A stretch of 64,000 nt of DNA, taken from positions 2,625-66,624 of the forward strand of contig JBARFA010000005.1 in NCBI GenBank assembly GCA_049796755.1, in the 5' to 3' direction. Shown here piece after piece: positions 1-64,000 of the stretch (the first letter of the stretch is position 1; the number at the start of each line of letters is the position of its first letter). The notes beneath the pieces were generated by a model. The model was not told where the DNA came from. It did no database searches and saw only the letters and a program-made list of their open reading frames with translations. The translations under genes were made by a program, and so were the position numbers. Source of the stretch: Acidobacteriaceae bacterium (GTDB lineage: Bacteria > Acidobacteriota > Terriglobia > Terriglobales > Acidobacteriaceae).

Positions 1-333
1 TTTTTCTTCAGCCAATACATTCTTCAGCGCAGCGAGGAATTCTATCCGGAGCCATTGCGGTTCGATCCGGAGCGCTTTACTCCGGAGCAGAAAGCAGTGC
101 GGCCGCGGTTTGCCTATTTTCCCTTTGGCGGCGGCTCCCGCCAGTGTATTGGCGAGGCATTCGCATGGATGGAAGGCGTGCTGATTTTGGCGACCCTGGC
201 GCAGCAATGGAGTTTCCACATGGTTCCCGGTCAGACGGTCGATGTGCAGCCCAAAATCACTTTGCGGCCGAAATATCCGATGATAATGACTGCGGAGGAA
301 CGAGGCGTCAATTCTGCTAGGCTCAAAATGTGA
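1..333 (+). CDS. cytochrome P450, C-terminal fragment (5' end outside window)
   Basis: Frame 1 is open from base 1. It contains the heme-thiolate loop FPFGGGSRQCIG. The TGA stop at 331-333 overlaps the GTG start of the next gene. Confidence 0.85.
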   Translation, partial: FFFSQYILQRSEEFYPEPLRFDPERFTPEQKAVRPRFAYFPFGGGSRQCIGEAFAWMEGVLILATLAQQWSFHMVPGQTVDVQPKITLRPKYPMIMTAEERGVNSARLKM

Positions 334-1427
334 ACTTTCGCAGCTTTCTGGGCAATGAAGCGACCGTGCGGCAACTGCAGGAATCCGCCGCATCCGGACG
401 TCTGCCGCATGCGATTCTGCTTTCTGGGCCGCGCGGCGCGGGCAAGTACTCATTGGCGATTGCGCTGGCGCAGGCGCTGAATTGCCTTGATCCGCAAACC
501 TTCAACGGACTGCCGGATGCCTGCGATGTATGCCACAACTGCACCCGAATTGCCGCCGCGCTGGACCTGGACGCGCGCGTGGCAGAAGCGGTTGAGGCGC
601 GGGAAGACCTGCGCGATGCCGACCGCAAAGATACTCGCATCCTGATCCAGACCCATCCGGATGTGCTGGTGGTGCCGCCCGATCCGCCGCAGAATTTAGT
701 CAAGGTGGGCCAGGTTCGGTCGCTGATCCACAATGTGCAGCGAGCACCGTCGGAAGGAAAAGACAAGATCTACATCTTTCCGACCGCCAAATTTATGAGC
801 GAGGCAGCCAATTCCCTGCTGAAAGTACTGGAAGAACCGCCGGAGTACGCTCATTTGCTGTTGCTGGCGGAAAACCCGTCGGACCTGCTTCCGACCATTC
901 GCTCCCGCTGCAGCCAGATGCGGTTGCACGCCGTGCCGATGGAGACATTGGAAAAAATCCTGGCCGAGCGGCACCCGGAATGGCCATCTGCTCGACGCGC
1001 GCTGGTAGCGCGACTGGCGGAAGGAACCATTGGACGGACGATTTCATTCGATGCCGATACCTATCTTGCGAGCCGCAAGGACGCCCTGCTGCTGCTGCGG
1101 ACAGCTACGGCTGAACCGGACCACTCAGCGCTATTTCGAGTGACGGAAACCTATCGCGCCGGGGCGGAGGGTCAGCAGAAGACTCAGGATTTGCTGCGCA
1201 GTCTATACCTATTGCTGGAGGACATGATGTTACTGCAGGCTGGACAGCAGGATATGGTGCGCAACATCGACATTTTGCCGGAACTTCGCCGTCTGGCCGA
1301 GAGTGTTTCGTTCGATTGGATTGAAAAAGCGGTGCGGCGAGTCGCAGAGGTAGAATCGGGTATGCGACGCAACCTGCTGCGTTCTCTCTCCCTGGACGCG
1401 ATGACGGCAGCTCTCCAGCGGCGGTAA
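330..1427 (+). CDS. holB: DNA polymerase III subunit delta-prime
   Basis: N-terminal GRLPHAILLSGPRGAGKYSLAIALAQALNC (clamp-loader AAA+ P-loop), a Cys cluster CDVCHNC, and an SRC motif (IRSRC). Length is 365 aa. Confidence 0.85.
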   Translation: MNFRSFLGNEATVRQLQESAASGRLPHAILLSGPRGAGKYSLAIALAQALNCLDPQTFNGLPDACDVCHNCTRIAAALDLDARVAEAVEAREDLRDADRKDTRILIQTHPDVLVVPPDPPQNLVKVGQVRSLIHNVQRAPSEGKDKIYIFPTAKFMSEAANSLLKVLEEPPEYAHLLLLAENPSDLLPTIRSRCSQMRLHAVPMETLEKILAERHPEWPSARRALVARLAEGTIGRTISFDADTYLASRKDALLLLRTATAEPDHSALFRVTETYRAGAEGQQKTQDLLRSLYLLLEDMMLLQAGQQDMVRNIDILPELRRLAESVSFDWIEKAVRRVAEVESGMRRNLLRSLSLDAMTAALQRR

Positions 1428-1597
1428 TTCCGAATCGACCTCCCTTGAAAATGAAAAAACAAACACTACAGTTGGAAAACGTTCGGTCTTCGACTAGCAT
1501 CGTATTCATTCAGCAGAATCAATTGGGTTGATGATCTCTCCTCCACCTCAGTCCCGGAGGTTAAAAACCTGGCCCTGCTGTCCGTTCGAATGAATCC

Positions 1598-2053
1598 ATG
1601 CCATTGCCCAAGCCCAAACCGGTGGAGCGCACCGCTGTCGTGGTGGCCGTCCCTGCGCCTTCGCAACCCGCAAACGACTTTTCCGGGCAACGCCGCCTGA
1701 TCCGGCCCAACCTTGCGTTACGGTCGGCTCCGCCTCGCCAGACCACGATTTTTGGCCATGGCCCAGCATTGACAGCCCGCGCCATGCCAGACGGCACGGT
1801 GGAAGACAGCTCGCACGCCGAAGTCTTTTATTTTCAGAAACAGATCCAGGCGCAGACGCGGATGATCGTGATGCTGGAAAACGGTGACGAACTGGAGGGC
1901 GTGATCGAGTGGTATGACCGGTTCGCCATCAAGCTGCGAAACGTGGGCCGTGGCGGCCCACAAAATGGCTCCCGAACCCGCGTACTCGTCTATAAAGACA
2001 GCATCCGCTACATCTATAAAGCCGGCGAAAACCTACCTCAAACCATGTCGTAG
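1598..2053 (+). CDS. Hfq-like Sm-fold protein with Pro/Ala-rich N-terminal extension (start uncertain; alternative ATG at 1784)
   Basis: The C-terminal about 75 aa resembles the Hfq Sm1/Sm2 motifs (MIVMLENGDELEGVIEWYDRFAIKL ... VLVYKDSIRYIY; compare the Hfq YKHAI motif). Confidence 0.45.
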   Translation: MPLPKPKPVERTAVVVAVPAPSQPANDFSGQRRLIRPNLALRSAPPRQTTIFGHGPALTARAMPDGTVEDSSHAEVFYFQKQIQAQTRMIVMLENGDELEGVIEWYDRFAIKLRNVGRGGPQNGSRTRVLVYKDSIRYIYKAGENLPQTMS

Positions 2054-2061
2054 TTGCGCAT

Positions 2062-2613
2062 CTAGTGAGCGGGATGCCGGGTCGACACGAAGAGTAGTAG
2101 CGTCCAATAGCCTGCCAGCAAGATGAGCGAGGCAACTGCCCAGACCGCCAACACTTGAGTCCAATTCAGCGGTAGCCTTTCAAGAACTGTCATTTTGGAC
2201 GAAAACAAGAATCTCCTTTTTCGTTCAATCCGATAGGTGCCAATTGGCACCAACGGCAACCAGAAAATCACAATGAAAATGGTTGTGATGAACTGCTCCA
2301 TTCCTGAGGCTCGGTCGAACTGGTGGTCGAACTTCGAATAGCGTTCTCGTCCTATCCCGAGGGGATGGAAGACTGCGAGGTGTCCGATGTTGTTAGCCCT
2401 TTCACCTTCAGCTCTCGCTTCTTCCTGCTGAAACTCTCGCTTGCGTTCTTCCGTCGCAATGCCGCGATTACGCATCACGATCGACAACGCCTGGTTGGCA
2501 TCGTCGGTCAATTGATCGGACTCCAGCGATAAGCGCAGGAGTTCTTCGTCTGTCCTAGCCTCGTATTCATGAAGAAAATTAACTGGCTGCATCCGAATTA
2601 TCTCCAGCGCCAA
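2062..2613 (-). CDS. hypothetical membrane protein
   Basis: 183-aa ORF with a charged N-terminal half and two or three hydrophobic C-terminal segments. No recognisable domain. Confidence 0.5.
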   Translation of the reverse strand: MALEIIRMQPVNFLHEYEARTDEELLRLSLESDQLTDDANQALSIVMRNRGIATEERKREFQQEEARAEGERANNIGHLAVFHPLGIGRERYSKFDHQFDRASGMEQFITTIFIVIFWLPLVPIGTYRIERKRRFLFSSKMTVLERLPLNWTQVLAVWAVASLILLAGYWTLLLFVSTRHPAH

Positions 2614-2687
2614 CTTCGTTTGCAGTGAGTGTAATTCACACGGCCAGCCCTTGCGGGATGAGTGCTAGGAATGTCTTTGAGTCCGCT

Positions 2688-3821
2688 CTACACTTTGCGA
2701 GCGGCCTTCAGCAGGCGATCGCGAATGGCCGCACCCAGGCCTGAATCGGCCGGCAATGGGCACAGAATGATCTGCGCTCCCATGGCGTCCAGCGTTCGCA
2801 GTCCAGCAAAGAGGCGCTGTGCCAACTCCTGATCATCCTCCCAGTTTCCCCAGGCAAAGTGAATGCCGCTAAATCCGTCGGGCAACGGCCATTCCGCAGG
2901 GAGGAGGACGCCAATTTTCTGCGCGGTGTCTAACTGTTCCTGCACCGCGTGCAGCCAGAGCTTCCGGCGAGTGTTTTCCGTGTGCTCGCTTATATCCAGC
3001 AGAACGACGCCGGCGTTGGGCGCGTAGTGGCGCATGTCCACGCCCGGGGATGGCAAGGATTCCGGTGGCATCGCACCGGTTTTGGCCGATCGATAGAGGA
3101 CCAATGGCCCGGCAATGGATTCAATTTCCTCTGCGGGGATGGCACCCGGTCGATAGAGAATGAATTCGTGATCGCGAACTTCAATCACCGTCGACTCCAC
3201 GCCGCACCAGGCGGGACCGCTATCCAGCACCAGATCGATGCGGCCGTCGAGGTCCTCCAACACATGCTGCGCGGTGGTGGGGCTGGTATGGCCGAAGCGA
3301 TTGGCGCTGGGCGCCGCGATGGGAAGATTGGCCGCATCGATGAGCGCCAGCGCCACCGGATGGGCAGGCATGCGAACGCCAACGAGTTCGCGGCCAGCGG
3401 TCACAACTGAAGGCACGGCTGGCTGCTTCGGTAAAAGGATGGTCAATGGGCCGGGCCAGAATTGGTCCATGAGTGCATCGATTTTTTGCTGCGCATTTCC
3501 TGGCACGCGAATCGTGATTTTCGCCAACATATCGCGATCGGATATGTGGACGATCATGGGATCCCAGGAGGGCCGCTGCTTGGCGAGAAAAATCTTTTCC
3601 ACAGCAGCTGGATTGAGCGCGTTTGCACCCAGGCCATACACCGTCTCTGTAGGAAACGCCACGGTACCGCCGGAACGAATGACTTCCGCAGCCTGGGAAA
3701 GAGCGGTTTGCGCGGCTACGGACGAGGTGGAATCGGCAGAAATCTCCAGCCGGATTGTTTTGTTAGGGATCATAACGGTTTGTAAAAGCTGCGTGCGCCC
3801 CGCTGGCCTTCCGTCTTTCAT
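2688..3821 (-). CDS. tsaC: L-threonylcarbamoyladenylate synthase (Sua5/YrdC plus Sua5 C-terminal domain)
   Basis: YrdC-fold signature VAFPTETVYGLGANA plus SANRFGHTSPTTA. The 377-aa length fits the long Sua5 type. Confidence 0.85.
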   Translation of the reverse strand: MKDGRPAGRTQLLQTVMIPNKTIRLEISADSTSSVAAQTALSQAAEVIRSGGTVAFPTETVYGLGANALNPAAVEKIFLAKQRPSWDPMIVHISDRDMLAKITIRVPGNAQQKIDALMDQFWPGPLTILLPKQPAVPSVVTAGRELVGVRMPAHPVALALIDAANLPIAAPSANRFGHTSPTTAQHVLEDLDGRIDLVLDSGPAWCGVESTVIEVRDHEFILYRPGAIPAEEIESIAGPLVLYRSAKTGAMPPESLPSPGVDMRHYAPNAGVVLLDISEHTENTRRKLWLHAVQEQLDTAQKIGVLLPAEWPLPDGFSGIHFAWGNWEDDQELAQRLFAGLRTLDAMGAQIILCPLPADSGLGAAIRDRLLKAARKV

Positions 3822-3905
3822 CCTAATGTGTCAAACGGTTGATTCGTGCAGACGGCCGGCATCTGCGAAACTATGGGTATGAGCGGGGAGACGGCGACAG
3901 GCAAG

Positions 3906-4490
3906 ATGGAAACTGAAATCAAAGTTCGATTGAAAGATCGCGCCGGGTTCACCATGCAGCTGCCGGCGCTGGGATTTCATCTGCAGACGGCGGAGACGAT
4001 GGAGCGCAATGTGTTGTTCGACAAACCCGACGGCGAGTTGCGGCAGCGCGGCGAATTGCTGCGCATTCGTCAGTACGGTGACCGCTGGGTGCTGACTCAT
4101 AAAGCGCCGGTGGAAAGCTCTGCGAACAGCACCCATAAAGTGCGCACGGAAACGGAAATCGAAATTGAGGATGGCCGTCCGCTGGCGGCAATTTTCGAAC
4201 GGCTGGGGTTTGCGCCCATGTTTGTTTACGAGAAGCTTCGCACAGAATGGGCCGATAACGAAGGACACGTCGTGGTGGATGTGACTCCCATTGGAGACTT
4301 CGCCGAGCTGGAAGGCAGCTCGGAGTGGATCGATCGAATCGCGGCTAAGCTTGGCATCTCGCCGGAAAATTACATGAAGGCGAGCTATGGTCAGCTGTTC
4401 CAGGAATGGAAACGTGCGACCGGCCATCCGGCGGTGAACATGACCTTCGCCGAGATTGGCAATCAGGAAGCCCATCCAGCGACGCGATAG
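3906..4490 (+). CDS. CYTH-domain protein (class IV adenylate cyclase / triphosphatase family)
   Basis: ExExK signature at the N-terminus (METEIKVRL), followed by acidic beta-strand motifs EIEIE and FAELE. The longest ORF starts at 3846; I chose the ATG at 3906. Confidence 0.7.
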   Translation: METEIKVRLKDRAGFTMQLPALGFHLQTAETMERNVLFDKPDGELRQRGELLRIRQYGDRWVLTHKAPVESSANSTHKVRTETEIEIEDGRPLAAIFERLGFAPMFVYEKLRTEWADNEGHVVVDVTPIGDFAELEGSSEWIDRIAAKLGISPENYMKASYGQLFQEWKRATGHPAVNMTFAEIGNQEAHPATR

Positions 4491-4624
4491 ATTCTGTGCA
4501 GCATTTCCTCAGATTTTTTTGACGCACGCAAGCGAGTTTGATTTAACGTCTCATGTGGAACGGATATTCCGCCGATACTGTTGGGAAAGATTCCGGCTGA
4601 GACGAGCACCCCGAAAGGAACTGG

Positions 4625-5368
4625 ATGCAATCTGGGAAGAAAGCACCGTTGAAGAAGGCAAAGAGAGCCAGCCGAGGCAAGGCGAAAAGTAAAACCAATC
4701 AACATACAATCTCTGAAAAGAAGCTTGCGCCTCGCAAGAAAGTGGCAGGCAGCGCGAAGTCCGGCACATCGAAATCAATTTCTTCCGGTTCCGCGCTGAA
4801 CGGAAATAAAGGCGGAAAGGTCGCACTGGTTTCCTCCAAGCTCGTGTATCAGGGACCCCTGTTTGACGTGTATACGGACTATGTACGCGAGCCCGAGGGT
4901 GAGACTGCCCGCCGCGATGTGATTCGGCACTCCGGTTCGGTTGTGATTCTCGCGGTGGATGGCACGCGCGACCCGGCCGATCCGATGATCGTCGTCGAAC
5001 GCCAATATCGCCACGCCGCCGGACAGTATATGTGGGAGATTCCAGCGGGTCGCAAGGAGCCGGAGGAAGATGTGCTGCCGGGCGCGAAGCGCGAATTGCT
5101 GGAGGAGACCGGATATATTGCCAAGCGCTGGAGTAAGATCGCGCGGTTCTATGTGAGTCCGGGGTTTCTGGGCGAGTGGATGCAGGTGTATCTGGCAGAG
5201 GGCTTGAGTTGCGGAGAGTCTGCGCCGGATGAGGACGAATATATTCAGCACCAGCAGATTCCTCTATCGCAGGCGCTGGAGTGGGTGGACAGCGGAAAAA
5301 TTATCGACGCAAAATCCATCATCGCAATTTTGATGTATGTGCGTCGTCGCGCCGCTGGAATTTCCTAA
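4625..5368 (+). CDS. NUDIX hydrolase (ADP-ribose pyrophosphatase-like) with Lys-rich N-terminal tail
   Basis: Nudix box GRKEPEEDVLPGAKRELLEETGY. The N-terminal about 70 aa is K/A/S-rich low complexity. Confidence 0.75.
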   Translation: MQSGKKAPLKKAKRASRGKAKSKTNQHTISEKKLAPRKKVAGSAKSGTSKSISSGSALNGNKGGKVALVSSKLVYQGPLFDVYTDYVREPEGETARRDVIRHSGSVVILAVDGTRDPADPMIVVERQYRHAAGQYMWEIPAGRKEPEEDVLPGAKRELLEETGYIAKRWSKIARFYVSPGFLGEWMQVYLAEGLSCGESAPDEDEYIQHQQIPLSQALEWVDSGKIIDAKSIIAILMYVRRRAAGIS

Positions 5369-5611
5369 CAACGATTCCCAAATCGGCACTCTCACGGCAT
5401 CGTCCGCTTGACCTCGAGTGCACCCGCATTTTTCCACAATAAATATCATCTCTTGGGCCGCGAAAAACATCGGGCGATCTGTCTTTCGCCATTTCTTCTG
5501 CTCCACATTCATATTTTTTTCATTCTCTGCATAACAATTCGTTGCTTCCCACGTCTATATCGGCAGGATCCCTTGGCGGTTTCCGATCTGTAGATTAGAG
5601 GTGCGTGTTCC

Positions 5612-5848
5612 GTGTCTCAGCACAAAGGCAAAGTGAAGTGGTTCAATAATGCTAAAGGGTTCGGATTCATTGGGCGCGACGATGGTCCCGATGTATTCGT
5701 GCATTACACAGCAATTCAAACTGATGGGTATAAGAGCCTGAAGGAAGGCGACCCTGTCGAGTTTGACATCGTGCAGGGAGATAAAGGACCACAAGCGGAT
5801 CAGGTGATGCGCTTGCAAGATGCGGTCCACGAGACGATGCGAAGCTAA
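5612..5848 (+). CDS. cspA: cold-shock protein (CspA family)
   Basis: [16 protein letters not shown] (RNP1) and DVFVHY (RNP2). GTG start preceded by AGAGGTG. Confidence 0.9.
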
Positions 5849-6003
5849 CGCTCATCTCCACAGCGGTTTTCTTGAATTGCAGTAGCTTTGCAATGGATTG
5901 AGTTCGTGTGCGCTCACCTGCGTCTCACGCATCCGAAACAATCCAGGCCGTAGTTGTGGTGCGACCGCATGTAATCTGAACCTTCATTCAATATGGCTTC
6001 CTG

Positions 6004-6032
6004 ACCCGGCCCCTGTGCCGGGTTTTCATTTT
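6004..6032 (+). terminator. intrinsic terminator about 155 nt downstream of csp
   Basis: Stem ACCCGGC / GCCGGGT with a 6-nt loop, followed by TTTTCATTTT. Confidence 0.6.
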
Positions 6033-6082
6033 CGTCGGCCGGGTGCGATGATGCCTTCGAGGGCTCGGAATTTTCGTCCGGT

Positions 6083-7837
6083 TTGATCGCCATGGAAAAT
6101 CGCCAGATTGCACAAATATTGTCGGAGACGGCCGACCTGCTGGAAGTGAGCGCGGCCGACTCATTTCGCATTCGTTCCTATCGCCGCGCCGCGGAGGTGG
6201 TGGAGCAGAGCACGATTGCACTGGGTGCGCTGGCGGCGGAGCCAAAGAGATTGCTGGAGATTCCCGGCATCGGCAAAGGGATGGCGGCAAATATTGTTGA
6301 GCTAGAGAAGACAGGCACGCTGAGCCTGCACCAGGATTTGCTGGCCAAATACAAACCATCGATGCTGGAGTTGTTGCGACTGCCTGGCATGGGGCCGAAA
6401 ACAGTAGCACTGTTCTGGGATGCCGCGCAAATTTCAAGTGTTGACGAGTTGGAAGCAGCCTGCAAAGAGGGCCGCCTGGATAACCTGCCGCGGTGTGGCC
6501 CCAAGCAGGTGGCGAAGCTGCTTCAAGGCATCGCGGAATATCGCAAAAACATTGGACGATTCCACCTGGATGACGCCGAGCTGGCGGCAGAAAAGTTGAC
6601 GGAATATCTGCGCAATTGTCCGGGCATTGACCGCGTGACGCCGGCAGGCTCATTGCGCCGCGGGCGGGAAACGGTGGGCGATCTGGATTTTCTGATCACC
6701 GGTCCGGCCTGCGAAGAAGACAAGGTCGCGGCGGTTGTGGAATACGTCGCTGCCTATCCACCCATCGCCGACATTCTTGGCAAGGGACAGAACAAAGTGA
6801 GCTTTCGGCTGCGGCAAGGTTTGCAGGTGGATGTGCGCATGCTGCCGGAAAAAAGTTATGGCGCCGCGCTGCAATACTTCACCGGCTCCAAGCTGCACAA
6901 CGTGTCTGTACGGCAGCGGGCGTTGAAGATGGGCTACACGTTGAATGAATACGCATTGGCGCGTTTGGACGATGGGACCGCGCTACCCAGCCGGACCGAG
7001 GAAGAAATTTATGCAGCGCTCGGTCTCGATTGGATTCCCCCAGAACTGCGGGAGGATTTGGGAGAAATTGAAGCAGCCGCGGAGCAAAGACTTCCCAAGC
7101 TGATCGAGCAGTCTGACATTCGTGGCGATCTGCACATGCACACGAATGAGACGGACGGTAAAAACACAATCCGGGAAATGGCGGATGCAGCATCGGCGCG
7201 CGGCTACGAATATATTGCAATCACGGATCACTCAAAAAATCTTGCCATGACGAATGGCCTGGACGATGTCCGCGCGCTGCAGCACATCGAACGCATCCGC
7301 GCCGTCGATCGCGAGATGGAGGGGCGGATTCGCGTGTTCCCCGGCATAGAAGTCGATATTCTGGTCGACGGAGCTCTCGATCTTTCTGACGAAGTTCTGG
7401 CGCAGATGGATGTAGTTGTGGCCAGCGTGCATTCGCATTTTGGTCAGCCGTCGGAACAGATGACGGAACGAATTTTGCGCGCGATCGAAAATCCTTTTGT
7501 GCGAATCCTTGGACATCCGACTGGCCGTTTATTGCTGCGTCGCGAGGCATACGCTCTCGACCTGGATACTATTCTGAAGCGCTGCGCCGAGTTGGGAGTT
7601 GCGGTGGAACACAATGCCTACCCGGACCGATTGGACCTGAATGATCGCAATCTTCGGCGCGCCCGGGAGCTGGGATGCAAGATTGTTGTGAACACGGATT
7701 CCCACCATACTTCGCACCTGGAAAAGATGCGTTATGGCATTCGCCAGCTCCGCCGAGCCGGCCTGAGGGCGGAAGATGTTGTAAATACAAGGTCAGCGGC
7801 GGAGGTGCTCAGTCAATTGCGTCCTCGAATTCTCTAA
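6083..7837 (+). CDS. polX: DNA polymerase/3'-5' exonuclease PolX (Pol X core plus PHP domain)
   Basis: N-terminal HhH Pol-beta-like region (NRQIAQILSETADLLE, GIGKGMA, GMGPKT), the nucleotidyltransferase motif GDLDFL, and C-terminal PHP motifs GDLHMHT and TDHS. Confidence 0.9.
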   Translation: MIAMENRQIAQILSETADLLEVSAADSFRIRSYRRAAEVVEQSTIALGALAAEPKRLLEIPGIGKGMAANIVELEKTGTLSLHQDLLAKYKPSMLELLRLPGMGPKTVALFWDAAQISSVDELEAACKEGRLDNLPRCGPKQVAKLLQGIAEYRKNIGRFHLDDAELAAEKLTEYLRNCPGIDRVTPAGSLRRGRETVGDLDFLITGPACEEDKVAAVVEYVAAYPPIADILGKGQNKVSFRLRQGLQVDVRMLPEKSYGAALQYFTGSKLHNVSVRQRALKMGYTLNEYALARLDDGTALPSRTEEEIYAALGLDWIPPELREDLGEIEAAAEQRLPKLIEQSDIRGDLHMHTNETDGKNTIREMADAASARGYEYIAITDHSKNLAMTNGLDDVRALQHIERIRAVDREMEGRIRVFPGIEVDILVDGALDLSDEVLAQMDVVVASVHSHFGQPSEQMTERILRAIENPFVRILGHPTGRLLLRREAYALDLDTILKRCAELGVAVEHNAYPDRLDLNDRNLRRARELGCKIVVNTDSHHTSHLEKMRYGIRQLRRAGLRAEDVVNTRSAAEVLSQLRPRIL

Positions 7838-7884
7838 ACTTTCTGTGCTGATTTCCTCGGATTCCGAGTAAACTGCTTGCAACC

Positions 7885-8544
7885 ATGATTACCCCCGAAT
7901 CTTCAGCTCCCGAGACGTCGCAAGAAGAGCCGTCCCTACCGCCCTCGACGCGGACCCCAAATGTGGGTGCGCTCGAGATGGATGAGATTGAGCCAGTCGA
8001 ACCCTGGCGCCCGCTTGTCGTTCCCGGCATTATCGTTGTCATAGGCTTATGCATCGCATGGGCGCTGTTTGCATACTTCGGGCGCTCAAAACCGGATGCC
8101 TCCGCCAGTTTGTTGCGGCAGTATGCGTATCAGGTTCAGGTGGACTCTGGCGCGTCCCCGCAAGGTCCGGGAATGCCGGGGGCGTTGCCGGAGCAGGATG
8201 AGACGGTGCTGCTGGTGCAAGCGCGAGTCACTAATGTCAGCAAAGACCCGCTCACGCTGTTTGACCTGGTTTCCGACATCAAGATGCCGGGGCAATCGAG
8301 CGGCGATGAAAGCTCCGCAGCCCTACCTGAAGATATCGATCGCTTCATGCAGCGCTTTCCGCAATTGACCGCGATGAGCATGGCACCGTTGACCCGCCAC
8401 ACAGTCATTCCGCCGGGAGGTTCTGTGGAAGGTTTGATGGTGTTCGCCTATCCCTGGACGAAGGCGCAATGGACTCAGCGCAAGAGCGGACAGGTCATTA
8501 TCAGTTTCCAGCACGGACGGTCTGTAGCGCTTCCGTTGCAGTAG
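7885..8544 (+). CDS. hypothetical membrane-anchored protein
   Basis: 219-aa ORF with a single TM segment (VVPGIIVVIGLCIAWALFAYF) followed by a soluble domain. No family recognised. Confidence 0.5.
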   Translation: MITPESSAPETSQEEPSLPPSTRTPNVGALEMDEIEPVEPWRPLVVPGIIVVIGLCIAWALFAYFGRSKPDASASLLRQYAYQVQVDSGASPQGPGMPGALPEQDETVLLVQARVTNVSKDPLTLFDLVSDIKMPGQSSGDESSAALPEDIDRFMQRFPQLTAMSMAPLTRHTVIPPGGSVEGLMVFAYPWTKAQWTQRKSGQVIISFQHGRSVALPLQ

Positions 8545-8612
8545 GTCGCATTCATTCGCCAACCAGCGTGATGTAGAAGGTCGCAGAGCGTCTGCGCGAA
8601 TCCGTTTACTGA

Positions 8613-9446
8613 CTACGGAACGAACGGCTTGGGCGCATTCTTTGGCGTTGCCAAGTATCCAGACACTTGATTCTTTCCGATTTGATTGACCACCACTTCA
8701 AAAAGCATCGGGTTTTTCCCGGTATAGAACTGCAGCGGCTCGTCGAGATCGCGATTCTTCTTTTCGATCTTCTTATCGTCGGAGTAAATGACGAGCGTGT
8801 AGCGGGAATGCTTGACGTCAGCTTTCTTCAACTGCAACTTCACGATCGAAATGGAAGATGCCGGCTGCCCTTTGTGCAAGGTAAATTGAAAATATTCGCG
8901 ATCTCCCAGATGCTTCAGGTAATCAAGCTGCTGCGAATTGGTTGCGATCAGGCCGCTCTGCACGCCTAAATCGCCGACAACAGCATGGAGTTGCTGTTCA
9001 GTGCTGGCCAGCTCCTTCTGCGTGGTAACAACATCTTTTTTGACGCCGCCCACATCGGTCTGCACATTGGAAACAGCATGCGAGACGTCTGTCACCTTTT
9101 GCTGGGTCGCCGCCTGTTGTCTGGCCATGCGCGCATTCGCCACCTGCTGTTGGTGCAGGATGCTTTGCGCCCGCAGCTCAATTTGCTGTTGGGTAATGCC
9201 GAGCTTGGCTCCAAACTCGTCGTTAGTTGCCCGCATTTGCCGCCATATTTCCGCATCCTGCGCGGACAGACGGTCGATGTGCTCCTGGGCCTGGGTCAAT
9301 TTTGCTTCGGTGGCGTCGAGCCGGCCTTGCAGGAAATAACTCCACGCGAGCGCGCCGATTGCCAATAAGAAGGAGAGCCCAGCGATCAAAATCAACAGGC
9401 CGGGTGAATTTCTCTGCTCCCCGTATAGGTCGTCATCTTCAGGCAT
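8613..9446 (-). CDS. hypothetical membrane-anchored coiled-coil protein
   Basis: N-terminal TM segment (LLILIAGLSFLLAIGALAW), a long Q-rich helical region, and a C-terminal beta-rich domain. GAGGAG lies upstream of the ATG. Confidence 0.55.
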   Translation of the reverse strand: MPEDDDLYGEQRNSPGLLILIAGLSFLLAIGALAWSYFLQGRLDATEAKLTQAQEHIDRLSAQDAEIWRQMRATNDEFGAKLGITQQQIELRAQSILHQQQVANARMARQQAATQQKVTDVSHAVSNVQTDVGGVKKDVVTTQKELASTEQQLHAVVGDLGVQSGLIATNSQQLDYLKHLGDREYFQFTLHKGQPASSISIVKLQLKKADVKHSRYTLVIYSDDKKIEKKNRDLDEPLQFYTGKNPMLFEVVVNQIGKNQVSGYLATPKNAPKPFVP

Positions 9447-9778
9447 TTCGAAAGAACTCCTCGCATCGTGCGATGCGTTTCAGCAGGACAAGTGATTCAG
9501 GACACTTCGGGTGCGGTCGAACGGCACACACTAGGTTTTCACAAAAACAAGGGTCGCACAAATGACGGAGGACACAGGGCAACAGTTGCGTCGTTGCCAC
9601 AACTGCAGCGATTCCATGCGAACCGCAGAAGGCGAAGCCTGAAGTAACCTGCGAAAGGTACATAAGACGCTGTCTAGCATGACGAACGGCTGGCTTGCAT
9701 TGTAGTATCGAGGTAGGAGTGTAGGGCGGACTGGCACCGGATTCTGCACACAGAAAAACTTGTCTGGAGAACACGAAC

Positions 9779-10912
9779 ATGGCTATGACTGCCGCGGCAC
9801 GCGGGTTGGAAGACATTGTTGCTTCCGACTCAGGAATTTGTCTGATCGACGGAGACGCGGGCGTTTTAGCCTACCGCGGCATTGATATTCATGAGCTGGC
9901 GGAAAAATCGACCTTCCCTGAAACAGCGTATCTATTGTGGTTTGGACGCCTGCCTACCAAGTCGGAGCTTGTCGACTTCAATCAACAACTGACCGCCGCA
10001 CGTGCGCTACCACCTGAAGTGGTGCGGTTGCTGGGAGAATTGCCGAAGGATGCATTGCCGATGGCAGCGCTTCGCACCGCGGTTTCCGCGCTAAGCATGT
10101 ATGACCCGGATCAGGAAGGCATGTCGCACGAAGCAAATGTGCGCAAGGCGTTCCGTTTAACCGCTCAAATTCCTATGATTGTCGCGGTGTTTGATCGCGT
10201 GCGCAAGGCCAAGTCGATCATCGCGCCCGATCCATCTCTTAGCCATTCCGGTAATTTTTTATGGATGTTGAACGGGGAAAAGCCTTCTGCAACGGCCGAA
10301 CGCGCGTTGGATGTTGCCCTGATTCTGCACGCCGATCACGAATTTAATGCCTCCACCTTCGCTGCGCGCGTCATCGTCGCCACGTTGTCTGACATGCATT
10401 CAGCAATTACAGGTGCGATTGGCGCGCTGAAAGGTTCACTGCACGGCGGCGCCAATGAAGCCGTGATGCGCATCCTGTTCGCCATCGATCAAGCGGGTGC
10501 CGATCCAGTGGAATATGTGCGGCAGATGCTGGCAGACAAAAAGAAAGTCCCCGGCTTCGGACATCGCGTATATCGCACCGAAGATCCAAGGGCGACGCAT
10601 TTGCGACGCATGTCGCAGGATCTGGGACGCGCCGACGGCAATCCCAAATGGTTCGACATGTCGCGCAAGATTGAGCTGTTCGTGAAAGAAGAGAAGAAGT
10701 TGAACGCCAACGTGGATTTCTATTCTGCCTCGACTTACACCACGTTGGGCATTGATGTTGATCTGTTCACTCCCATCTTTGCGGTCAGCCGCATTGCCGG
10801 ATGGTCAGCGCACGTGATCGAGCAGTTTGAGGACAATCGACTGATTCGTCCACGCGCCGAATATACCGGACCGGCCTATCCGAACAAGTACGTGGCCATC
10901 GAAAATCGCTAA
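9779..10912 (+). CDS. gltA: citrate synthase (short, type I/2-methylcitrate synthase-like)
   Basis: Catalytic-region motifs LHADHEFNAST, GSLHGGANE and GFGHRVYRTEDPRA. Confidence 0.9.
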   Translation: MAMTAAARGLEDIVASDSGICLIDGDAGVLAYRGIDIHELAEKSTFPETAYLLWFGRLPTKSELVDFNQQLTAARALPPEVVRLLGELPKDALPMAALRTAVSALSMYDPDQEGMSHEANVRKAFRLTAQIPMIVAVFDRVRKAKSIIAPDPSLSHSGNFLWMLNGEKPSATAERALDVALILHADHEFNASTFAARVIVATLSDMHSAITGAIGALKGSLHGGANEAVMRILFAIDQAGADPVEYVRQMLADKKKVPGFGHRVYRTEDPRATHLRRMSQDLGRADGNPKWFDMSRKIELFVKEEKKLNANVDFYSASTYTTLGIDVDLFTPIFAVSRIAGWSAHVIEQFEDNRLIRPRAEYTGPAYPNKYVAIENR

Positions 10913-10940
10913 CTGTTTCCGCAAACCTCCGTGCAACGAT

Positions 10941-10971
10941 AAACCTCGCGGGTCTCCGCGAGGTTTTATTT
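10941..10971 (+). terminator. intrinsic terminator after citrate synthase
   Basis: 8-bp GC-rich stem CCTCGCGG / CCGCGAGG with loop GTCT and tail TTTTATTT. The flanking AAA can extend the stem. Confidence 0.8.
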
Positions 10972-11062
10972 CCGCCGCTGTCACATACATGAGCGAGCCA
11001 TTGCACAGGGGCTTTCGCTACTCTTGTGACACAATAAAGGGTTTGGTCGAGGCACCTTTCTT

Positions 11063-11992
11063 ATGAGTATGAACCCGCTGCGCTCTGCGTTGATTGCGCT
11101 ATCGCAGAACAAACAATTGCGCTCGTTTGCGGAACAGTCCCGCATGGGCCAGAAAATGTCCGGGCGATTTATCGCGGGCATGAATGTTTCTGATGCGTTG
11201 CGCGTCGCCGAGACACTGAACCGCGAAGGCATTCCGGTTTCGCTCGACAGCCTGGGCGAAAATGTCTCCACAGAGGAAGAGGCACGCCGCGCCGCCGACA
11301 TCTATCACCAACTGCTCGACGAGATTCAACAGCGCGGGTTGAAGGCCAACGTCAGCGCGAAGCTGACGCAGATGGGGATGTACATCAGCCCCGCCATTGC
11401 GCGGCAGATTACCACCGAGTTGGTCGACCATGCGGCCGCGACCAATAACTTTCTGCGCGTCGATATGGAAGGCAGCGATCTGACGCAGGCGACCATCGAC
11501 ATGACCCGCGAGATTCATGCCATGCCCAATCATGCGGGCCGCATCGGAACAGTGTTGCAATCGTATCTCTATCGATGCGAAGAAGACGTGAACCTGCTGC
11601 TGGCAGATCGCATTCGCATTCGGCTATGCAAGGGCGCGTACAAGGAACCGCCGACGCTGGCGTTCCCAGAGAAAGCGGTTGTGGACGCCAACTATTTGAA
11701 ACTGACAAAGATTTTGCTGACCAGCGGAGTGTTTCACGGGCTGGCCACACACGATGAAGTGATCATCCGCGAGATCAAGAAGTTTGTGGAACAGGAAGGG
11801 ATCGACAAACGCAGCTTCGAGTTCCAGATGCTCTATGGTATTCGGCGCGATCTGCAAATTTCTCTGGCGAAGGAAGGCTACGGCTTGCGCGTGTATGTTC
11901 CGTTCGGTACGGATTGGTATCCATACTTCATGCGACGCCTGGCAGAGCGTCCGGCCAATGTTTTGTTCATCGCGAAGAATCTTCTCAAGTAG
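11063..11992 (+). CDS. proline dehydrogenase (monofunctional)
   Basis: 309-aa protein with a PRODH beta8-alpha8 barrel pattern (VSLDSLGE, VSAKLTQMG, RVDMEGS, RLCKGAY, ATHD, FEFQMLYGIR). Confidence 0.85.
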   Translation: MSMNPLRSALIALSQNKQLRSFAEQSRMGQKMSGRFIAGMNVSDALRVAETLNREGIPVSLDSLGENVSTEEEARRAADIYHQLLDEIQQRGLKANVSAKLTQMGMYISPAIARQITTELVDHAAATNNFLRVDMEGSDLTQATIDMTREIHAMPNHAGRIGTVLQSYLYRCEEDVNLLLADRIRIRLCKGAYKEPPTLAFPEKAVVDANYLKLTKILLTSGVFHGLATHDEVIIREIKKFVEQEGIDKRSFEFQMLYGIRRDLQISLAKEGYGLRVYVPFGTDWYPYFMRRLAERPANVLFIAKNLLK

Positions 11993-12044
11993 CGGACCTC
12001 AGCGCTTAAAGGCGAATCTCGGCGGCCTCTCAACCCCGGACTAG

Positions 12045-12115
12045 AGTCCGGGGTCTGCCGAAGCGTTGAGTTGCGGAGGCTAATTCAATGTTAAAGTCCG
12101 GGATCTACCGGAGCG
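12045..12115. repeat. two copies of a 21-nt direct repeat in a convergent intergenic region
   Basis: AGTCCGGGGTCTGCCGAAGCG (12045-12065) and AGTCCGGGATCTACCGGAGCG (12095-12115) match at 18/21 positions. Each copy overlaps a hairpin-capable segment. Confidence 0.4.
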
Positions 12116-12118
12116 AGT

Positions 12119-12640
12119 TTAGTAGTCTTCGTCGTAGCGGCGGGTTCTACGATCGCTGCGGCGGTCGCCACCACCACGCAGCAGATCCAGAGTGGCGCGG
12201 ATAGTGTTCATCCATCCGCCAATCTGCCGCAGCGGCGCCATAATGTTGTCCTGAATGGTGCGGGTTCCGCGGGCGATGCCGTCCAGCGTGTCCGTCACCA
12301 TGTTGTCGATGCGAGACACCTGGGTGCGAGTCTTTCCGGTGACATCGGTGACGACGCCGTCGATATGGTTCACTTGATTGCGCAGCGTATCGGTTGCCTT
12401 CTGGACATTTTCGGTGATGGCGCGCATGCGCGGAGTTAAGTCGTCGAGCGTCTCCATGATATTCGCGCTGGACTCGACGATGGTGTGCACTTCGGCTTGC
12501 AGGCGATCAGCCTGCTCCATGATTTTGGCTTGAGCCGCCTTGGCAGCGACGGCAAACACTACCAAGACAATCGTCTGCAAAACAACGGCAAACGTAACCA
12601 CCCCAGTAAATACAAGGAAAACCGTCGATCCGGTTGGCAT
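12119..12640 (-). CDS. membrane-anchored helical-repeat protein (DUF948-like general stress type)
   Basis: N-terminal TM segment followed by repetitive amphipathic helices (TDTLRNQVNHIDGVVTDVTGKTRTQVSRIDNMVTDTL). It sits next to a YtxH gene, as in Firmicutes stress operons. Confidence 0.45.
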   Translation of the reverse strand: MPTGSTVFLVFTGVVTFAVVLQTIVLVVFAVAAKAAQAKIMEQADRLQAEVHTIVESSANIMETLDDLTPRMRAITENVQKATDTLRNQVNHIDGVVTDVTGKTRTQVSRIDNMVTDTLDGIARGTRTIQDNIMAPLRQIGGWMNTIRATLDLLRGGGDRRSDRRTRRYDEDY

Positions 12641-12823
12641 GAAGCCCCCTCATTACGAAATTTGCGCTAGCAGACGCTTGACCCGACCGTGGCTCTGACC
12701 CCATCGGGCGAAATCCGCTGAAAGGGAGCCGAAGTCAGTGGCCTGAGCACAAGTGTAGAACCGCAAGGCACAACTATACCAACGGCGGCAGGAACCGCAA
12801 GGCGCACCTGCCTTTGAGATGCA

Positions 12824-13195
12824 TTAAAAGCGATTTTCGGCTGCACCGCCATGAAACGGTTCTTCTTCATCGTTCACATGGTGTTCCGCCTCAGACCGGC
12901 TGCCGGCAACGCGGTCCACAATGCCACTCCAGCGTTCGCGGCCCTTTTCGGCGGCTTCCTTGCCACGCTCAGCAAACTCGTTCACCTGCTCGCGGCCTCT
13001 GTCGACCACGGAATTGATCTGCTCACGCGCCTCGCGGCTGCGAGCGGTTACATAATCTTTCTTATCCTTCGCGCTGGTCATCAAGCCTTCACGAAGTTCC
13101 TTGCCTGCCTTGGGGGCAAACAAAATACCGAGCAACGCACCTAAGCCAAGGCCTGCGATAAACCAACCAATTCCTGTCGTTTCCTGTTCTGGCAT
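12824..13195 (-). CDS. YtxH domain-containing protein
   Basis: N-terminal GLGLGALLGILFAPKAGKELRE followed by charged helices, which is typical of YtxH. Confidence 0.7.
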   Translation of the reverse strand: MPEQETTGIGWFIAGLGLGALLGILFAPKAGKELREGLMTSAKDKKDYVTARSREAREQINSVVDRGREQVNEFAERGKEAAEKGRERWSGIVDRVAGSRSEAEHHVNDEEEPFHGGAAENRF

Positions 13196-13578
13196 TTGCT
13201 TATCTCCTTCGCGCAGTGGAGGAATTACGCGATCATCTGGATAGTAGCAAATGGATATTGGCGCGGCAATGTGCAGTTGGGTTCCCCATTTGCCCTGAAA
13301 TCAGGTCAAGATGGCCCCGAAAAACAGCAATTCTGGTCTTTGCACGGGAGTCCTAGGACCTGAGATGAGAGCAATGAATCAGGTTCAAGTCCGCGCTGAG
13401 CGGCGGTTTCGCGGGCAGATCCTTACCAGATTTTCATGCTGGAAAGACTATAGTAAACGCAAGAGCCTGCACTTCTTGCGACCAGCGTCCCCTACATCCG
13501 GGCTCTCGCCCAGATGGCAGGGGTGCCTGATCCTCGTTCTTCCCCATTTGCATCTAACGTAGCGTTAAAGGGGAATTC

Positions 13579-15315
13579 ATGATCGACACGCATCACGAAC
13601 ATCCTTCTGCGTATTTGACGTTTACTTTGCACGCACATTTGCCGTATGTGGTGAACCATGGAACCTGGCCGCATGGTTTGGAATGGTTGCTGGAGGCCGC
13701 TGCGGAGACCTATTTGCCGCTGTTGCGCGTGATTGCCAACCTGGAGCGCGACGGAATTGCCTTGCGCGCCAATTTGAATCTTTCTCCCATTTTGCTGGAA
13801 CAGCTGGCTCACCCGGTGTTCCGCAAGGAATTTCCCCAGTATCTTGAGCGCAAGATAACGGCCGCCCGTGAAGATGAGGCTTACTTCGGCCAGAATGGCG
13901 AACCGCAGCTGGCCGAGACTGCGCGATACTGGCGTGCCTACTTCCAGCAGGCGCTGGATGATTTTAACGCTCTCGATGGCGATATCATCCGAGGATTTCG
14001 CGAGGCTGCCGACCGCGGTTTGATTGACATTATCACCTGCGGTGCAACCCATGGCTATTTTCCGCTGCTGGGAACCGATGAGTCGATCTGGGCGCAAGTG
14101 CAGACCGGCGTTGCTACCCATGAACGGCATATTGGCATGCACCCGCGAGGAATCTGGCTGCCGGAGTGCGCCTATCGACCTGCGGGGATGTGGAGTTATC
14201 CGGTTGTTCCGCACGGCAGCAAAGAGCCCTGGCACCCGTTCGATCGCAGAGGCCTAGAAGAGCCGCTGGAAGATGCCAAGATCGATTACTTCTTTGTCGA
14301 TACTCACCTGGTGGAGGAATCGGTTCTGTTTACCCCATATGAATTGCGGGCCGGAGGGGCAGTCGGCGTGGCCGCATCGCTGGAGGTTGAGACCTGCGAA
14401 CCGCAACACTCCCTCTACAAGCCGTACTATGTGGAGGGCCCGCGCGCTCATCGCAGACCGGTCACGATTTTTCCGCGCGATCCTCGAACAGGCCTGCAGG
14501 TTTGGAGCGGAGACGCTGGATATCCAGGGGACGGCAATTATCTCGACTTCCACAAAAAGCGGTTTCCAGGCGGCCATCGCTACTGGCAGGTGACGGGCTC
14601 GAAGATCGACATGGCGTTCAAGACGCCGTATTTTCCGGAGAAGGCGGCAGCGCGAACCAAATCGCATGCAGAACATTATGTCAGCCTGGTGGTCGACTCA
14701 CTACGATCTGGATTTAAAGATCCCGTGCCCGCCATCCTGACTTCTCCGTTCGATGCCGAGCTTTTTGGTCACTGGTGGTTTGAAGGAACGATGTGGCTGG
14801 AACAAGTAGCGCGCATTATGGCGCGGGAAGAAGTTCCGGTCGCGCTGACCAGTTGTGCTGCGTATCTCGATCGCCATCCGCCAGACAGTTTTCTTGCGCT
14901 GCCGGAAGGTTCGTGGGGAAAGAATGGCACGCACGAAGTCTGGCTGAGCCCGGATACGCGCTGGACGTGGGAATATTTGTACCCGGCAGAGGTCGCAGTG
15001 CGCGCAGCCGCAACCTCGGATCACTGGAAAAATAATCCCGTGGGAGAACGCATCCTGAAGCAGCTGTGCCGCGAGTTGTTATTGCTGGAGTCTTCCGACT
15101 GGCAGTTTCTGATTACGACGGAAGCCGCGCGAGACTACGCGGAAGACCGCTTCAACGAACACCTGGCATCCTTCCGCACGATTGAGAAGATGTGGCAGTT
15201 GCATTCCGGTGGCGGCACGCTCAGTGCCGACGAGGAAGCTGCGTTGCACAAGATCGAAGTGCAGGACAGCGTGTTTCCTCACGTCGATCCCAGCCTGTGG
15301 ACCGCATTGAAATAG
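13579..15315 (+). CDS. GH57-family 1,4-alpha-glucan branching enzyme
   Basis: N-terminal LHAHLPYV, then GATHGYFPLL, WLPECAY and ELFGHWWFEG. The size (578 aa) and C-terminal helical domain fit GH57 branching enzymes. Confidence 0.8.
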   Translation: MIDTHHEHPSAYLTFTLHAHLPYVVNHGTWPHGLEWLLEAAAETYLPLLRVIANLERDGIALRANLNLSPILLEQLAHPVFRKEFPQYLERKITAAREDEAYFGQNGEPQLAETARYWRAYFQQALDDFNALDGDIIRGFREAADRGLIDIITCGATHGYFPLLGTDESIWAQVQTGVATHERHIGMHPRGIWLPECAYRPAGMWSYPVVPHGSKEPWHPFDRRGLEEPLEDAKIDYFFVDTHLVEESVLFTPYELRAGGAVGVAASLEVETCEPQHSLYKPYYVEGPRAHRRPVTIFPRDPRTGLQVWSGDAGYPGDGNYLDFHKKRFPGGHRYWQVTGSKIDMAFKTPYFPEKAAARTKSHAEHYVSLVVDSLRSGFKDPVPAILTSPFDAELFGHWWFEGTMWLEQVARIMAREEVPVALTSCAAYLDRHPPDSFLALPEGSWGKNGTHEVWLSPDTRWTWEYLYPAEVAVRAAATSDHWKNNPVGERILKQLCRELLLLESSDWQFLITTEAARDYAEDRFNEHLASFRTIEKMWQLHSGGGTLSADEEAALHKIEVQDSVFPHVDPSLWTALK

Positions 15316-15327
15316 GCTTGCTGCGGA

Positions 15328-16581
15328 TTAATCCTCTGCAGCGAGCCTCGCCACGTGCTCGGCAATGATGCGATCTTCGTCCGCCGGCAACACATAAACA
15401 ACGATCTTCGAGTCCGGCGCGCTGATGATCTTCGGTCCGGCGTGAGTGGGCTCATTCGCGGCGGGATCGAGCGCCAGGCCGAAAACATCCATGCCCACGC
15501 ACACCTGGGCGCGCGTCTTGGGATCGCGTTCGCCGATGCCCCCGGAGAATACCAGCGCATCCAGACCCCCCATCAACGTGACGTAGCCGCCGATCATTTT
15601 CTTGACCGACAACGCGAAGGCCTCAATCGCCAATGCGGCTTGCGTGTTTCCATTTTTTTCTGCTTCACGGAGGAGGCGCATGTCGTTGGATAGGCCGGAG
15701 AGTGCAAGCATGCCGGAACGCTTGTTCAGCAATTGCTCAACAGCGTGGGTGGCGTCGGCCGCGCTGCCACCTTGCAGACGCATCAGGTAAAAGACCAGGC
15801 CGGGATCGAGATCGCCGGGACGGGTGCCCATGATGACGCCGCTGGTAGGCGTAAGGCCCATGCAGTGATCGAGAGCTTTTCCATCGCGAATTGCGGTCAC
15901 GCTGGCGCCGCTGCCCAAATGGGCGTAGATTACGCGCGTTGGAATCTGGTTTGGAGGATTCAGGTTCGGGACTCGACCCTCTCGAAATTGTTCCATGATG
16001 GATTCGCACGATAAACCGTGAAAGCCATAGCGATGCACACCCTGATCGCGAATTTCTTTCGGCAACGGGTAGATCGACGCGACCTCCGGTAGGTCCTGAA
16101 GAAAAATCGTATCGAAACAGGCGTAGTTCTCGACGCCGGGAAAACTATCCTTCGCTTCACGAACAATTTCGAGTCCGATCGGCTGATGCAGCGGAGCGAA
16201 ACAGGTGGCCTTTTCAATTTCCAATAGCACTGCCGAGGTGATCGGTTGATGCGCGTGCAGATTCGGTCCTGTGTGGACGATGCGATGGCCGATGGCGGCA
16301 GGCTGAGTCAATCCCGACTGATGCAACAGGGCTGCAATCTTTCGCACGGCATCGCGGATCGAGCCAATATCTTTCGGTTCCGACTCCGACACCAGCGTCT
16401 CGCGTTTTCCGTCGCGAAAACCGTAAAAGTTGAACTGCGGCTCGGGGGTTCCGATGCCGCCCGCTTCGCCCTCGTTCAGCTTCGTCATCTGTTTGCCATT
16501 GGCAATGTAAATGGAAAATTTAATTGACGAGGATCCGCCATTAAAAACCAGGATCGGTAAATGTTTCAGGTCAGTTCTCAT
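15328..16581 (-). CDS. ackA: acetate kinase
   Basis: [19 protein letters not shown]-like HRIVHTG, and FTGGIGE-like FSGGIGE. I chose the ATG at 16581, which forms an ATGA overlap with the phosphoketolase stop. The longest ORF starts at 16599. Confidence 0.9.
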
Positions 16582-19010
16582 CCCAGGGGCCATTTCCACT
16601 CTCGAATTTCCTTTCGGTCGATCCCATTCTCGTGCGCGTAATCAACCGCGTCGGTGATTTGGTCTTTCAGCCATTCCTTAACGTGCGCTCCGGTTGCGCG
16701 CAGCTTCGGCACGCGGTCAATCACATCAATCGCCAGGTTGAATCTGTCCACCTGGTTCAGGATGGCGAGTTCCAGAGGTGTATTGATGTTGCCTTTTTCC
16801 TTGTATCCGCGGACATGCATGTTGTCGTGATTGGTGCGGCGATACGTCAGCTTATGGATCAGCGATGCATAGCCGTGAAAGTTGAAGATGACGGGCTTGT
16901 CCAGCGTAAACAGCGAATCGAAGTCACGGTCAGACAATCCGTGTGGATGTTCTGTTTCCGGCTCCAGCTTGAACAAATCGACCACGTTGACAAAGCGAAT
17001 CTTCAATCCCGGAAAGCGCTCGCGAAGAATTGCCACTGCTGCGAGCGATTCCATGGTGGCAATATCGCCGGCCGTTGCCATCACCACATCCGGCTCCGCA
17101 TCCTGATCGTTGCTTGCCCAGTCCCAAATGCCGATACCCTTGGTGCAGTGCCGCACAGCTTCCTCAATATTCAGATACTGCAGATGGGGCTGCTTGTCGG
17201 CAACAATCACGTTGACATAATTCGTACTGCGCAAACAATGATCGCCGACACTCAACAGACAATTCGCATCCGGCGGGAGATAGATGCGCGTGATGGCCGC
17301 GCTCTTGTTGGTCACGACGTCAAGAAATCCCGGGTCCTGATGGGTGAATCCGTTATGATCCTGCCGCCAGACCAGCGAAGTAATCAGAATGTTGATCGAG
17401 GAGATTGGCGCGCGCCATTTCACTTCTGTCTTGCACTTCTCCAGCCACTTAGCATGCTGGTTGAACATGGAATCGATGACGTGGACGAAGGCCTCATAGC
17501 TGGCGAATAGGCCGTGGCGTCCGGTGAGAACATAGCCCTCGAACCATCCTTCCAGCGTGTGTTCGCTCAGCATTTCCATGACGCGGCCGTCGAGCGATAG
17601 CTCGCCGCCGTCCTGATCTTCCGGCAAGTATTTGGCGAGCCAGGTTTTCTTGCTCGCCTCATAAATGGCCTGCAATTTGTTAGAGGCGGTTTCATCCGGC
17701 CCGAAGACGCGAAAGCTGTCCATGTTTCTGCGCATGGTTTCGGCGAGGAAATGCGCCAGCACTTCGGTGGGTCCTACTTCACTTGTCCCAGGTTTAGTCA
17801 CGGTAAACGCGAAGTCTTGAAAATCCGGCAGCCGCAAGGCCTTGCGCAGCAAACCGCCATTGGCGTGGGGATTGGCGCTGATCCGGCGATGACCCGTCGG
17901 CGGCAACTCTTTTAGCTCCGGAATTAGAGTGCCGGCGGCATCGAACAGTTCTTCCGGTTTGTAACTCTTCATCCAGTCTTCCAGCAGCCGCATGTGTGCC
18001 GGATTGGTGGTCACATCCAGAATTGGAATCTGATGCGCGCGCCAGAATCCTTCGACCTTGTGACCATCCAGTTCCTTCGGGCCGGTCCATCCTTTGGGGC
18101 TGCGCAGAACCACCATGGGCCAGCGCGGCCGATCGGCCGTGTTGGTACTGCGTGCGTGTTTCTGGATGGAGCGAATCTCCTGAACGCAATGCTCCAGCGT
18201 GGCCGCCATCTGCTGATGCATGATGTGCGGATCGTCTCCTTCAACGAAATACGGCGTCCATCCGTAGCCGCGCAGCAACTGCTCCAACTCCTGCGGGATA
18301 ATGCGCGCCAGGAGTGTGGGATTGGCGATTTTGTATCCATTCAGGTGCAGGATAGGAAGCACCGCGCCGTCGCGAATGGGGTTGAGGAATTTATTGGAGT
18401 GCCAGGAGGTCGCCAGCGGTCCGGTTTCCGCTTCGCCGTCGCCGACAACCACCGTGGCGATTAGATTCGGGTTATCGAAAGCCGCTCCAAACGCGTGCGA
18501 AATGCTGTAGCCGAGTTCGCCGCCCTCATGGATTGAACCGGGAGTTTCCGGAGTACAGTGGCTTCCAATTCCGCCCGGAAAGGAAAACTCTTTGAAGAAT
18601 TTCTGCATTCCTTCTTCATCTTCGCTCTTGTCGGGATAGACCTCAGAATATGTGCCTTCAAGATAGGCGTTGGATAAAGTGGCGGGCGCGCCGTGGCCCG
18701 GACCGGAAATGTAGATCATGTCGAGGTCGTATTTTTTGATCAGGCGATTCAGATGGACCCAGACAAATGTCTGGCCAGGGTCAGATCCCCAGTGGCCGAG
18801 CAGGCGCTGCTTGATATGTTCCGGGCGCAGCGGTTCGCGCAGCAATGGATTGTTCCGCAGGTAAAGCATGCCGACGCAGAGATAATTGCAGGCGCGCCAA
18901 TAGGCGTCCATCTTGTGCAGCTCCTCGCTGGCAAGCGGTTTGCGGGAAGCGATCTTGTTCGCGGCGGAGGCGGAACGACGGGCGGGGACGGTGCGGATGT
19001 CGGTGGTCAC
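16578..19010 (-). CDS. xfp: xylulose-5-phosphate/fructose-6-phosphate phosphoketolase
   Basis: 810 aa with hallmark motifs [16 protein letters not shown]-type [11 protein letters not shown], and the ThDP-binding GDGE region. Confidence 0.95.
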
Positions 19011-19125
19011 AGAAACCTCTCAATCGGCGATGACTACATATATTAGATGAGAGTTCTGCCGCGCCGTCATCGGGGCCCGCAAAATTGACATTCGCTTCAT
19101 GTTGGAACGGCGGTTTTGTGGTCGC

Positions 19126-20175
19126 TCAATCGCCATGGGCATCCGCAGTTTCAGCCACTTTGCCTCGAAACATGCGATAGACGAAGATAAAATATCCAAT
19201 CGCAAGCAGGATGCCAAAGCCCCACCAGACCAGTCCGACGGCCAGCCCATGGTGGCCTGCAAGCGCTTTTGAGATGGTGATGTCCTGCGCGGAGTTGCGG
19301 CTGGATGGCAACAGAACTGGGCAAAGACCCACGGCCGCTCCGGCCAACATCAGCGTCAAGTAAAGGCATGAACTTAGGAACGCAGGAAAATCTCTGTCCT
19401 TGCGCGAGTAAAGAAGGATGCCGAACAAACTGCCAAGCACGCCGGCGGGAATAAGAAACGCGATTGGATAGTGGAAGTAACTCTGCAAAACGGCGGGTCG
19501 CACCAGCATGGTTGCCGTCAGGCTCAGAATGGTGAGAATCAGCAGAAGAATCCAGGCGCGCTGCACCAGATCGCGCGCCCGTTGCTGCAGCTCTCCGCCG
19601 GTTTTGATCGCGAGGTACAGGCTGCCGTGAATTCCAAGGGCAACCAGCGCAACCAGGCCGCCGATCACGGTATACCAATCGAGAATGCCGGGATTGGGGC
19701 CGACTCTCCAGTTGGTCCACAAGGGAGCGAAGAAATATCCGTCGGCGTTCAGCGGCACTCCGCGAATGACATTGGCCAGCGCGGCACCAAGAAAGATGGC
19801 GAGCAGAATACTGGAGATGGCGAAGGAGCCATCGAAAAATCCGCGCCAGACGACGGTGCCGAAGTGCGATCGCAATTCGATGCCGATACCGCGCAGAATC
19901 AGAAGCCACAACACGATCATCAGCGGCAAATAAAACCCGCTGAATGATGACGCGTACAGCAGCGGAAACGCAAAGTAGAGCGTTCCGCCGCCAGCCAGCA
20001 GCCAAACCTCATTGCCATCCCACACAGGCCCGATGGTGCGCAGAATTGTATCGCGATCCTGGCTCGATCTAGCAACCAAGAAATGTGAGATGCCCACGCC
20101 AATATCGAAGCCGTCGAACACTACATACGCCACCAGCATCAGTGCGACAATCCAGAACCAGATCAAGCCCATCAT
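19126..20175 (-). CDS. cydB: cytochrome bd ubiquinol oxidase subunit II
   Basis: 349-aa polytopic protein immediately downstream of cydA. N-terminal pattern WFWIVALMLVAYVVFDGFDIGVG and the WDGNEVWLL motif. Confidence 0.9.
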   Translation of the reverse strand: MMGLIWFWIVALMLVAYVVFDGFDIGVGISHFLVARSSQDRDTILRTIGPVWDGNEVWLLAGGGTLYFAFPLLYASSFSGFYLPLMIVLWLLILRGIGIELRSHFGTVVWRGFFDGSFAISSILLAIFLGAALANVIRGVPLNADGYFFAPLWTNWRVGPNPGILDWYTVIGGLVALVALGIHGSLYLAIKTGGELQQRARDLVQRAWILLLILTILSLTATMLVRPAVLQSYFHYPIAFLIPAGVLGSLFGILLYSRKDRDFPAFLSSCLYLTLMLAGAAVGLCPVLLPSSRNSAQDITISKALAGHHGLAVGLVWWGFGILLAIGYFIFVYRMFRGKVAETADAHGD

Positions 20176-20196
20176 GGGGAACTCCTGTACCTCGGC

Positions 20197-21561
20197 CTAT
20201 GCGGCGCTGACCGGTGCGCCTGTGTGGATGCCGGATGCGGGTGTGCGCTGCGGTCCGCGCGCAAGCTCGGCATAAATCAGGAAGACAAACAGGATCGACA
20301 ACATCGCATACAGCCCCATGAACCCAAGCAGCGTAAACAGCGTGTTCGCTGGAGAGACAAACTGGGAATATCCCTGGGTGGTGCGCATCAAGCCGTACAC
20401 CAGCCACGGTTGTCGACCAACCTCAGCCGTCAGCCAGCCTGCGGTATTGGCCACGTAAGGCAACGGAAAACTCAACATCAGCGCCCACAGCAGCCACTTC
20501 GCGTGAAACAACGTACCCCGCCACAACCAGATGACGGCCAGCACCATCAAGGCAACGAAGTAGGTCCCCAGACCGGCCATGATGTGATACGCGAAGAACA
20601 GGAGAGGTATATTGGTCGGCCATTGATCTTTGGGAAAACTCTCTAAGCCTTTGACTTCTGCCCGGGTGGTTCCATAGATCAGATAGCTGAGCACCTTGTT
20701 GACCACAAGCGGATTGTCAATCTGCTGATTCTCGACATTAGGCTGCCCCAACAGCACCATCGGAGCCCCTGGTTCCGTTTTGAAGAGACCCTCCATAGCG
20801 GCCACGGTCACCGGTTGGTGGCGAGCCAGGTATTTTCCGTGCATATCTCCACTGGGAAAGATCTGAAAAATGCAGGCAATCACTCCGGCGACGACACCCA
20901 CTCGCAGAAAAGCGCGACCATGGGCTGAGAATTTGTTTTCCAGCAGGTAAAACGCTCCTACCGAGCACATGACGAAGGCGCCGGTGATGACAGCTCCGCT
21001 CATGTTGTGGGCATATTCCAGCAGGGCCCAGGGATTCAGCAGTAACTTCCAGAAGCTGGTCACTTCATACGATCCGTTCGCCAGCACGCGATAGCCGACC
21101 GGATGCTGCATCCAGGCATTGGTGACGATGATGAAAAATCCCGAAATCCAGGAGCCGACAAACACCAGAAATGCGGCCGCCCAATGACCCCATTTAGAGA
21201 GGCGTTTTTCCCCGTACAGAAACAAGCCAAGAAATGCCGATTCCAGAAAGAAGGAGAACACGCCTTCCATGGCCAGCGGCTGGCCAATCACACCTCCGGT
21301 CATACGGGAGAACTGGGCCCAGTTGGTTCCGAACTGAAATTCCATCGGAATTCCCGTGACTACGCCCATGATGAAGTTGATCCCGAAGATACGCGCCCAG
21401 AACCGGGCTGCCTCGTCATAAACAGGATCATTGTTGCGAATGGCAATCGTCTTCAAAATGACGATTAGCAACGCCAATCCCATAGTAAGTTGAGGAAACA
21501 GATAGTGGTACGTGACCGTAAAGGCGAAATGCAGGCGATGGAGCAATAGCGCGTCAGACAT
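20197..21561 (-). CDS. cydA: cytochrome bd ubiquinol oxidase subunit I
   Basis: LHRLHFAFTVTYHYLFPQLTMG start region, Q-loop and GWLTAEVGRQPW motif. I chose the ATG at 21561 (RBS GGAAAGAGGGG upstream). The longest ORF starts at 21585. Confidence 0.9.
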   Translation of the reverse strand: MSDALLLHRLHFAFTVTYHYLFPQLTMGLALLIVILKTIAIRNNDPVYDEAARFWARIFGINFIMGVVTGIPMEFQFGTNWAQFSRMTGGVIGQPLAMEGVFSFFLESAFLGLFLYGEKRLSKWGHWAAAFLVFVGSWISGFFIIVTNAWMQHPVGYRVLANGSYEVTSFWKLLLNPWALLEYAHNMSGAVITGAFVMCSVGAFYLLENKFSAHGRAFLRVGVVAGVIACIFQIFPSGDMHGKYLARHQPVTVAAMEGLFKTEPGAPMVLLGQPNVENQQIDNPLVVNKVLSYLIYGTTRAEVKGLESFPKDQWPTNIPLLFFAYHIMAGLGTYFVALMVLAVIWLWRGTLFHAKWLLWALMLSFPLPYVANTAGWLTAEVGRQPWLVYGLMRTTQGYSQFVSPANTLFTLLGFMGLYAMLSILFVFLIYAELARGPQRTPASGIHTGAPVSAA

Positions 21562-21608
21562 GCGGCCCCTCTTTCCCTCAACCATAGGGAGGAAGAGTTG
21601 AAAACAGC

Positions 21609-21624
21609 GGTGACGACCGTCACA
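21609..21624. promoter_or_regulatory. Crp/Fnr-type palindrome upstream of cydAB
   Basis: GGTGACGACCGTCACA, that is GTGAC-N4-GTCAC with perfect arms. It is centred about 55 nt upstream of the cydA ATG at 21561. Confidence 0.5.
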
Positions 21625-21654
21625 GATGTTATATCAACTGTGGGATTTGACGGC

Positions 21655-22386
21655 CTAAACGAGAATCTCGAGCGCAGACTTGCGCAGGATGGTCAGCGAT
21701 GTTCCCTTGATGGAAATAATCTCTTTGCGCTTGAGTTCGCTCAGCACGCGCGTGATGGATTCGCGCGTTGTGCCCAGCATAGTGGCCAGTTCTTCGTGGG
21801 TCAACGACATGGTGAAGCGCGGTTTGGCATCGCGCGAGCCCGATGTCATTTCCAGCAGCAGCCGGGCGACACGGCCGGCGATCGACATGGAAAGCGCGAG
21901 CCGGGTGGCATCGCCCAGGGCATCGCGATATTCCTTATTGATCATCTTGGTCGCATGCATGCTGCCTTCCAGATGGTGTTCGATGAAGTGCAGAAAGTCC
22001 TGCCGCTGAAATGATTTCACCTGGACCGGCTCGATCGCCTGCGCAGTAATTTCATACGCCGTGCCGGAGACGGCAGCGCTCAGACCGAGCACATCTCCGG
22101 GCCTGGCAATTCTTACCAGCAGCGTCTTGCCATCTTTTGAGGAGGTGGTCAGCTTCACATGGCCGCCGCACAAGATATACACGCTGCGAGCAGTTTGCGA
22201 CTCAAAGAAAAGCGTGCTGCCGGAAGGAACTGTCATCTGCATGCCAAGCGTTTCAAATTCCACCAGCGCCTGCGGAGAAAGATTGCAGAACCAGTCGGCA
22301 TGCCTCTCCTTGCACATGAAGCAGCCTTCATTTTCCATTCTGTTGACACAGTTGTCAGTCATGGTCGCACCCTGAAAATTCAACAC
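21655..22386 (-). CDS. Crp/Fnr family transcriptional regulator with N-terminal Cys cluster
   Basis: cNMP-binding-like beta-roll (ILCGGHVKL) and a C-terminal HTH (THEELATMLGTTRESITRVLSEL). The N-terminus has C13, C22, C25 and C34 (CVNRMENEGCFMCKERHADWFC). Confidence 0.85.
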   Translation of the reverse strand: MLNFQGATMTDNCVNRMENEGCFMCKERHADWFCNLSPQALVEFETLGMQMTVPSGSTLFFESQTARSVYILCGGHVKLTTSSKDGKTLLVRIARPGDVLGLSAAVSGTAYEITAQAIEPVQVKSFQRQDFLHFIEHHLEGSMHATKMINKEYRDALGDATRLALSMSIAGRVARLLLEMTSGSRDAKPRFTMSLTHEELATMLGTTRESITRVLSELKRKEIISIKGTSLTILRKSALEILV

Positions 22387-22418
22387 AATCTAGTATTGTT
22401 TTCCTGGCGTCAATCGTT

Positions 22419-22434
22419 TGTGACGTGCATCACA
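22419..22434. promoter_or_regulatory. Crp/Fnr-type palindrome in the divergent promoter region between the crp/fnr gene and the NapH-like gene
   Basis: TGTGACGTGCATCACA matches TGTGA-N6-TCACA exactly. It is centred about 40 nt from the regulator start and about 55 nt from the NapH-like start. Confidence 0.55.
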
Positions 22435-22480
22435 GCTGTCGCTTTCGCCTTCCTCTAGAGTCAACCTTTGAGGGTGGGGG

Positions 22481-23632
22481 ATGTCCGCACAGTCTGAGGC
22501 CGAGTTGCAGCAGCCCATGGATGCAGGCAGCATACCTGACGGAGTCACTGCCGGGTTTGTTTCGTCGATTGCTAAACCCCGCAAGAAGCTGATTCGACGT
22601 ACCTTACAGGACCGTTCGCAGTGGTTTCGTCATAGCGTTCAGGCCGCCTTTGTGATGCTGAACATAGGGCTCGGAATCCAGTTTTGCCTATGGACACGCT
22701 ACTATGACACGGCCGGAAAAACGCTGTATGTGAACCGCCCCGCCGGGGTCGAAGGATGGCTGCCCATCGCCGGCATGATGAACACGAAATACCTGCTGGA
22801 AACCCATCACATTCCCCAGATTCATCCGGCAGCCATGTTTCTGTTCCTCGCATTCCTGCTCAGCAGCCTGCTGCTGAAAAAAGCGTTCTGCTCTTGGCTA
22901 TGCCCGATCGGCACGTTGTCAGAACTGCTATGGAAAACAGGCGCGAAGCTTTTCGGCAGAAACTTTCGGCTTCTCAAATGGCTCGACCTCCCGCTGCGCG
23001 GATTGAAATATCTCCTGCTCAGCTTTTTTGCATTTGTAATTGGAAGTATGTCGGCTGCGGCGTTGGCTGACTTTTTGCATTCGCCGTACGGCATGGTCGC
23101 GGATGTGAAAATGCTGAATTTCTTCCGCGACATGGGCCAGATCGGGATCATCGTTTTCGTCGTTCTGCTCTCGCTTTCTCTGTTCATACGGAATTTCTGG
23201 TGCCGCTATTTGTGCCCATACGGGGCGTTGATGGGATTGGCATCGCTGCTGAGTCCGGCAAAGATTCGGCGCGATGCGGCTGCATGTATCGATTGTAGGA
23301 AGTGCGCGCGTGCCTGCTCGGCCAACCTGCCAGTCGATCGGCTGATCCAGATTCGCTCTGTAGAATGCGCGGCCTGCATGGAATGTATCGCTGTGTGTCC
23401 GGCGGAGAACGCATTGCAGTTTTCGCTTCCACCCCGTCGCAGGGCTGAAGGGAGTGATCGCTGGCGCAATCTTGTGCTGACTCCCATGGCCGTGGTGATT
23501 GTGCTGGCGTGCGTCTTTTTTGGATTTGTCGGGTTCGCGAAAGCGAGCGGGCACTGGAATACAAATCTGCCGCGCTCGCTCTACATGGAACTGGTACCCA
23601 ATGCGAATCACCTCGCGCATCCGGGAATGTGA
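22481..23632 (+). CDS. NapH/NosR-like membrane 4Fe-4S binding protein
   Basis: Several TM segments, two CxxxCP motifs (CSWLCPIG, CRYLCPYG), and two ferredoxin-type motifs (CIDCRKCARAC, CAACMECIAVCP). Confidence 0.75.
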   Translation: MSAQSEAELQQPMDAGSIPDGVTAGFVSSIAKPRKKLIRRTLQDRSQWFRHSVQAAFVMLNIGLGIQFCLWTRYYDTAGKTLYVNRPAGVEGWLPIAGMMNTKYLLETHHIPQIHPAAMFLFLAFLLSSLLLKKAFCSWLCPIGTLSELLWKTGAKLFGRNFRLLKWLDLPLRGLKYLLLSFFAFVIGSMSAAALADFLHSPYGMVADVKMLNFFRDMGQIGIIVFVVLLSLSLFIRNFWCRYLCPYGALMGLASLLSPAKIRRDAAACIDCRKCARACSANLPVDRLIQIRSVECAACMECIAVCPAENALQFSLPPRRRAEGSDRWRNLVLTPMAVVIVLACVFFGFVGFAKASGHWNTNLPRSLYMELVPNANHLAHPGM

Positions 23633-23976
23633 GCTCAGTCAACAGGGATCAGGGGCAAGTTGCTCTAGGACAGTGGAGCGCCAAAGCCTTCCCGGCGTCG
23701 CCTTTCGCGGGCGTTGCAGATTTGGCGGTGGGTCGGAAGGTCTCAAAGTATCTCTCAGAATATTTACAGTTTGCGCTTCGACTAGCCCGCAAAGGGCTTC
23801 ATCATCGAAGCGCATTTCTTGACAGCGCTGAGAAGAAGAAGGGGCTCGCGTTGAGAGGCAATGCGGTGATCATTCCGGCGAGAGAGTATCTTTGGATTAG
23901 TGACGCAAGCGACCTCCCTTTGCTCGATAAATCAAACTGATCCCTGCTCCCTGTCCACTCTTCCCTGTTCCGTGTG

Positions 23977-24738
23977 CTAGATGCCTTCGCCCATACTCAC
24001 GTAATCTGACCGCGGATATTGCTGGCTGCGATAGCGCGTGCGTTCTTCTTCTTCCACGGCGAGCGCGCTTTCAGGATCTGTCAACAAGGTTTGCTGCAGC
24101 TGGCCATCCAGGAGCTCCACGCGAGATTTCAGACGCTTCACTTCGTCACAGAGAGCGACGATCACATCCGATAATGGATCATTGATTTCGCGTGGATCGG
24201 TAATTAACACGCGTTTGCCGCCTTGATACACGATGTGCGCTGGAACACCGACGACGGTCGAATCCGGTGGCACGTCGCGCAGCACGACGGAGCCGGCACC
24301 CACGCGAGAATGCTCTCCAATGGTGATATCGCCAAGGATGTTGGCATTGTTGCCGACAAACACTCCATCGCGAAGGGTCGGATGGCGCTTTCCGGTGCCC
24401 TTTCCGGTACCGCCGAGCGTCACACCCTGATAGAGCGTCACGTCGTCCCCAATGATTGCCGTCTGGCCAATCACCACGCCGATGCCGTGATCGATAAACA
24501 GTCGTCGGCCGATCTGCGCCTCTGGATGGATCTCAATTCCCGTCCAGAAACGGGTGACTTGCGACATCAGTCGAGGCAGCAGACGCCAGCCATGCGACCA
24601 AAGCCTGTGATGGATGCGATGGGCCCACACGGCGTGCAGGCCCGGATAGCACAGCAGCACCATCGCCTTCGAGGTAGCCGCAGGGTCGCGCTCGAACACG
24701 CAGCGAACGTCTTCGCGAATCAATCGAACCAGATTCAT
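23977..24738 (-). CDS. cysE: serine O-acetyltransferase
   Basis: N-terminal SATase helical domain ([30 protein letters not shown]), IHPEAQIG, and left-handed beta-helix hexapeptide repeats. Confidence 0.9.
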
Positions 24739-24759
24739 AGAAGCGGTCTCATGACCGCG

Positions 24760-25731
24760 TCATACCGTCACGGCGGATGTTTTGGTTTCCATGGCCTCTT
24801 TGCGGAACTCGTCGAACAACACGGTCGACAGGTATCGCTCGCCGCCGCTGGGAATGATGACAACGATCAACTTTCCCGCGTTCTTCGGGTTCTTCGCCAC
24901 CTGGATCGCGGCATGGACCGCCGCTCCGGAGGAGATGCCAACCAGCAGGCCTTCTTCCTTCGGCAACCGACGCGCCATGGCAATAGCTTCGTCGTTTGTG
25001 ACCTGAACGATCTCGTCAATCAGATCGGTCTTCAGCACCTTGGGAACGAATCCAGCGCCAATTCCCTGGATTTTGTGCGGCCCGGGTTTGCCTCCGGAAA
25101 GCACAGGACTGTCGGCGGGCTCGACAGCGACCGTCCAGAAGCCAGGTTTTTTTGCCTTGATATATTCGCTGACGCCGGTCAGGGTTCCACCGGTACCGAC
25201 TCCGGAAATAAGGATATCGGCTTTGCCATCGGTGTCGTTCCAGATCTCCGGGCCGGTGGTATCGAAGTGAATCTTCGGGTTCGCAGGATTGTTAAATTGC
25301 TGCAGCATATAGCCGTTCGGAGTCTCTTTCAGAATCTCTTCTGCCTTGGCGACGGCGCCCTTTACGCCGCTCGGGCCGGGAGTCAGGACAATTTTCGCGC
25401 CAAACGTCAGCAACAGGATTCTGCGTTCCAGGCTCATCGTATCCGGCATGGTCAGGATGATGTCGTAGCCCTTGACCGCAGCAACAAATGCTAGCGCAAT
25501 GCCGGTATTGCCGCTCGTGGGCTCAATCAACACGGTTTTTCCGGGAGCAATCTTTCCTTCCCGCTCGGCCGCCTCAATCATGGCCAGGCCAATGCGGTCT
25601 TTCACGCTGCTCAGCGGGTTCTGGCTCTCCAGCTTTACCACCACTCTCGCCTTGCTGCCTTCGGTCACATGATGCAACTCCACCAGAGGAGTACGTCCAA
25701 TCAGATCCGTTACGCTTGCGGCAATATTCAT
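24760..25731 (-). CDS. cysK: cysteine synthase A (O-acetylserine sulfhydrylase)
   Basis: PLP-lysine motif [16 protein letters not shown], and [10 protein letters not shown]. Located 21 nt upstream of cysE. Confidence 0.9.
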
Positions 25732-25787
25732 GGTCGGTCCTTTCTACAGTCCTAGATAACAAAAGCATACCGTTTTTTGAGTTGGGC

Positions 25788-25803
25788 CGTGACGCACGTC
25801 ACG
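25788..25803. promoter_or_regulatory. Crp/Fnr-type palindrome between cysK and the 2OG oxygenase gene
   Basis: CGTGACGCACGTCACG, that is GTGAC-N4-GTCAC with perfect arms. It is centred about 65 nt from both divergent start codons. Confidence 0.45.
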
Positions 25804-25861
25804 GAGGAATGTGCGCCGGAGTGAGACCGTATTCCTGAGTGCCTGCTTTCGGAGGTTGGGT

Positions 25862-26590
25862 ATGACCTATCTCGACTCGGGACATATCGAGTCTCTTTCC
25901 CCGGAAAAGTTCCGTACGCGGAAGCCCTATCCCTGGATCAGTATTCCGGCTGCATTGACGGCAGAAGGCTTTGAGCGCTTGCGCAACGCCATGCCCGATG
26001 TGGAGAAGTTCGACCGCAAGGTCGGGATCAAACGAGGGTACGGACAAGCTCCGCATGATCGCTACATTCTGCATTACAGGACGGGCATCGAATTGCCGGA
26101 ACCATGGAAGGAATTTGTCGCTGAGCTGCAAGGCAATGCCTACCAGTCCTGGCTGCGAAGGATGCTGGGTCCGCAGCAGTTTATTTTGACGATGGAGTGG
26201 TATTACGCGTGGCAAGGATGCTCCGTCTCCCCACACTGTGATGCACGACGCAAGCTGGCAACCCACATTTTTTACTTCAATACGGACGAGGACTGGGATG
26301 AAAACTGGGGTGGCCAGATCCTGATGATGGATGACGAGGGCCGCTGCAAGCCGCATTCCGCACCGGCCTTCGACGATCTGAAAGTGGCCGCTTCGCTGGT
26401 TCCGCGCGGAAATGAGAGCCTGTTTTTTCAACGGACTGATCATTCCTGGCACGGCGTCCGGCCTTTGGAATGCCCATCCAACAGCCTGCGAAAGCTCTTT
26501 ATTGTGACCGTGAACGTGCCTACATTTCAGGTGTGGTGGAGGCGCGTTCGCGGGAAAGATCCCGACGGATACCGGATGGGAGCGGCGTGA
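25862..26590 (+). CDS. 2OG-Fe(II) oxygenase superfamily protein
   Basis: HxD (SPHCD) plus a distal His (SWHGV) in a jelly-roll-like context. I chose the ATG at 25862 (GGAGG upstream). The longest ORF starts with GTG at 25811. Confidence 0.65.
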   Translation: MTYLDSGHIESLSPEKFRTRKPYPWISIPAALTAEGFERLRNAMPDVEKFDRKVGIKRGYGQAPHDRYILHYRTGIELPEPWKEFVAELQGNAYQSWLRRMLGPQQFILTMEWYYAWQGCSVSPHCDARRKLATHIFYFNTDEDWDENWGGQILMMDDEGRCKPHSAPAFDDLKVAASLVPRGNESLFFQRTDHSWHGVRPLECPSNSLRKLFIVTVNVPTFQVWWRRVRGKDPDGYRMGAA

Positions 26591-26701
26591 AAGTTTGAAA
26601 GCCGGGCGCGACCGGAGCTGCAAAGTGAAAAGCACTTCCACCGCTTGGGATAACGACTGGCGGTGAATCTTAGAATCCGAAGCAAAGAAAGCGGTCCTTA
26701 T

Positions 26702-27196
26702 ATGTCATCCACAGAAACAATCCAGGTTCCATCGAAAACCCACACGCCAGTCAGCAAAAAGGCCATCACAGAGCCGCGCGTGCTGAACGAAGCTTTCGAA
26801 TACGCCAAGCCATCGTCGTTCTCCCGCGGGCTGCGGCTGGACATCAAAGGCGTCACCATCCTGCTGATTTCAGGCACCGCGAGCATCGATGAGTTTGGAA
26901 AAACCGTGCATGTCGGGGATTTTGGCGCACAAATGGCCCGTACCCTGCACAACATCACTGGCCTGCTGGCTGCCGAAGGCGCTACCTGGAAGGATGTTGT
27001 GCGGACAAGCTGCTATTTGCGCGATATCGAGCGAGATTACGACGAGTTCAACCAGATACGGACGCAGTTCTTTCGGGAACAAGGGCTGAACCCTTTGCCC
27101 GCCTCCACGGGGATCCAGGCAATTCTTTGCCGCCCTGATCTGCTGATTGAGATTGAGGCGATGGTCATGTTCGAGACCGATCACTCAGCACAATAG
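26702..27196 (+). CDS. RidA/YjgF family protein
   Basis: YjgF-like pattern ILLISGTASID ... VVRTSCYLRDI ... PASTGIQA ... LIEIEAMV. I chose the ATG at 26702. Confidence 0.7.
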   Translation: MSSTETIQVPSKTHTPVSKKAITEPRVLNEAFEYAKPSSFSRGLRLDIKGVTILLISGTASIDEFGKTVHVGDFGAQMARTLHNITGLLAAEGATWKDVVRTSCYLRDIERDYDEFNQIRTQFFREQGLNPLPASTGIQAILCRPDLLIEIEAMVMFETDHSAQ

Positions 27197-27292
27197 TCGG
27201 CTTACCGAGGAAAAAACTCGCCTGAGAAACTCCACGCTGGGATCGAAAAAAGATGCGATGCCTGGCGTCGCGGGGGCATTCCAGCCGACATA

Positions 27293-27320
27293 TTGAAATT
27301 GGGAAATCGTCGGCTAGAAT
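27293..27320 (+). promoter_or_regulatory. sigma70-like promoter for the CHASE3 kinase gene
   Basis: TTGAAA, 16-nt spacer, TAGAAT. It lies inside the longest ORF (start 27253), which supports the ATG at 27349 as the true start. Confidence 0.45.
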
Positions 27321-27348
27321 AGTTCGGAAGGATCAGCCCCTCGGACTT

Positions 27349-29118
27349 ATGCAAAACTTTTATAAACGTGCCGGAGTCCTGACTGGTTTTGTCTTATTGC
27401 TGCTCATCCTGATTGCGAACGCGTTCGTCACGCGGCGGCAACTTGCTGTGCAGGTTGCCAACCAATCCTGGGTGCTGCACTCACGACAGGTCCTTTTCGA
27501 GCTGAGCCAGATCGAGTCGCTGCTGAAAGATGCGGAAACTGGCCAACGAGGATTCCTGTATACCGGCCAGCCGTTGTACCTGCGACCCTACAATCTCGCG
27601 CTAACACAGATTGAACCGCACCTGCGCAATCTTTCTCAACTGACCGCCGATAATCGGCGTCAACAAGCGAACATTTCTCAGCTGCGTGGCTTGACGCAGA
27701 AGAAGCTGAACGAACTCGCCCAAACCATCCTGCTATATAAATCGGGACAAACCCAACAGGCAAAAGCGCTGGTCCTGTCGGATTATGGCCTGGCGACGAT
27801 GGACAAAATTCGACAGCTGACGAATCAGATGATGCAGGAAGAAACGTCACTGGAACAAGCGCGCATGGCCGCGTACCGGCGCAGTGTGCGCTCCACGATT
27901 CTTTCCATTTACTTCGCCACCATATTGGCGGCATTGGGTCTGCTGTTGCTGGGCTATCGGATTCTGCGGGAAATGGATCTTCGCGAGAAACATGGCGCTG
28001 AAATTCGAGAACGCGAGGAGTGGTTCCGAGTCACGCTGACCAGCATCGGTGATGCCGTGATTGCCACGGACAAGCAGGGGACCGTCACGTTTGTGAATCC
28101 TGTAGCCGCGCAGTTGACTGGAACCAGCTTTGCGCAGGCCAAAGGTAGGCCGATCCAGGAGATCTTTCCGATCTTCCATGAGTACACCCACCAGGTGAGC
28201 GAAAATCCTGTGAAGAAGGTGCTGGAGCAAGGAAAGATCGTGGGACTGGCGAATCATACCGTGCTGCAGCACAGAGACGGCTCGCTGACTCCGATTGAGG
28301 ACAGTGCGGCGCCGATCCGTAGCGATAGCGGAGATGTGGTTGGAGTCGTCCTCGTGTTTCGAGATGCGACCTATCATCGGAAATCGCAGGAAGTCCTTCG
28401 CAAAGCGGAGAAGCTCGCGGCAGCGGCGCGATTGGCAGCGACGGTGGCGCACGAGATCAACAATCCGCTGGAAGCTGTCGGCAACCTGATTTACCTGGCA
28501 AAGGCGGCTCCGCAAATGCCGACAGAAGCCATGCAGCAGCTGACGATGGCAGAGCAGGAATTAGCACGCGTATCACATCTGACACGGCAAACCCTCGGAT
28601 TCTATCGAGAGTCGAGCTCCGCCGTATCGGTGGAGGTTCCCGCGCTGATCGAGTCTGTGCTCGCTCTCTACTCCAACAAGTTCAATACGAAAAATATTAC
28701 GGTGGTGCGGGATTTTGGCGAATGCCCGCCGATTCAGGTGGTGCGCGGGGAGATGAATCAGGTAGTCGCCAACCTGATCTCCAATGCCGCCGATGCGGTC
28801 GCACACAATGGCGTGATTACCATTCGCCTGGCCTGCAAGCAAAGTACCGACGGACCCGTGGTACATCTGGCTGTGGAAGACGATGGCCCAGGAGTCACGG
28901 AAGAGAACGCGCAGCGCATCTTTGAACCGTTCTTTACTACCAAAAAAGACGTAGGGACGGGGTTGGGACTTTGGGTAGTGAAAGAAATTGTTGAACGCCA
29001 CGGAGGCGCGGTTGTAGTGAATTCGCACAACGGCAACGGCTCGCGCGGCGCCACCTTCACCGTGCAGTTACCCTGCAATACAGGGGCAGCAGTTGCAGAG
29101 GAAGAAGCTTCCGCGTAA
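27349..29118 (+). CDS. sensor histidine kinase (CHASE3-PAS-HisKA-HATPase)
   Basis: TM segment plus a CHASE3-like periplasmic helix bundle (ETGQRGFLYTG), a second TM segment, PAS (FRVTLTSIGDAVIATD), H-box VAHEINNPL, N-box and G-boxes (DDGPGV, GTGLGL). Confidence 0.85.
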   Translation: MQNFYKRAGVLTGFVLLLLILIANAFVTRRQLAVQVANQSWVLHSRQVLFELSQIESLLKDAETGQRGFLYTGQPLYLRPYNLALTQIEPHLRNLSQLTADNRRQQANISQLRGLTQKKLNELAQTILLYKSGQTQQAKALVLSDYGLATMDKIRQLTNQMMQEETSLEQARMAAYRRSVRSTILSIYFATILAALGLLLLGYRILREMDLREKHGAEIREREEWFRVTLTSIGDAVIATDKQGTVTFVNPVAAQLTGTSFAQAKGRPIQEIFPIFHEYTHQVSENPVKKVLEQGKIVGLANHTVLQHRDGSLTPIEDSAAPIRSDSGDVVGVVLVFRDATYHRKSQEVLRKAEKLAAAARLAATVAHEINNPLEAVGNLIYLAKAAPQMPTEAMQQLTMAEQELARVSHLTRQTLGFYRESSSAVSVEVPALIESVLALYSNKFNTKNITVVRDFGECPPIQVVRGEMNQVVANLISNAADAVAHNGVITIRLACKQSTDGPVVHLAVEDDGPGVTEENAQRIFEPFFTTKKDVGTGLGLWVVKEIVERHGGAVVVNSHNGNGSRGATFTVQLPCNTGAAVAEEEASA

Positions 29119-29156
29119 TTGGCACTAGGGTGTTAGAACGGCGAAAGACTGCCGTT

Positions 29157-30299
29157 TCACCGATAGGATTGGATGGCACGATCCAGATCGGCCAGCAAAT
29201 CTTCCTCGTCTTCAATTCCGACAGAAATGCGCACGAGGTCTTTTGGCAGGTCACGCTGCGACATCAACTCCACCGGAACGCTCGCGTGCGACATGTTTCC
29301 GGGCACGCTGATGGAAGAGTTGACGCTGCCGAAGCTGACGGTGATGCGGAACAGCTTGGCATTTTCCGCGATCGCTTTTGAGAGCGCGACAGAACCGGTC
29401 GTGAAGCTCAAGACTGCGCCCGAGCCACGCGCCTGAGAATGCTGCAACTCATACCCGGCATCGCTTTTCAATCCGGGATAGCAGACTCTTTGTATCGCTT
29501 TGTGCCTGCTGAGATATTCCGCAATGGCTTGGGCGTTTTTTTGCTGACAATCGAGGCGCAGCTTTAATGTCTTCATGCCACGCAACAGCAGATAGCAATC
29601 GAACGGCGCAAGCGCGTTTCCTTCCGCATTCTGGACAAAATAAATTTGCTCGGCGAGCGCCTTGTCTTTGACGACGATGGATCCAGCGGTGACGTCATGG
29701 TGTCCGCCGAGAAACTTTGTTCCCGAATGCAGAACCACATCTGCTCCCAGGTCAAGCGGGTTCTGCAGGTAGGGCGACATGCTGCTATTGTCGACGCAAA
29801 ATAATGCACCGTGAGCCTGCGCCATGGCAGCGAGTTTGCGCAGATCCACCACGCGCAGCAAAGGATTGGTCGGCGACTCGACGTAGATCATTTTTGTTTT
29901 CGGAGTGATCTGTCGCTCGAAATTTTCGAGATCGCACGCGTCTGCATATTTGGCGGAGATGCCGGTCCGCTTCAGCACCTTGGTAAACAGGCGGCAGGTG
30001 CCACCATACAAATCGTTGTCGGCAAGAATTTCTTCACCGTTCTGCAGCAATTTGGTCGCGGTGGTGATCGCGGCCATGCCGCTGGAGAAACAATATCCAT
30101 GAGTTCCGTTTTCCAGCGATGCAATTTGCGTTTCGACCACCGCACGAGTCGGATTGCCGCTGCGCGAATAATCGTACTCGCCGAACTGATCGGAATATTC
30201 CTGCTCGAACGTTGCGGTCTGATAGATCGGTGTGGAGATGGGCCGGAAGCGATCTCCTGGAGCGGGATCGAAGCTGACCAGGCGGCTAGCGATTTTCAT
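29157..30299 (-). CDS. Cys/Met-metabolism PLP enzyme, cystathionine beta-lyase-like
   Basis: YDYSRSGNPTR, SSGMAAI, and a PLP-Lys region HSGTKFLGGH. I chose the ATG at 30299, which overlaps the upstream gene's stop by 14 nt. The longest ORF starts at 30422. Confidence 0.85.
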   Translation of the reverse strand: MKIASRLVSFDPAPGDRFRPISTPIYQTATFEQEYSDQFGEYDYSRSGNPTRAVVETQIASLENGTHGYCFSSGMAAITTATKLLQNGEEILADNDLYGGTCRLFTKVLKRTGISAKYADACDLENFERQITPKTKMIYVESPTNPLLRVVDLRKLAAMAQAHGALFCVDNSSMSPYLQNPLDLGADVVLHSGTKFLGGHHDVTAGSIVVKDKALAEQIYFVQNAEGNALAPFDCYLLLRGMKTLKLRLDCQQKNAQAIAEYLSRHKAIQRVCYPGLKSDAGYELQHSQARGSGAVLSFTTGSVALSKAIAENAKLFRITVSFGSVNSSISVPGNMSHASVPVELMSQRDLPKDLVRISVGIEDEEDLLADLDRAIQSYR

Positions 30300-31626
30300 G
30301 GCCACCCTCTTTCTCCTGCACGCTACATCCAGCAGCTGCCATCGCCTGCTCCAGATCGCGGATGATATCTTGCGGCGCTTCCAGTCCGACGGAGAGTCGA
30401 ACCAAACTATCGGTGATGCCAAGCTTACGGCGCAACTCAGGGTCCAGATCGGCGTGCGTTGTTGAAGATGGATGCGTGATCAGAGTTTCCAAACCTCCCA
30501 GACTTTCGGCGCGCGAGCAGAGCTGCACTTGATTCAGCATGCGAATTGTGGCGTCGTATCCAGCCTTCAACTCAAATGCGATCATGCCGCCAGCCGCTCC
30601 CTGTTGCTTTTCTGCTAAAGATTTTTGCGGACACGATTGCAGACCGGGATAATACACTCGCGCCACTGCCGGATTGCTTTCCAGCCATTCAGCAATGACC
30701 TGCGCGTTTTCGCAGTGGAGTTTCAACCGCGCGGGCAACGTCTTCATTCCCTGCAACGCCAACCATGCTTCGAACGGAGCCTGCGTGGTGCCGATGGTCT
30801 TGCGGATCAAACGAAATCGCTCCAGCAGCTTCTCATCCCGTGTGGCCAACGAGCCGCCAACGGTTGCATTGTGACCGTCGATGTATTTCGTCGTTGATAA
30901 GAGAGAAATGTCTGCGCCTAGTTGGAGGACGTTCTGCAAGACCGGCGTCAAGAATGTGTTGTCGACTGCCAGCAAAATCGAATGGCGCTTGGTGATCTCG
31001 GCAACCGCGGCAATATCCGAAAGCTTCAGCGTTGGATTGCCCGGCGTCTCCAGGAAAACGATGCGAGTCGCAGGAGTGATTGCCGCTTCAACATTGCCCG
31101 GATCGGATGTGTCCACGAACGACGCGGTGATGCCGAGATGATCCAGGACTTCGCGAAACAGGCGCATGGTCCCGCCGTACACAACATCGGTCAATACGGC
31201 GTGATCGCCGGACTTCAACACGGAGAGAAACAGCGTGGTCACTGCGGCCATGCCTGTGCGAAAACAAACTACCGTCGGGGTTCCTTCCAGCGCGCCAATC
31301 GCCTTTTCCAACGCGTCGACGGTGGGGTTCGACACGCGCGAGTAGCTAAATCCTTTGTCGACGCCGACTGCATCGTGCACGAAGGTACTGGTCTGGTAGA
31401 GAGGAAACAGGATCGAGCTGGCGTGGGAATCCAGCGATCGTCCGCCATGAATCGCGACGGTAGAAATGTCCAAATCTGGTGAGCTCAAAACGCAATCTCC
31501 ATTAGGGCTATGCAATGGTTCCTGGGAGAAACTGGCCGTGGCGGGAACTCCCCAGGCGGCTACCAGAATGAAGATTGAGCGGGATAACTCAGACTTCTGA
31601 AGCTGGCCTGCGACCACCTGGGGCAC
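30286..31626 (-). CDS. Cys/Met-metabolism PLP enzyme, cystathionine gamma-synthase/gamma-lyase-like (start uncertain)
   Basis: YSRVSNPT, RTGMAAV and STTKYIDGH. The GTG start at 31626 gives a hydrophobic N-terminal extension; a shorter start near 31490 is possible. Confidence 0.85.
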   Translation of the reverse strand: MPQVVAGQLQKSELSRSIFILVAAWGVPATASFSQEPLHSPNGDCVLSSPDLDISTVAIHGGRSLDSHASSILFPLYQTSTFVHDAVGVDKGFSYSRVSNPTVDALEKAIGALEGTPTVVCFRTGMAAVTTLFLSVLKSGDHAVLTDVVYGGTMRLFREVLDHLGITASFVDTSDPGNVEAAITPATRIVFLETPGNPTLKLSDIAAVAEITKRHSILLAVDNTFLTPVLQNVLQLGADISLLSTTKYIDGHNATVGGSLATRDEKLLERFRLIRKTIGTTQAPFEAWLALQGMKTLPARLKLHCENAQVIAEWLESNPAVARVYYPGLQSCPQKSLAEKQQGAAGGMIAFELKAGYDATIRMLNQVQLCSRAESLGGLETLITHPSSTTHADLDPELRRKLGITDSLVRLSVGLEAPQDIIRDLEQAMAAAGCSVQEKEGGHENR

Positions 31627-31768
31627 GCATGGCCATATACATTCGAGAAGGTTGAATCGTCGTCACTCGGCAGAACTCCAGCACCAAAGAAGTTGCTAAA
31701 TTGTAGCATAGGAAGAGCGCGATTCAGGCAGCCCCGTAAGCCTGGCAACCGCAAGAATTGCAGGCAAA

Positions 31769-32335
31769 ATGCTGCTGAAGATTGTTGCTGTTGGACATCC
31801 CGTATTGCGGCAAACGGCGCGTGCACTCACGCCCAAAGAGATTCGCAGCCCAGAGATCAAAGACCTGATTGAGCATATGCGTGAGACTCTGCGAGACGCA
31901 CCCGGAGTTGGATTGGCAGCGCCGCAGATTGGTCAGTCCTTAAACTTGGCGGTGATTGAAGATCGTGCGGAATATCACAAGGCGGCGACGGAAGCGGAAT
32001 TGAAGGAGAGGGAACGCGTGCCCATCGACTTCCACGCGCTGATTAATCCGCAGATTGAATTGCTTTCCGACTCGCAGGTTTCTTTTTTTGAAGGCTGCCT
32101 GAGCCTTCCGGGATTTATGGCGGAGGTTCCGCGCTCGCGCTCGGTTCGTGTCACCTGTCTCGACCACCATGGCAAGTCTCGAGTGATTGAAGCGAAGGGA
32201 TGGTACGCTCGCATTTTGCAGCATGAGATCGATCATTTGCATGGGAAGATTTACATCGATCGCATGCGAAGCCAGACGTTTTCCACGCTGGATAACTACC
32301 AGCGCCACTGGAAGAATCGCGCACCCGATCATTGA
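31769..32335 (+). CDS. def: peptide deformylase
   Basis: The three PDF motifs are present: GVGLAAPQIG, EGCLS and HEIDHL. Confidence 0.9.
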   Translation: MLLKIVAVGHPVLRQTARALTPKEIRSPEIKDLIEHMRETLRDAPGVGLAAPQIGQSLNLAVIEDRAEYHKAATEAELKERERVPIDFHALINPQIELLSDSQVSFFEGCLSLPGFMAEVPRSRSVRVTCLDHHGKSRVIEAKGWYARILQHEIDHLHGKIYIDRMRSQTFSTLDNYQRHWKNRAPDH

Positions 32336-32409
32336 GATATTCGCCCGATTACGATGCCGAACGACGGCGCGAAGAATGGGGGCACGATTGAAAATGATGG
32401 CATGATGAT

Positions 32410-32439
32410 TTGACAATATTTTGTTGCGGCCTCTATGCT
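32410..32439 (+). promoter_or_regulatory. sigma70-like promoter about 200 nt upstream of tRNA-Cys
   Basis: TTGACA (32410-32415), 18-nt spacer, TATGCT (32434-32439). I found no better promoter-like sequence closer to the tRNA. Confidence 0.45.
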
Positions 32440-32482
32440 CGATTTCAAGAGGCAGCCACACCGCTTCCGAAAGTTTTCGCCA

Positions 32483-32551
32483 ATGATGAACATCGCTCCA
32501 GCCCGCCGCTGTCTATGCTGTTGCTGCAGCTATATGCGGGTGTGTCCATGA
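32483..32551 (+). CDS. candidate 22-codon poly-cysteine leader ORF (MMNIAPARRCLCCCCSYMRVCP)
   Basis: Read directly from sequence: ATGATG ... TGT CTA TGC TGT TGC TGC ... TGT CCA TGA. It has 6 Cys in 22 codons. There is no obvious Shine-Dalgarno sequence. Confidence 0.3.
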   Translation: MMNIAPARRCLCCCCSYMRVCP

Positions 32552-32578
32552 GCGAATCGATCTAAAACAATTTCGCGC

Positions 32579-32635
32579 AACCATGGAAACCCACCTGCCG
32601 TAGATTGGCCGAGTGGGTTTTTCGTTTGCATGGTT
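32579..32635 (+). terminator. compound terminator-like hairpin in the tRNA-Cys leader
   Basis: Core stem GAAACCCAC (32586-32594) / GTGGGTTTT (32613-32621) followed by TCGTTT. An outer helix AACCATG / CATGGTT encloses it. The loop is long (18 nt, with an internal GCC/GGC pairing). Confidence 0.4.
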
Positions 32636-32644
32636 CAACCAAGA

Positions 32645-32720
32645 GCACCGGTGGTGAAGTGGCTAACGCGCTGGTCTGCAAAACCAGTATTCGCGGGTTC
32701 GATTCCCGCCCGGTGCTCCA
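32645..32720 (+). tRNA. tRNA-Cys (anticodon GCA)
   Basis: Hand-folded cloverleaf. Acceptor GCACCGG/CCGGTGC; D-arm with an A13-A22 mismatch; anticodon stem CTGGT/ACCAG with loop CTGCAAA; T-arm GCGGG-TTCGATT-CCCGC; discriminator U73; encoded CCA. Confidence 0.9.
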
Positions 32721-32801
32721 TACATCTCATTCGCCTAGATCCCGAGTATCCATTGCCTTGGGGCAGGTTTCAACGTTAGCCTGAGTCGGAGGGGCCAACG
32801 A

Positions 32802-34292
32802 ATGCGCTTTCATTTCCGCGATTTTCTTTTCCCAGTCCTGTTCGGTTTTATCCTGGTCGCCGCCAGCTCTCCGCTGGTGAATGCGCAATCGCAATCGAAG
32901 CCTCCAGATTTGCACGGAGCTTATCGATTTGAGCGGGCCAATTGGGTTTATGTCCACCTGCAGGGCACGCCGCACCAGATTGGCTTTGAAAACGGATATT
33001 TGTTGGCACCCGAGATTGAGGATGGCTTTCATGCCATTCAGCTGGAAGACACGCATAACACGCATCGCAACTGGGAGTTTTATCGGACGACCGCTAAGGA
33101 TGTTTACTGGCCGCACATTGAAGCCGAGTATCGCGAAGAATTACAGGGAATTGCGGACGGCCTGAAGGCCCACGGCATTACCGACATGGACATCTGGGAC
33201 GTGGTCGCGGTGAACGGCTTCAATGAGACCGACGAATATTACATCCCCTATCTCGAAAGCAAAGGACATCCAACCGCCCTTGCAAGCTTGAGCCCACGCG
33301 GGCGTTGCAGCGCCTTTGTTGCCACAGGGGATTGGACGCGCGACCACAAGCCGGTTATTGCTCATAGCCTGTGGAGTCCATTTCTTGAAGGCGAGCGTTG
33401 GCGCATCATGTATGACATTGTTCCGCAACATGGCTATCGAATTTTGATGGATGGCTGGCCGGGCAAGATCGACAGCGGCGACGATTTCGGAATCAACTCC
33501 GCCGGAATCGCCATTACAGAAACCACGATCAGCGGTTTCCATGGGTTCGATCCCAATGGTGTGCCGGAATTTGTCCGTGCGCGCAAGGCCATGCAGTATT
33601 CGTCGAATATCGACGACTTCGAACGCCTGATGGTGACGGGAAATAACGGTGGTTATGCCAACGATTGGCTGATCGCGGATAACCATACCGGAGAAATCGC
33701 CCGTCTGGAACTGGGACTGAAAATCCATCGCCTTTGGCGCACCAAGAACGGCTACTTTGTGGGTTCCAATTTTCCCAGCGATCCGACACTCACCCGGGAA
33801 GAGACCACATTTGATCCCAACGATGCGAGCAACACCGCGAACGCGCGGCACAAACGGTGGGACGAATTGATGGCGCAATACAAGGGCCAGATCGACGTTC
33901 CGCTGGCGCAAAAGTTTTTAGCCGATCACCTTGACGCCTATACCGGGAAGTGGGGACCGGATGAACGCACATTGTGTGGACATGAAGACGTCTCCCCACG
34001 TGGCGTTGCAATATGGGGTGACCCGCCTTTTGAACCGGGTGGCGCGGCCAATGCCAAAGCGGCCGACAGTTCGATGATTAGCAAAATGTCGTTTATGGCG
34101 CGAACCAATCGGCCTTGTGGCGAGCCATTTCTTGTCAAACCGTTTCTGGCGAAGCATCCTGAATTCGCATGGGAGAAGCCGGTGCTGCGGGATATGCAGG
34201 GAACTCCGTGGGCCATGTTTCGGGCGAATGATCATGCTTCATCCACTGCGGCGAAAACGGGCAACGTCCACGCGAACGTCGGCGGAAATTGA
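32802..34292 (+). CDS. phospholipase B-like (PLBD/LAMA family) Ntn-hydrolase, secreted
   Basis: Signal peptide, candidate nucleophile in RGRCSAFVA, and GWPGKIDSGDDFGINSAGIAITETTI, which closely resembles the SGDDF...ETT block of eukaryotic PLBD proteins. Confidence 0.7.
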   Translation: MRFHFRDFLFPVLFGFILVAASSPLVNAQSQSKPPDLHGAYRFERANWVYVHLQGTPHQIGFENGYLLAPEIEDGFHAIQLEDTHNTHRNWEFYRTTAKDVYWPHIEAEYREELQGIADGLKAHGITDMDIWDVVAVNGFNETDEYYIPYLESKGHPTALASLSPRGRCSAFVATGDWTRDHKPVIAHSLWSPFLEGERWRIMYDIVPQHGYRILMDGWPGKIDSGDDFGINSAGIAITETTISGFHGFDPNGVPEFVRARKAMQYSSNIDDFERLMVTGNNGGYANDWLIADNHTGEIARLELGLKIHRLWRTKNGYFVGSNFPSDPTLTREETTFDPNDASNTANARHKRWDELMAQYKGQIDVPLAQKFLADHLDAYTGKWGPDERTLCGHEDVSPRGVAIWGDPPFEPGGAANAKAADSSMISKMSFMARTNRPCGEPFLVKPFLAKHPEFAWEKPVLRDMQGTPWAMFRANDHASSTAAKTGNVHANVGGN

Positions 34293-34527
34293 ACCTGAAA
34301 CGTGGAGGACGGGATGAGAAAATCTTCAGCCCTTCACCTGAACAGCCGGCCGCGAAAACTCCGCGATGGCTTATGGCCTCCGCAAGGAAAATGATCGCCC
34401 GCGACTAGAAAGTTCCCGCTTCCAATGCAGCTTGGGCAGCCCATGTGCACATCTCACTGAATGTGCTAATTTGTCTCGCTCTTTTGCTCGCAAATCGATT
34501 CCGCGCGATTCTCTTCGAGAAACCGTG

Positions 34528-35028
34528 ATGGTTCGAAGGGACGTTTTCCTCGCCCCCGTATTGGAGGCGGCACTCATTGTGGTTCTTGCGGTGGTGGGTT
34601 GGCTCAGCCGAACACCTTTCGTGTTTGCCAGTCTCGGCCCCACAGCGTATGAAATCGTCGAGACCTCGAAACGTCCCAGCGCTCGTCCGTACAACATCAT
34701 CATGGGAAATCTGATTGCCGTTCTGGCCGGATTCGCGGCCCTCTGGATAACTGGCGCGTGGGGAGTACCGAGTATTTCTGCGCATGGTGTCCCGCTGGCT
34801 CGAGTGTGGGCTGCCACCATTGCCGCGTTGCTGACGGTATTGGGCACGCTACTGGCGCGCGCCACGCAACCTGCCGCTCTATCCACAACGATGTTGATCG
34901 CGCTGGGAATCATGCAGACCGCGAGAGATGGAGTCATCATCATGCTCGCCGTTCTTTTGATCACTGCAATCGGTGAGCCGCTTCGACGCTGGCGCATCAA
35001 GCATGCGCCACCTTCAAACCCTTCGTGA
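34528..35028 (+). CDS. HPP-family-like integral membrane protein
   Basis: Four or five TM segments and an FASLGPTAYE ... RPYNIIMGNLIAV pattern resembling the HPP family. I chose the ATG at 34528; the longest ORF starts at 34366. Confidence 0.55.
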   Translation: MVRRDVFLAPVLEAALIVVLAVVGWLSRTPFVFASLGPTAYEIVETSKRPSARPYNIIMGNLIAVLAGFAALWITGAWGVPSISAHGVPLARVWAATIAALLTVLGTLLARATQPAALSTTMLIALGIMQTARDGVIIMLAVLLITAIGEPLRRWRIKHAPPSNPS

Positions 35029-35091
35029 CCGCACCGTATTCTGGTAGCTGGAGTTACACTGAAGCAACCTGCCAACTCCGTCCTCACTCCT

Positions 35092-37425
35092 ATGACAGTG
35101 TTCTCGCGTGCAATTAAACTCCTAAGCCTGCTTGTTATCGGCGGGGCCTGGAGTTTGCTGGCGCAGGTGAACACAGGCGAACTCCGTGTCGTCGTCACCG
35201 ATCCAGCGGGGCCGGCCGCACATGTGCCTGTCACGGTGAGCAGTGAAGGAACACACTATCACAACACTCTCATCACAAATGCTTCCGGCATTATCGACTG
35301 TAAAGAACTTCCCTTCGGCATGTATTCCGTCCAGGTAGATCGACTTGGTTTTGCGCCTGCATCCATCCGCGCAGACATACACTCCGCAATCCCTGTGAAA
35401 CGCAGCCTGCATCTCGATCTCACTCCCATTACGACCGTGGTCAAAGTGAGTACACCGAACACTCTCATCGATCCTTATATGCCGTCCTCTGTGATGGAGA
35501 TAGGTTCGCAGCAAATCCAGGATCGCGTGAGATCGCTGCCCGGCCGATCGGTGCAGAACCTGGTGAACTCGCAGCCGGGATGGCTGTACGAGGGAAATGC
35601 TGTCCTGCATCCGCGCGGATCTGAATATCAAACTCAATTCGTGATCAATGGCATTCCGCTTACAGATAATCGTTCTCCCAGCTTTGGTCCGGAAATCGAA
35701 GCGAATGATCTGTCGTCCATCAGCATCTATACCGCCGGCTTTCCCGCGGAATTCGGTCGCAAAATGGGCGGAGTCGTGGAGTTGAACACAATTCGCGATA
35801 CCAATCCCGGACTGCATGGCCAGGTGGTGCTATCGGGTGGCAGTTACGATACCGGTTCCGCTTTCACGCAGCTGCAATATCTGCGCGGCAAAAATACGTT
35901 TGGCGCCACAGGCGCGGGCAGCATGACCGATCACTATCTGAACCCGGTTGTCCCGGAAAACTACACCAACACCGGGACGACCGGTGACTTTTCCGGTCGC
36001 TACGAGCGCGATTTTTCCGCTGCCGATCGACTGAGCCTTGGGCTGCGGCATGAGCTTTCGCGTTTTCTAATTCCAAATGAATTGGTGCAGCAGCAGGCGG
36101 GTCAACGCCAGTACGGCGACAACTTTGAAACCATGGGCACCGTTCACGACCAACATACTTTCTCTGCTAACAGCATCGGCACGCTGGCTGGCATGGTGCG
36201 CGACAACTCCAACGACCTCACGTCCAATGCGGCCTCAACGCCGATCATCGTTTTTCAGCATAATCATTTCCGTGAGGGCTACTTTAAGGGGACGTATTCT
36301 CTACACCACGGCAATCAGGAGATCAAAGCCGGCGTCGAATCCGACAACATTTTCCTTGACGAGAATTTTCACGACATTATTACCGATCCATCGCAGTTTG
36401 ATCCTGACACCCCATCGACATTCACCTTCATCGCGAGCCGCCCGGACCTGGAGCAGGCCGCTTTCGTTGAGGATTTGGTGCGCCTCGGCAAGTGGACGGT
36501 GAGCGCAGGTCTTCGCTACGACCACTATCAACTGCTGTTGAATGAGTTCGCATTCAGCCCGCGGCTTTCCGTCGGACGCTATTTTCCCTCGGCCGATCTT
36601 ATGCTGCACTTTTCCTACGACCGCGTGTTCCAGACACCGTCGTTTGAGAATATTCTGCTTTCCAGCTCGCCCGAGGTGGATGCCCTCAGCGATCAATTCC
36701 TGCGGCTTCCTGTGCAACCCTCTCGCGGAAATTATTACGAAATCGGCGCGTCGAAAGCGTTCCTCACGCGCATGCGTATCGACGCGAATATATATCGCCG
36801 CGATACGAGTAATTATGCAGACGACGACCAACTGCTGAACACCGGCATCAGCTATCCGATTGCGTTTAACCACGCAGTCATTTATGGCGCAGAAGGCAAG
36901 TTTGAACTGATTCATCTCGGCAGTTTCAGCGGATTCGTCAGCTACTCCTATATGGTCGGGAATGTTTGGCTGCCCGTCACCGGAGGTCTATTTCTTGGGC
37001 CGGACGCGAGCAGCGCAGCCAGCCAACTCTCCGGACACTTTCCCGATTCGCAGGATCAGCGCAACACAGTGAGAACGCGCTTTCGCGATCAACTGACGCC
37101 ACGCTTCTGGCTGGCAGCCGGCGCGGAATTCAATTCCGGCTTGCCTTTTGACTACACCGGTACGAAAGCGGATGCGATTGCACAATATGGCGCGGCTGTG
37201 GTGGGGCGGTTGAATTTCCCGCGTGGACGAGTAGAGCCGGCGCTGCTGTTCGATGCGACCGCAGCAGCTGAACTCTACAGAAACAAGCGCGTCACCATGA
37301 ATCTGCAGGTCGACGGAACCAATCTGAGCAACCAGCTCGATGTGATCGATTTTGGTGGACTTTTTTCCGGCAACGCCATCGGCCCCGGCCGCAGCTTCAA
37401 TCTCCGACTGAACACCTCGTTTTGA
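35092..37425 (+). CDS. TonB-dependent receptor with carboxypeptidase-regulatory-like N-terminal domain
   Basis: Signal peptide, a CarboxypepD_reg-like beta-sandwich (GELRVVVTDPAG ... GMYSVQVDRLGF), a plug region (NGIPLTDN), a long beta-barrel, and a C-terminal aromatic residue (...NTSF). Confidence 0.85.
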   Translation: MTVFSRAIKLLSLLVIGGAWSLLAQVNTGELRVVVTDPAGPAAHVPVTVSSEGTHYHNTLITNASGIIDCKELPFGMYSVQVDRLGFAPASIRADIHSAIPVKRSLHLDLTPITTVVKVSTPNTLIDPYMPSSVMEIGSQQIQDRVRSLPGRSVQNLVNSQPGWLYEGNAVLHPRGSEYQTQFVINGIPLTDNRSPSFGPEIEANDLSSISIYTAGFPAEFGRKMGGVVELNTIRDTNPGLHGQVVLSGGSYDTGSAFTQLQYLRGKNTFGATGAGSMTDHYLNPVVPENYTNTGTTGDFSGRYERDFSAADRLSLGLRHELSRFLIPNELVQQQAGQRQYGDNFETMGTVHDQHTFSANSIGTLAGMVRDNSNDLTSNAASTPIIVFQHNHFREGYFKGTYSLHHGNQEIKAGVESDNIFLDENFHDIITDPSQFDPDTPSTFTFIASRPDLEQAAFVEDLVRLGKWTVSAGLRYDHYQLLLNEFAFSPRLSVGRYFPSADLMLHFSYDRVFQTPSFENILLSSSPEVDALSDQFLRLPVQPSRGNYYEIGASKAFLTRMRIDANIYRRDTSNYADDDQLLNTGISYPIAFNHAVIYGAEGKFELIHLGSFSGFVSYSYMVGNVWLPVTGGLFLGPDASSAASQLSGHFPDSQDQRNTVRTRFRDQLTPRFWLAAGAEFNSGLPFDYTGTKADAIAQYGAAVVGRLNFPRGRVEPALLFDATAAAELYRNKRVTMNLQVDGTNLSNQLDVIDFGGLFSGNAIGPGRSFNLRLNTSF

Positions 37426-37498
37426 TTCGAGCGAAAGATCGACCTTCACCGCGTATTGGGCAACCTGGGCTGTCCTTCGATTCAGCGAGGTCAACGAA

Positions 37499-37516
37499 CT
37501 GGTCCATCAGGACCAG
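37499..37516 (-). terminator. hairpin downstream of lhr (weak terminator candidate)
   Basis: Perfect 7-bp stem CTGGTCC/GGACCAG with a 4-nt loop. On the minus strand it is followed by TTCGTTG. Confidence 0.35.
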
Positions 37517-37533
37517 CGCAATGTGCGTCGCAG

Positions 37534-40500
37534 CTAGGCGGGAAACAGCCGTTCCTGACGCGAGCGATCTGAATGCGAGTCGATTCCATGATTGCTGCTT
37601 TCGCCGGACGGAATTGATTTCCTTCGCGCGGCTACATGGCGAGGCGGCCGATTCCGAGTTCGGGGATGGTTCGCGCGGGCCTCCATTTCGGGACCAGTTG
37701 TTGCCGATTCCGATTCTGACTTTCCGTCGCGATAGGTGACCACCCGCCCGGAAATCGCGGACGCGCGCTTCCCAGGAACAACGATGTCAACCAGGTTCAT
37801 CGGGTCAGCGGCTGCCACGGCGATGTTTGTCGTGTTGGTCGCATCAGCGTTGCGCGTGCGAGCCAGACGCAGAGATTCAACTGCCTCCGGCAACGCATAT
37901 TGCTCCCCACTAAATCCGCTGACGAATCGCCCGCCACGCACCTCTCCCCGCGCTTCGAGGCGTCGCAACACTCCCAGCAATTCCCGCCACTTTGGCATCG
38001 TTGTCTCTCGTTTCAGCAGGTCACGAAACAAAATTCCATACCGCCGCAGCAAAACCCAGGCTGCTGACTCCATCGCCTCGTCATCGATTCTGGCTTGCTG
38101 CGAAGCGGCGGCATTCAAGACAGCGGCGTTGCGTAGCAGATACCAGCGTCCCGCCGCACTACGCAACCGCTTGCCAGGGTTTTTCATTCGCTGGATATGC
38201 GTTGCGGATTTGCGCTTGGAATCCATAATGGCGCGCAGCTGGTCGAATCCATCCGCAGCAGCTAAACCGGCGGCCGTCAATTCCCAGAGCGCGTGCTCCA
38301 CCTGTTCTGTGGTTAAGTCGGTAGTTCGCTGCAGTTCTTCCACAAAGCAGGCGCCGCGATCTTCCAGGCGCGTTCGAATTTGTTGTGCTTCCTGGCTCAA
38401 CGACTGGCGCAGTTTTGCTTTGTCGACCGCCTGGTTTTCCAGTACGGCGTCCAGCCAGAGCGCAGTCTCGCGGATATAAAACGTGATGGGAGACATACCC
38501 GTGGGAACCACTCTGCGCGGCGCACCAGCATCTGCCGCTGACCACGCCGGATGCGGCGAAACGCGGCCCCAGCCGACCGCACCCGACAGGCACAACTGAT
38601 CGAGCCAGCGAGGATCGTATCCGGTTACTCGATGTACCAGGAGCGACTGTTCCCATTCAACTGCGGGTGCTTCAAATCCTTCCAGTTGCGAGAGTGCCTG
38701 CAACACGCCTTGTTCACCACTCAATTGCGACTGCGGCGCGACGTGCTGCCATGCAAGCACCCACTGCATGTAGACAGCAGCCGACGCAGGCTCGATTTGT
38801 TTGCGCAAATTTCCAATCGTGAGGCGATGAATGCGCTGCAACAGGCGACGTTCGCACCATTCGACATCGAAATCCGAGGATCGTGCAGTTGTAGCGTTTT
38901 CAAAGGTCCCGCGCAGAATCGTTCCCTGCATTTCCAGTTGCAGCAGCTTCTGGAAAGTGTCGGAAGCGGGCAAACCCAGCAGAGATGCCAATGAATTTGC
39001 CGTCACCGGTCCGAGAATTTGCAGCCAACCCTGGACCAGCTTGATCACTGCGTCGCTATAGGCAACTGTATCGGTTACATATTCACCCTCAGACCAAAGG
39101 AATTTGGCCGAGGCTATGTTTTCCGTCGCGACCCAATAACCACCTGTCCGGACCTCCTCGACGCTGGCGCGCCCGGTTCGCTCAAGGCGCTCCAACAGCG
39201 ATGTCCACGAGTACGTTTCCTCCCGCTGCAATATGGACACAGGTAGCGCCACCAGCTGAAAGAGCAGGTCGTGCATTTCATGTTCATCGCGCAGATCCGG
39301 CCAGCACTCCGACCGCACAGCCGCAATCGCAGCCGGGTCGAGCTGCCCCGCATCCGCTTGCATGCTAGCGGGTAAGGTGCGGCGCATCGAGACCGCGCGT
39401 GCGCGACGCTCCTCCAACGGAGCATCGTCCAGAAATGCATAAGGATTCGCGTTCAACAATTCGTGCGCAAACTGTGAAGGAGCAGTGGTATCGATGGCGA
39501 CGCATTGGATCGAACCGTCAGCAAACCCTTGGAGCACGCGCTTCAGGCCGGCCAAGTCCATCGCCTCTCCCAGGACGTCTTTCATGACCTCCCGTACCAG
39601 CGGATGATTTGGAATTTTGCGGTCACCTTGGATATTTTCAAGACAGGCTGATACCTGGGGAAACACGCTGGCCAGAAGGTCGTCGGAACGAGTACGGAGA
39701 ATCTGCGGCGCGACTTTTTTTCCCTTTTGGAACCGTAACAGTTGCAAACTACGTCCCGCAGCCCATGTCCACCGCGACTTGAAGATCGGCGAATCTAATG
39801 CTGCCTGCTCCAGCAGTGCTTGCACCGTTTGCTGCGTGAGGAATTGAAACACATCACTCAGCGGAAAGCTGTGCTGCTCCGCCAGCGAAATGCAAAGGCC
39901 GTTGTCGGTGGCTGCGGCCTGCAATTCAAAATTGAAGCCCCGGCAAAAACGCTTGCGCAACGCCAAGCCCCAGGCCTTGTTGATGCGGCCGCCGAAAGGC
40001 GCATGCAAGATCAGCTGCATGCCTCCACCTTCATCAAAAAAACGTTCGGCAACGATTGTTGTCAGGGACGGCACCGCGCCAAGGGCGGCTCGACCCGCGG
40101 CGATGTAACCAATCATCTGCTCGGCGCCGCCATCGCACACGCCGCACTCCTGCTTCAGCCAACTGGCAGCGTCCGCCACACCCGCATGGGCATGCGACAC
40201 ATGGCCTGGCAATACCTTCGAAGTCCGAGCGGAAATTTCTTCGCGCAGACGCGCCACGTAGCCGCTTAAGACATCCGTGCGCTGCGGGGCTTCACCGGCC
40301 CAGAACGGTAGGTTCGGTGGCTGACCGTGCGCATCTTCAACGAACACTCGTCCCGTTTCGATTCCCTGAATTCGCCAGCTTGTGTTGCCCAGCAGGATCA
40401 CATCTCCCGCCGAAGAATCGATGGCGAAATGCTCATCGAGCGTCGCGATCTGCAGTCCTTCCGGCTGCATAATGACCGCGTATTGTGCGGTGTCGGGAAT

Positions 40501-42072
40501 CGTACCACCATTGCACACGGCGGCGAGTCTCGCACCGCGGCGGGCGTGCAATTCTCCGTGGATCGCATCCCGCATCACGAAAGCTCCATACCGACCGCGG
40601 CTGGATTCGATGCCGCGATGAAGAACCTGGATCAGTTCGTCAAACTCGCCCCGCGTCAGTTGGCGATACGGATGGGCGCGACGCAACACCGAGTAAAGTG
40701 CATCCTCATTCCACGATTCAGCGGCGCAGGCGGCGACAATTTGCTGCATCAAGACGTCGAGCGGCTGAGGTGGAATCTCCAGACGATCCAGGTCGCCGGC
40801 ACGCATTGCCTGCACCAGTGCGGCACATTCGATCAAGTCATCGCGGGTTGTAGCGAAAAAACGTCCCTTCGGAATGGCCCCTCGCCAGTGGCCGGCGCGG
40901 CCAATCCGCTGCATTCCCGCTGCAACTGCGCGCGTAGATCCCACCTGGCAAACAAGATCGATGGCGCCGATGTCAATACCCAGTTCCAGCGAAGCCGTGG
41001 CGACCAACAATTTGATTTCGCCATTTTTCAGCCGGATCTCCGCGTCCAGGCGCAGCTTGCGCGAAAGGCTGCCGTGATGCGCGGCGACATTTTCCGCACC
41101 GATGCGCTCGCCGATGGCATGCGAGAGCCGCTCGACCATGCGGCGCGTATTCACAAACACCAGTGTCGAACGATGCTCCTGTGCAAGCGCGGCCAGGCGA
41201 TCATATGTTTCGTCCCACATGTCATTCGTGGTCACGGAACCGAGCTCTTCACAGGTTGGAACTTCGACCGCAAGATCCATCGTGCGCCGCCGCCCCACCT
41301 GGACGATTTTCGCTGGATCGCGATCTTTCGCGCAGCCAATGAGAAACTCTCCGACCAGCTCGATTGGATTTTGTGTTGCCGACAATCCAATCCGCTGCGG
41401 CGGTTTCGTCGCTGTCGCCACACGCCCGGCCCGAGCGATAATATTTTCACCACACACCAGCGCTTCCAACCGCTCCAGTGACAACGCGAGGTGTGAGCCG
41501 CGCTTGTCATCCGCGACCGCATGAATTTCATCGACGATTACGGTGCGCACATGGCGAAGATTTTCGCGGCTGTTTTTTGAGGTCAACAGGATATACAGCG
41601 ACTCCGGCGTCGTCACCAGGATGTGCGGCGGCTTCTTCAGCATGGCCGCGCGTTCTGACGCCAGCGTGTCACCGGTGCGCACCGCAGTGCGAATTTCGCC
41701 GCACAGATAGCCGCGTTCCAGTGCGAGTTGTTGAATCTCCCTCAGAGGCTGATCGAGATTCTTCTGAATGTCGTTCGAGAGCGCCTTCAGCGGCGAAATG
41801 TACACCACCTCGGTATGCGGAGTCAGGGTGCCTGAAATCGCCTTGCGCAGCAGATGGTCGATGCAAACCAGAAACGCCGCGAGCGTTTTGCCAGAACCGG
41901 TAGGCGCGGAGATCAGCGTCGGATGACCAGCTTGAATATGCGGCCAACCCTCAATTTGCGGTTCTGTGGGTGTAGCAAATCGCCCAACAAACCACTCCTG
42001 CGTGATGGGATGCGCCCAATTGAGACTCGCTGGAATAGCGAGCTCGGCACCGATTTGTAGCGTCGGGGGCAT
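37534..42072 (-). CDS. lhr: ATP-dependent helicase Lhr (large helicase-related, SF2 DEAH with long C-terminal domain)
   Basis: 1512 aa. Walker A APTGSGKT, DEIH box (VIVDEIHAV), SAT (LSATQ), motif VI (QRIGRAGH), and a roughly 700-aa Lhr-type C-terminal extension. Confidence 0.9.
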   Translation of the reverse strand: MPPTLQIGAELAIPASLNWAHPITQEWFVGRFATPTEPQIEGWPHIQAGHPTLISAPTGSGKTLAAFLVCIDHLLRKAISGTLTPHTEVVYISPLKALSNDIQKNLDQPLREIQQLALERGYLCGEIRTAVRTGDTLASERAAMLKKPPHILVTTPESLYILLTSKNSRENLRHVRTVIVDEIHAVADDKRGSHLALSLERLEALVCGENIIARAGRVATATKPPQRIGLSATQNPIELVGEFLIGCAKDRDPAKIVQVGRRRTMDLAVEVPTCEELGSVTTNDMWDETYDRLAALAQEHRSTLVFVNTRRMVERLSHAIGERIGAENVAAHHGSLSRKLRLDAEIRLKNGEIKLLVATASLELGIDIGAIDLVCQVGSTRAVAAGMQRIGRAGHWRGAIPKGRFFATTRDDLIECAALVQAMRAGDLDRLEIPPQPLDVLMQQIVAACAAESWNEDALYSVLRRAHPYRQLTRGEFDELIQVLHRGIESSRGRYGAFVMRDAIHGELHARRGARLAAVCNGGTIPDTAQYAVIMQPEGLQIATLDEHFAIDSSAGDVILLGNTSWRIQGIETGRVFVEDAHGQPPNLPFWAGEAPQRTDVLSGYVARLREEISARTSKVLPGHVSHAHAGVADAASWLKQECGVCDGGAEQMIGYIAAGRAALGAVPSLTTIVAERFFDEGGGMQLILHAPFGGRINKAWGLALRKRFCRGFNFELQAAATDNGLCISLAEQHSFPLSDVFQFLTQQTVQALLEQAALDSPIFKSRWTWAAGRSLQLLRFQKGKKVAPQILRTRSDDLLASVFPQVSACLENIQGDRKIPNHPLVREVMKDVLGEAMDLAGLKRVLQGFADGSIQCVAIDTTAPSQFAHELLNANPYAFLDDAPLEERRARAVSMRRTLPASMQADAGQLDPAAIAAVRSECWPDLRDEHEMHDLLFQLVALPVSILQREETYSWTSLLERLERTGRASVEEVRTGGYWVATENIASAKFLWSEGEYVTDTVAYSDAVIKLVQGWLQILGPVTANSLASLLGLPASDTFQKLLQLEMQGTILRGTFENATTARSSDFDVEWCERRLLQRIHRLTIGNLRKQIEPASAAVYMQWVLAWQHVAPQSQLSGEQGVLQALSQLEGFEAPAVEWEQSLLVHRVTGYDPRWLDQLCLSGAVGWGRVSPHPAWSAADAGAPRRVVPTGMSPITFYIRETALWLDAVLENQAVDKAKLRQSLSQEAQQIRTRLEDRGACFVEELQRTTDLTTEQVEHALWELTAAGLAAADGFDQLRAIMDSKRKSATHIQRMKNPGKRLRSAAGRWYLLRNAAVLNAAASQQARIDDEAMESAAWVLLRRYGILFRDLLKRETTMPKWRELLGVLRRLEARGEVRGGRFVSGFSGEQYALPEAVESLRLARTRNADATNTTNIAVAAADPMNLVDIVVPGKRASAISGRVVTYRDGKSESESATTGPEMEARANHPRTRNRPPRHVAARRKSIPSGESSNHGIDSHSDRSRQERLFPA

Positions 42073-42232
42073 GTTGTGGATTGTACCGGATCGATTCGTT
42101 TTTTATTCGCCAATCTTGGAGACGCGAATCCGCACGCGCAACTCAAGGACGGCTAAATTTCCAAGCTACTGCACCGGCGGCGACTAGCAAGCCCGCTCGC
42201 TACATCCGGGCACTCGCGCATCTCAATAGAGG

Positions 42233-42883
42233 ATGTCGCCGATTGCTCAAAAACGGTTCTCCGCGCTGCCGTTTATCCCCAGCAGCAACAGCCTCGCTAC
42301 ATTGCGAAAGGCTGCGAAGGATTGCGAGGGTTGCCCGCTGTTCCAACGCGCCACGCAAACGGTTTTTGGCGAAGGTGCTGTTCACGCCGCGATGCTTTTG
42401 GTGGGCGAGCAACCGGGCGACCACGAGGATATTGCCGGCAAGCCGTTTGTTGGGCCCGCAGGAAAATTATTGGACAAATGCCTTTCGGAAGCCGGCATTG
42501 AACGCAAGCAAACCTACGTCACGAATATGGTGAAGCATTTCAAGTGGGAGCCTCGGGGAAAACGTCGTCTCCACGAAAAGCCAAACCAGGCGGAAATTTC
42601 TGCCTGCAAACCGTGGCTCGAACGCGAGATTGAAGCGGTGCAGCCGAAGATGGTCGTCGCTTTAGGTGCGACGGCCGCGCAAGGACTACTGGGATCCTCG
42701 TTTCGCGTAACAAAGCAACGGGGCACGGTGTTGCGAATCGAGGGCTATCCGCCAATCCTGGCGACCGTACACCCTTCGTCCTTGCTACGCCAAATCACCG
42801 ATGAAGATCGCGAACGAGAAACACGATTTTTTGTCGCGGACCTGAAGAAGTGCGCGGAATTTATCTCGGGCGAAGCCGGCTAA
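42233..42883 (+). CDS. udgX: UdgX-type family-4-like uracil-DNA glycosylase (Fe-S)
   Basis: Motif A is GEQPG (42404-42418) instead of the family-4 GE[AG]PG. PFVGPAGKLL and HPSSLLR are present. A UdgX-specific insertion VKHFKWEPRGKRRLHEKP carries the KRRxH loop (His codon 42572-42574). Fe-S cysteines are CEGC and ISAC. Confidence 0.8.
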   Translation: MSPIAQKRFSALPFIPSSNSLATLRKAAKDCEGCPLFQRATQTVFGEGAVHAAMLLVGEQPGDHEDIAGKPFVGPAGKLLDKCLSEAGIERKQTYVTNMVKHFKWEPRGKRRLHEKPNQAEISACKPWLEREIEAVQPKMVVALGATAAQGLLGSSFRVTKQRGTVLRIEGYPPILATVHPSSLLRQITDEDRERETRFFVADLKKCAEFISGEAG

Positions 42884-42893
42884 AACCCCTATC

Positions 42894-43646
42894 TCAGTCG
42901 CGACTCCGGACCTTTGCCAACAAATTTAAAATTTCGATGTACAGCCACACCAGGGTGACCATCAATCCAAACGCACCGTACCACTCCATATATTTCGGTG
43001 CCTGGGCGCGCACGCCACTCTCGATGAAATCAAAATCCAGCACCAGATTCAACGCCGCAATGATCACAACCACGACGCTGAAACCAATGCCGATGAGACC
43101 ATTGCCATTGATCGAGGCAAAGTGAATTCCGAAAAATCCCAGCACAATTTCAGCGATGTAGAGCAGCATGATGGCGCCGGTAGCCGCTACAACTCCCAGG
43201 CGAAACTTTTGTGTCACGGGAATTAGCCCAGAGCGATACGCCAGCAGCAAAACCAGCAGGGTTCCGAAGGTGAGACCCACGGATTGCATGGCGATGCCCG
43301 GATATCGCAGCTCGAGAACCGCGGAAATGCTGCCCAGCGCTAACCCTTCCAGCAGAGAGTACACAGGCGCAGTCACCGGAGCCCAGGCCTTTTTGAAAAT
43401 GGTGATCATCGCGAAAACCAAACCTCCGAGCAGGCCGATCCACATGAGGGGAAGGACGCTGGCGGCGGATCGCGTCTGCATGAAGACGTGCCACGCCCAG
43501 GCCGCGGATGCGCCAGCGCAAACCAGCAGAATTCCTGTTTTGTTCACCGTGCCATCCAGCGTCATGGATTCGCCAAGAGCAGCATGCTCGCCCTGAAAGA
43601 TCTGGGAATTCAACGCGGGATTCGAGGTCTTCATTAGTTGCGCCAT
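42894..43646 (-). CDS. Bax inhibitor-1/YccA family membrane protein
   Basis: About 7 TM segments, an SNPAL-type N-terminus, and a charged C-terminal tail, as is typical of the BI-1/YccA family. Confidence 0.8.
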   Translation of the reverse strand: MAQLMKTSNPALNSQIFQGEHAALGESMTLDGTVNKTGILLVCAGASAAWAWHVFMQTRSAASVLPLMWIGLLGGLVFAMITIFKKAWAPVTAPVYSLLEGLALGSISAVLELRYPGIAMQSVGLTFGTLLVLLLAYRSGLIPVTQKFRLGVVAATGAIMLLYIAEIVLGFFGIHFASINGNGLIGIGFSVVVVIIAALNLVLDFDFIESGVRAQAPKYMEWYGAFGLMVTLVWLYIEILNLLAKVRSRD

Positions 43647-43775
43647 AGTTCTCCTCTGTTACTACCATTCGTATACCACGTGGCGATTGTCGCACGCATT
43701 CTTGCCGGGCGCAGTATTGTCACACCGCAGAAATCATTCTCTGCAGCGATGCGCCAAGGCGCGGATCGAAGTCGT

Positions 43776-45539
43776 ATGATGGCTCATTGCGTGAATCTGA
43801 GATCTTTTTTCGAAGGACCGGTCAACGTGATTTCAAAGCTGAAAATCGTTTCGTGCGCGTGTCTGTTGATGTGCATCACCGCCTGCCTGCAGACCGCCGT
43901 TGCCCAGCCGAGTCGCGAGCAGTCGCGCTCCATGGTGATGACGCAGTATGGAATTGTAGCCACCAGCCAGGCCGTTGCATCGCAGGCCGGTGCGGCCATT
44001 CTTGCGCGTGGTGGCAACGCGGTAGATGCGGCCATTGCCGCCAACGCTGCGCTCGGCGTGATCGAGCCCATGATGAATGGGGTAGGCGGCGATCTGTTCG
44101 CGATTGTCTACGATGCCAAGACGAAAAAGCTGTATGGCCTGAACTCCAGTGGCTGGGCGCCGAAAGCCATGACCATCGACGATTTGAGGGCGAAGGGCAT
44201 CGTGAAGGAGGTTCCTGAGACTGGCATCCTTTCGGTGACTGTTCCTGGAGCGGTTGCGGGGTGGGATGCACTCCGGCAGAAATTCGGCAAGCTTTCCATG
44301 GCGGAAGACCTGGCGCCGGCGGTCGCGCTGGCGGAGCAAGGGATCGCCGTCACCGAAACGGATGCTGAAAACTGGCAGGAATTTGGACCGCAGTTCGCCG
44401 ACAGCCCAGGCTTTGCGCGCGTTTTTCTGCCCGATGGCCAAGCGCCGGCGGCCGGACAGCTGTTTCGCAATCCGGATCTAGCCGCGACGCTGCAACGCAT
44501 TGGGCAAAAAGGTCGCGATGGCTTTTACAAGGGCCAGACAGCGGATGCGATTTTGAAGCTATCGCAGCGGCTGCATGGATTTCTGCAGGCGGATGATCTC
44601 GCAGATTTTCAGCCGGAGTGGGTCGACCCTGTCAGCACCACCTACCGCGGATGGACCGTTTGGGAGATGCCGCCGAACGGACAGGGCATTGCCGCGCTCT
44701 CCATGCTGAACATCATGGAGCAATTTCCGATTGCGCAATGGGAGCACAACAGCCAAAAGTCTCTGCATGTCGAAATTGAGGCAAAAAAACTGGCCTATGC
44801 GGATATGCGATATTACGTCGGCGACCCACGCGCCACGCACATCCCGGTGCAACAACTCATCTCAAAAAAGTTGGCAGTGCGCCGCGCTGCGCAAATTAGT
44901 GACCGCGCGAACTGTAGCGTGTTGCCGTCTGACCTGACCGGACAACTCTCGCATCTGTCGAGCGACACAACGTATCTGGCAGTGGTCGATCATGACGGGA
45001 ATGAGGTGTCGCTGATCCAAAGCAATGCGGGAGCGTTTGGCAGCGGGTTGGTCGCCGATGGAACCGGATTCGTACTGCAAAATCGCGGATCGGCCTTCAC
45101 CCTGAAACCGAACCAGCCGAATACGCTGCGCCCGCGCACCCGCCCGCTGCACACCATTATTCCTGCCTTCATGCAGAAGGGCGACGAGCGCATCGCCTTC
45201 GGCATCATGGGCGGATTCAACCAGGCGCAGGCGCACGCGCAATTCGTGTCAAACATCGCGGACTTCCACATGAATATTCAGGCGGCGCTGGAGGCGGCTC
45301 GCTTCACCATGCCTTCATTCTCCGGTTGCAGCCTGTTGATGGAGAACGGCATCGCACCGCAGGTGATCGATGGCCTGCGGCAACAGGGGCACATCATTAA
45401 AGTTCTGCCGCGCTATTCGCAAAGTATGGGCCGTGGCAATGCGGTGCAGCACAACCTGCAAAGTGGAGTGAATTTCGGCGCTACCGATCCGCGCGCCGAT
45501 GGAGAAGCGGTTCCCGAGCAAATGCCGTTCCAGCCCTGA
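43776..45539 (+). CDS. ggt: gamma-glutamyltransferase
   Basis: Autoprocessing/nucleophile site SSDTTYLAVVD, plus GGFNQAQ and a signal peptide (ISKLKIVSCACLLMCITACLQTAVA). The start is uncertain: ATG at 43776 or GTG at 43827. The longest ORF (43638) would overlap the BI-1 gene. Confidence 0.9.
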   Translation: MMAHCVNLRSFFEGPVNVISKLKIVSCACLLMCITACLQTAVAQPSREQSRSMVMTQYGIVATSQAVASQAGAAILARGGNAVDAAIAANAALGVIEPMMNGVGGDLFAIVYDAKTKKLYGLNSSGWAPKAMTIDDLRAKGIVKEVPETGILSVTVPGAVAGWDALRQKFGKLSMAEDLAPAVALAEQGIAVTETDAENWQEFGPQFADSPGFARVFLPDGQAPAAGQLFRNPDLAATLQRIGQKGRDGFYKGQTADAILKLSQRLHGFLQADDLADFQPEWVDPVSTTYRGWTVWEMPPNGQGIAALSMLNIMEQFPIAQWEHNSQKSLHVEIEAKKLAYADMRYYVGDPRATHIPVQQLISKKLAVRRAAQISDRANCSVLPSDLTGQLSHLSSDTTYLAVVDHDGNEVSLIQSNAGAFGSGLVADGTGFVLQNRGSAFTLKPNQPNTLRPRTRPLHTIIPAFMQKGDERIAFGIMGGFNQAQAHAQFVSNIADFHMNIQAALEAARFTMPSFSGCSLLMENGIAPQVIDGLRQQGHIIKVLPRYSQSMGRGNAVQHNLQSGVNFGATDPRADGEAVPEQMPFQP

Positions 45540-45656
45540 TATTTGTGACTGGAAACACAGCCACCCTATGCTACGATGAGACGCGGCACCCCGCCGCGCA
45601 ACAGTAAAACCTGCTTCTATTTCTGGCCATCCCCGAGGTCGCGTGATAACGTTCGC

Positions 45657-45676
45657 CTATTACCCGTCGGTAATAG
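45657..45676. promoter_or_regulatory. perfect 8-bp inverted repeat upstream of the ABC operon
   Basis: CTATTACC-CGTC-GGTAATAG, 28 nt upstream of the ATG at 45704 and followed by ATACTTTTCTT. Confidence 0.3.
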
Positions 45677-45703
45677 ATACTTTTCTTCCTGGGGATTCCA
45701 TTC

Positions 45704-46585
45704 ATGGCACTCACGATCACCAACATTTCCAAGGTCTATCCCAACGGCGTGCGCGCGCTGAAAAATCTTTCGCTCACTATTGGCAACAACATGTTTGGAC
45801 TTCTGGGTCCGAACGGCGCGGGAAAAAGTTCGTTGATGCGTACCATCGCCACCTTGCAGGATCCTGATTCCGGATCGATTGACCTTGACGGAGTGAACGT
45901 TCTGACGCAGAAAGATGCGGTGCGCAAGCTTCTCGGCTACCTCCCGCAGGAATTTGGGGTCTATCCCAGAATGTCGGCGATCGATATGTTGAACCATCTT
46001 GCGATTCTGAAGGGCGTGACGGTTGCAAGCGAACGTAAGGAGATGGTGGATGCGCTGCTGCAGCAAACCAATCTATGGGATGTGCGGAAGAAGGCCGTGT
46101 CCACCTACTCCGGCGGAATGAAGCAACGTTTTGGCATCGCGCAGGCGCTGCTCGCCAATCCACGACTGATTATTGTCGATGAGCCCACGGCCGGCCTTGA
46201 CCCCGCGGAGCGCAATCGCTTTCTGAATCTTCTTTCCTCCATCGGCCGCGATGTGATCGTCATTCTGTCGACCCACATTGTCGATGATGTGCGTGAACTC
46301 TGCCCGCGCATGGCCATCATTGCGTCCGGCGAGGTGCTGCTCGAAGGCTCGCCCAGCGAGGCTCTGGCTGCGCTCGAGGGTCAAATCTGGTCCAAGGTTG
46401 TCGCTACTGATGAGGAGCTTCGCGCCATCGAAGCCGAACTTCAGGTCATCAGTACGCACCTGGCCGGCGGCCAGCACGAGATTCGCGTTTTTGCTCCGGC
46501 CTCCCCAGGGTCCGGCTTCCATGCTGTCCCTTCGGGACTGGAGGATGTGTATTTCCTCAACCTGTCCCGCCAAGCGGTCAACTAA
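45704..46585 (+). CDS. ABC transporter ATP-binding protein (ABC-2 type)
   Basis: Walker A GPNGAGKSS, signature YSGGMKQR, Walker B LIIVDEPTAGLD, and H-loop STH. Confidence 0.9.
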   Translation: MALTITNISKVYPNGVRALKNLSLTIGNNMFGLLGPNGAGKSSLMRTIATLQDPDSGSIDLDGVNVLTQKDAVRKLLGYLPQEFGVYPRMSAIDMLNHLAILKGVTVASERKEMVDALLQQTNLWDVRKKAVSTYSGGMKQRFGIAQALLANPRLIIVDEPTAGLDPAERNRFLNLLSSIGRDVIVILSTHIVDDVRELCPRMAIIASGEVLLEGSPSEALAALEGQIWSKVVATDEELRAIEAELQVISTHLAGGQHEIRVFAPASPGSGFHAVPSGLEDVYFLNLSRQAVN

Positions 46586-46609
46586 ATCTCCGCCACCAAG
46601 GATCACGCC

Positions 46610-49600
46610 ATGGCAATGTTCTGGGAGTTTTTTACATTTGAACTTCGTTTCCGTCTGAAAAGCATCTCGACGTACGTCTACTTTGTGCTCTGGTTTACCT
46701 ACTCGTTTCTCTGCGTAGCGTCAGAGAGTTTCGGTCCAAGCGGATTTTCCAACGGCAAAGTCCTGCTGAACGGCCCTTACGCCAACAGCTTTAACGATCT
46801 TTACGCGTGCCTGTTCGGCATGATTATTATTGCCGCTATCTTTGGTACGTCGATTCTGCGCGACTTTCAGCGCGACACCTACCAGATACTGTTCACCAAG
46901 CCGATCACGAAGTTCGCCTACCTGGGCGGACGATGGGCTGGCTCACTTGTGACGACGGTACTGGTGTTTTCTGGATTGATGTTCGGCACCTTCGCGGGCA
47001 CGTTCGCCCCCTGGGCCGATCACACGCGGATCGCGCCGAACCACCTGTGGTGGTATCTGCAGCCGTTTCTTTCCATCGTCGTCATCCAGATCTTTTTTCT
47101 CGGCTCGCTCTTTTTCACGATTGCGGCACTGACCCGCAAGCTCTTCATCGTGTACCTGCAGGGCGTCACTCTGTTCATGATCTACGTCATTGGTATCACG
47201 GTGTATTCGGCGACGCGCTCGCTGGAGCATTTCTGGTCGGGAATTCTGGATCCCATTGGGTTGATCCTGAACGATAACGTCACCCGCTACTGGACCGTAA
47301 TCGAGAAGAACACGCTACTGCTTCCGTGGAATTTTTCCGGTGATTCGCCCGGTGTTTTCCTCTATAACCGACTGCTGTGGACGGCTGTCGGACTGGTGGC
47401 GCTGGTGGTCGCGTGGCGTTTCTTTCCTATCTCTGTCGAGGCACTCACCTCCAAATCGCAAAGTCGTCGTGCCGCAAAAGCAACGCTTCAGGATGAGGAA
47501 GAAAAGCGTTCAGTCCGCTCGCTGGTGGTCGCGAAATTACCGCGCATACGGCAGATTTTCGGTGCCCGCACCTCGTGGATCCAATATTTGTCGCTGACAC
47601 GGTTACGTATTCGAACCATCCGACGCGAAGTTTTTTTCTGGGCCATTGTCGGCCTGATGATTGTGTTCGCCATCAATAATGGCCACTTCGCGGGCCATCT
47701 CGGTGACGAGAATGTCTGGCCGGTCACCTACCTGATGCTGCAGGCGGTTGAGGGCGGCGCAACTCTGTTCTTCTACATCGTTGCGGTCTTCTACTCGGCG
47801 GAACTGATCTGGCGCGAGCGGGATAACCACTTCGACGGCATCCACGATGCGCTGCCAATTTCAGAGACCACCGACTGGCTCTCGAAACTCACGGCGATCG
47901 CGTTCGTCGAACTGGTTCTGCTGGCGGTCACGATGCTTGTCGGTGTCCTGATGCAGACCATCGCCGGCTACTACCATTACGAGTTCCTGCAATATTTCAA
48001 GGAACTGTACCTGATCACTTTCCCGCAGATCATGGGCATCGCGCTGTTGTCGATGTTTGTGCAGACCATCGTTTCAAACAAATTCGTCGGCTATGGAATT
48101 GTGATCGGCATTGTGGTGCTGCAGCCGATTCTCTTCAACTTTGGATGGGAAAACACCCTGTACCTTGTCGGCTGGGTCCCACCGTATACCTACTCCGACA
48201 TGAATGGCTACGGACATTTTGTTCCCATAATTTTCTGGTCCATTACATACTGGTTCGCGATATTTGCACTGCTGGGTGTCATTTCCATCGCGTATACACG
48301 CCGCGGAACAGAAGATTCGCTGGCGGCGAGGACGCGACTAGCGTTGGCCAGAGCGCCACGATTGGCTCCGGCAGCCATTGTATTTCTCTTGCTCGCAGTC
48401 GGATCGGGAGCCTGGTACTTTTACAACGCACACGTGTTGAATGAATTTCTGACGGCCAAAGATCGGCGGAATATCCAGGCTGGATACGAACGCGATTTTA
48501 AGAAGTACCAGTTGTTCCCCCAGCCCAAGGTGACAGCGGTCGACACCGACATCAACATCTATCCTGCGCGCAGATCGTTCGATGGCACGGCCCGGATTAC
48601 GCTGCAAAACAAGACGGACCAGCCAATTTCTCAGATTCACATTACCGACGAGCAACAGGCCGTTTCGAACGTCAGATTCGATCGGCCGTTCCACCTGGTC
48701 AGCCGTGCGCCGCGCGATCTATATTCCATCTACGCACTGGATCAGCCGCTGGCTCCTGGAGATGTCGTCACGCTCACGTGCACGGTGTCGCACACCACGC
48801 GCGGCTTCCGCGACGGCAATGAGCTCCCGGAGTTTGCCTACAACGGGACATTTTTCGACTCGAGTTTTTTCCCGACGATCGGATATGACCAGAGCTATGA
48901 ACTCTCCGACCCGCGCCGCCGCCGCGAAGAACACCTTGGCAAGCTGCAGGAGATGGCGCAGCGTGGAGATCCGGTCTATTCGCGCAGAAATCTTTTCGTT
49001 CCCAGTTCAGACTGGATTACCTTCCACACCATCGTCAGCACCTCGGCGGATCAAATCGCCATCGCTCCGGGCTATTTGCAGCGCACCTGGAAGCAGAACA
49101 ACCGGTATTACTACGAATACAGCATGGGATCCACGCACATCGCCGATTTCTTCGCGTTTCTGTCGGCTCGATACGCTACCCGAAAAGAGATCTACCACGG
49201 CCCCAACGGACCGGTGAACCTTGAGGTCTACTACTACCCCACTCACACCTACGATATTGATGACATGCTTGCCGCCAGCCGCGCCGGCCTCGATTATTAC
49301 CAGACCCACTACAGTCCGTATCAGTTCACGCAATATCGCATCATGGAGTTTCCGCGCTATCGCGACTTTGCGCAGTCGTTTCCCAACACTGTGCCATTTT
49401 CAGAGGGGATCGGTTTCATCGGACGCATGGTGCATAAGAATGATATCGACCTGACGTATTTTGTCACTGCACACGAGCTGGGCCATCAATGGTGGGGCCA
49501 TCAGCTGATCGGCGGGCAGGTGCAAGGGTCGAACATGCTGTCGGAAACTCTGGCGCAGTATTCCGCCTACATGGTTGTGCAGCACAGATACGGCAAGGAC

Positions 49601-50302
49601 TACATGCACAGAGTCCTGCGCCACTTTCTCGATCGCTATCTGCGAGGCCGTGCAGGAGAAATTCGTCATGAGCCGCCGCTGTCCTTGGTGCAACGCGAAC
49701 CATACGTCTGGTATGAAAAGGGCGGCCAGATCATGTACACCCTCGCCGACTATATTGGCGAGGACAAGATGGATCTGGCGCTGCACAACTTCCTGATGCA
49801 GTACCGGTATGCGAATGCCAACAACCAGGCAGACGCCGCCGACAGCACGCGCGGCGCCGGTACGCAAGACCAGCCCTATCCGGACACACGCATGCTGATC
49901 GCGGCCATTCGCGCCCAGACGCCGCCACAGTTCCAATACATGATCGATGACGGTTTCAATCGCATCGTGATCTACGATAACAAGGCCCTGTCAGCGACCT
50001 CTCAGAAGACAGCGGATGGTAAATACAAAGTCACGCTGAAAGTCCAGGCGCGCAAGTTCCAGGCAGACGGCAATGGATTTGAGACTCGGATGCCGCTGGC
50101 CGACTATATCGAAATCGGCGTCTTCACCGGCAAGAAGGATGAGGAAAAGCCCCTGTATATGCAGAAAGTAAAAATGACACAGGAGCACGAGACCTACACC
50201 ATCGTTGTGGATCAGCAACCCACACGCGCCGGAATCGATCCGTACAACAAATTGATTGACCGCATAGCCGACGACAACATGATTGATGTAACCCGTGAAT
50301 AA
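46610..50302 (+). CDS. ABC-2 permease fused to M1-family (gluzincin) peptidase domain
   Basis: The N-terminal about 560 aa is polytopic and hydrophobic. The C-terminal half carries HELGH (49472-49486) with a downstream Glu in MLSETLAQY, and a degenerate GXMEN-like RIMEFP. Confidence 0.85.
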   Translation: MAMFWEFFTFELRFRLKSISTYVYFVLWFTYSFLCVASESFGPSGFSNGKVLLNGPYANSFNDLYACLFGMIIIAAIFGTSILRDFQRDTYQILFTKPITKFAYLGGRWAGSLVTTVLVFSGLMFGTFAGTFAPWADHTRIAPNHLWWYLQPFLSIVVIQIFFLGSLFFTIAALTRKLFIVYLQGVTLFMIYVIGITVYSATRSLEHFWSGILDPIGLILNDNVTRYWTVIEKNTLLLPWNFSGDSPGVFLYNRLLWTAVGLVALVVAWRFFPISVEALTSKSQSRRAAKATLQDEEEKRSVRSLVVAKLPRIRQIFGARTSWIQYLSLTRLRIRTIRREVFFWAIVGLMIVFAINNGHFAGHLGDENVWPVTYLMLQAVEGGATLFFYIVAVFYSAELIWRERDNHFDGIHDALPISETTDWLSKLTAIAFVELVLLAVTMLVGVLMQTIAGYYHYEFLQYFKELYLITFPQIMGIALLSMFVQTIVSNKFVGYGIVIGIVVLQPILFNFGWENTLYLVGWVPPYTYSDMNGYGHFVPIIFWSITYWFAIFALLGVISIAYTRRGTEDSLAARTRLALARAPRLAPAAIVFLLLAVGSGAWYFYNAHVLNEFLTAKDRRNIQAGYERDFKKYQLFPQPKVTAVDTDINIYPARRSFDGTARITLQNKTDQPISQIHITDEQQAVSNVRFDRPFHLVSRAPRDLYSIYALDQPLAPGDVVTLTCTVSHTTRGFRDGNELPEFAYNGTFFDSSFFPTIGYDQSYELSDPRRRREEHLGKLQEMAQRGDPVYSRRNLFVPSSDWITFHTIVSTSADQIAIAPGYLQRTWKQNNRYYYEYSMGSTHIADFFAFLSARYATRKEIYHGPNGPVNLEVYYYPTHTYDIDDMLAASRAGLDYYQTHYSPYQFTQYRIMEFPRYRDFAQSFPNTVPFSEGIGFIGRMVHKNDIDLTYFVTAHELGHQWWGHQLIGGQVQGSNMLSETLAQYSAYMVVQHRYGKDYMHRVLRHFLDRYLRGRAGEIRHEPPLSLVQREPYVWYEKGGQIMYTLADYIGEDKMDLALHNFLMQYRYANANNQADAADSTRGAGTQDQPYPDTRMLIAAIRAQTPPQFQYMIDDGFNRIVIYDNKALSATSQKTADGKYKVTLKVQARKFQADGNGFETRMPLADYIEIGVFTGKKDEEKPLYMQKVKMTQEHETYTIVVDQQPTRAGIDPYNKLIDRIADDNMIDVTRE

Positions 50303-50447
50303 AATTCCGCGCGAACAGTGACGGCGCTTTTTGTACGGACCTGGCTTTGCATATGTCTTTGCAAAAAAGACGACGCGCCAGGAAATTAGCTCGACAGGTA
50401 CAAGATTCCGTGTCACGATGCGATAGAAATTTCGGTATGGATACCGC

Positions 50448-51965
50448 ATGAGCGGCTCAACGAAACTCTCTTCTGCCCCCGCGCGCCTGCGGGACCGCCT
50501 GCTGAGCGGATATGAGCCCGCGCCTCCAGAGTCTATTTCGCGGCTCGAATATTACCCCTGGCTCGTTGTCGGCGCCACCTGCATCGGCGCCTTCATCGGC
50601 CAGCTGGATGCCAGCATCGTCCAGCTGGCACTGCCCGCACTGGAGCGTGAATTCCACGCCACACTGACGGCCGTCAGCTGGGTCGCTATTGCCTACCTGG
50701 TGGCGCTTGCATCCCTTTTGCCTGTTTTCGCACGCCTGTCTGAAATCTTCGGGCGGAAACTTCTCTATCTCGGTGGCTATGGGATGTTCACCGCAGCCTC
50801 CCTGATGTGCGGATTGGTTGGGCGGCTGGATCTGCTCATCCTGTTCCGCGTGATTCAAGGAGTGGGCGGAGCGCTATTGGGCGCCAACAGCCTTACTATT
50901 CTAGTGAAAGCGGCTGGACCTGCGAGACGCGGCCGCGCCATGGGATTATTCGCCGCTGCTCAGGCTGTAGGCATCAGCGCAGGGCCTGTCGTTGGCGGTG
51001 TGCTGCTGGGAATGCTGGGATGGCGCTGGGTGTTTTGGGTTTCTGTCCCATTCGGACTCGCAGGTATTGTCTTCGGCTGGTTCGTTTTGCCGAAGACTGC
51101 CGGCCTGGCAGTGGAGAAGCGATTCGACTGGAAGGGTGCACTGCTTTTGACGCCTGCCGTTGTCTCGCTGGTCGTCATCTTGAGCGAATTTCGCGCTTGG
51201 GGTCCGCGCTCAATCCCGTTGATCGGCACCGTTCTGGCAGCCGCAGTTCTGTTGCCGCTTTTTGCCTGGCGCGAACGCAAAGCAGCGGCTCCTCTGATTG
51301 ACCTTCATCTGTTTCGCATTCCGGCCTTTACCGGCGGCGTGATCGCGGTAAACCTTTCCTATGCGCTGTTGTATTCCATGTTCTTCCTGATGTCCTTCGC
51401 GTTCATTCGCGGCTTTGGTGATTCGCCGATTTCGGCCGGCCTCCGTCTCGCCATTATTCCAGTTGCACTGGGGCTGGTAGCACCCATCAGCGGCGCTATG
51501 TATGAGCGGTTGGGCGCCAGAACTGTGACGACTGTGGGTATGGCGCTTTCCCTTGGCGCTATGGTTTTGTTGTCAAAAACGCTCACTGGTGCGCTTGGGG
51601 GTGGCATTCCACGAATGGGTGCGCTGGCTCTGTTCGGCATTGGGCTCGGATTGTTCGTCGCCCCGAATAACAGTGCCACCATCGCTGCGGCTCCAGAAGA
51701 TCGTTCCGGCGAGGCAGGGGGCATGCTGAACCTGATGCGGGTGCTGGGATGCATCGTGGGTGTGGCGACGGCTTCCACCGCGCTTTCATGGCGCCTCGCG
51801 GTAATGACCGGCGTAGGAGACCACACCCTGGGCGTTCCCACACAAACGGTGCTGACGGCGGCGAATAATGTGTTGTGGATCCTGGGCACATTTGGAGTGG
51901 TTGCGGGGATTGCGGCTCTGATGCGCTCCCATCTTCAACCGTCACCCGCCCAAGCGGCCCGGTAG
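50448..51965 (+). CDS. MFS transporter, DHA2 (EmrB/QacA-like, 14-TMS) family
   Basis: 505 aa with about 14 hydrophobic segments and a motif-A-like GRLSEIFGRK-type loop (ARLSEIFGRKLL). Confidence 0.85.
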   Translation: MSGSTKLSSAPARLRDRLLSGYEPAPPESISRLEYYPWLVVGATCIGAFIGQLDASIVQLALPALEREFHATLTAVSWVAIAYLVALASLLPVFARLSEIFGRKLLYLGGYGMFTAASLMCGLVGRLDLLILFRVIQGVGGALLGANSLTILVKAAGPARRGRAMGLFAAAQAVGISAGPVVGGVLLGMLGWRWVFWVSVPFGLAGIVFGWFVLPKTAGLAVEKRFDWKGALLLTPAVVSLVVILSEFRAWGPRSIPLIGTVLAAAVLLPLFAWRERKAAAPLIDLHLFRIPAFTGGVIAVNLSYALLYSMFFLMSFAFIRGFGDSPISAGLRLAIIPVALGLVAPISGAMYERLGARTVTTVGMALSLGAMVLLSKTLTGALGGGIPRMGALALFGIGLGLFVAPNNSATIAAAPEDRSGEAGGMLNLMRVLGCIVGVATASTALSWRLAVMTGVGDHTLGVPTQTVLTAANNVLWILGTFGVVAGIAALMRSHLQPSPAQAAR

Positions 51966-51991
51966 CAAACCCCTCCGCCGAAGAGACTTGA

Positions 51992-52639
51992 TCATAGAGC
52001 CCATCGAACTTTGCCCGCATGCAGGCGAGGTTTACTTCGTAAGTATTTGGCCGGAATTGGATGTGCCGGCGACTCAGCATCCCAAAAGATATTCACGATC
52101 CAATAGCGCTTGCCATCGTTCAGCAGCTGAAAACTGTTGATGCCCCGGGCGAAGGGTTTGGCATCATCGGCATTGTGGCGAGATTCGTAGGTGCTCCAAA
52201 TTTGAACAATATTTCCGAACTGCTCCACATCATTATGAATCGAGTGCTCGAAGAAACCGTTGGCGGTCATTCTTCCGCTGCTGCGCGCGATGTAATCATC
52301 AATCGTAAGCAGGACAGCGTCTGTGTGGGCGGCCTTATCCCCAGTCGCAGCGACAGTGATGGCAGGGATGAGGCGGGCGCCTGGGATAAACAGGGACCGC
52401 ATTCGATTCCAATCGCGCGCCTGTCCTCTGCCGCCGGAAATTACGTCGTACACCGCGTTCAGAATGGCTTCGGGCGATTTCACATCCTCCGGTTTCGCGG
52501 CGGGCCAGTCGGGATGCGCGGCGATCGCGCCAACAAGCGGCGGCAACGGCGGCGGGACCGCAGGCTTGGTAGTTTGCGCAGTGACCCCTAGACTGAAAAG
52601 CGCGAGGACGAGCGACGCCGGTAGATATCTTGCTTGCAT
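51992..52639 (-). CDS. secreted hypothetical protein, possibly NTF2-like fold
   Basis: Signal peptide (ARYLPASLVLALFSLGVTAQ) and an alpha+beta pattern ending in YWIVNIFWD. ATG at 52639 with GGAGAA upstream. Confidence 0.45.
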   Translation of the reverse strand: MQARYLPASLVLALFSLGVTAQTTKPAVPPPLPPLVGAIAAHPDWPAAKPEDVKSPEAILNAVYDVISGGRGQARDWNRMRSLFIPGARLIPAITVAATGDKAAHTDAVLLTIDDYIARSSGRMTANGFFEHSIHNDVEQFGNIVQIWSTYESRHNADDAKPFARGINSFQLLNDGKRYWIVNIFWDAESPAHPIPAKYLRSKPRLHAGKVRWAL

Positions 52640-52890
52640 GATGGGTTCTCCGTCAAGTGACAAAAGTTACTCTACTGGCCGGCGCTGATGCATGGTAGAT
52701 AAAAGTGTGAGGTGCGCCAGCGTATTGCGGCAGGCTTATCCGGCAATCGGGTAGAGTGCGATGCAATTCTGGAACGCTATACTGTGTTTCTCGAAGCCGA
52801 AGCGGTGCGGTCGTCTACCCGCTCTATCTATTTGTGTGTGAACATGAATTTCCCGGAATGGCAATTCGTTGCCGGTGAGGATCCATCAAT

Positions 52891-53697
52891 ATGTATTGGG
52901 TTTACGATCTGCCAAACTGGCTGTTTGAGCTGCTCACCATATCTCTGTTTATCGCCTTCGGCCTGGCAGGACTGCTCGCCAGTCGGAGGATGATTCGCCG
53001 CGTTCACCTGCAGCACTCCTACAACGACATCGTCGGATTTTATCTGGCCGGAATCACGGTTCTGTACGGAGTTACGCTAGGCCTGCTGGCGATCGGAGCG
53101 TGGACGACCTATACCGACACAGAAGCGAAGGTGGCTCGAGAGGCGGCGGCCGTCGCCAGCCTCTATCGCACCGTCGGAAGCTTGGAAGAGCCGATGCGGA
53201 GCGTGCTGCAACAGGATATTCGCGACTACACCATAAGTGTCATTAAGATTGGCTGGCCGGAACAGCAGCGAGGAATTGTCCCCACCGAAAACCGCGTCGC
53301 GCTGGATAAGTTTCGCCGGGATTTTCGCAAGTGGGAACCGGCCACCGAGGCGGACAAAGTTCTTGAGCAGGATATCTCGCGAGAATTCGACGCTCTCGAA
53401 ACAACTCGCAGCATCCGTCTGGACAGCGTAACGGACGAACTACCGTCACCCCTGTGGGCGTTAATTATGATAGGCGCGGCGATCTGTATCATCTCAACCT
53501 GGTTCTTTCATATGCAGAGCTTGAAAATGCACATCTGGATGACCGTCCTTTTCTCCGCACTGATCGGGCTGATGGTGTTTATGGTGGCGGCGCTCGATAA
53601 TCCCTATCGCGGAAAAATCAGCGTGAAACCCGAGCCTTTGGAGCGCGTATATCAGCAGATGATCCATCCGCGCCAGTATCCCGGACCAACGCAATGA
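52891..53697 (+). CDS. DUF4239-like membrane protein
   Basis: Two N-terminal and two C-terminal TM segments flank a soluble helical region. Its stop overlaps the start of the SDR gene (ATGA). Confidence 0.5.
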   Translation: MYWVYDLPNWLFELLTISLFIAFGLAGLLASRRMIRRVHLQHSYNDIVGFYLAGITVLYGVTLGLLAIGAWTTYTDTEAKVAREAAAVASLYRTVGSLEEPMRSVLQQDIRDYTISVIKIGWPEQQRGIVPTENRVALDKFRRDFRKWEPATEADKVLEQDISREFDALETTRSIRLDSVTDELPSPLWALIMIGAAICIISTWFFHMQSLKMHIWMTVLFSALIGLMVFMVAALDNPYRGKISVKPEPLERVYQQMIHPRQYPGPTQ

Positions 53698-54470
53698 GGC
53701 TGGATCATCGCACCGCGTTGGTTACTGGCGCGAGTAATGGAGTCGGCAAAGGCATTGCCCTCGCTCTAGGCCGGGCCGGATGTAACGTTGCCGTGAATTA
53801 TTTCACCGATGCTCAAGGAGCTGAGAATACTGTCTCCGAGCTGCGGAACATGGGTGCGGATGCGTTTCCTGTTTTCGCTAACGTTGGCAGTGATTTCGAT
53901 GTGAAAGAAATGTTCGCCGCGGTCGACGAGCGATTTCATCACATCGATATTCTGGTGAATAACGCCGGCGTTCAGACCTGGGGACCGTTGATTGACCTGG
54001 AAGAAGCGGAATGGGACCGAGTGATGGATACGAATTTGAAGGGCTGCTTTCTTTGTACGCAAGCGGCAGCCCGAAGGATGCGCAACCGGTCAAGTGGTGT
54101 CATTGTCAACATCGGTTCCGGAAGCAACAAAGTTCCTTTTCTAAACCTTGCCTCCTATACGACAAGCAAGGGCGGAATTGAGATGTTGACGAAAGCCGCC
54201 GCGGTCGAACTAGGCCCGTACGGAATCCGCGTGAACTGTGTCGCTCCGGGAGCGATCGCCATTGAACGGACAGAGCTGGAAGCGCCTGGATATAGTGACG
54301 CGTGGGCGGATATCACGCCATTGCGACGCATCGGAACTCCGCAGGATGTTGGCGATCTGGTTGTTTTTCTGGCGACGGAACAAGCATCCTTTATTACCGG
54401 GCAGACAATCTGGGTGGATGGCGCCGCCTTTACCCAGCCACGCTGGCCACACGAGAAATACAAAACTTGA
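53694..54470 (+). CDS. SDR family oxidoreductase
   Basis: TGASNGVGKG (TGxxxGxG), NNAG, and the catalytic YTTSK (YxxxK). Confidence 0.9.
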   Translation: MRLDHRTALVTGASNGVGKGIALALGRAGCNVAVNYFTDAQGAENTVSELRNMGADAFPVFANVGSDFDVKEMFAAVDERFHHIDILVNNAGVQTWGPLIDLEEAEWDRVMDTNLKGCFLCTQAAARRMRNRSSGVIVNIGSGSNKVPFLNLASYTTSKGGIEMLTKAAAVELGPYGIRVNCVAPGAIAIERTELEAPGYSDAWADITPLRRIGTPQDVGDLVVFLATEQASFITGQTIWVDGAAFTQPRWPHEKYKT

Positions 54471-54492
54471 ATGACTTCCACTCCCAATCCCG

Positions 54493-56466
54493 ATGAATAA
54501 GACATCTCTCCTGTCGGTGCTTGAGACTCCAGATCCCGGACAGTTGGACGTCGTCACGCATGCTCCGGGGCCGGCGGGACAGTTGCCGCTGACACCGGAC
54601 ATGTTGCTGCAACTGCCGTCTGGGAATCTATTTGGCCTTAGCCAAAACGTAGGCATGGGGTGGTCACCGCATGACTTGTCAGGACCTGAAGTGTTATTGC
54701 TCAGCACCCATGGAGGGATTCGCGCAGAAGATGGCACCCCGGTCGCGCTGGGCTTTCATACCGGCCATTGGGAGGTGGGATTACTGGTCGCGGAAGCGGC
54801 TCGTGCGCTGAAGTCCTCCGGCGCGGTACCTTTTGCTGCCTATTGCACCGACCCTTGTGATGGGCGAACTCAGGGCACAACGGGGATGTTCGACTCGCTG
54901 CCATTTCGCAATGATGCGGCAACAGTATTCCGGCGGCTCATGCGGTCATTGCCCACCAGAAAAGGCGTTGTTGGTTTCGCTACCTGCGACAAGGGCCTGC
55001 CCGCGATGATGATGGCGCTTGCTTCGGCGCAGACCATCCCGACTGTGCTGGTTCCCGGAGGTATCACCCTGCTGCCGGAACAAGGCGAGGACGCGGGCCT
55101 TGTGCAAACCATCGGCGCACGTTTTGCTCATGGAGAGATCGCGCTCGACTACGCCGCGGAAGTGGGATGTCGAACCTGCGCCACCCCTGGCGGTGGCTGC
55201 CAGTTCTTAGGCACGGCGGCAACCGCGCAGGTGGTCGGGGAGGCACTTGGCCTTTCTCTTCCTCACACGGCGCTGGCGCCATCCGGGCACGCGATCTGGC
55301 TGGATGGGGCAAACCGCTCTGCGGCGGCATTGTTGCGGCTGCTTGAACTGGGGTTGGGAACTCGCGATTTCCTTTGTCAGGAATCGATCCATAATGCGAT
55401 GGTGTTGCATGCTGCGTTTGGCGGATCGACGAATCTGCTGCTGCATCTTCCGGCAATTGCTTTCCACGCGGGCTTGCAGCGGCCGGACGTATCGGATTGG
55501 CTTCGAGTGAACCGCTCCGTGCCCCGCCTGGTGGATGCACTGCCGAACGGCCCGAGAAACTATGCGACCGTGCAGGTTTTTCTTGCCGGCGGCGTTCCTG
55601 AAGTGATGTTGCATTTGCGGCACGCAGGTTTGATTGATACGAGCGTCTTGACTGCCTCGGGATCCACGCTGGAGGATAGTCTGGACTGGTGGCAGCAAAG
55701 CGAACGTCGCTATGCATTGCGTGCGCGACTGAAAAAATTGGATGGCATCGACCCCGATGACGTCATCATGGGTCCCGATCGCGCCAGGGCCCGCGGCCTG
55801 ACCTCAACTCTCTGCTTCCCGGTCGGAAATATCGCCGTCGAGGGTTCGGTGATCAAGAGTACAGCCATCGATCCTTCTCTGGTCGATGAGTCCGGAGTTT
55901 TCCGCATGACAGGGCCTGCCAGAGTTTTTGTTTCGGAGTCGTCTGCGATCAGAGCCATCAAGAACGACACGATACAGCCCGGCGATATTCTCGTGCTGAT
56001 CTGCGGCGGCCCCTACGGCTCCGGCATGCAGGAGATTTATCAAGTCACCTCCGCGCTGAAGCATCTTCCCCACGGAAAACATGTGGCTGTCATTACGGAC
56101 GCCCGATTCAGCGGAGTTTCTACGGGCGCATGCATTGGACATGTTTCCCCTGAAGCGCTCGCGGGGGGAAGCGTGGGCAAAATCCTCGATGGCGACATGA
56201 TTGAAATTGTGATCGACCGGATCAAGTTGGAAGGATCGGTCAACTTTGTAGGCGAAGCCGGAGAAACGTTCGATGCGAAAGAGGGCTCACGTCGGCTAGC
56301 TCTGCGATCGCTACGCGACGATCTAGCGTCCGAACCGAATTTGCCCGACGACACTCGACTTTGGGCTGCGCTGGTGCATGCCAGCGGCGGAGTGTGGGGT
56401 GGCTGTGTCTACGACACCGACGCCATCATCCATGCTCTTGCTGTCACAGATCTTTCTGCGAAGTAA
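54493..56466 (+). CDS. IlvD/Edd-family sugar-acid dehydratase, YjhG/YagF (D-xylonate dehydratase) type
   Basis: Collinear near-identity blocks with my recollection of E. coli YjhG/YagF: [70 protein letters not shown] and LPDDTRLWA. Confidence 0.9.
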
Positions 56467-56989
56467 GCAATCTTGCAAGTTTCCGCACGGCGGGCGGAGA
56501 CTGCGTTGCCGCAAGATTGCCAAATCCAAGAATGAATCCGGGATGCGTCACGTCACCCAGGTAAGAGGCCGACAGAGGCCAGAGGGAGAGATTTTCTTTG
56601 GCGGCGCGCTCTGCAATTTCTCGATCGCGAGTTCCATCGGGCAACGCCACTGTCAGCTGCAAGCCGGCCTGATCGCCGAGTATTTCCACCATCGATCCCA
56701 GCTCTTTGCCGATGCTTTCTACCAGCGCTGTTCTACGCTCGTTGTAGAGAACCCTCATTCTGCGAATGTGGCGCGCAAAGTGTCCCTCGGCGATAAATTC
56801 CGCTAGCACTTCCTGATTGAACGTAGGCGCTCCAAGATCCATGGCGCGTCGTATTTTTACAAAATGGTCGACAAGGTCACGCGGTACGACCACATATCCG
56901 AGGCGTAAAGAAGGAAATAATACCTTGCTGAATGTTCCGATATAGATGACGCGTGCGTTTGCGTCGAGCAGGCGACTGAATCGTGCCAT
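56444..56989 (-). pseudogene. remnant of a MocR/GntR-type PLP-dependent regulator (C-terminal about 180 aa only)
   Basis: It contains the aminotransferase PLP-Lys region YIGTFSKVLFPSLRLGY and the C-terminal small domain. A TAA lies immediately upstream of the first ATG. There is no HTH or N-terminal half of the aminotransferase fold in any frame of the next 170 nt. Confidence 0.7.
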
Positions 56990-57225
56990 TTACTTCATCG
57001 AGTATGCGGAAGAGGTGAATCGCAATCCGCAATCAGGTGACTGGCATTATTTAGGAAAAGTGATCGAGGCGATCTCCACCGTGCATGGCACCATGCAAGC
57101 AGGCAACATTCCCCGAGAGTCGACGAACTTGACCCTGATTTAAAAAATGGGTGCGCTCTTAATCGGAGCGACATGAGACGATGCTCGGCGCCTCATGCCG
57201 CTCCGTAACTTGAATGCCGTGCGCC

Positions 57226-57696
57226 TTAGTGGTGACCGCCGCCCGAATGACCGCCGGCGCTGTTTCCACCACCATGGCTTCCTCCGCCGTGATATCCGGG
57301 CAGAGCATGTTCCGATGCTCCGCTGTGGCTAGCGTTGCCCGCGTGGCCTTGTCCATCCCGAGCTTCGTTGGCATGGAAGTTGTCGAACTTCTGATCGCCG
57401 CGTGCCGGTAACGGCCCCTTGTAACCATGGCGAGGATCATACCGGTTGTCGACATGTCCATAAAATCCATGCGGGCCGTGAAACCAGGGACCGGCTCCAA
57501 TAAATACACCACCAACAAACCAGTCTGGCCCATAGTAGCCGTAGGGAGCACAGTCATACGGCGCGTAGTCAAAATACCCGTAAGGGCACACAGGCGCCAC
57601 TCCAATACTGATAGAAACCTGGGCTGGCGCTGCGGATGTGTAACTGAAAAGTGCACCCGCAAGGATCGAGAGGGTAAGAAATTTCAGGTAGGACAT
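57226..57696 (-). CDS. secreted Tyr/Gly/Pro-rich protein with His/Gly-rich C-terminal tail
   Basis: Signal peptide MSYLKFLTLSILAGALFSYTSAAPAQV, a Cys/Tyr core VCPYGYFDYAPYDCAPYGYYGPDWF, and a tail HGGGSHGGGNSAGGHSGGGHH. Confidence 0.65.
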   Translation of the reverse strand: MSYLKFLTLSILAGALFSYTSAAPAQVSISIGVAPVCPYGYFDYAPYDCAPYGYYGPDWFVGGVFIGAGPWFHGPHGFYGHVDNRYDPRHGYKGPLPARGDQKFDNFHANEARDGQGHAGNASHSGASEHALPGYHGGGSHGGGNSAGGHSGGGHH

Positions 57697-58367
57697 GCTG
57701 CCTCCTTAGCTGGCCAATTATAACCTTGCGGAAGAACAACTTAAGATGAAGTTTCCGCCGTATTCGGTTATCGCAATTCGGTCGGATTTCCTTCAGGATA
57801 CCGGGGGCGAAGCGGCCTTGGCCATATGCATTCAGGGACCCATCGGTGATGACGGCCAGCGAAGCACCGGTAGATTGCCTAAACGGGATGTAGAACCCAT
57901 CCCGCCCTTCTCTCACCTTGAGCATGGCGTTTATAAGGCAACGCTCTCAGGTCGCACTGTCCTCTAGGTCATTCGTCATATCCATGGGCAAGTCAAGCGG
58001 CTGATGACAGGGCTTTTATCTGAGCATGGAATGAAGGGGGCGGACTTTCGAGAACAGGTTGACGAACAAATCCTGGAGAAGCGACTCGAATAATCGCGCT
58101 AAAATTTGTTTTTCTTCGTGAATAGTATTAGTGCTAGAGAGAGCTCGTTTTTCAGCTGCGAGGCATATCACCCACAAGCCTCACGTGTACGTCCAGGACA
58201 CTTATCAAACCGGGCAGCAACATCGCCAATCAAAATGCCGTGATGCCTCAGCCGGAAGAAGCCGCGTGGGTTCCCTGACTGATCCATTGAAATGAGCGGA
58301 ACTTGCAGCGCGATCTGGTCGAGTCAATCTCGGGTTGCGATCATCACCATGAGAGAGGATCAAACGA

Positions 58368-59978
58368 ATGAAGTTCAAGCAGGGAGCGGTTGTTGGGCGG
58401 GTGGTATTGGGCGCGATGTTCTGCGCCGCCTTGGCCATGCAGGCTCAAGTTGCAGGAGATCTTGCCACGGCGCCCCCCTCATCAGGTACATCGACGTATC
58501 AGGAAAGCCCCTCCCCTGTCAGCGCTAATGCCTATCAGCAACAAGGTCCTCCAGGCCCGAGCGGATGCCGTGGCTGTTTCCCGGTAAAACCTGCGGGGCA
58601 AGGACCGAATCAGGAAGCCGGACTGCCGCAGCCGACGCAGCAACAAGGCGGCTTTAACGCACATCTGCGTCGCGTCGGGCCGCCGGCGTCGCTGCCCAAT
58701 CCGTTGCCTTACGATCTGCTCTTGTTGCACGGACACGTGATCGATGCCAAGAACAACATCAATCGCGTGATGGATGTCGGGATCAAGGATGGCAAAATTG
58801 CCGCAGTCGGCGAGCACCTTGACCCCAAAGACGCAGTCAAGACAATCGACGTCACCGGCTACTATGTCACACCGGGACTGATCGACATTCACACCCATGA
58901 CTATGCCTCGACGGGCGAAGCACACTCCTATGCGGGCGACTACGGCATCTGGCCGGACGGCTTCACCTTCCGCAATGGCGTTACGACTGTGTGCGATGCG
59001 GGCAGCTCCGGCTGGCGCAACTTTGAGGATTTCAAGGAACATGTCATCGACCGCGAGCAGACGCGGGTACTGGCGTTCATCAACATTGTCGGCGCCGGCA
59101 TGCGCGGCTCCCGGTTTGAAGACAATCTGGATGATATGCAGATGGTGCCGACGGCGTGGATGGCCATGCGCTATCCGGATACGATCATCGGCATCAAGAG
59201 CGCGCACTTCACCGGACCGGACTGGTGGCCGTACATCCAGGCCGTGGGTGCGGGCAACATCGCGCACATTCCTGTGATGATCGACTACGGCGCAAATCGC
59301 ATTGAGCGCCCACTCTACGATCTGCTGACGAAATATCTGCGTCCCGGTGATATCTACACGCACATGTACTCCGGCCTGCGGGGTGAGCAGGACGTTATGA
59401 CGTTGGGTCCGTCGAAAGCAATGATCGAAGGACGCAAGCGCGGCATCTGGTTCGATACCGGAACCGGCGGTGGCAGCTTCCGCTTCCGCGTGGCGATGCC
59501 GATGATCAAAGATGGATTCCTGCCGGACTCCATCTCCACCGATCTGCACGTCGACAGTATGAATTCGAGCACCAAAGGCATGCTCAACGTGATGAGCAAG
59601 TTCATGGCGATGGGATTGACGCTGCAACAAGTGGTTGCCGACACGACATGGCATCCGGCAAGAGAAATTCAGCGTCCTAACCTTGGAAATCTCTCGGTTG
59701 GAGCTCCGGCAGATGTCGCAGTGTTGAGCGAGGAACACGGAAAATTCGGTTATCTCGACATGGACAACACTAAGTTGATGGGGAACACTCGGCTGGTCGC
59801 TCAACTCACGGTGCGCGCAGGACGGGTAGTGTATGACCTGAACGGCATCTCCATGGATCTGTGGAATCAGGAGCATCCGTCCAGCAATCCGCAGATGGCC
59901 AACCACTGGACTTCGTTCCGTCCGCGTCCGCCGTTGCCGGAACAGATTGTTCCGCGGCGTCCGTTAGAGAAGCAGTAG
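58368..59978 (+). CDS. secreted amidohydrolase-superfamily metallohydrolase (dihydroorotase/deacetylase-like)
   Basis: Signal peptide, about 100 aa of P/Q/G-rich linker, then VIDAKN...GKIAAVGE and the metal motif GLIDIHTH. Confidence 0.8.
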   Translation: MKFKQGAVVGRVVLGAMFCAALAMQAQVAGDLATAPPSSGTSTYQESPSPVSANAYQQQGPPGPSGCRGCFPVKPAGQGPNQEAGLPQPTQQQGGFNAHLRRVGPPASLPNPLPYDLLLLHGHVIDAKNNINRVMDVGIKDGKIAAVGEHLDPKDAVKTIDVTGYYVTPGLIDIHTHDYASTGEAHSYAGDYGIWPDGFTFRNGVTTVCDAGSSGWRNFEDFKEHVIDREQTRVLAFINIVGAGMRGSRFEDNLDDMQMVPTAWMAMRYPDTIIGIKSAHFTGPDWWPYIQAVGAGNIAHIPVMIDYGANRIERPLYDLLTKYLRPGDIYTHMYSGLRGEQDVMTLGPSKAMIEGRKRGIWFDTGTGGGSFRFRVAMPMIKDGFLPDSISTDLHVDSMNSSTKGMLNVMSKFMAMGLTLQQVVADTTWHPAREIQRPNLGNLSVGAPADVAVLSEEHGKFGYLDMDNTKLMGNTRLVAQLTVRAGRVVYDLNGISMDLWNQEHPSSNPQMANHWTSFRPRPPLPEQIVPRRPLEKQ

Positions 59979-60013
59979 AACAATCGACGCAAACCATCAC
60001 TCCGGAGGAGAGA

Positions 60014-60475
60014 ATGCGCACCCCAACAAAAATCCTGCGACAAGCAATCTGTTTGGGATTGCTTTGGAGTGGGGTCGCCTGCTTCGGCGCTGAACCCAAG
60101 CCGGTCACCGTGAGCTGGCCGACGCTGCAGACGCTGAACTTCAATATTCCGCAGTCGCAGCAGAAAGCTCCGATACTCGCGCTGTCCGGCAAACGAGTGA
60201 GCATTCCAGGATTCATGGTGCCGCTGGAAGATGATCTCGATGTTGTTACGGAATTCCTGCTGGTACCGTATGCGGGCGCGTGCATCCATGTGCCGCCACC
60301 GCCGCCGAACCAGATTGTCTACGTGAAGATGGACAAGAATGCTAAGGTTCAGGTGACATTTACCGATCCGATTCTGGTGACAGGAACCTTGAACATATCG
60401 ACTGTGCAAAGCCCTTACGGGGACGTCTCCTACGATCTTTCAGGAGAGAGCGTTGTTCCCTACCAACAGCAATGA
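60014..60475 (+). CDS. DUF3299 domain-containing periplasmic protein
   Basis: Signal peptide and the hallmark FLLVPYAGACIHVPPPPPNQIVYV. ATG at 60014 with GGAGGAG upstream. Confidence 0.75.
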   Translation: MRTPTKILRQAICLGLLWSGVACFGAEPKPVTVSWPTLQTLNFNIPQSQQKAPILALSGKRVSIPGFMVPLEDDLDVVTEFLLVPYAGACIHVPPPPPNQIVYVKMDKNAKVQVTFTDPILVTGTLNISTVQSPYGDVSYDLSGESVVPYQQQ

Positions 60476-60487
60476 ACGCACTCACAA

Positions 60488-61189
60488 ATGGAGCCAGTAT
60501 TGGAATCCTCTGAGGCGATCCATCTGCAGAACGTGGTGTTCGGATACGACCGCCGAAACCCGGTGCTGCATGTAGAAGAACTTATTGTGAAGACTGGCAA
60601 GCGGGTCTTCCTATATGGACCCAGCGGTTCCGGAAAGACGACGCTGCTGGGACTGATCACTGGAATTCTGCAGCCGCAGTCGGGCAGCTGCAAAGTGCTC
60701 GGTCAAGAGATGACCAGGATGTCGATGTCTGCGCGGGATCAACTGCGCGGGTCAGAGATTGGATACATTTTCCAGAGCCTGAACCTGATTCCCTACCTTA
60801 CGGTTCAGCAGAATGTCGCGCTCCCATGCCACATCCATGCGCGTCGCCGCAAGAACATTGTTGCGCCTACCGTGAACGAAGAAGTTCAGCGGTTGATCAA
60901 CCGGTTGGAGTTGGACACGCACATCGATCGTGGCGTGAAGAAACTGAGCACGGGTCAACAGCAGCGGGTTGCGATTGCGCGCGCCATCATCGGCAAGCCC
61001 AGCCTGGTGATTGCAGATGAGCCGACTTCCTCGCTCGACACCGATCGCCAGCAGGCCTTCCTGGAGCTGTTGTTTGAGGTTTGCGACGAGGCCAAGGCCA
61101 CTCTGGTTTTTGTCAGCCATGATCGCTCGCTGATGACAAGGTTCGACGAGCAAATCGCGTTGAGCGAAGTGAGCAGGGTGAGCGCATGA
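60488..61189 (+). CDS. ABC transporter ATP-binding protein (MacB/LolD-like)
   Basis: Walker A GPSGSGKTT, Q-loop, signature LSTGQQQRVAIARA, and Walker B LVIADEPTSSLD. Confidence 0.9.
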   Translation: MEPVLESSEAIHLQNVVFGYDRRNPVLHVEELIVKTGKRVFLYGPSGSGKTTLLGLITGILQPQSGSCKVLGQEMTRMSMSARDQLRGSEIGYIFQSLNLIPYLTVQQNVALPCHIHARRRKNIVAPTVNEEVQRLINRLELDTHIDRGVKKLSTGQQQRVAIARAIIGKPSLVIADEPTSSLDTDRQQAFLELLFEVCDEAKATLVFVSHDRSLMTRFDEQIALSEVSRVSA

Positions 61190-62436
61190 TGATCCTTCAG
61201 CTAGCTTTCAGATCGCTCTGGAGCCGCAAATTCACCAGCAGTTTGACGGTGTTTTCAATTGCGCTAAGTATGCTGCTACTTGTGGGCGTGAACCGTATTC
61301 GCAAGGGAACGCAGGTGGGCTTCGAGGGCACGCTGAGCCAGACGGACCTGATCGTCGGACCGCGTGGAGGCTCACTGCCACTGCTGCTCTACTCTGTCTT
61401 CCACATCGGCACAGCGAACAACAACATCTCCTACGCCACGTATCAACACTTCGCACATCATCCAGCAGTGCTGTGGACGATTCCAATTTCGATGGGTGAC
61501 AGTCATCGCGGGTTCCGCGTGGTCGCTACGGATGACAATTTCTACGAGCATTATCGCTATCGCGGCGACAATAGCTTGGCCCTGGCGCAGGGCTCGCGGC
61601 CGGAGGGGATCTTCGACGCAGTGCTGGGCAGCACCGTTGCCTCGCAATTGCATTATCACCTGGGGCAGAAGATCGTCCTGAGCCATGGCCTTGAAGGCAG
61701 CTTTTTGAAGCACACCGCCGATCCTTATACGGTCGTCGGCATATTGAAGCGCACTGCGACGCCCGTGGATCGAGCCATCTATATCACGCTGCTCGGCGAT
61801 GAGGCGATGCACCTCGGTTGGGAGCACGGCGCACCACCACTCAATCCGATTCCTGAGTCGCAGATTCATGCGTCAGACCTGCATATTGATGAAATCAGCG
61901 CGTTCCTGCTGCGTACCAAGTCGCGCATCGGCACGCTGTTTCTACAGCGAGAGATCAACACCTATAAGCCGGAGCCGCTGACGGCGATCATTCCTGCGCT
62001 CACGCTGGAGGATTTGTGGAGCGTGCTGAGCGCCGCCGACGTTGCCTTGACGCTGGTAAGCGCAGCCGTACTGATCGTGGGCCTGATGGTGATGCTGACT
62101 GCGCTGTACACGGCACTGAATGAGCGGCGGCGGGAAATCGCTATCCTGCGCACCCTCGGACTGCATGCGCGCCAGATCTTCACGCTGATCATTCTGGAGT
62201 CGACGCTGATCAGTGCGCTTGGCGCCCTCATTGGCGTAGCTGCGGCCTATGCAGTCCTGTTTCTGGTGCGGGTTCCAGTTGAAAATAACTACGGAATCCC
62301 GCTGGCCATGGTGGGCATTTCTTCGCGCGTGGTGTATTACGTGATCGCCGCTGTGGGGGCAGGAACGCTGCTGGGCTTCATTCCTGCAATTCGGGCGTAT
62401 CGCAATGCGTTGGTGGATGGCCTGAACGCTGGGTAG
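61186..62436 (+). CDS. ABC transporter permease, FtsX/MacB-like
   Basis: TM1, a large periplasmic MacB-PCD-like domain, then three C-terminal TM segments (FtsX domain; EIAILRTLG motif). ATGA overlap with the ATPase gene. Confidence 0.85.
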   Translation: MMILQLAFRSLWSRKFTSSLTVFSIALSMLLLVGVNRIRKGTQVGFEGTLSQTDLIVGPRGGSLPLLLYSVFHIGTANNNISYATYQHFAHHPAVLWTIPISMGDSHRGFRVVATDDNFYEHYRYRGDNSLALAQGSRPEGIFDAVLGSTVASQLHYHLGQKIVLSHGLEGSFLKHTADPYTVVGILKRTATPVDRAIYITLLGDEAMHLGWEHGAPPLNPIPESQIHASDLHIDEISAFLLRTKSRIGTLFLQREINTYKPEPLTAIIPALTLEDLWSVLSAADVALTLVSAAVLIVGLMVMLTALYTALNERRREIAILRTLGLHARQIFTLIILESTLISALGALIGVAAAYAVLFLVRVPVENNYGIPLAMVGISSRVVYYVIAAVGAGTLLGFIPAIRAYRNALVDGLNAG

Positions 62437-62489
62437 AAGTGAGCTTGGAGGACTGAAAGCCGCTTGATAAATTACCAGCCTTCAGGCTT

Positions 62490-63698
62490 CTAGACCAAAG
62501 CGATCGACCGGAGATTGGGAACGGATGAAACGCGGTACGCCTTGCGCGGTGTTCCTGTATGAGCATCCAGTTCCGCCGCAATCATTCCTCGGTCAGAGGC
62601 TAGCCAGAGTGTTGGACCTGCGGCGTGCATCGACGCGACTTCACTCGCGGGAAGGGAGATTTCAGAGATTCGCTGCAGCATTCCTTTTTTCGGATCAATC
62701 GTCCATGCCGTGAGCCATGCCTGACGTGTCCCTCGAATTTGCGCCTCGAAAACAATGTTCTTATCGGAAGAAAAACAGATTGCCGTCGGCGCAGCGTTCA
62801 GGGAAGCGTAAGCGACTTGCATAGGTTTCATTTCCGAAGTTAAGCGGTAGGCTGTGAGCGCCGGACGCAAGATCTGAGCGACAACGAAGAGTTTTCCATC
62901 CGGATGCATTGCAATCTTAGAAGGGCCACTCCCTGGGGTACAGGGAATGCGGGCTACGACTTTCGAGTTGCCGGAGCCTGGTTCTCCGCGATCAGAAGCC
63001 AGAATGTCCAATCGATCTGCGCCGTAGTCCGCAGCAATCGCGATGCCTGTTCCAGGATGAAACAAAACATGCGATGGATGAGCGCTCGCTTGTTCGGTCG
63101 GGTGCACTCCGTGTCCAACCTGCTTCAGAATCACGGAAGGCGCCGATGGCAGCCCTGATTCATCGATCGCCAGAACGTTGTATGCGCCGCCGCCAAAGGC
63201 CGCAACGAAAAGACTGCGTCCGTCTGGAGATATTGCCAATGATTGCGGCCGGGTTGCCGAGAGAGATAGAGGCTGACGCCCGACAAGTTCGAGCGTGCCC
63301 GTTGCTTGATCTACCGCGAAGGTTTCGACGGTGCCACGCGGCTGATGGCGATAGAGACTCACATCATTCGCAACATAAAGGATCGACCGGAAGGGATGCC
63401 GCACGATTGCAGCAGGCCGCTCCGCGGGATGCGTGTACAGTGCACGGACTCCGTCGCGCTGAATCTGCATCAGGTGCAGGGTTCCAGCATCTGCGGCGCC
63501 GAATGATCCTGCGCATAGCAGCAGCTCTGCGGCACCGCTTTCGAAGATCGACCGCACATGTGGTGACAGCGCAAAGACCGCGCCCCCCAGACCCATGCCT
63601 GCAAGGAAGGCGCGCCGGTTCACGCGCGAATCGACCTTAGAACACGACGTTTCTGCGTTTCGGTGGAGCGCGGCTTCGTTCGCGGTGAAATCACTCAT
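62490..63698 (-). CDS. Tat-exported 7-bladed beta-propeller lactonase family protein
   Basis: Twin-arginine signal NRRAFLAGMGLGGAVFA and a repetitive propeller pattern, as in 6-phosphogluconolactonase/cycloisomerase-2 family proteins. Confidence 0.8.
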   Translation of the reverse strand: MSDFTANEAALHRNAETSCSKVDSRVNRRAFLAGMGLGGAVFALSPHVRSIFESGAAELLLCAGSFGAADAGTLHLMQIQRDGVRALYTHPAERPAAIVRHPFRSILYVANDVSLYRHQPRGTVETFAVDQATGTLELVGRQPLSLSATRPQSLAISPDGRSLFVAAFGGGAYNVLAIDESGLPSAPSVILKQVGHGVHPTEQASAHPSHVLFHPGTGIAIAADYGADRLDILASDRGEPGSGNSKVVARIPCTPGSGPSKIAMHPDGKLFVVAQILRPALTAYRLTSEMKPMQVAYASLNAAPTAICFSSDKNIVFEAQIRGTRQAWLTAWTIDPKKGMLQRISEISLPASEVASMHAAGPTLWLASDRGMIAAELDAHTGTPRKAYRVSSVPNLRSIALV

Positions 63699-64000
63699 TC
63701 CTGCACACTCATGCTGGAGTGGAAGACGTTGTTCGGATCATACTTCTGTTTCACCTGCTGAAGGAATGGATACAGCCCGTCGCGTCCATAATACAGTTCG
63801 GGCCAATACGCGTAGCGGAGCATGTCCGAGTCCGGATAATTCATGTAGCAGCCCTCGTAGCGTTCGCCCCAGGGTGTTCCCTGATGATGCGCATCCACAT
63901 GGCTGCCGGTGTATAGGTCGGTGTAGAACTTGTCCAGTTGCTCAAGATGTATCTGGTCGCCGGATGCTTCGCGCCAATAGCACTGCCATTGCAGTTTCAT
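63695..64000 (-). CDS. FAD-linked oxidase, BBE (berberine-bridge-like) C-terminal part (5' end outside window)
   Basis: C-terminal BBE motif YMNYPDSD ... LQQVKQKYDPNNVFHSSMS. Its TGA stop overlaps the lactonase ATG (ATGA at 63695-63698). Confidence 0.8.
   Translation of the reverse strand: MKLQWQCYWREASGDQIHLEQLDKFYTDLYTGSHVDAHHQGTPWGERYEGCYMNYPDSDMLRYAYWPELYYGRDGLYPFLQQVKQKYDPNNVFHSSMSVQE

Follow-up and report, generated by a model that had tools for sequence, protein, structure and literature searches.

Palindromes beside a cysteine-rich Crp/Fnr-family regulator are predicted operators of a low-oxygen regulon in Acidobacteriaceae

Results

Three intergenic palindromes surround a Crp/Fnr-family regulator gene and its neighbors

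To describe the locus, we annotated a window of 64,000 nucleotides from an Acidobacteriaceae genome of 4.57 Mb and verified the genes flanking the palindromes with Pfam and NCBIfam. A gene for a Crp/Fnr-family regulator of 235 aa (21655..22362, minus strand; PF00027 and PF13545) lies upstream of cydA (20197..21561, minus strand; PF01654, E 1e-147) and its operon partner cydB (19126..20175, minus strand; PF02322), which encode subunits I and II of cytochrome bd oxidase, and the order cydA-cydB-xfp is kept in relatives. On the other side of the regulator are a divergent gene for a NapH/MauN/NosR-like polyferredoxin membrane protein (22481..23632, plus strand; two Fer4_5 domains and a 4Fe-4S dicluster domain), cysE (23977-24738) and cysK (24760..25731, minus strand), both matching their NCBIfam equivalogs, a 2OG-Fe(II) oxygenase-superfamily gene (25862..26590, plus strand; PF13640) and, 3' of it, a RidA-like gene (26663-27196). 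Three start codons were refined by conservation: the ATG of cydA at 21561, of the regulator at 22362 and of the 2OG oxygenase at 25862.

The palindromes, which we treat as putative operators without an assigned strand, are Site A (21609..21624, GGTGACGACCGTCACA), between the regulator stop codon and cydA, with its center 55.5 nt 5' of the cydA ATG; Site B (22419..22434, TGTGACGTGCATCACA), centered 54.5 nt from the NapH-like start and 64.5 nt from the regulator ATG; and Site C (25788..25803, CGTGACGCACGTCACG), centered 66.5 nt from the 2OG-oxygenase ATG and 64.5 nt from that of cysK. Re-reading the letters returned the same three positions and sequences as an earlier note on this DNA, which had also placed all of them in intergenic DNA, as we found (3/3), and their centers roughly 40-66 nt from the adjacent starts, in agreement with the 54.5-66.5 nt obtained from the refined start codons.

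The motif is confined to intergenic DNA across the genome

In the window, the pattern with at most one mismatch matched six times against 1.64 expected, a count attained in 1 of 100 shuffles, and TGTGA-N6-TCACA with one mismatch was not enriched in the window alone (3 matches vs 1.69 expected). The claim that the palindromes exceed chance was decided by a genome-wide scan for promoter enrichment, which the same note had proposed. Exact GTGAC-N4-GTCAC occurs 13 times in the genome, always in intergenic DNA and never in coding sequence, against an intergenic share of 14% (binomial ~1e-11, with gene calls from our own crude ORF caller), and 60 control palindromes of the same composition averaged 1 intergenic and 5.5 coding matches. 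By intergenic count the motif ranked second among all 1024 palindromes of the 5-N4-5 form. The degenerate GTGAY-N4-RTCAC gave 40 intergenic and 15 coding matches. Intergenic enrichment resided in the box core GTGA-N6-TCAC, with no preference for the outer T/A of TGTGA. The flanks of the 40 sites shared no conserved sequence, so the sites are not a repeat family. These statistics, together with the conservation described below, point to genuine Crp/Fnr-type operators, the class to which the palindromes had originally been assigned.

Sites A and B are conserved at a predicted promoter spacing of the class II type

Across 13 orthologous loci, with regulator identities as low as 71%, Site A is the sole conserved island past the regulator stop codon, and its GTGA..TCA is invariant there amid diverged flanks. 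In the only genome with a decayed regulator gene, of which remnants and fragments are left, the Site A core has changed from GTGAC to GTTAC. A -10-like hexamer of the predicted cydAB promoter, TATGGT (21581..21586, minus strand), is conserved in the alignment (TATCGT in relatives) and begins 31 nt from the Site A center, which places the site near -42.5 from the predicted transcription start. The earlier assignment of cydAB as a target, presumably an activated one with this class II-type spacing, is supported. In Acidobacterium capsulatum, cydA expression rises as oxygen drops, with the regulator not named (PMC8407424).

Site B showed the same arrangement. The hexamer TAGAGT (22456..22461, plus strand), a predicted -10 element of the NapH-like promoter, begins 30 nt from its center, putting Site B at -41.5 from the predicted start, and relatives carry TAGAGT, TAAAGT, TACAGT or TATAGT (TAnnnT) at the same distance. 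Even at loci that separate the NapH-like gene from the regulator by 2.5 kb, Site B accompanies the NapH-like gene, with the -10 spacing retained. No site was found upstream of the regulator at those loci, so autoregulation, which the earlier note had predicted, is not conserved in this clade, and Site B follows the NapH-like gene, for which the earlier assignment as a target is likewise supported, presumably an activated one with class II spacing. NapH proper was considered for this protein and rejected (TIGR02163, 82.5 bits vs a cut-off of 213; no adjoining nap genes); judging by its domains, the Site B target is a polyferredoxin related to NapH.

Of 48 site-gene pairs across the genome, 13 have a TAnnnT hexamer that begins 30 or 31 nt from the box center, cydA and the NapH-like gene among them; the background is 0.63 per position (Poisson P 1e-9). 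As far as predicted -10 elements can tell, this peak has the geometry of class II activation, with the box at -41.5.

Site C is tied to the gene for the 2OG oxygenase

Among 13 genomes with a readable region upstream of the oxygenase gene, 12 conserve Site C and the next ~45 nt together with that gene; the count leaves out G021, whose contig ends too early, and the conservation holds also in genomes with unrelated sequence on the cysK side. In G023, the oxygenase gene keeps just a site ~190 nt upstream. At five loci where the oxygenase lies elsewhere, there is no site within 300 nt 5' of cysK; control of cysteine synthesis, raised as a possibility at the outset, is therefore not supported, and cysK is a neighbor of Site C here merely by gene order. 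Of 15 genomes with the regulator, 14 carry the oxygenase gene; none of 10 same-genus genomes lacking the regulator does. Gene and site are retained in 7 genomes that have the four-cysteine regulator and lack a cysteine-free paralogue, and in several deeper-branching relatives the oxygenase gene stands directly 3' of that different, cysteine-free paralogue. No canonical -10 element occurs at +30/31 from Site C in either direction, and class II spacing is absent. We predict that Site C belongs to the 2OG-oxygenase(-RidA) promoter, which it may activate or repress.

The boxes extend to a genome-wide set of low-oxygen genes

The three sites had been thought to define a local regulon. The ~40 intergenic GTGAY-N4-RTCAC sites precede genes for NiFe hydrogenase, HypA, a HoxE/NuoE-like protein, tandem Usp proteins, a Pta-like phosphotransacylase, CcmE/F, several cytochromes c, an aldehyde dehydrogenase and further proteins. 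Since the same box stands at ~40 further promoters, the local trio belongs to a global regulon, probably one of low oxygen or energy limitation.

The regulator combines a CRP-type recognition helix with four invariant cysteines

Matches to PF00027 (E 1e-16), PF13545 (E 2e-19) and PF00325 place the regulator in the Crp/Fnr superfamily, and its AF2 model comprises a beta-roll, a long helix and an HTH, with an N-terminal cysteine arm of low confidence (pLDDT 32-62) that the model does not define. An alignment of 46 sequences, down to 54% identity, revealed invariant C14, C17, C26 and C65, that is, an N-terminal C-X2-C-X8-C and a fourth cysteine on beta-roll strand 60-66. R200, E201 and R205 are likewise invariant in this family and form the recognition helix R200-E201-S-I-T-R205 (RES[IV]TR in the family), which is of the CRP type R-E-x-x-x-R.

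The protein scored below every NCBIfam equivalog cut-off, with 48.8 bits vs 266 for CRP (NF008732), 41 vs 228 for Fnr and 49.5 vs 300 for FnrL. The nearest solved structures in a profile search were Mycobacterium tuberculosis CRP (E 2e-22) and GlxR, and an FNR in the PDB reached only E 2e-12. Three known identities were rejected. Helix and box fit CRP proper; the NF008732 score does not, nor do the cAMP-contact residues, the canonical ones being absent (the phosphate-binding R-[ST] is an invariant Y103-E104 and the Glu position of FGE an invariant L94). From FNR of the Escherichia coli type, the regulator deviates in cysteine spacing, C65, RES[IV]TR helix and GTGAY-N4-RTCAC box, and no cysteine equivalent to C122 is conserved where the dimer helix begins. 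Bacillus-type Fnr is excluded by the missing C-terminal cysteine cluster: after position 65 the regulator has no cysteine and the 46-sequence alignment no conserved one. On these sequence features, we assign the regulator to an unnamed cysteine-rich Crp/Fnr family.

The box co-evolved with the regulator

Five paralogues in the genome carry an R-E-x-x-x-R recognition helix, so assigning the sites required additional evidence. Same-genus genomes fall into 15 that have an orthologue of the regulator, with an exact-motif density of 1.63 per Mb, and 10 that lack one, with 0.43 (Mann-Whitney P 0.001); a reversed-pattern control showed no difference between these groups. In genomes with orthologues at 68-77% identity, the exact GTGAC palindrome was not enriched, and degenerate GTGAY/RTCAC sites adjoin those orthologues. 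Family members at 56-59% identity adjoin genes for Usp, cydAB, NiFe hydrogenase and multiheme cytochromes, with a box in every intergenic gap of these loci, including right after the regulator stop codon. At one locus (L048) the regulator gene sits inside a pta/usp cluster, and the orthologous genes on contig C184 of G000 bear boxes. This additional evidence favors the adjacent regulator as the best candidate for binding the sites.

Discussion

We consider it likely that the palindromes are operators of the adjacent regulator, through which it would activate cydAB and the NapH-like gene within a low-oxygen regulon; in this uncultured soil Acidobacteriaceae group, the regulator most likely switches on the high-affinity cytochrome bd oxidase together with ~40 other low-oxygen promoters. 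Direct binding, activation and an Fe-S/O2 signal are what we infer beyond the observed motif, its conservation and co-evolution with the regulator, the spacing and the regulon content. A dimer would contact GTGAY-N4-RTCAC, a CRP-type GTGA-N6-TCAC, via the CRP-like R-E-x-x-x-R helix. At cydAB and the NapH-like gene, the box, ~41.5-42.5 bp before the predicted start, may stand in for a -35 element and so turn these genes on, in the manner of class II CRP/FNR promoters. A metal or Fe-S center on the four invariant cysteines (the arm of three and C65) is the probable sensor; by analogy with FNR, it would be O2-labile, leaving the regulator active at low oxygen.

One alternative concerns the signal: the regulator may bind the boxes and yet sense NO, thiol/disulfide redox state or metal, with its cysteines forming a Zn site or redox switch. 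We regard this as possible though doubtful. It would accommodate a cysteine spacing and fourth-cysteine position unlike both known FNR architectures, an overall closeness to actinobacterial CRP/GlxR rather than FNR and a cysteine arm that the AF2 model leaves undefined, and cytochrome bd, RIC and Usp genes of other bacteria are NO-responsive too (PMC5073308). However, the regulon is the classical low-oxygen set of the FNR/ANR type, with high-affinity oxidase, hydrogenase, cytochrome c maturation, Usp and a Pta/phosphoketolase-acetate kinase neighborhood, and four invariant cysteines including C-X2-C are the usual mark of a four-cysteine cluster or metal site.

Less probable, and rather unlikely as a whole, is that the boxes are real but that their main binders are other R-E-x-x-x-R paralogues, one or several, in a cascade resembling ANR-to-DNR and chiefly at Site C. 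The candidates are C114 (RESITR), C27 and C59 (RETVTR) and the cysteine-free C93 (REVVTR), which lies beside a RIC/ScdA gene. All five paralogues have the contact residues in common, Site C departs from the spacing of Sites A and B, five relatives carry the 2OG gene and a site directly 3' of a C93-type paralogue, and this paralogue has a box of its own (GGTGATAAAAGTCACT) in the divergent region toward ScdA. Yet motif enrichment follows the four-cysteine regulator, the other paralogues being found in non-enriched genomes too; Site A accompanies that regulator at every locus and decayed upon its loss; and the oxygenase gene tracks it as well (14/15 vs 0/10 genomes), persisting with Site C in the 7 genomes without a C93-type paralogue.

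It is very improbable that Site A is instead an intrinsic terminator of the regulator gene, acting as an RNA hairpin and binding no protein. A scan did score GTGACGGTCGTCAC followed by CGCTGTTTTC as terminator-like, and a 61-nt RNA fold reached -14.4 kcal/mol (z -3.3), but the stem is of just 5 bp, the T-tract and outer stem are not conserved in four genomes (G010, G011, G013 and G023) that retain GTGA..TCA, and the sequence recurs at ~40 promoters, some of them in divergent regions, in which a terminator would serve no purpose. That the palindromes arose by chance or belong to a copied repeat, a reading for which the lack of TGTGA-N6-TCACA enrichment in the window might speak, is refuted by their bias to intergenic DNA across the genome, the comparison with control palindromes, their conservation and fixed promoter spacing, and the unconserved flanks.

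This type of switch is well known, and what is new is the present variant with its cysteine-rich regulator. In Azotobacter vinelandii, the Fnr-family gene cydR reportedly controls cydAB and lies directly 5' of these genes, transcribed in their direction, the arrangement found here; CydR is said to be a canonical FNR that represses cydAB via FNR boxes, whereas the present geometry predicts activation via a CRP-type box. Bacillus subtilis Fnr is reportedly O2-responsive and acts at class II positions, where it recognizes a TGTGA-N6-TCACA box of the CRP type, a combination that our predictions match, and its [4Fe-4S] cluster is said to be held by C-terminal cysteines and an aspartate. The present regulator, in contrast, ends in ...LEILV without a C-terminal cysteine and has its N-terminal C-X2-C-X8-C and C65.

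FNR of Escherichia coli and Aliivibrio fischeri (PDB 5E44) and Pseudomonas ANR resemble our regulator in their N-terminal cysteine arm with C-X2-C, their global low-oxygen regulon (oxidases, Usp, Pta-AckA-type fermentation genes) and class II activation at -41.5, the last two being predictions here. They differ in that FNR uses C20, C23, C29 and C122 (C-X2-C-X5-C) and reads a TTGAT-N4-ATCAA box with an E-x-x-S-R helix, whereas our regulator has C-X2-C-X8-C with the fourth cysteine on a beta-roll strand, R-E-x-x-x-R and GTGA-N6-TCAC. Mycobacterium smegmatis Crp1 (MSMEG_6189) and M. tuberculosis CRP Rv3676 are Crp-family activators with TGTGA-N6-TCACA boxes 5' of cydAB; in M. smegmatis cydAB is activated via a CRP box, and the oxidase is induced under respiratory limitation (PMC7739888). 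The mycobacterial sites are centered at -65.5 and -93.5, against ~-41.5 predicted for the Acidobacteriaceae boxes, and mycobacterial CRP binds cAMP and has no cysteine arm, whereas the Acidobacteriaceae regulator carries Y103-E104 and four invariant cysteines.

Palindromic boxes in the window and across the genome

Re-reading of the window sequence placed three palindromes of the form GTGAC-N4-GTCAC, hereafter boxes, exactly where the earlier note had them and with the same sequences: Site A at 21609-21624, Site B at 22419-22434 and Site C at 25788-25803. The neighbouring genes were confirmed by Pfam and NCBIfam, namely cydB (19126-20175), cydA (20197-21561) and a Crp/Fnr-family regulator (21655-22362), all on the minus strand, a NapH/MauN-like polyferredoxin membrane protein (22481-23632, plus strand), cysE and cysK on the minus strand, and a 2OG-Fe(II) oxygenase (25862-26590, plus strand), beyond which the gene list continues with a RidA-like gene (oxygenase-RidA span 25862-27196) and a CHASE3-PAS histidine kinase; three start codons were refined through alignment with relatives. 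The genome assembly comprises 4.57 Mb in 231 contigs at 56.6% G+C, and its nearest public relatives are uncultured Acidobacteriaceae metagenome-assembled genomes.

Within the window alone, the pattern with at most one mismatch gave 6 matches against 1.64 expected, which is modest evidence of enrichment, and we therefore scanned the whole genome, a check that the earlier note had proposed. Gene calls came from a basic ORF caller built on codon usage, which left 14% of the DNA intergenic (86% coding). This analysis revealed an intergenic bias: all 13 exact matches to GTGAC-N4-GTCAC were intergenic, as were all 11 matches to TGTGAC-N4-GTCACA with at most one mismatch, and the looser GTGAY-N4-RTCAC, its C/T degeneracy taken from relatives, gave 40 intergenic and 15 coding sites. 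Permuting the half-site GTGAC in every way gave a control set of 60 palindromes X-N4-rc(X); these averaged 1 intergenic and 5.5 coding matches, and none exceeded 4 intergenic. GTGAC ranked second by intergenic count among all 1024 5-N4-5 palindromes. The sequences flanking the 40 sites had nothing in common and carried no information beyond 16 bp, so the sites are not repeat copies. An extended consensus of more than 16 bp was dropped because the flanks are uninformative, the longer dyad at Site A (AACATC..) being peculiar to that site, and the outer TGTGA-N6-TCACA pattern was not enriched in the window alone, leaving GTGAY-N4-RTCAC as the informative core. A near-box at window 45544-45559 (TGTGACTGGAAACACA), in the gap between ABC ATPase and permease region genes, has one core broken (ACAC) and is probably non-functional. 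Two other palindromes, GTTGC-N4-GCAAC (20 intergenic, 21 coding) and CGGAC-N4-GTCCG (12 intergenic, 4 coding), are also unusually frequent in the intergenic DNA of this genome and may belong to repeats or serve other regulators as operators.

Regulon content and promoter geometry

The regulon had been described as local to the window; we found boxes before genes across the whole genome. Genes downstream of boxes confirmed by Pfam encode a cytochrome c, three of five tandem-Usp proteins, a PTA_PTB phosphotransacylase, a NiFe-hydrogenase small subunit, HypA, a HoxE/NuoE-like [2Fe-2S] protein and CcmE. Other box-linked genes, named by reading their sequences, encode CcmF, cytochrome oxidase subunit II, three multihaem cytochromes, an aldehyde dehydrogenase, GpmA and a protoporphyrinogen oxidase-like protein. 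Taken together with cydAB and the phosphoketolase gene behind it, this is the classical low-oxygen gene set of FNR/ANR regulators. A conserved phosphoketolase gene lies 3' of cydAB, after a 116-nt gap behind cydB (window 16578-19125), in all relatives with cydAB; there is no box within this gap, and the gene may have its own promoter or be co-transcribed with cydAB.

We scored the start positions of TAnnnT relative to the box centre over 48 site-gene pairs of this genome, and in 13 of them it begins at +30 or +31, the background being 0.63 per position (Poisson P 1e-9). If the -10 hexamer spans -12 to -7, the centre of the box falls at -41.5 or -42.5, the predicted class II position, at which CRP/FNR proteins touch RNA polymerase directly. 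The predicted -10 hexamers are TATGGT for cydA and TAGAGT for the NapH-like gene, and the +30/+31 spacing also fits, among others, pta, hypA, ccmF, a hemY-like gene, a cytochrome c gene, a multihaem cytochrome gene, a Usp gene and the aldehyde dehydrogenase gene. Site C has class II spacing in neither direction, TATGCT lying at +27 in the cysK direction and TATTCC at +35 in that of the oxygenase, and we therefore assign it no direction (sign) of regulation.

Assignment of the three sites to genes

Site A would serve cydAB. Across 13 aligned loci it is the sole conserved island after the regulator's stop codon, and its GTGA and TCA stay invariant even where the flanks cannot be aligned or a tandem-Usp gene lies downstream in place of cydA. 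A role as a terminator was rejected, terminator features being unconserved in relatives. In this genome only, the site sits inside a longer imperfect dyad (AGTTGA..AACA..GTGAC/GTCAC..TGTT..TCAACT, window 21590-21650, minus strand), which as RNA folds at -14.4 kcal/mol (z -3.3) and whose outer arms are unconserved.

Site B tracks the NapH-like gene. At two relatives' loci (L044 and L045), where two genes are inserted between the NapH-like gene and the regulator, a box with TAnnnT 30-31 nt from its centre is kept before the NapH-like gene, and no box is left upstream of the regulator. Autoregulation through Site B, which had been predicted, is therefore not conserved in the window's clade. More distant family members carry tandem boxes exactly 22 bp apart, that is two helical turns (L068:5613-5650 and L098:4730-4767), some 250-380 nt upstream of the regulator gene, which points to autoregulation there, in contrast to the window's clade.

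Site C was found to travel with the oxygenase. The site and the next ~45 nt are conserved with the 2OG oxygenase in 12 of the 13 genomes with a readable upstream region, G023 keeping only a site ~190 nt upstream and the contig of G021 ending too early, and the conserved cases include six genomes with unrelated sequence on the cysK side (L041, L042, G019, G013, G011 and G016). In five loci that lack an adjacent oxygenase, cysK has no box, and control of cysteine synthesis through Site C is consequently not supported.

Co-inheritance of box and regulator

Next, we compared the distribution of the box with that of the regulator, whose orthologues (68-98% identity) occur in 15 of 25 same-genus genomes. 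The exact motif reaches 1.63 per Mb in these 15 genomes versus 0.43 in the 10 without an orthologue (Mann-Whitney P 0.001), whereas a reversed-pattern control showed no difference (0.73 vs 0.57 per Mb). Since other Crp paralogues are still present in the genomes without an orthologue, the enrichment follows this regulator, which we call the four-Cys regulator. In one genome (G018, locus L056, G018:C1:206100-206460), only two short pieces of the decayed regulator gene are left, immediately before an intact cydAB whose cydA is 90% identical, and the box there reads TGTTACGTTTGTCACA, an otherwise invariant G being gone; this is a natural loss of the regulator, accompanied by mutation of the operator core.

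The association extends to more distant members of the family, given here with their percentage identity. Around P0060 (59%), amid Usp genes and a cydAB operon, the intergenic gaps contain eight boxes; one comes immediately behind the regulator's stop codon and another stands 45 nt 5' of cydA. Behind P0115 (56%) come a box and a NiFe-hydrogenase operon, and a further box lies upstream of a multihaem cytochrome. Behind P0077 (57%) come a box and a Usp gene, then a multihaem cytochrome preceded by a box at class II spacing. At locus L048 the regulator is part of a pta/usp cluster, whose genes have box-bearing orthologues on contig C184 of the window's genome.

Architecture of the four-Cys regulator

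We aligned 46 sequences with identities as low as 54%, taken from 1085 relatives, all generically named. Residues C14, C17, C26, C65, W24 and F25 are invariant, as are R200, E201 and R205 of the recognition helix; C5 is not conserved across the alignment. A profile search returned M. tuberculosis CRP and Corynebacterium GlxR as best matches (E 2e-22) and FNR weakly (E 2e-12), and in the profile alignment an invariant Tyr-Glu takes the place of the cAMP phosphate-binding Arg-Thr and the FGE glutamate is gone. The regulator falls below every NCBIfam equivalog cut-off. The AF2 model shows the expected Crp fold (pLDDT 79), with the first 30 residues at low confidence, so that clustering of the four cysteines cannot be read from it. 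These features point to a CRP-clade body with CRP-type DNA specificity that lacks the cAMP site.

The four-Cys signature differs from that of E. coli FNR (C-X2-C-X5-C plus C122) and from that of Bacillus Fnr, whose cysteines are C-terminal. Because of this signature and the regulon content, we infer that the four cysteines may hold an O2-labile Fe-S cluster. Our joint reading, plausible but held at slightly less than even confidence, is that the regulator represents a third, undescribed Fe-S (or thiol/metal) oxygen/redox sensor architecture in the Crp/Fnr superfamily, in which a CRP/GlxR-type body lost cAMP binding and gained an N-terminal C-X2-C-X8-C arm joining C65 of the beta-roll, and that it acts as master activator of the Acidobacteriaceae hypoxic programme. 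Such a programme would comprise cytochrome bd, NiFe hydrogenase, cytochromes c, Usp proteins and acetate-forming fermentation. Binding, activation and signal are predictions.

The binder of Site C

A serious rival for Site C is a Cys-free Crp/Fnr paralogue with the helix REVVTR. In several deeper-branching genomes a paralogue of this type lies directly upstream of the 2OG oxygenase-RidA pair, and in the window's genome it is encoded outside the window (contig C93:26210-27303), divergent from a RIC/ScdA-type iron-centre repair gene (Pfam-confirmed) that is preceded by the paralogue's own box, GGTGATAAAAGTCACT, lying between the two. The pair looks like a DNR/NnrR-style nitrosative-stress module that would use the same box. 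However, the oxygenase and Site C are retained in seven genomes that lack such a paralogue, and of the 15 genomes encoding the four-Cys regulator 14 have the oxygenase, against 0 of the 10 same-genus genomes without it (hypergeometric about 3e-6). On these grounds we assign Site C to the four-Cys regulator, to which it would belong, with co-regulation by the paralogue possible. The oxygenase is found in 0 of 16 genomes of other genera, and this O2-dependent enzyme may be functionally tied to the putative O2 sensor with which it is co-inherited.

A GTGCGC 16-21 nt downstream of the box centre was considered as a common element and dropped, being not strictly conserved in relatives' 2OG promoters. 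It occurs at window 25804-25825 (2OG oxygenase), C195:15403-15416 (periplasmic beta-propeller-like gene) and C93:26997-27010 (ScdA), and is borderline by chance.

Relation to known systems

In Bacillus, O2 sensors use CRP-type boxes at -41.5, and in Azotobacter the cydR gene lies directly upstream of cydAB. A Crp-family protein in M. smegmatis controls cydAB through a TGTGA-N6-TCACA box (PMC7739888). In Acidobacterium capsulatum, cydA is induced at nanomolar O2, as reported with no regulator named (Trojan et al., PMC8407424), and the searchable literature contains no acidobacterial Crp/Fnr regulon and no regulator or regulon for this low-O2 response of cydA. If our joint reading is true, it would explain this induction, which was published without a mechanism.

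New elements are the phylum, the regulon reconstructed here, a sensor architecture apparently unlike either known type of FNR, and an uncharacterised 2OG oxygenase that is tightly co-inherited with the regulator. Acidobacteriaceae are among the most abundant soil bacteria, dominant in many soils and peatlands, and survive shifting oxygen. The analysis provides a concrete, testable regulator, box and target list for the acidobacterial low-O2 response, whose predicted targets tie the high-affinity oxidase to hydrogenase, cytochrome c maturation, Usp proteins and acetate-forming fermentation. A family member with boxes arranged in the same way (57% identity) is encoded in GCA_001006305.1, which we take to be a cultured Silvibacterium isolate and in which, if so, genetics and biochemistry would be feasible.

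Follow-up and report, generated by a model that had tools for sequence, protein, structure and literature searches.

A conserved poly-cysteine leader and predicted terminator in front of a second tRNA-Cys gene in soil Acidobacteriaceae: a probable cysteine-sensing attenuator

Why should a short reading frame rich in cysteine codons and a terminator-like hairpin lie directly in front of a tRNA-Cys gene? This arrangement is found downstream of def in a 64,000-nt stretch of an Acidobacteriaceae genome (contig JBARFA010000005.1; hereafter the window, i.e. the whole stretch of DNA analysed). The initial annotation, made from this one sequence, described a promoter, a 22-codon poly-Cys ORF, a compound hairpin and tRNA-Cys(GCA), in that order, and proposed a leader-peptide attenuator of the his/trp type that senses cysteine, with the tRNA being transcribed through it. 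What it described is indeed present in the sequence, apart from two details of the hairpin given below. All elements lie on the forward strand:

32410..32439 (+), promoter: −35 TTGACA (32410–15), 18-nt spacer and −10 TATGCT (32434–39), with 10/12 matches to consensus; transcription is inferred to start near 32446.
32483..32551 (+), leader ORF of 22 codons, MMNIAPARRCLCCCCSYMRVCP, with its TGA stop at 32549–51 and no Shine-Dalgarno sequence.
32501..32506 (+), region 1 (GCCCGC), which pairs with region 2 (32536–41) to form a 1:2 "protector" hairpin enclosing the Cys codons.
32510..32527 (+), proposed regulatory Cys codons and ribosome stall sites: TGT (codon 10) and TGC TGT TGC TGC (codons 12–15).
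32536..32550 (+), region 2: GCGGGTG (32536–42) plus TCCATG (32545–50), overlapping the last codons and the stop of the ORF.
32552..32576 (+), small spacer hairpin, GCGAA (32552–56) with TTCGC (32572–76), nested inside the antiterminator.
32582..32598 (+), region 3: CATGGAAACCCACCTGC, shared by the antiterminator (with region 2) and the terminator (with region 4).
32586..32621 (+), terminator hairpin (3:4): lower stem GAAACCCACC with GGTGGGTTTT (A32612 bulged), upper stem GCC with GGC, ΔG about −18 kcal/mol.
32618..32627 (+), U-tract of the terminator (TTTTTCGTTT).
32628..32644 (+), junction and tRNA 5′ leader (GCATGGTTCAACCAAGA).
32645..32720 (+), tRNA-Cys(GCA), isodecoder B (GCACCGG... acceptor stem, CCA encoded).

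The promoter is the best plus-strand site in the region, and the tRNA scores 63.9 bits against the Rfam tRNA family, the only family that Rfam returned. The ORF contains six Cys codons, four of them consecutive (32510–12, 32516–27 and 32543–45); an upstream extension to 38 codons, starting with the ATG at 32435, was rejected because this ATG lies inside the −10 box. The core of the hairpin pairs AAACCCAC(C) at 32587–95 with (G)GTGGGTTT at 32611/13–20. As proposed in the initial annotation, GCGGGTG (32536–42) is complementary to CACCTGC (32592–98), with one G-U pair, and we found that the pairing extends to TCCATG (32545–50) with CATGGA (32582–87). The neighborhood was also described correctly, Pfam confirming def, two Cys/Met-metabolism PLP enzymes, a PALP (cysK-like) gene and a hexapeptide/SATase (cysE-like) gene. 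Two points need correction: the outer AACCAT/ATGGTT stem (32579–84 with 32630–35), which had been included in the hairpin, is not kept in relatives, and the T-tract ends 17 nt before the tRNA, the 9 nt given previously having been counted from the outer stem. A strict terminator scan does not flag the hairpin of the window because its loop exceeds 8 nt, although it does flag the shorter-loop version present in one homologous locus (L002; homologous loci are hereafter designated by such L numbers). Taken alone, the sequence is not statistically remarkable, since folding of 32446–32644 gave a z-score of −0.64.

We therefore turned to comparison. A module of the same organization was collected in 27 non-redundant copies from at least five Acidobacteriaceae lineages, including Paracidobacterium, Acidicapsa, Granulicella and Silvibacterium: the window, 12 genome loci from a def-anchored search, four new metagenome loci and 10 peroxiredoxin-anchored loci. 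Each copy has TTGACA-N17/18-TAnnnT, with a spacer of variable sequence, an ATG-started ORF of 21–27 codons with 3–7 consecutive Cys codons, a GC hairpin and a T-rich tail, the tail being T-rich in nearly all copies although its sequence varies (weakest in L059, TCTTCTGCTG). One covariance model finds all of them and no second copy in the window; a weak hit in L019 looks like a different uORF–terminator element. Loss of the ORF in relatives had been named at the outset as an observation that would refute the attenuator proposal; the opposite was observed, the ORF, its Cys run, the terminator and the proposed antiterminator being conserved across genera while neighboring neutral sites have diverged. 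The conservation bears a coding signature: start and stop are kept, indels inside the ORF are multiples of three and add Cys codons (one in L013, three in L015), the peptide differs outside the Cys run, the distance from the run to the stop is 21 nt in 20 of 27 copies and that from the stop to the terminator is 24–42 nt. The lack of a Shine-Dalgarno sequence, with a predicted 5′ UTR of 37 nt in the window, is a weak objection, as only about 44% of the long ORFs in the window have one and some homologous leaders (L015, L055, L056 and L058, with 7–13 nt between the −10 box and the ATG) are nearly leaderless.

These features also bear on the possibility that the mini-ORF encodes a functional Cys-rich micropeptide (e.g. 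metal-binding or redox-active), or that the terminated transcript of roughly 175 nt acts in trans as a small RNA, its position next to the tRNA being incidental. The unit does have its own promoter and terminator, and some non-Cys residues recur, such as AP.R near the N-terminus in close relatives of the window and R-V before the stop. However, peptide sequence and length outside the Cys run are not conserved between genera, the recurring RV corresponds to CGGGTG, which is region 2 of the RNA structure, and nucleotide conservation includes third codon positions and the untranslated segment after the stop. Moreover, the unit always sits directly upstream of peroxiredoxin and/or tRNA-Cys, on the same strand, with no intervening promoter. 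We consider this explanation very unlikely.

The RNA can form the three alternative pairings of a trp-type attenuator, 1:2, 2:3 (antiterminator) and 3:4 (terminator), the first of which had not been noticed before and completes the classical four-region layout. All three are predicted in every one of 17 close copies, with comparable energies (−15 to −28 kcal/mol for 1:2). RNAalifold applied to the 13 closest copies independently picked the 2:3 pairing but found no compensatory pairs, divergence being too low, which led us to collect more distant copies. With these, the terminator state is 93% paired, with nine pairs changed on both sides, a result reached by none of 500 shuffles; note that the alignment was fitted to this structure, which inflates the pair counts. 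Helix 1 (1:2) is 93.6% paired, with three of its six pairs changed on both sides, and helix 4 (the terminator) is 99.6% paired, with four such pairs, whereas the small spacer hairpin (helix 3) is 80.8% paired with no change on both sides and is weakly supported. Indels fall in the loop of the terminator (L010, L045, L046 and L049), and L053 displays a matched 3-nt shortening of both arms, together with a change of region 2 from GCGGGTG to GCGGGTT that matches AACCCGC.

The evidence for the antiterminator is of a different nature. The 2:3 pairs are 86.7% paired, against 29–50% in slid controls, but covariation is not significant (two pairs; 208 of 500 shuffles do as well), so that this pairing rests on conserved complementarity only; a shuffle test of the core pairing was noisy and was not relied upon. 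Equilibrium folding with a mask mimicking the stalled ribosome gave the antiterminator for several close relatives (L005, L007, L012, L047 and L049) but still the terminator for the window and the peroxiredoxin-type copies. Since attenuation is kinetic, we take these mixed folds as arguing neither way on whether regions 2 and 3 act as a switch, which would have to be kinetic. Region 2 lies where a ribosome at the stop codon would cover it and where a ribosome stalled in the Cys run would leave it free, as inferred from the geometry.

What does the module control? In 14 copies it is followed by a 1-Cys peroxiredoxin (prx) gene, and 13 of these then have tRNA-Cys, whereas in 12 copies, including the window, the prx gene is missing and the terminator abuts the tRNA. 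Altogether, 26 of 27 modules have tRNA-Cys B downstream, in at least five different flanking contexts. In the peroxiredoxin-type loci, the terminator lies 50–90 nt upstream of a Shine-Dalgarno sequence and the prx gene, and the prx–tRNA spacer always holds a GC hairpin without a T-run, so it is not a terminator. In Acidicapsa, the leader–prx unit is followed by cysM-, mec- and cysO-like genes. A neighbor-joining tree based on the flanks did not settle whether prx was deleted or inserted, as it was star-like and misplaced L006; the polarity was settled by the finding of the prx-type cassette in other genera and other flanking contexts, which makes the window a derived form. The motif YAACCAAGA in the junction is shared with the prx-type loci, so the deletion endpoint lies just upstream of it, and a search for a peroxiredoxin homolog in the window found none. 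The tRNA, the invariant 3′ member of the cassette, is a distinct isodecoder (B), about 52/76 identical to the canonical tRNA-Cys (A), which two genera also carry in a tRNA-Gly/tRNA-Cys operon. B is probably an accessory isodecoder and not the housekeeping tRNA-Cys, although the presence of A in the genome of the window was not examined.

Could the tRNA be transcribed from a promoter of its own, the promoter, mini-ORF and terminator forming a separate unit? tRNA genes usually have their own strong promoters, as the tRNA-Gly/tRNA-Cys A operon does, the promoters of Acidobacteria are poorly characterized and our scans covered only σ70-like consensus sites, so that promoters for other sigma factors would be missed. 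However, no promoter-like site was found between the leader and the tRNA in any of 26 loci. In the window, only 17 nt separate the U-tract from the tRNA, so any promoter would have to lie inside the hairpin, where no TAnnnT or −35-like element is conserved among the 12 tRNA-only copies; the TAGATT at 32601–06 is specific to the window. Furthermore, in the L008, L009 and L011 lineages, where the promoter and ORF are gone, the tRNA is truncated or altered. Separate transcription units therefore seem unlikely to us.

It is also conceivable that the attenuator evolved to control prx and is now vestigial, the module surviving here only because its promoter, together with a leaky terminator, supplies tRNA-Cys B, in which case cysteine-dependent control of the tRNA would have no physiological meaning. 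The prx-type cassette is the widespread form and therefore the ancestral one, the terminators of the 12 tRNA-only copies are weaker (−8.9 to −19.6 kcal/mol) than those of the prx-type copies (mostly −19 to −28 kcal/mol), four have lost the upper stem, and a few tRNA-only copies (L001, L007 and L049) have a Cys codon of the run replaced by Arg. On the other hand, the ORF, the Cys run and regions 1 and 2 would be dispensable for a mere promoter, yet within the eight prx-less genome loci leader identity is 86.5%, against 62.5% at the four-fold degenerate sites of def and 48% in the def–promoter spacer, indicating that the leader is still under purifying selection. In addition, the tRNA belongs to the ancestral cassette in 13 of 14 prx-type loci, so it was already under the attenuator before the deletion. 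This alternative is unlikely, though it is the strongest of the three considered here.

Altogether, the comparison supports the interpretation put forward in the initial annotation, and we propose, with fair confidence, that 32410–32644 is a ribosome-mediated transcription attenuator that reads the supply of charged Cys-tRNA. In this model, a strong promoter starts a transcript whose first feature is the 22-codon ORF with its Cys-codon run. When Cys-tRNA(Cys) is plentiful, the ribosome runs to the stop codon and covers region 2, so that region 3 pairs with region 4 and transcription ends at the U-tract, near 32620–27; without any translation, region 1 pairs with region 2 and the terminator also forms. 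When Cys-tRNA(Cys) is scarce, the ribosome stalls in the Cys run, covering region 1 and leaving region 2 free to capture region 3 as an antiterminator, and RNA polymerase reads on. The read-through transcript would carry, in most Acidobacteriaceae, the 1-Cys peroxiredoxin gene and then tRNA-Cys B, and, in the lineage of the window, only tRNA-Cys B, which RNase P would release. The tRNA would then probably be made mainly when charged Cys-tRNA runs short, in a feedback loop where this shortage raises the synthesis of an extra tRNA-Cys. The elements, their conservation, the complementarity behind the alternative pairings, the architecture of the cassette and the existence of two isodecoders are read directly from the sequences, whereas the transcription start, translation of the ORF, stalling, the switch between structures, co-transcription of the tRNA and the physiological signal are deduced; no transcript, 3′-end, ribosome or tRNA-level data exist, and the response of read-through to limiting charged tRNA was not measured here. 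Nor is it evident why extra tRNA would help during true cysteine starvation. A bolder reading, which we regard as slightly more likely than not, is that Acidobacteriaceae carry a dedicated thiol-stress cassette, in which the attenuator controls a 1-Cys peroxiredoxin together with a second, anciently diverged tRNA-Cys isodecoder separate from the housekeeping tRNA-Gly/tRNA-Cys A operon, and which is reduced in the lineage of the window to attenuator plus tRNA. A tRNA gene would then be the sole product of ribosome-mediated attenuation, sensed through its own charged form; this would be the first inducible, self-sensing tRNA gene and a case where the level of charged Cys-tRNA serves as a proxy for oxidative or thiol stress.

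The known cargoes of leader-peptide attenuation are amino-acid biosynthesis genes, aminoacyl-tRNA synthetase genes, transporters and resistance genes, and we found no report, in the library searched, of a tRNA gene behind such an attenuator or of this Acidobacteria element. A tRNA gene so placed would show that bacteria can adjust the level of one specific isodecoder according to how well that tRNA family is charged, which bears on the open question of whether and how bacterial tRNA pools are regulated gene by gene. The link to a peroxiredoxin that has a single cysteine suggests that Cys-tRNA charging is used as a read-out of thiol or oxidative stress, in parallel with the mycobacterial link between tRNA-Cys depletion, Cys attenuators and oxidative-stress responses (Barth et al. 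2021, as cited in PMC13096801). The prx-type cassette exists in named species with genome assemblies (Granulicella sp. S156, Silvibacterium acidisoli and Paracidobacterium acidisoli), so the idea is open to direct test.

How does the module compare with known systems? It is not a T-box riboswitch, the usual tRNA-sensing leader for translation-apparatus genes, in which a specifier loop and a T-box sequence bind uncharged tRNA and no leader ORF is needed: no T-box hit was found in Rfam, and the conserved features are an ORF and its Cys codons. In the Cys leader peptides found upstream of cys/cbs operons in Actinobacteria (Seliverstov et al. 2005, PMC1262725), no terminator hairpin was found, Rho dependence was proposed instead, and the cargo is cysteine biosynthesis genes. 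The uORFC-8-2 motif upstream of cysS in Rhodobacterales (Brewer et al. 2021, PMC8632094) is a predicted ribosome-mediated attenuator with tandem Cys codons in a uORF (at about codons 14–15), followed by a terminator stem and a U-run in a two-stem structure; it controls a component of Cys-tRNA(Cys) supply and thus has the same feedback logic, but it has two Cys codons rather than a run of 3–7, occurs in alpha-proteobacteria, has the synthetase gene as its cargo, not the tRNA or a peroxiredoxin, and has no sequence relationship to the module. Mycobacterial polycysteine short ORFs (Canestrari et al. 2020, bioRxiv 10.1101/834739; Cys-responsive attenuators Rv2334A etc., PMC13096801) are likewise unannotated, lie at the 5′ end of an operon and contain consecutive Cys codons (at least two, a feature present here), at which ribosome pausing reports charged tRNA-Cys and de-represses the downstream genes, in a system linked to thiol and redox physiology. 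They are, however, leaderless, whereas the window has a predicted UTR of about 37 nt, transcription starts being predictions only; their targets are cysteine-metabolism genes and no tRNA is involved, whereas here a terminator with a U-tract precedes the peroxiredoxin or the tRNA, and only L051 adds cysM- and cysO-like genes. Finally, compared to the classical attenuators of amino-acid operons (trpL, hisL, leuL, thrL and pheM of pheST in E. coli/Salmonella), the module senses cysteine, belongs to the phylum Acidobacteriota, has a 1-Cys peroxiredoxin plus a tRNA gene, or in the window the tRNA gene alone, as its cargo, lacks a Shine-Dalgarno sequence and shows no sequence homology, no Rfam 15 family matching any of six leaders at E-values up to 1–10. 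It has in common with them a promoter-proximal short ORF with a run of codons for one amino acid and RNA regions giving 1:2 and 3:4 pairings, the latter an intrinsic terminator with a U-tract; a 2:3 antiterminator, with the stop codon placed so that a terminating ribosome would mask region 2, is proposed here as in them, on conserved complementarity without significant covariation. Among the classical attenuators, pheM–pheST is a precedent for the control of a component of the translation apparatus rather than of a biosynthetic enzyme.

The window comes from an Acidobacteriaceae genome whose def product is 94% identical to those of several Acidobacteriota MAGs. The observation made in the initial annotation, i.e. 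that a promoter, a poly-Cys mini-ORF and a hairpin followed by a T-tract lie between def and tRNA-Cys, is confirmed. The features of the region are as follows.

23977–24738 (minus strand), hexapeptide/SATase (cysE-like) gene
24760–25731 (minus strand), PALP (cysK-like) gene
29157–30422 and 30286–31626 (minus strand), two Cys/Met-metabolism PLP enzymes, whose ORFs overlap as listed, so that the start codons need refining
32335, end of def
32410–32439, TTGACA-18-TATGCT, found by the promoter scan
32483–32551, ORF encoding MMNIAPARRCLCCCCSYMRVCP
32586–32621, terminator hairpin, AAACCCACC/GGTGGGTTT followed by TTTTTCGTTT
32645–32720, tRNA-Cys(GCA), the only tRNA in the 64 kb
32802–34292, secreted phospholipase-B-like gene

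No poly-Cys leader was found in front of any of the sulfur amino-acid genes clustered upstream of def. Between tRNA-Cys and the phospholipase-B-like gene (32721–32801), there is no promoter-like plus-strand site and only a weak hairpin (TGCC TTGG GGCA followed by GGTTTC), so that this gene might also receive read-through from the leader promoter. Taken alone, the def–tRNA-Cys region is unremarkable: its fold z-score is −0.64, a strict terminator scan misses the hairpin because its loop is long, and Rfam matches only the tRNA.

If the leader is functional, then the ORF and its Cys codons should be conserved in related def–tRNA-Cys spacers, a prediction on which the initial annotation had made its own reading depend. 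A def-anchored scan of one genome per species returned 44 loci, 13 of which have tRNA-Cys downstream of def. In seven of them, the spacer aligns with the window along its whole length (promoter, ORF, post-stop segment, hairpin and T-tail). In five others (loci L002, L003, L004, L013 and L015), the same promoter, poly-Cys ORF and hairpin lie just after def but are followed, about 60 nt further on, by a strong Shine-Dalgarno sequence and a gene encoding a 218-aa 1-Cys peroxiredoxin (AhpC-TSA + 1-cysPrx_C), and then by a different GC hairpin and the same tRNA-Cys. Inside the ORF, length changes are in frame and add Cys codons, as in L013 (MTKFAPSRHSMCCCCCSCVRACP) and L015 (MIQFAPTRCCMCCCCCCCSRARVCP). 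A metagenome scan with a pattern taken from the hairpin gave five more copies, one of them a duplicate of L003, all with tRNA-Cys downstream.

We next searched with the peroxiredoxin and retrieved its gene neighborhoods. Homologues 81–88% identical occur in Paracidobacterium acidisoli, Acidicapsa dinghuensis, Granulicella sp. S156, Silvibacterium acidisoli and several MAGs, with flanking genes that are quite different from locus to locus. Every one of these loci displays, in this order, (i) TTGACA-N17/18-TAnnnT; (ii) a 21–27-codon ORF with a Cys run, for example MTLNASNSTLICCCCGCCCCGPARVSG, MTRYSPARNCSCCCCCCRTLRVSA and MTMIASTRMCMCCCCRCSSARVVS; (iii) a GC hairpin with a T-rich tail; (iv) the peroxiredoxin gene; and (v) tRNA-Cys, 48–87 nt after the peroxiredoxin stop. 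The one exception is Acidicapsa dinghuensis (L051:2317–4933), where the leader and the peroxiredoxin are followed not by the tRNA but by PALP (cysM-like), JAB (mec-like) and ThiS (cysO-like) genes, a CysO-type cysteine-synthesis set apparently under the same leader. Note that the Granulicella-type copies (L052:~2130–2268, L057:~1660–1766 and L059:~1650–1777) have a 5′ UTR of about 100 nt between the −10 box (TACCTT/TAGTTT) and the leader ORF; this UTR shares segments such as CACCGC..GGGGCAAAC..GCTCCATG, matches no Rfam family and could be an additional regulatory element.

Altogether, we count 27 non-redundant modules. Twenty-six have tRNA-Cys downstream: 12 directly and 13 of the 14 peroxiredoxin-type copies behind the peroxiredoxin gene. 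The cassette with the peroxiredoxin is therefore ancestral, and the window represents an in-situ deletion of the peroxiredoxin gene, with one junction just after the T-tail and the other just before YAACCAAGA, the segment preceding the tRNA.

In the 17 closest copies, three pairings are always predicted.

Pairings predicted in the 17 closest copies, with the window sequences and the dG range (kcal/mol)
Region 1 with region 2; GCCCGC (32501–06) with GCGGGT (32536–41); −15 to −28
Region 2 with region 3; GCGGGTG..TCCATG (32536–50) with CATGGA..CACCTGC (32582–98); −19.6 to −26.7
Region 3 with region 4; terminator; −11.7 to −27.8

RNAalifold selected the 2:3 pairing without being told. Region 2 overlaps the last codons and the stop codon of the ORF, and in 20 of 27 copies the Cys run ends 21 nt before the stop. 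From this geometry, we infer that a ribosome with a run codon in its A site would leave region 2 free, whereas a ribosome at the stop codon would cover it. The leader of the window and its close relatives ends in Pro-UGA (CCA TGA, 32546–32551), a slow-termination context in E. coli that would hold the ribosome over region 2, although this feature is not conserved in other genera.

A covariance model built on the terminated state retrieves all the copies at E ≤ 0.012 (26 of the 27 at E ≤ 4e-7) and nothing else convincing. Covariation in the hairpin, another point the initial annotation had singled out for examination, was assessed on the 26-sequence alignment produced with this model. The terminated-state pairs are 93% standard, with nine pairs changed on both sides, which 0 of 500 shuffles reach, but the alignment was fitted to that structure. 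The antiterminator pairs are 86.7% standard, against 29–50% when the partners are slid, but they show no significant covariation. The clearest matched change is supplied by Silvibacterium, where both terminator arms lose three bases (AACCCGCC/GGCGGGTT) and region 2 reads GCGGGTT, which matches the altered region 3. Loop deletions in copies L010, L045, L046 and L049 leave the lower stem intact. Equilibrium folds computed with a masked 'ribosome' give the expected switch in several relatives, but not for the window itself or for the peroxiredoxin-type copies, whose terminators are stronger; if the switch works, it must therefore be kinetic, as in trp. More specifically, the terminators of the 12 tRNA-only copies are consistently weaker (−8.9 to −19.6 kcal/mol; a bulged A; four with the upper stem deleted) than those of the peroxiredoxin-type copies, which are mostly −19 to −28 kcal/mol. 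This difference may reflect an adjustment of basal read-through after loss of the peroxiredoxin gene. The model also gave a weak hit (E = 0.0015) in locus L019 (3173–3327, minus strand), which consists of TTGACA-N17-TACGTT, a possible GTG-started uORF (VKSFYNTLCCSIVR...) with two Cys codons and a strong terminator (AGCCTGCTCGCC..GGCGAAGCAGGCTTTTTT), followed by a small membrane-protein gene, and which may be another Cys-responsive leader.

To determine what the leader could regulate, we scanned the sequences downstream of it for promoters. No sigma-70-like plus-strand site was found anywhere between the attenuator and the tRNA across the 14 peroxiredoxin-type loci, nor between the ORF start and the tRNA in the 12 tRNA-only loci. 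The peroxiredoxin–tRNA spacer always holds a stable hairpin (−13 to −36 kcal/mol), whose sequence differs between lineages and which is never followed by a T-run; by inference, this fits an mRNA 3′-end protector left behind after RNase P cleavage, not a terminator. The leader promoter is therefore the only recognizable promoter for the tRNA in every arrangement. In the lineage devoid of the peroxiredoxin gene, the leader is still constrained: identity is 86.5% across the leader, against 62.5% at four-fold degenerate sites of the adjacent def gene and 48% in the def–promoter spacer. The promoter and ORF are absent in loci L008, L009 and L011, and there the tRNA is damaged: it is cut off within or before the anticodon loop in L008 (~3660–3700) and L009 (~3660–3710), and its 3′ half is replaced in L011 (3667–3743). 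In L046 and L049, the DNA after the tRNA is unrelated to the usual phospholipase-B-like gene, which is absent there. This tRNA gene looks like an integration or rearrangement hot spot.

The cassette tRNA is a second isodecoder. In Silvibacterium (a complete genome; L053:146–372, minus strand) and in Paracidobacterium (L062:4841–5052, minus strand), a tRNA-Gly(GCC)/tRNA-Cys(GCA) pair with its own consensus-like promoter lies about 3 kb from the cassette on the other strand. That tRNA-Cys ('A', GGCGCGG... acceptor stem) is 74/75 identical between the two genera and the cassette tRNA ('B', GCACCGG...) is 74/76 identical between them, whereas A and B share only about 52 of 76 positions (about 68% identity). 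Both have anticodon GCA and, as read from their sequences, a U at the discriminator position before CCA. These genomes therefore keep two old tRNA-Cys isodecoders, and B is an old, separately maintained paralogue that travels with the poly-Cys leader. The genome of the window was not examined for A, but the truncation of B in L008 and L009 implies that those genomes have another tRNA-Cys.

The interpretation proposed in the initial annotation, a leader-peptide attenuator placed in front of tRNA-Cys, is well supported by these comparisons, and we consider the composite explanation likely. While the elements and their conservation are read from the sequences, all the functional steps are inferred, namely the transcription start, translation of an ORF without a Shine-Dalgarno sequence, stalling, termination efficiency and co-transcription. 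Roughly 44% of long ORFs in the window have a Shine-Dalgarno-like motif, against a 14% background, and several homologous leaders start 7–13 nt after the −10 box; initiation without a Shine-Dalgarno sequence, or leaderless initiation, is therefore plausible but unproven. The benefit of making more tRNA-Cys during true cysteine starvation is not obvious, and the arrangement makes more sense if the signal is loss or damage of tRNA-Cys, impaired charging or thiol oxidation. The peroxiredoxin usually has a single Cys, so it could still be made when cysteine is scarce.

The mechanism matches classical leader-peptide attenuation; what is new is the cargo, as our literature searches found no description of a tRNA gene behind a leader-peptide attenuator. 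No Rfam family matches the leader. Poly-Cys leader ORFs are known in mycobacteria, where they are leaderless, where the best-studied one acts on translation and where they control cysteine-metabolism genes (bioRxiv 10.1101/834739). Cys leader peptides without terminators were predicted in other Actinobacteria (PMC1262725). None of these systems, nor the one predicted in Rhodobacterales, involves a tRNA gene or a peroxiredoxin, and none is from Acidobacteriota. The Rhodobacterales system, a Cys-Cys uORF with a terminator predicted upstream of cysS (PMC8632094), is the closest in logic to the element described here.

Follow-up and report, generated by a model that had tools for sequence, protein, structure and literature searches.

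Divergent udgX and lhr genes in an Acidobacteriaceae lineage: a UdgX-family protein beside a helicase gene with a predicted LexA operator

In the Acidobacteriaceae bacterium studied here, the udgX and lhr genes are divergently transcribed and face each other across a short spacer. The features of the locus are given in Table 1, with positions counted along the window, i.e., the whole 64,000-nt stretch of DNA that was analysed. The 216-aa ORF, the 1512-aa Lhr ORF and their head-to-head spacing of 160 nt had been described in an earlier sequence-only reading, and all were recovered exactly as described. Both genes are monocistronic: udgX is convergent with a BaxI-family gene (42894-43646, minus strand) and lhr with a TonB-dependent-receptor-like gene (35092-37425, plus strand). 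We infer that udgX is transcribed independently of lhr. A scan of positions 41900-43000 for sigma-70 promoters and terminators returned no complete -35/-10 pair and nothing informative.

Table 1. Features of the udgX-lhr locus, in window positions. Handles beginning with L denote sampled genomes or loci.
Feature	Position	Strand	Description or basis
lhr	37534..42072	-	ORF, 1512 aa, full-length Lhr helicase
Lhr low-complexity basic tail, ~70 aa	37537..37746	-	C-terminal alignment of window, L082, L001 and E. coli Lhr
Divergent udgX/lhr spacer	42073..42232		160 nt
-10-like hexamer TACAAT (lhr-strand reading)	42080..42085	-	7 nt before lhr ATG; kept in all relatives
Predicted LexA (SOS) operator ATTCGTTTTTTATTCGC	42094..42110	+	xTTCG direct repeat, 11-nt period
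Third, inverted half-site GGATTCGC (lhr-strand reading)	42124..42131	-	13-16 nt from the direct repeat
Segment missing from syntenic L090	~42155..42890		~740 bp, udgX plus ~80 nt upstream; pairwise alignment, tblastn of flanking genes
udgX-proximal conserved element GCGCATCTCAAT	42216..42227	+	5 nt before udgX ATG
udgX	42233..42883	+	ORF, 216 aa, UdgX-family (crosslinking, family-4-like) uracil-DNA glycosylase
Motif A GEQPG (residues 58-62)	42404..42418	+	Invariant columns in UdgX alignment
R-loop KRRLH (residues 110-114)	42560..42574	+	Aligned with 6AIL
Motif B HPSSLLR (residues 180-186)	42770..42790	+	UdgX alignment

The 216-aa protein was compared with M. smegmatis UdgX and with family-4 uracil-DNA glycosylases (UDGs) in profile and PDB searches, and the UdgX model and chains gave the higher scores. 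The UdgX-specific NCBIfam model TIGR03914 was matched with 283.5 bits (cutoff 189.95) and the generic family-4 model TIGR00758 with 151.2 bits, which also passes its cutoff of 125; the Pfam UDG domain was detected at 1.4e-35. Among PDB entries, UdgX chains (6AIL and others) were found at 1e-61 and canonical family-4 UDG at 5e-32. An NCBI entry identical to the protein is named 'MAG: UdgX family uracil-DNA binding protein [Acidobacteriaceae bacterium]'.

Alignment with UdgX proteins placed the published signature residues. Motif A, in which UdgX has Gln instead of Ala or Gly (PMC10359453), reads GEQPG here and is kept in 87 of the 90 fetched homologs; Glu59 corresponds to M. smegmatis E52, the catalytic dyad partner, and Gln60 to the UdgX-specific Q53, with roles taken from the same study. 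The inserted loop (residues 100-117, VKHFKWEPRGKRRLHEKP) contains the KRRLH sequence, which aligns with K105-H109 of 6AIL with Ile to Leu as the sole change. Its His114, retained in all 90 homologs, aligns with M. smegmatis His109, through which that enzyme becomes covalently attached to C1' of the abasic sugar; Arg112 aligns with R107. Motif B fits the UdgX definition HPS(S/A)(L/V)(L/V)R, with His180 and Arg186 opposite H178 and R184. As a set, these motifs persist across the 90 homologs. In UdgX, one family-4 Cys ligand of the 4Fe-4S cluster is replaced by His, giving three Cys and one His (PMC4787834); the candidate ligands in the window protein are C31, C34, H102 (in VKHF) and C125, which are invariant in the UdgX alignment.

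By its sequence, the udgX product is a genuine member of the UdgX family, as had been proposed from motif A and the KRRxH loop with His114, both of which we found; the HMM scores, the PDB matches and all of the published signature residues agree. An ordinary family-4 UDG that turns over without crosslinking would also be expected to pass TIGR00758 (151 against 125 bits) and to share the fold and the Fe-S motif, but this explanation is extremely improbable, as the UdgX model scores far higher (283 bits), motif A carries Gln, the KRRxH loop is complete with Arg112 and His114, and the protein is 53% identical to crystallised UdgX. Additionally, a survey reported R107 and H109 in UdgX only, with P and N at these positions in canonical family-4 enzymes (PMC10359453).

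The lhr gene encodes the complete Lhr domain set, which bears out its description as a 1512-aa Lhr helicase. DEAD (PF00270), Helicase_C (PF00271), WH_Lhr (PF19306) and DEAD_assoc (PF08494) are all above the Pfam cutoff, as are WH3_Lhr and WH4_Lhr (PF23235, PF23234) of the C-terminal winged-helix array, which in the long bacterial form of Lhr makes up an AlkZ/SecB-like domain of ~600-700 aa. The protein is 32% identical to E. coli Lhr over ~1400 residues, i.e., nearly the full length (3e-180), and its residues ~860-1427 are matched by M. smegmatis Lhr 7LHL (9e-34). The NCBIfam equivalog cutoffs of PRK13767 and PRK09751 are not reached (644.7 versus 849 and 642.7 versus 1496, respectively); the window Lhr is a divergent member of the family, in which the family-specific Pfam domains still pass.

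The 7LHL match ends ~85 residues before the C-terminus of the window Lhr. In E. coli Lhr, the C-terminal domain is a uracil-DNA glycosylase with the catalytic Asp-1536 in a folded terminal subdomain (PMC10953399), and in the alignment the basic tail of the window Lhr stands where this subdomain would be. The Asp of 'HGIDS' falls opposite Asp-1536 only in a gapped, unreliable alignment, so a transfer of the glycosylase site by alignment was rejected. Because the Asp-1536 subdomain is replaced by a low-complexity tail, the E. coli-type glycosylase activity cannot be assigned to the window protein by alignment. The statement of the sequence-only reading that the C-terminal domain of Lhr has uracil-DNA glycosylase activity is correct for the E. 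coli protein.

The spacer between the two genes varies from 83 to ~162 nt among relatives, and its computed footprint shows conservation at the two ends only. Beside the lhr start, a block of ~40 nt is invariant in 10 genomes and contains the sequence ATTCG-N6-ATTCGC, the predicted LexA operator. This operator lies directly upstream of the TACAAT hexamer and is invariant or near-invariant in the 10 genomes, while the surrounding spacer diverges. To judge from the position of TACAAT, the lhr mRNA may have no leader or almost none. The third, inverted half-site is kept in eight of 10 sampled relatives and is retained in L090, which has no udgX. At the other end, the udgX-proximal element has no LexA-type box within it and may belong to the core promoter or to the start region. 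The 'shared divergent promoter' of the sequence-only reading is more aptly seen as two separate, conserved proximal elements around a middle that is unconserved and variable in length.

Direct-repeat SOS boxes of the GTTC-N7-GTTC class are established in Caulobacter (PMC9578287). For an acidobacterial version, we trained a LexA PWM on six independent imuA and lexA promoter sites from other Acidobacteriota loci. The lhr box scored 25.64 bits, the best value in the 64 kb (next, 13.61), and none of 200 null sequences reached this score. The pattern by which the training sites were first spotted had been modelled on the window site; most of this circularity concern is answered by a control restricted to the unconstrained columns, in which the lhr box scored 13.7 bits and the other 56 pattern matches at most 0.5. 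The same box is present in the imuA promoters of L012, L031 and L074 and in the lexA promoters of L071, L019 and L021, with 10-nt arrays in L009, L013 and L041, and a PWM match outside the training set precedes a SplB-like radical SAM gene (Rv2578c/PA0069 family) in L080. The lexA, imuA and splB-like promoters reveal the LexA box of Acidobacteriota, by which lhr falls into the predicted SOS regulon of an Acidobacteriaceae lineage.

Across relatives, the lhr box keeps a fixed distance to the lhr ATG and lies 62-141 nt from the udgX ATG. Given this conserved LexA-type box, lhr is predicted to be a LexA/SOS-regulated gene in this Acidobacteriaceae lineage. In the window, the LexA-type box nearest to the udgX ATG is the one at 123 nt that belongs to lhr; in L088 the distance is just 62 nt, and as the box lies inside the shared spacer, some co-regulation of udgX is possible. 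In the loci inspected, the sequence upstream of udgX gave no LexA box of the E. coli or the Gram-positive type. A search of the spacer for repeats did not flag the operator; it yielded only short palindromes and a 12-nt direct repeat, which was weak. Within the 64-kb window there is no lexA gene, and matches to GTTC-N7-GTTC and ATTCG-N6-ATTCG (one mismatch) occur at chance frequency save for the lhr site, so no regulon can be defined inside it.

Adjacency was surveyed in 80 UdgX loci from many phyla, 56 of them with an upstream flank of 5 kb or more, by seeking Lhr within ~10 kb. Lhr was nearby in two loci (chance expectation, ~0.24). One belongs to the query's own clade; the other, the unrelated Chloroflexota-like L073, has lhr and udgX 2.4 kb apart, which is compatible with chance (P ~0.2). 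None of the Actinomycetota UdgX loci in the survey had Lhr nearby. Nine sampled genomes carry the pair (the window, L001, L081, L082, L086, L087, L088, L091 and L092), with UdgX proteins 76-90% and Lhr proteins ~88-92% identical to those of the window, and it is absent where UdgX identity falls to 70% (L083), 71% (L089) or 65% (L084). The 'split lhr' of L081 and L086 looks like the product of frameshifted assemblies and was excluded as evidence. In L090, which has the closest Lhr (91%), the ABC-GGT-BaxI-lhr synteny and an intact operator block, udgX is absent; the missing segment takes the udgX-proximal element with it, and the lhr box persists.

The sequence-only reading had proposed a conserved Lhr-UdgX unit and had named in advance loss of adjacency in related genomes as an outcome that would speak against it. 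The synteny comparison found just this: adjacency in two of 80 loci, none at 65-71% UdgX identity, and a syntenic relative without udgX. The pair is limited to a narrow clade of soil Acidobacteriaceae and missing in one close relative, and so represents a local juxtaposition of two known repair genes rather than a conserved module.

A dedicated, co-regulated module for uracil or damaged bases, in which UdgX would crosslink to uracil or abasic sites and the adduct would be removed or bypassed by an SOS-induced Lhr translocase, perhaps also through the C-terminal part of Lhr, would gain from the retention of the head-to-head pair in nine genomes despite rearranged flanks: the gene upstream of lhr encodes a TonB receptor, a PAS kinase or a phospholipase B, and that downstream of udgX is BaxI or mnmE. 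This persistence is slightly above what bare synteny would lead one to expect. The LexA-type operator in the common spacer and the independent co-occurrence in L073 would also suit such a module, as would the RecA-dependent processing that UdgX-DNA complexes need in E. coli and M. smegmatis (PMC4787834) and the action of E. coli Lhr on uracil-DNA (PMC10953399). Nevertheless, we regard it as quite unlikely: 78 of the 80 loci across phyla have no Lhr, the L073 case may be chance, the pair is lost at 65-71% UdgX identity, L090 retains lhr and the operator without udgX, the operator-to-udgX distance varies with an unconserved spacer middle, and the window Lhr has no alignable Asp-1536 subdomain. 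Among the papers searched, none treats both UdgX and Lhr, and the main UdgX papers hold nothing on gene neighbourhood or operons.

In the same 80 loci, udgX neighbours imuA-imuB-dnaE2 or lexA more often than lhr. imuA and/or imuB lie within 10 kb in nine loci, seven of them from Acidobacteriota (L009, L012, L019, L021, L031, L041 and L074) and two from Sorangium (L032 and L033), and lexA is nearby in six. Many of these cassettes are divergent from udgX and start within ~100 nt of it, and in L074 the imuA-udgX spacer holds a LexA-type box 66 nt upstream of udgX. L051 was excluded as evidence, its 'imuA' being recA itself, and large recurrent neighbour clusters (histidine kinases, ParA, ABC ATPases) were dismissed as paralog-family clustering artefacts. 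The radical SAM partner associated with TIGR03914 was not among the recurrent neighbours of the 80 loci.

These neighbourhoods, counting nine loci with imuA/imuB and six with lexA, and the L074 box would fit a udgX that belongs to a general Acidobacteriota SOS network comprising the imuA-imuB-dnaE2 mutasome and recombination, with lhr merely an SOS-controlled neighbour in this clade. The aggravation of UdgX toxicity in E. coli by loss of dinB or umuDC (PMC4787834) points the same way, as do the SOS-regulated family-4-type UDG operons reported in Verrucomicrobia, Alphaproteobacteria and Bacteroidetes (PMC8565304). Such a network is a real possibility, though short of probable: the imu- and lexA-bearing loci that support it are phylogenetically non-independent, ~65 of the 80 loci have no SOS gene nearby, the Blastocatellia imuA-udgX spacers have no obvious TTCG repeat, and the window box belongs to lhr.

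We consider it very likely that the locus brings two known repair genes head-to-head in one narrow Acidobacteriaceae lineage, namely a true udgX and a predicted-SOS lhr in a lineage-specific juxtaposition that is no conserved module. Under this explanation, UdgX, a family-4-like Fe-S protein, would flip out uracil and cleave the glycosidic bond; Glu59 would activate His114, which, held in place by the KRRLH loop and Gln60, would then attack C1' and trap the abasic DNA. The outcome would be a single-turnover protein-DNA crosslink from which the abasic DNA is not released, a chemistry that we infer for the window protein from the M. smegmatis enzyme. Lhr would act as a 3'-5' SF2 translocase with a C-terminal winged-helix array, and LexA, by predicted binding to ATTCG-N6-ATTCGC beside TACAAT, would control lhr. 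udgX would be an accessory single gene, gained or lost at a site flanked by the regulatory region of lhr and the BaxI-family gene, with its own proximal conserved element. Against this explanation stands the thematic kinship of the substrates of Lhr and UdgX (uracil, abasic sites, protein-DNA adducts).

UdgX is well known in biochemistry and serves as a tool for uracil mapping and base editing; to our knowledge, it has no established cellular role. A conserved partner would be a real lead, and in our analysis Lhr is not that partner. The proximity of udgX to imuA-imuB-dnaE2 and lexA, which agrees with published genetics in which tolerance of UdgX depends on RecA, DinB and UmuDC, points to where the partner should be sought. 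It is conceivable, although rather doubtful, that udgX in Acidobacteriota takes part in LexA-controlled damage tolerance, the UdgX-DNA crosslink at uracil or abasic sites being a deliberate intermediate passed to SOS-induced mutasome translesion synthesis or to Lhr. This reading draws on the repeated head-to-head placement of udgX with box-bearing promoters, i.e., that of imuA-imuB-dnaE2, accompanied by lexA, in Blastocatellia and further lineages, and that of lhr here; if true, it would give this suicide glycosylase a physiological pathway.

M. smegmatis UdgX (MSMEG_0265; PDB 6AIL, 6AJO, 8IIE and others) aligns with the whole window protein, which is known from sequence alone and comes from a different host phylum. 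The two have in common GEQPG, the KRR(I/L)H loop with its nucleophilic His, HPSSLLR, the three-Cys-one-His ligands and N98 (M. smegmatis N91). They differ in the R-loop, which is two residues shorter in the window protein (KW-EPRG-KRRLH versus KFTRAAGG-KRRIH), a form common to all acidobacterial homologs, and in Glu115, which replaces Lys110. Canonical family-4 UDGs (Thermus thermophilus UDGA, 1UI0; Thermotoga maritima TM0511, 1L9G/1VK2) have the same fold family, Fe-S cluster and motif B, and their structures match the window protein with E-values of 5e-32 to 1e-30. They carry GE(A/G)PG, have P/N at the signature positions in place of the KRRxH loop, and turn over, whereas the window protein has the UdgX version of motif A, loop and signature residues.

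The domain order of full-length bacterial Lhr (E. coli b1653; M. smegmatis Lhr, PDB 5V9X/7LHL) is the same as that of the window Lhr. The gene contexts are unlike that of the window, being rnt-lhr in E. coli and lhr-nei2 in mycobacteria. The SOS operon of a UDG (COG1573) and a radical SAM gene (COG4277) (PMC8565304) resembles the acidobacterial loci in tying a family-4-type UDG to the LexA regulon. In other Acidobacteriota, udgX adjoins lexA and imuA-imuB-dnaE2; the window udgX, unlike the UDG of that operon, has no radical SAM neighbour and adjoins lhr, the owner of the box. Myxococcus xanthus lhr is repressed by LexA and induced by mitomycin C (PMC12288472), and the window lhr can be likened to it, with LexA control predicted here from the conserved operator, which is of the direct-repeat (alphaproteobacterial/acidobacterial) type and not of the myxobacterial type.

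Re-deriving the ORFs from the sequence recovered udgX, lhr and the head-to-head spacer between them exactly as the sequence-only reading had described. Both genes are monocistronic, and each converges with its outer neighbour (see the table); the gene for a BaxI-family membrane protein is followed by a gamma-glutamyltranspeptidase (GGT) gene and then by an ABC transporter gene. The G+C content and skew of the region around lhr-udgX are not unusual.

Coordinates of the features discussed (L-numbers denote other genome or metagenome contigs carrying udgX and/or lhr relatives)
Sequence	Feature	Position	Strand	Remark
Window	TonB-dependent-receptor-like gene	35092-37425	+	convergent with lhr
Window	lhr	37534-42072	-	1512-aa ORF, monocistronic
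Window	Lhr C-terminal tail	37537-37746	-	last ~70 aa
Window	lhr-udgX spacer	42073-42232		160 nt
Window	lhr-side conserved block	42076-42131		~40-nt block and the third, outer half-site
Window	predicted LexA-type box of lhr	42094-42110
Window	segment missing from L090	~42155-42890		~740 bp
Window	udgX-side element	42216-42227		5 nt before udgX ATG
Window	udgX	42233-42883	+	216-aa ORF, monocistronic
Window	BaxI-family membrane protein gene	42894-43646	-	convergent with udgX
L009	udgX/imuA-imuB-dnaE2 example	7547-8977	-
L009	lexA upstream region	~11350-11420
L012	udgX/imuA-imuB-dnaE2 example	2791-4236	-
L012	udgX/imuA-imuB-dnaE2 example	7794-8591	-
L013	lexA upstream region	~1360-1430
L019	imuA-udgX spacer	9909-9973		Blastocatellia MAG
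L019	udgX/imuA-imuB-dnaE2 example	10707-11348	+
L041	lexA upstream region	~11350-11420
L073	lhr and udgX	1185-8195		Limnocylindria MAG
L080	radical SAM gene	8675-9847	-	Terriglobales MAG
L080	LexA-type box	9883-9899		23.7 bits
L081	lhr, broken	3667-7576		metagenome assembly
L086	lhr, broken	1301-5843		metagenome assembly
L090	ABC-GGT-BaxI-lhr	7264-12665		Ga0307374_10011224
L091	udgX with in-frame stop	4057-4656		GEQPC

The 216-aa protein is identified from its sequence as a UdgX, which agrees with the initial assignment to this family instead of ordinary family 4; the annotation is not new, since the identical sequence at NCBI is already named 'UdgX family uracil-DNA binding protein [Acidobacteriaceae bacterium]'. 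Pfam assigns it to the UDG superfamily domain and nothing more specific, whereas the comparison with M. smegmatis UdgX and family-4 proteins clearly favoured the UdgX side: the UdgX-specific NCBIfam model TIGR03914 scored 283.5 bits (curated cutoff 189.95) against 151 bits for the generic family-4 model, and the best 24 PDB matches were all M. smegmatis UdgX chains (6AIL, 6AJO, 8IIE and others; ~1e-61), with the canonical family-4 enzymes 1UI0 and 1L9G reaching only 5e-32 to 1e-30. In a nine-sequence alignment, in which the identity to M. smegmatis UdgX is 53%, the UdgX-specific and catalytic residues (as defined in PMC10359453) are invariant; E52, Q53, N91, K97, K105-H109 (KRRIH), H178 and R184 of the mycobacterial protein correspond to E59, Q60, N98, K104, K110-H114 (KRRLH), H180 and R186. 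The pair R107 and H109, which is confined to UdgX and replaced by P and N in canonical family 4 (PMC10359453), is present in the window protein, as is GEQPG, and the Fe-S ligands C31, C34, H102 and C125 form the set of three Cys and one His described for UdgX (PMC4787834). The loop His is kept in 90 of 90 fetched homologs, and GEQPG and motif B in 87. By analogy with the mycobacterial enzyme, the protein would excise uracil from DNA, Glu59 would activate His114 for attack on C1', and the outcome would be a covalent single-turnover protein-DNA adduct.

Judged by its domains and alignment, the 1512-aa protein is a full-length Lhr. Every Lhr-specific Pfam domain was found in it, ~1400 residues align with E. 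coli Lhr (32% identity, 3e-180), and its C-terminal domain matches M. smegmatis Lhr 7LHL; it falls under the NCBIfam equivalog cutoffs, as a divergent member. The uracil-DNA glycosylase activity that the sequence-only reading ascribed to the C-terminal domain of Lhr is borne out for the E. coli protein, where it needs Asp-1536 (PMC10953399), but it cannot be transferred to the window protein. Where E. coli Lhr has a folded terminal subdomain with Asp-1536, Lhr of the window's clade ends in a low-complexity, basic, Ser/Arg/His-rich tail, conserved in L001 and L082, which does not align with that subdomain; thus, glycosylase activity cannot be assumed for it.

The lhr-udgX adjacency does not extend past a single Acidobacteriaceae clade, and even members of this clade can do without it; a conserved Lhr-UdgX module for processing uracil or damaged bases, as had been proposed, is not supported. 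The UdgX alignment was scanned against one genome per species (GTDB), and the best 80 loci, 53-81% identical to the window UdgX, were kept; they cover Acidobacteriota, Verrucomicrobiota, Actinomycetota, Planctomycetota, Myxococcota, Nitrospirota, Chloroflexota-like lineages and Alphaproteobacteria. By tblastn, the window Lhr was found at only two of them: in the nearest relative, L001, where the genes are divergent as in the window, and in L073, the sole co-occurrence outside the clade, where 2.4 kb and the end of an M23-peptidase-like ORF separate lhr from udgX and the identity of Lhr is 37%. Of the 80 loci, 56 offer at least 5 kb of upstream flank. Since the flanks add up to 1.2 Mb, in which ~0.24 co-occurrences are expected by chance, the single independent one is not remarkable. 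Look-ups of the exact proteins, together with a motif scan, delimited the clade that carries the pair to the window, L001, L081, L082, L086, L087, L088, L091 and L092 (UdgX 76-90%, Lhr 88-92% identical); in the relatives L083 and L089 (UdgX 70-71%) and L084 (65%), the pair is absent and udgX has other neighbours. Within the clade, lhr is broken into two to four ORFs in L081 and L086, and udgX of L091 carries an in-frame stop; errors of assembly or sequencing are the probable cause, though pseudogenisation may also account for them.

The flanks vary inside the clade, with a PAS kinase or phospholipase B gene beyond lhr and mnmE in place of the BaxI gene beyond udgX in L088, which mildly suggests that something more than bare synteny keeps the pair together. 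This evidence is outweighed by L090, which has the gene order of the window and the closest Lhr (91%) but lacks udgX. The segment missing there comprises udgX and ~80 nt upstream and nothing else, which argues for a single-gene presence/absence polymorphism of udgX at the lhr site, in keeping with the 'sporadic distribution' of UdgX noted in the literature.

The shared divergent promoter of the initial reading is better seen as two separate proximal elements, one for each gene. In the aligned orthologous spacers (83 to ~162 nt), the two ends are conserved and the middle is not. The lhr-side block, essentially invariant in ten genomes (the pair-carrying ones and L090), reads GCGAATAAAAAACGAATCGATCCGG-TACAAT-CCACAAC-ATG on the lhr strand. 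TACAAT is a -10-like hexamer 7 nt before the lhr ATG, a distance that suggests a leaderless lhr mRNA, and upstream of it lies a direct repeat, CGAAT-N6-CGAAT, with a third, inverted half-site 13-16 nt further out; together these elements suggest a leaderless and SOS-repressed transcript. On the udgX side, the element GCGCATCTCAAT is conserved at orthologous positions in 8 relatives, unlike the purine-rich 'RBS' that separates it from the ATG (e.g., CAAAC in L088); the udgX mRNA may be near-leaderless, with GCGCATCTCAAT as its promoter or start element.

The architecture of the lhr repeat, (A/G/T/C)TTCG-N6-(A/G/T)TTCG(C), recurs in other Acidobacteriota upstream of imuA (L012, L031, L074) and lexA (L071, L019, L021), as illustrated by the L031 imuA box GCGAATAAAAAGCGAAA beside the lhr box GCGAATAAAAAACGAAT. 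A weight matrix trained only on six independent imuA/lexA sites (19.6-27.5 bits), with the window's lhr site excluded, gave that site the highest score anywhere in the 64-kb window, 25.64 bits against 13.61 for the second; null maxima averaged 15.5 ± 2.4 bits, and none of 200 nulls reached the lhr score. Because the training sites had originally been spotted with a window-inspired pattern, we re-scored the columns that the pattern left free: the lhr site retained 13.7 bits, and the window's 56 further matches to the pattern at most 0.5. Mazon et al. reportedly found in 2006 that Acidobacterium capsulatum also has an SOS box of the GTTC-N7-GTTC type. This direct-repeat box is established in Caulobacter (PMC9578287), and lhr of Myxococcus xanthus is repressed by LexA and induced by mitomycin (PMC12288472). 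A LexA-type box outside the training set lies in L080, 36 nt upstream of an Rv2578c/PA0069-family (SplB-like) radical SAM gene and 2.4 kb from udgX; genes of this class are SOS-regulated in several species (PMC8565304). Based on the matrix score, the free-column control, the L080 box, the Caulobacter box class and M. xanthus lhr, we predict that the repeat is a LexA-type operator and that, in this lineage, lhr belongs to the SOS genes. The predicted operator belongs to lhr, as it stays beside this gene in L090 and its distance to the udgX ATG ranges from 62 to 141 nt; its control of udgX is possible at the shortest spacers and not supported in general. The lexA promoters of L009, L013 and L041, which are of the Blastocatellia type, have four (A/G/C)TTCG half-sites arrayed with a 10-nt period that overlap a GATAAT -10 box, whereas Terriglobia-type sites have two with an 11-nt period, which suggests that the acidobacterial LexA operator varies by lineage.

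When the flanking ORFs of the 80 UdgX loci were clustered, the genuine recurrent neighbours were ImuA-like, ImuB-like and DnaE2 proteins and LexA, and adjacency to this mutasome is far commoner than adjacency to lhr. imuA and/or imuB occur at nine loci, in seven Acidobacteriota (L009, L012, L019, L021, L031, L041, L074) and two Sorangium (L032, L033), the imuA-imuB-dnaE2 cassette often being divergent from udgX and starting within ~100 nt of it. lexA is close to udgX at six loci, on the side opposite the cassette in Blastocatellia/Pyrinomonadaceae. In L074, the spacer between imuA and udgX contains a LexA-type box at a distance of 66 nt from udgX. The corresponding spacer of L019 has two inverted 11-nt arms that match perfectly, GTAACGCAAAC-gtta-GTTTGCGTTAC; they do not resemble the TTCG direct repeats, and another regulator may bind there. 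No description of a UdgX-mutasome linkage was found in the literature searched, whose coverage was incomplete.

The most useful by-products of this analysis are two: lhr carries a predicted LexA operator, and udgX recurrently lies next to SOS genes. The second leaves room for a hypothesis to which we give a modest probability, namely that UdgX adducts are passed on to damage tolerance under LexA control. Such placement of udgX fits the requirements of E. coli for tolerating UdgX-DNA complexes, which are recA, recB, ruvA, dinB and umuDC and not uvrB (PMC4787834), as well as the SOS-regulated operons with a family-4-type UDG in other phyla (PMC8565304).
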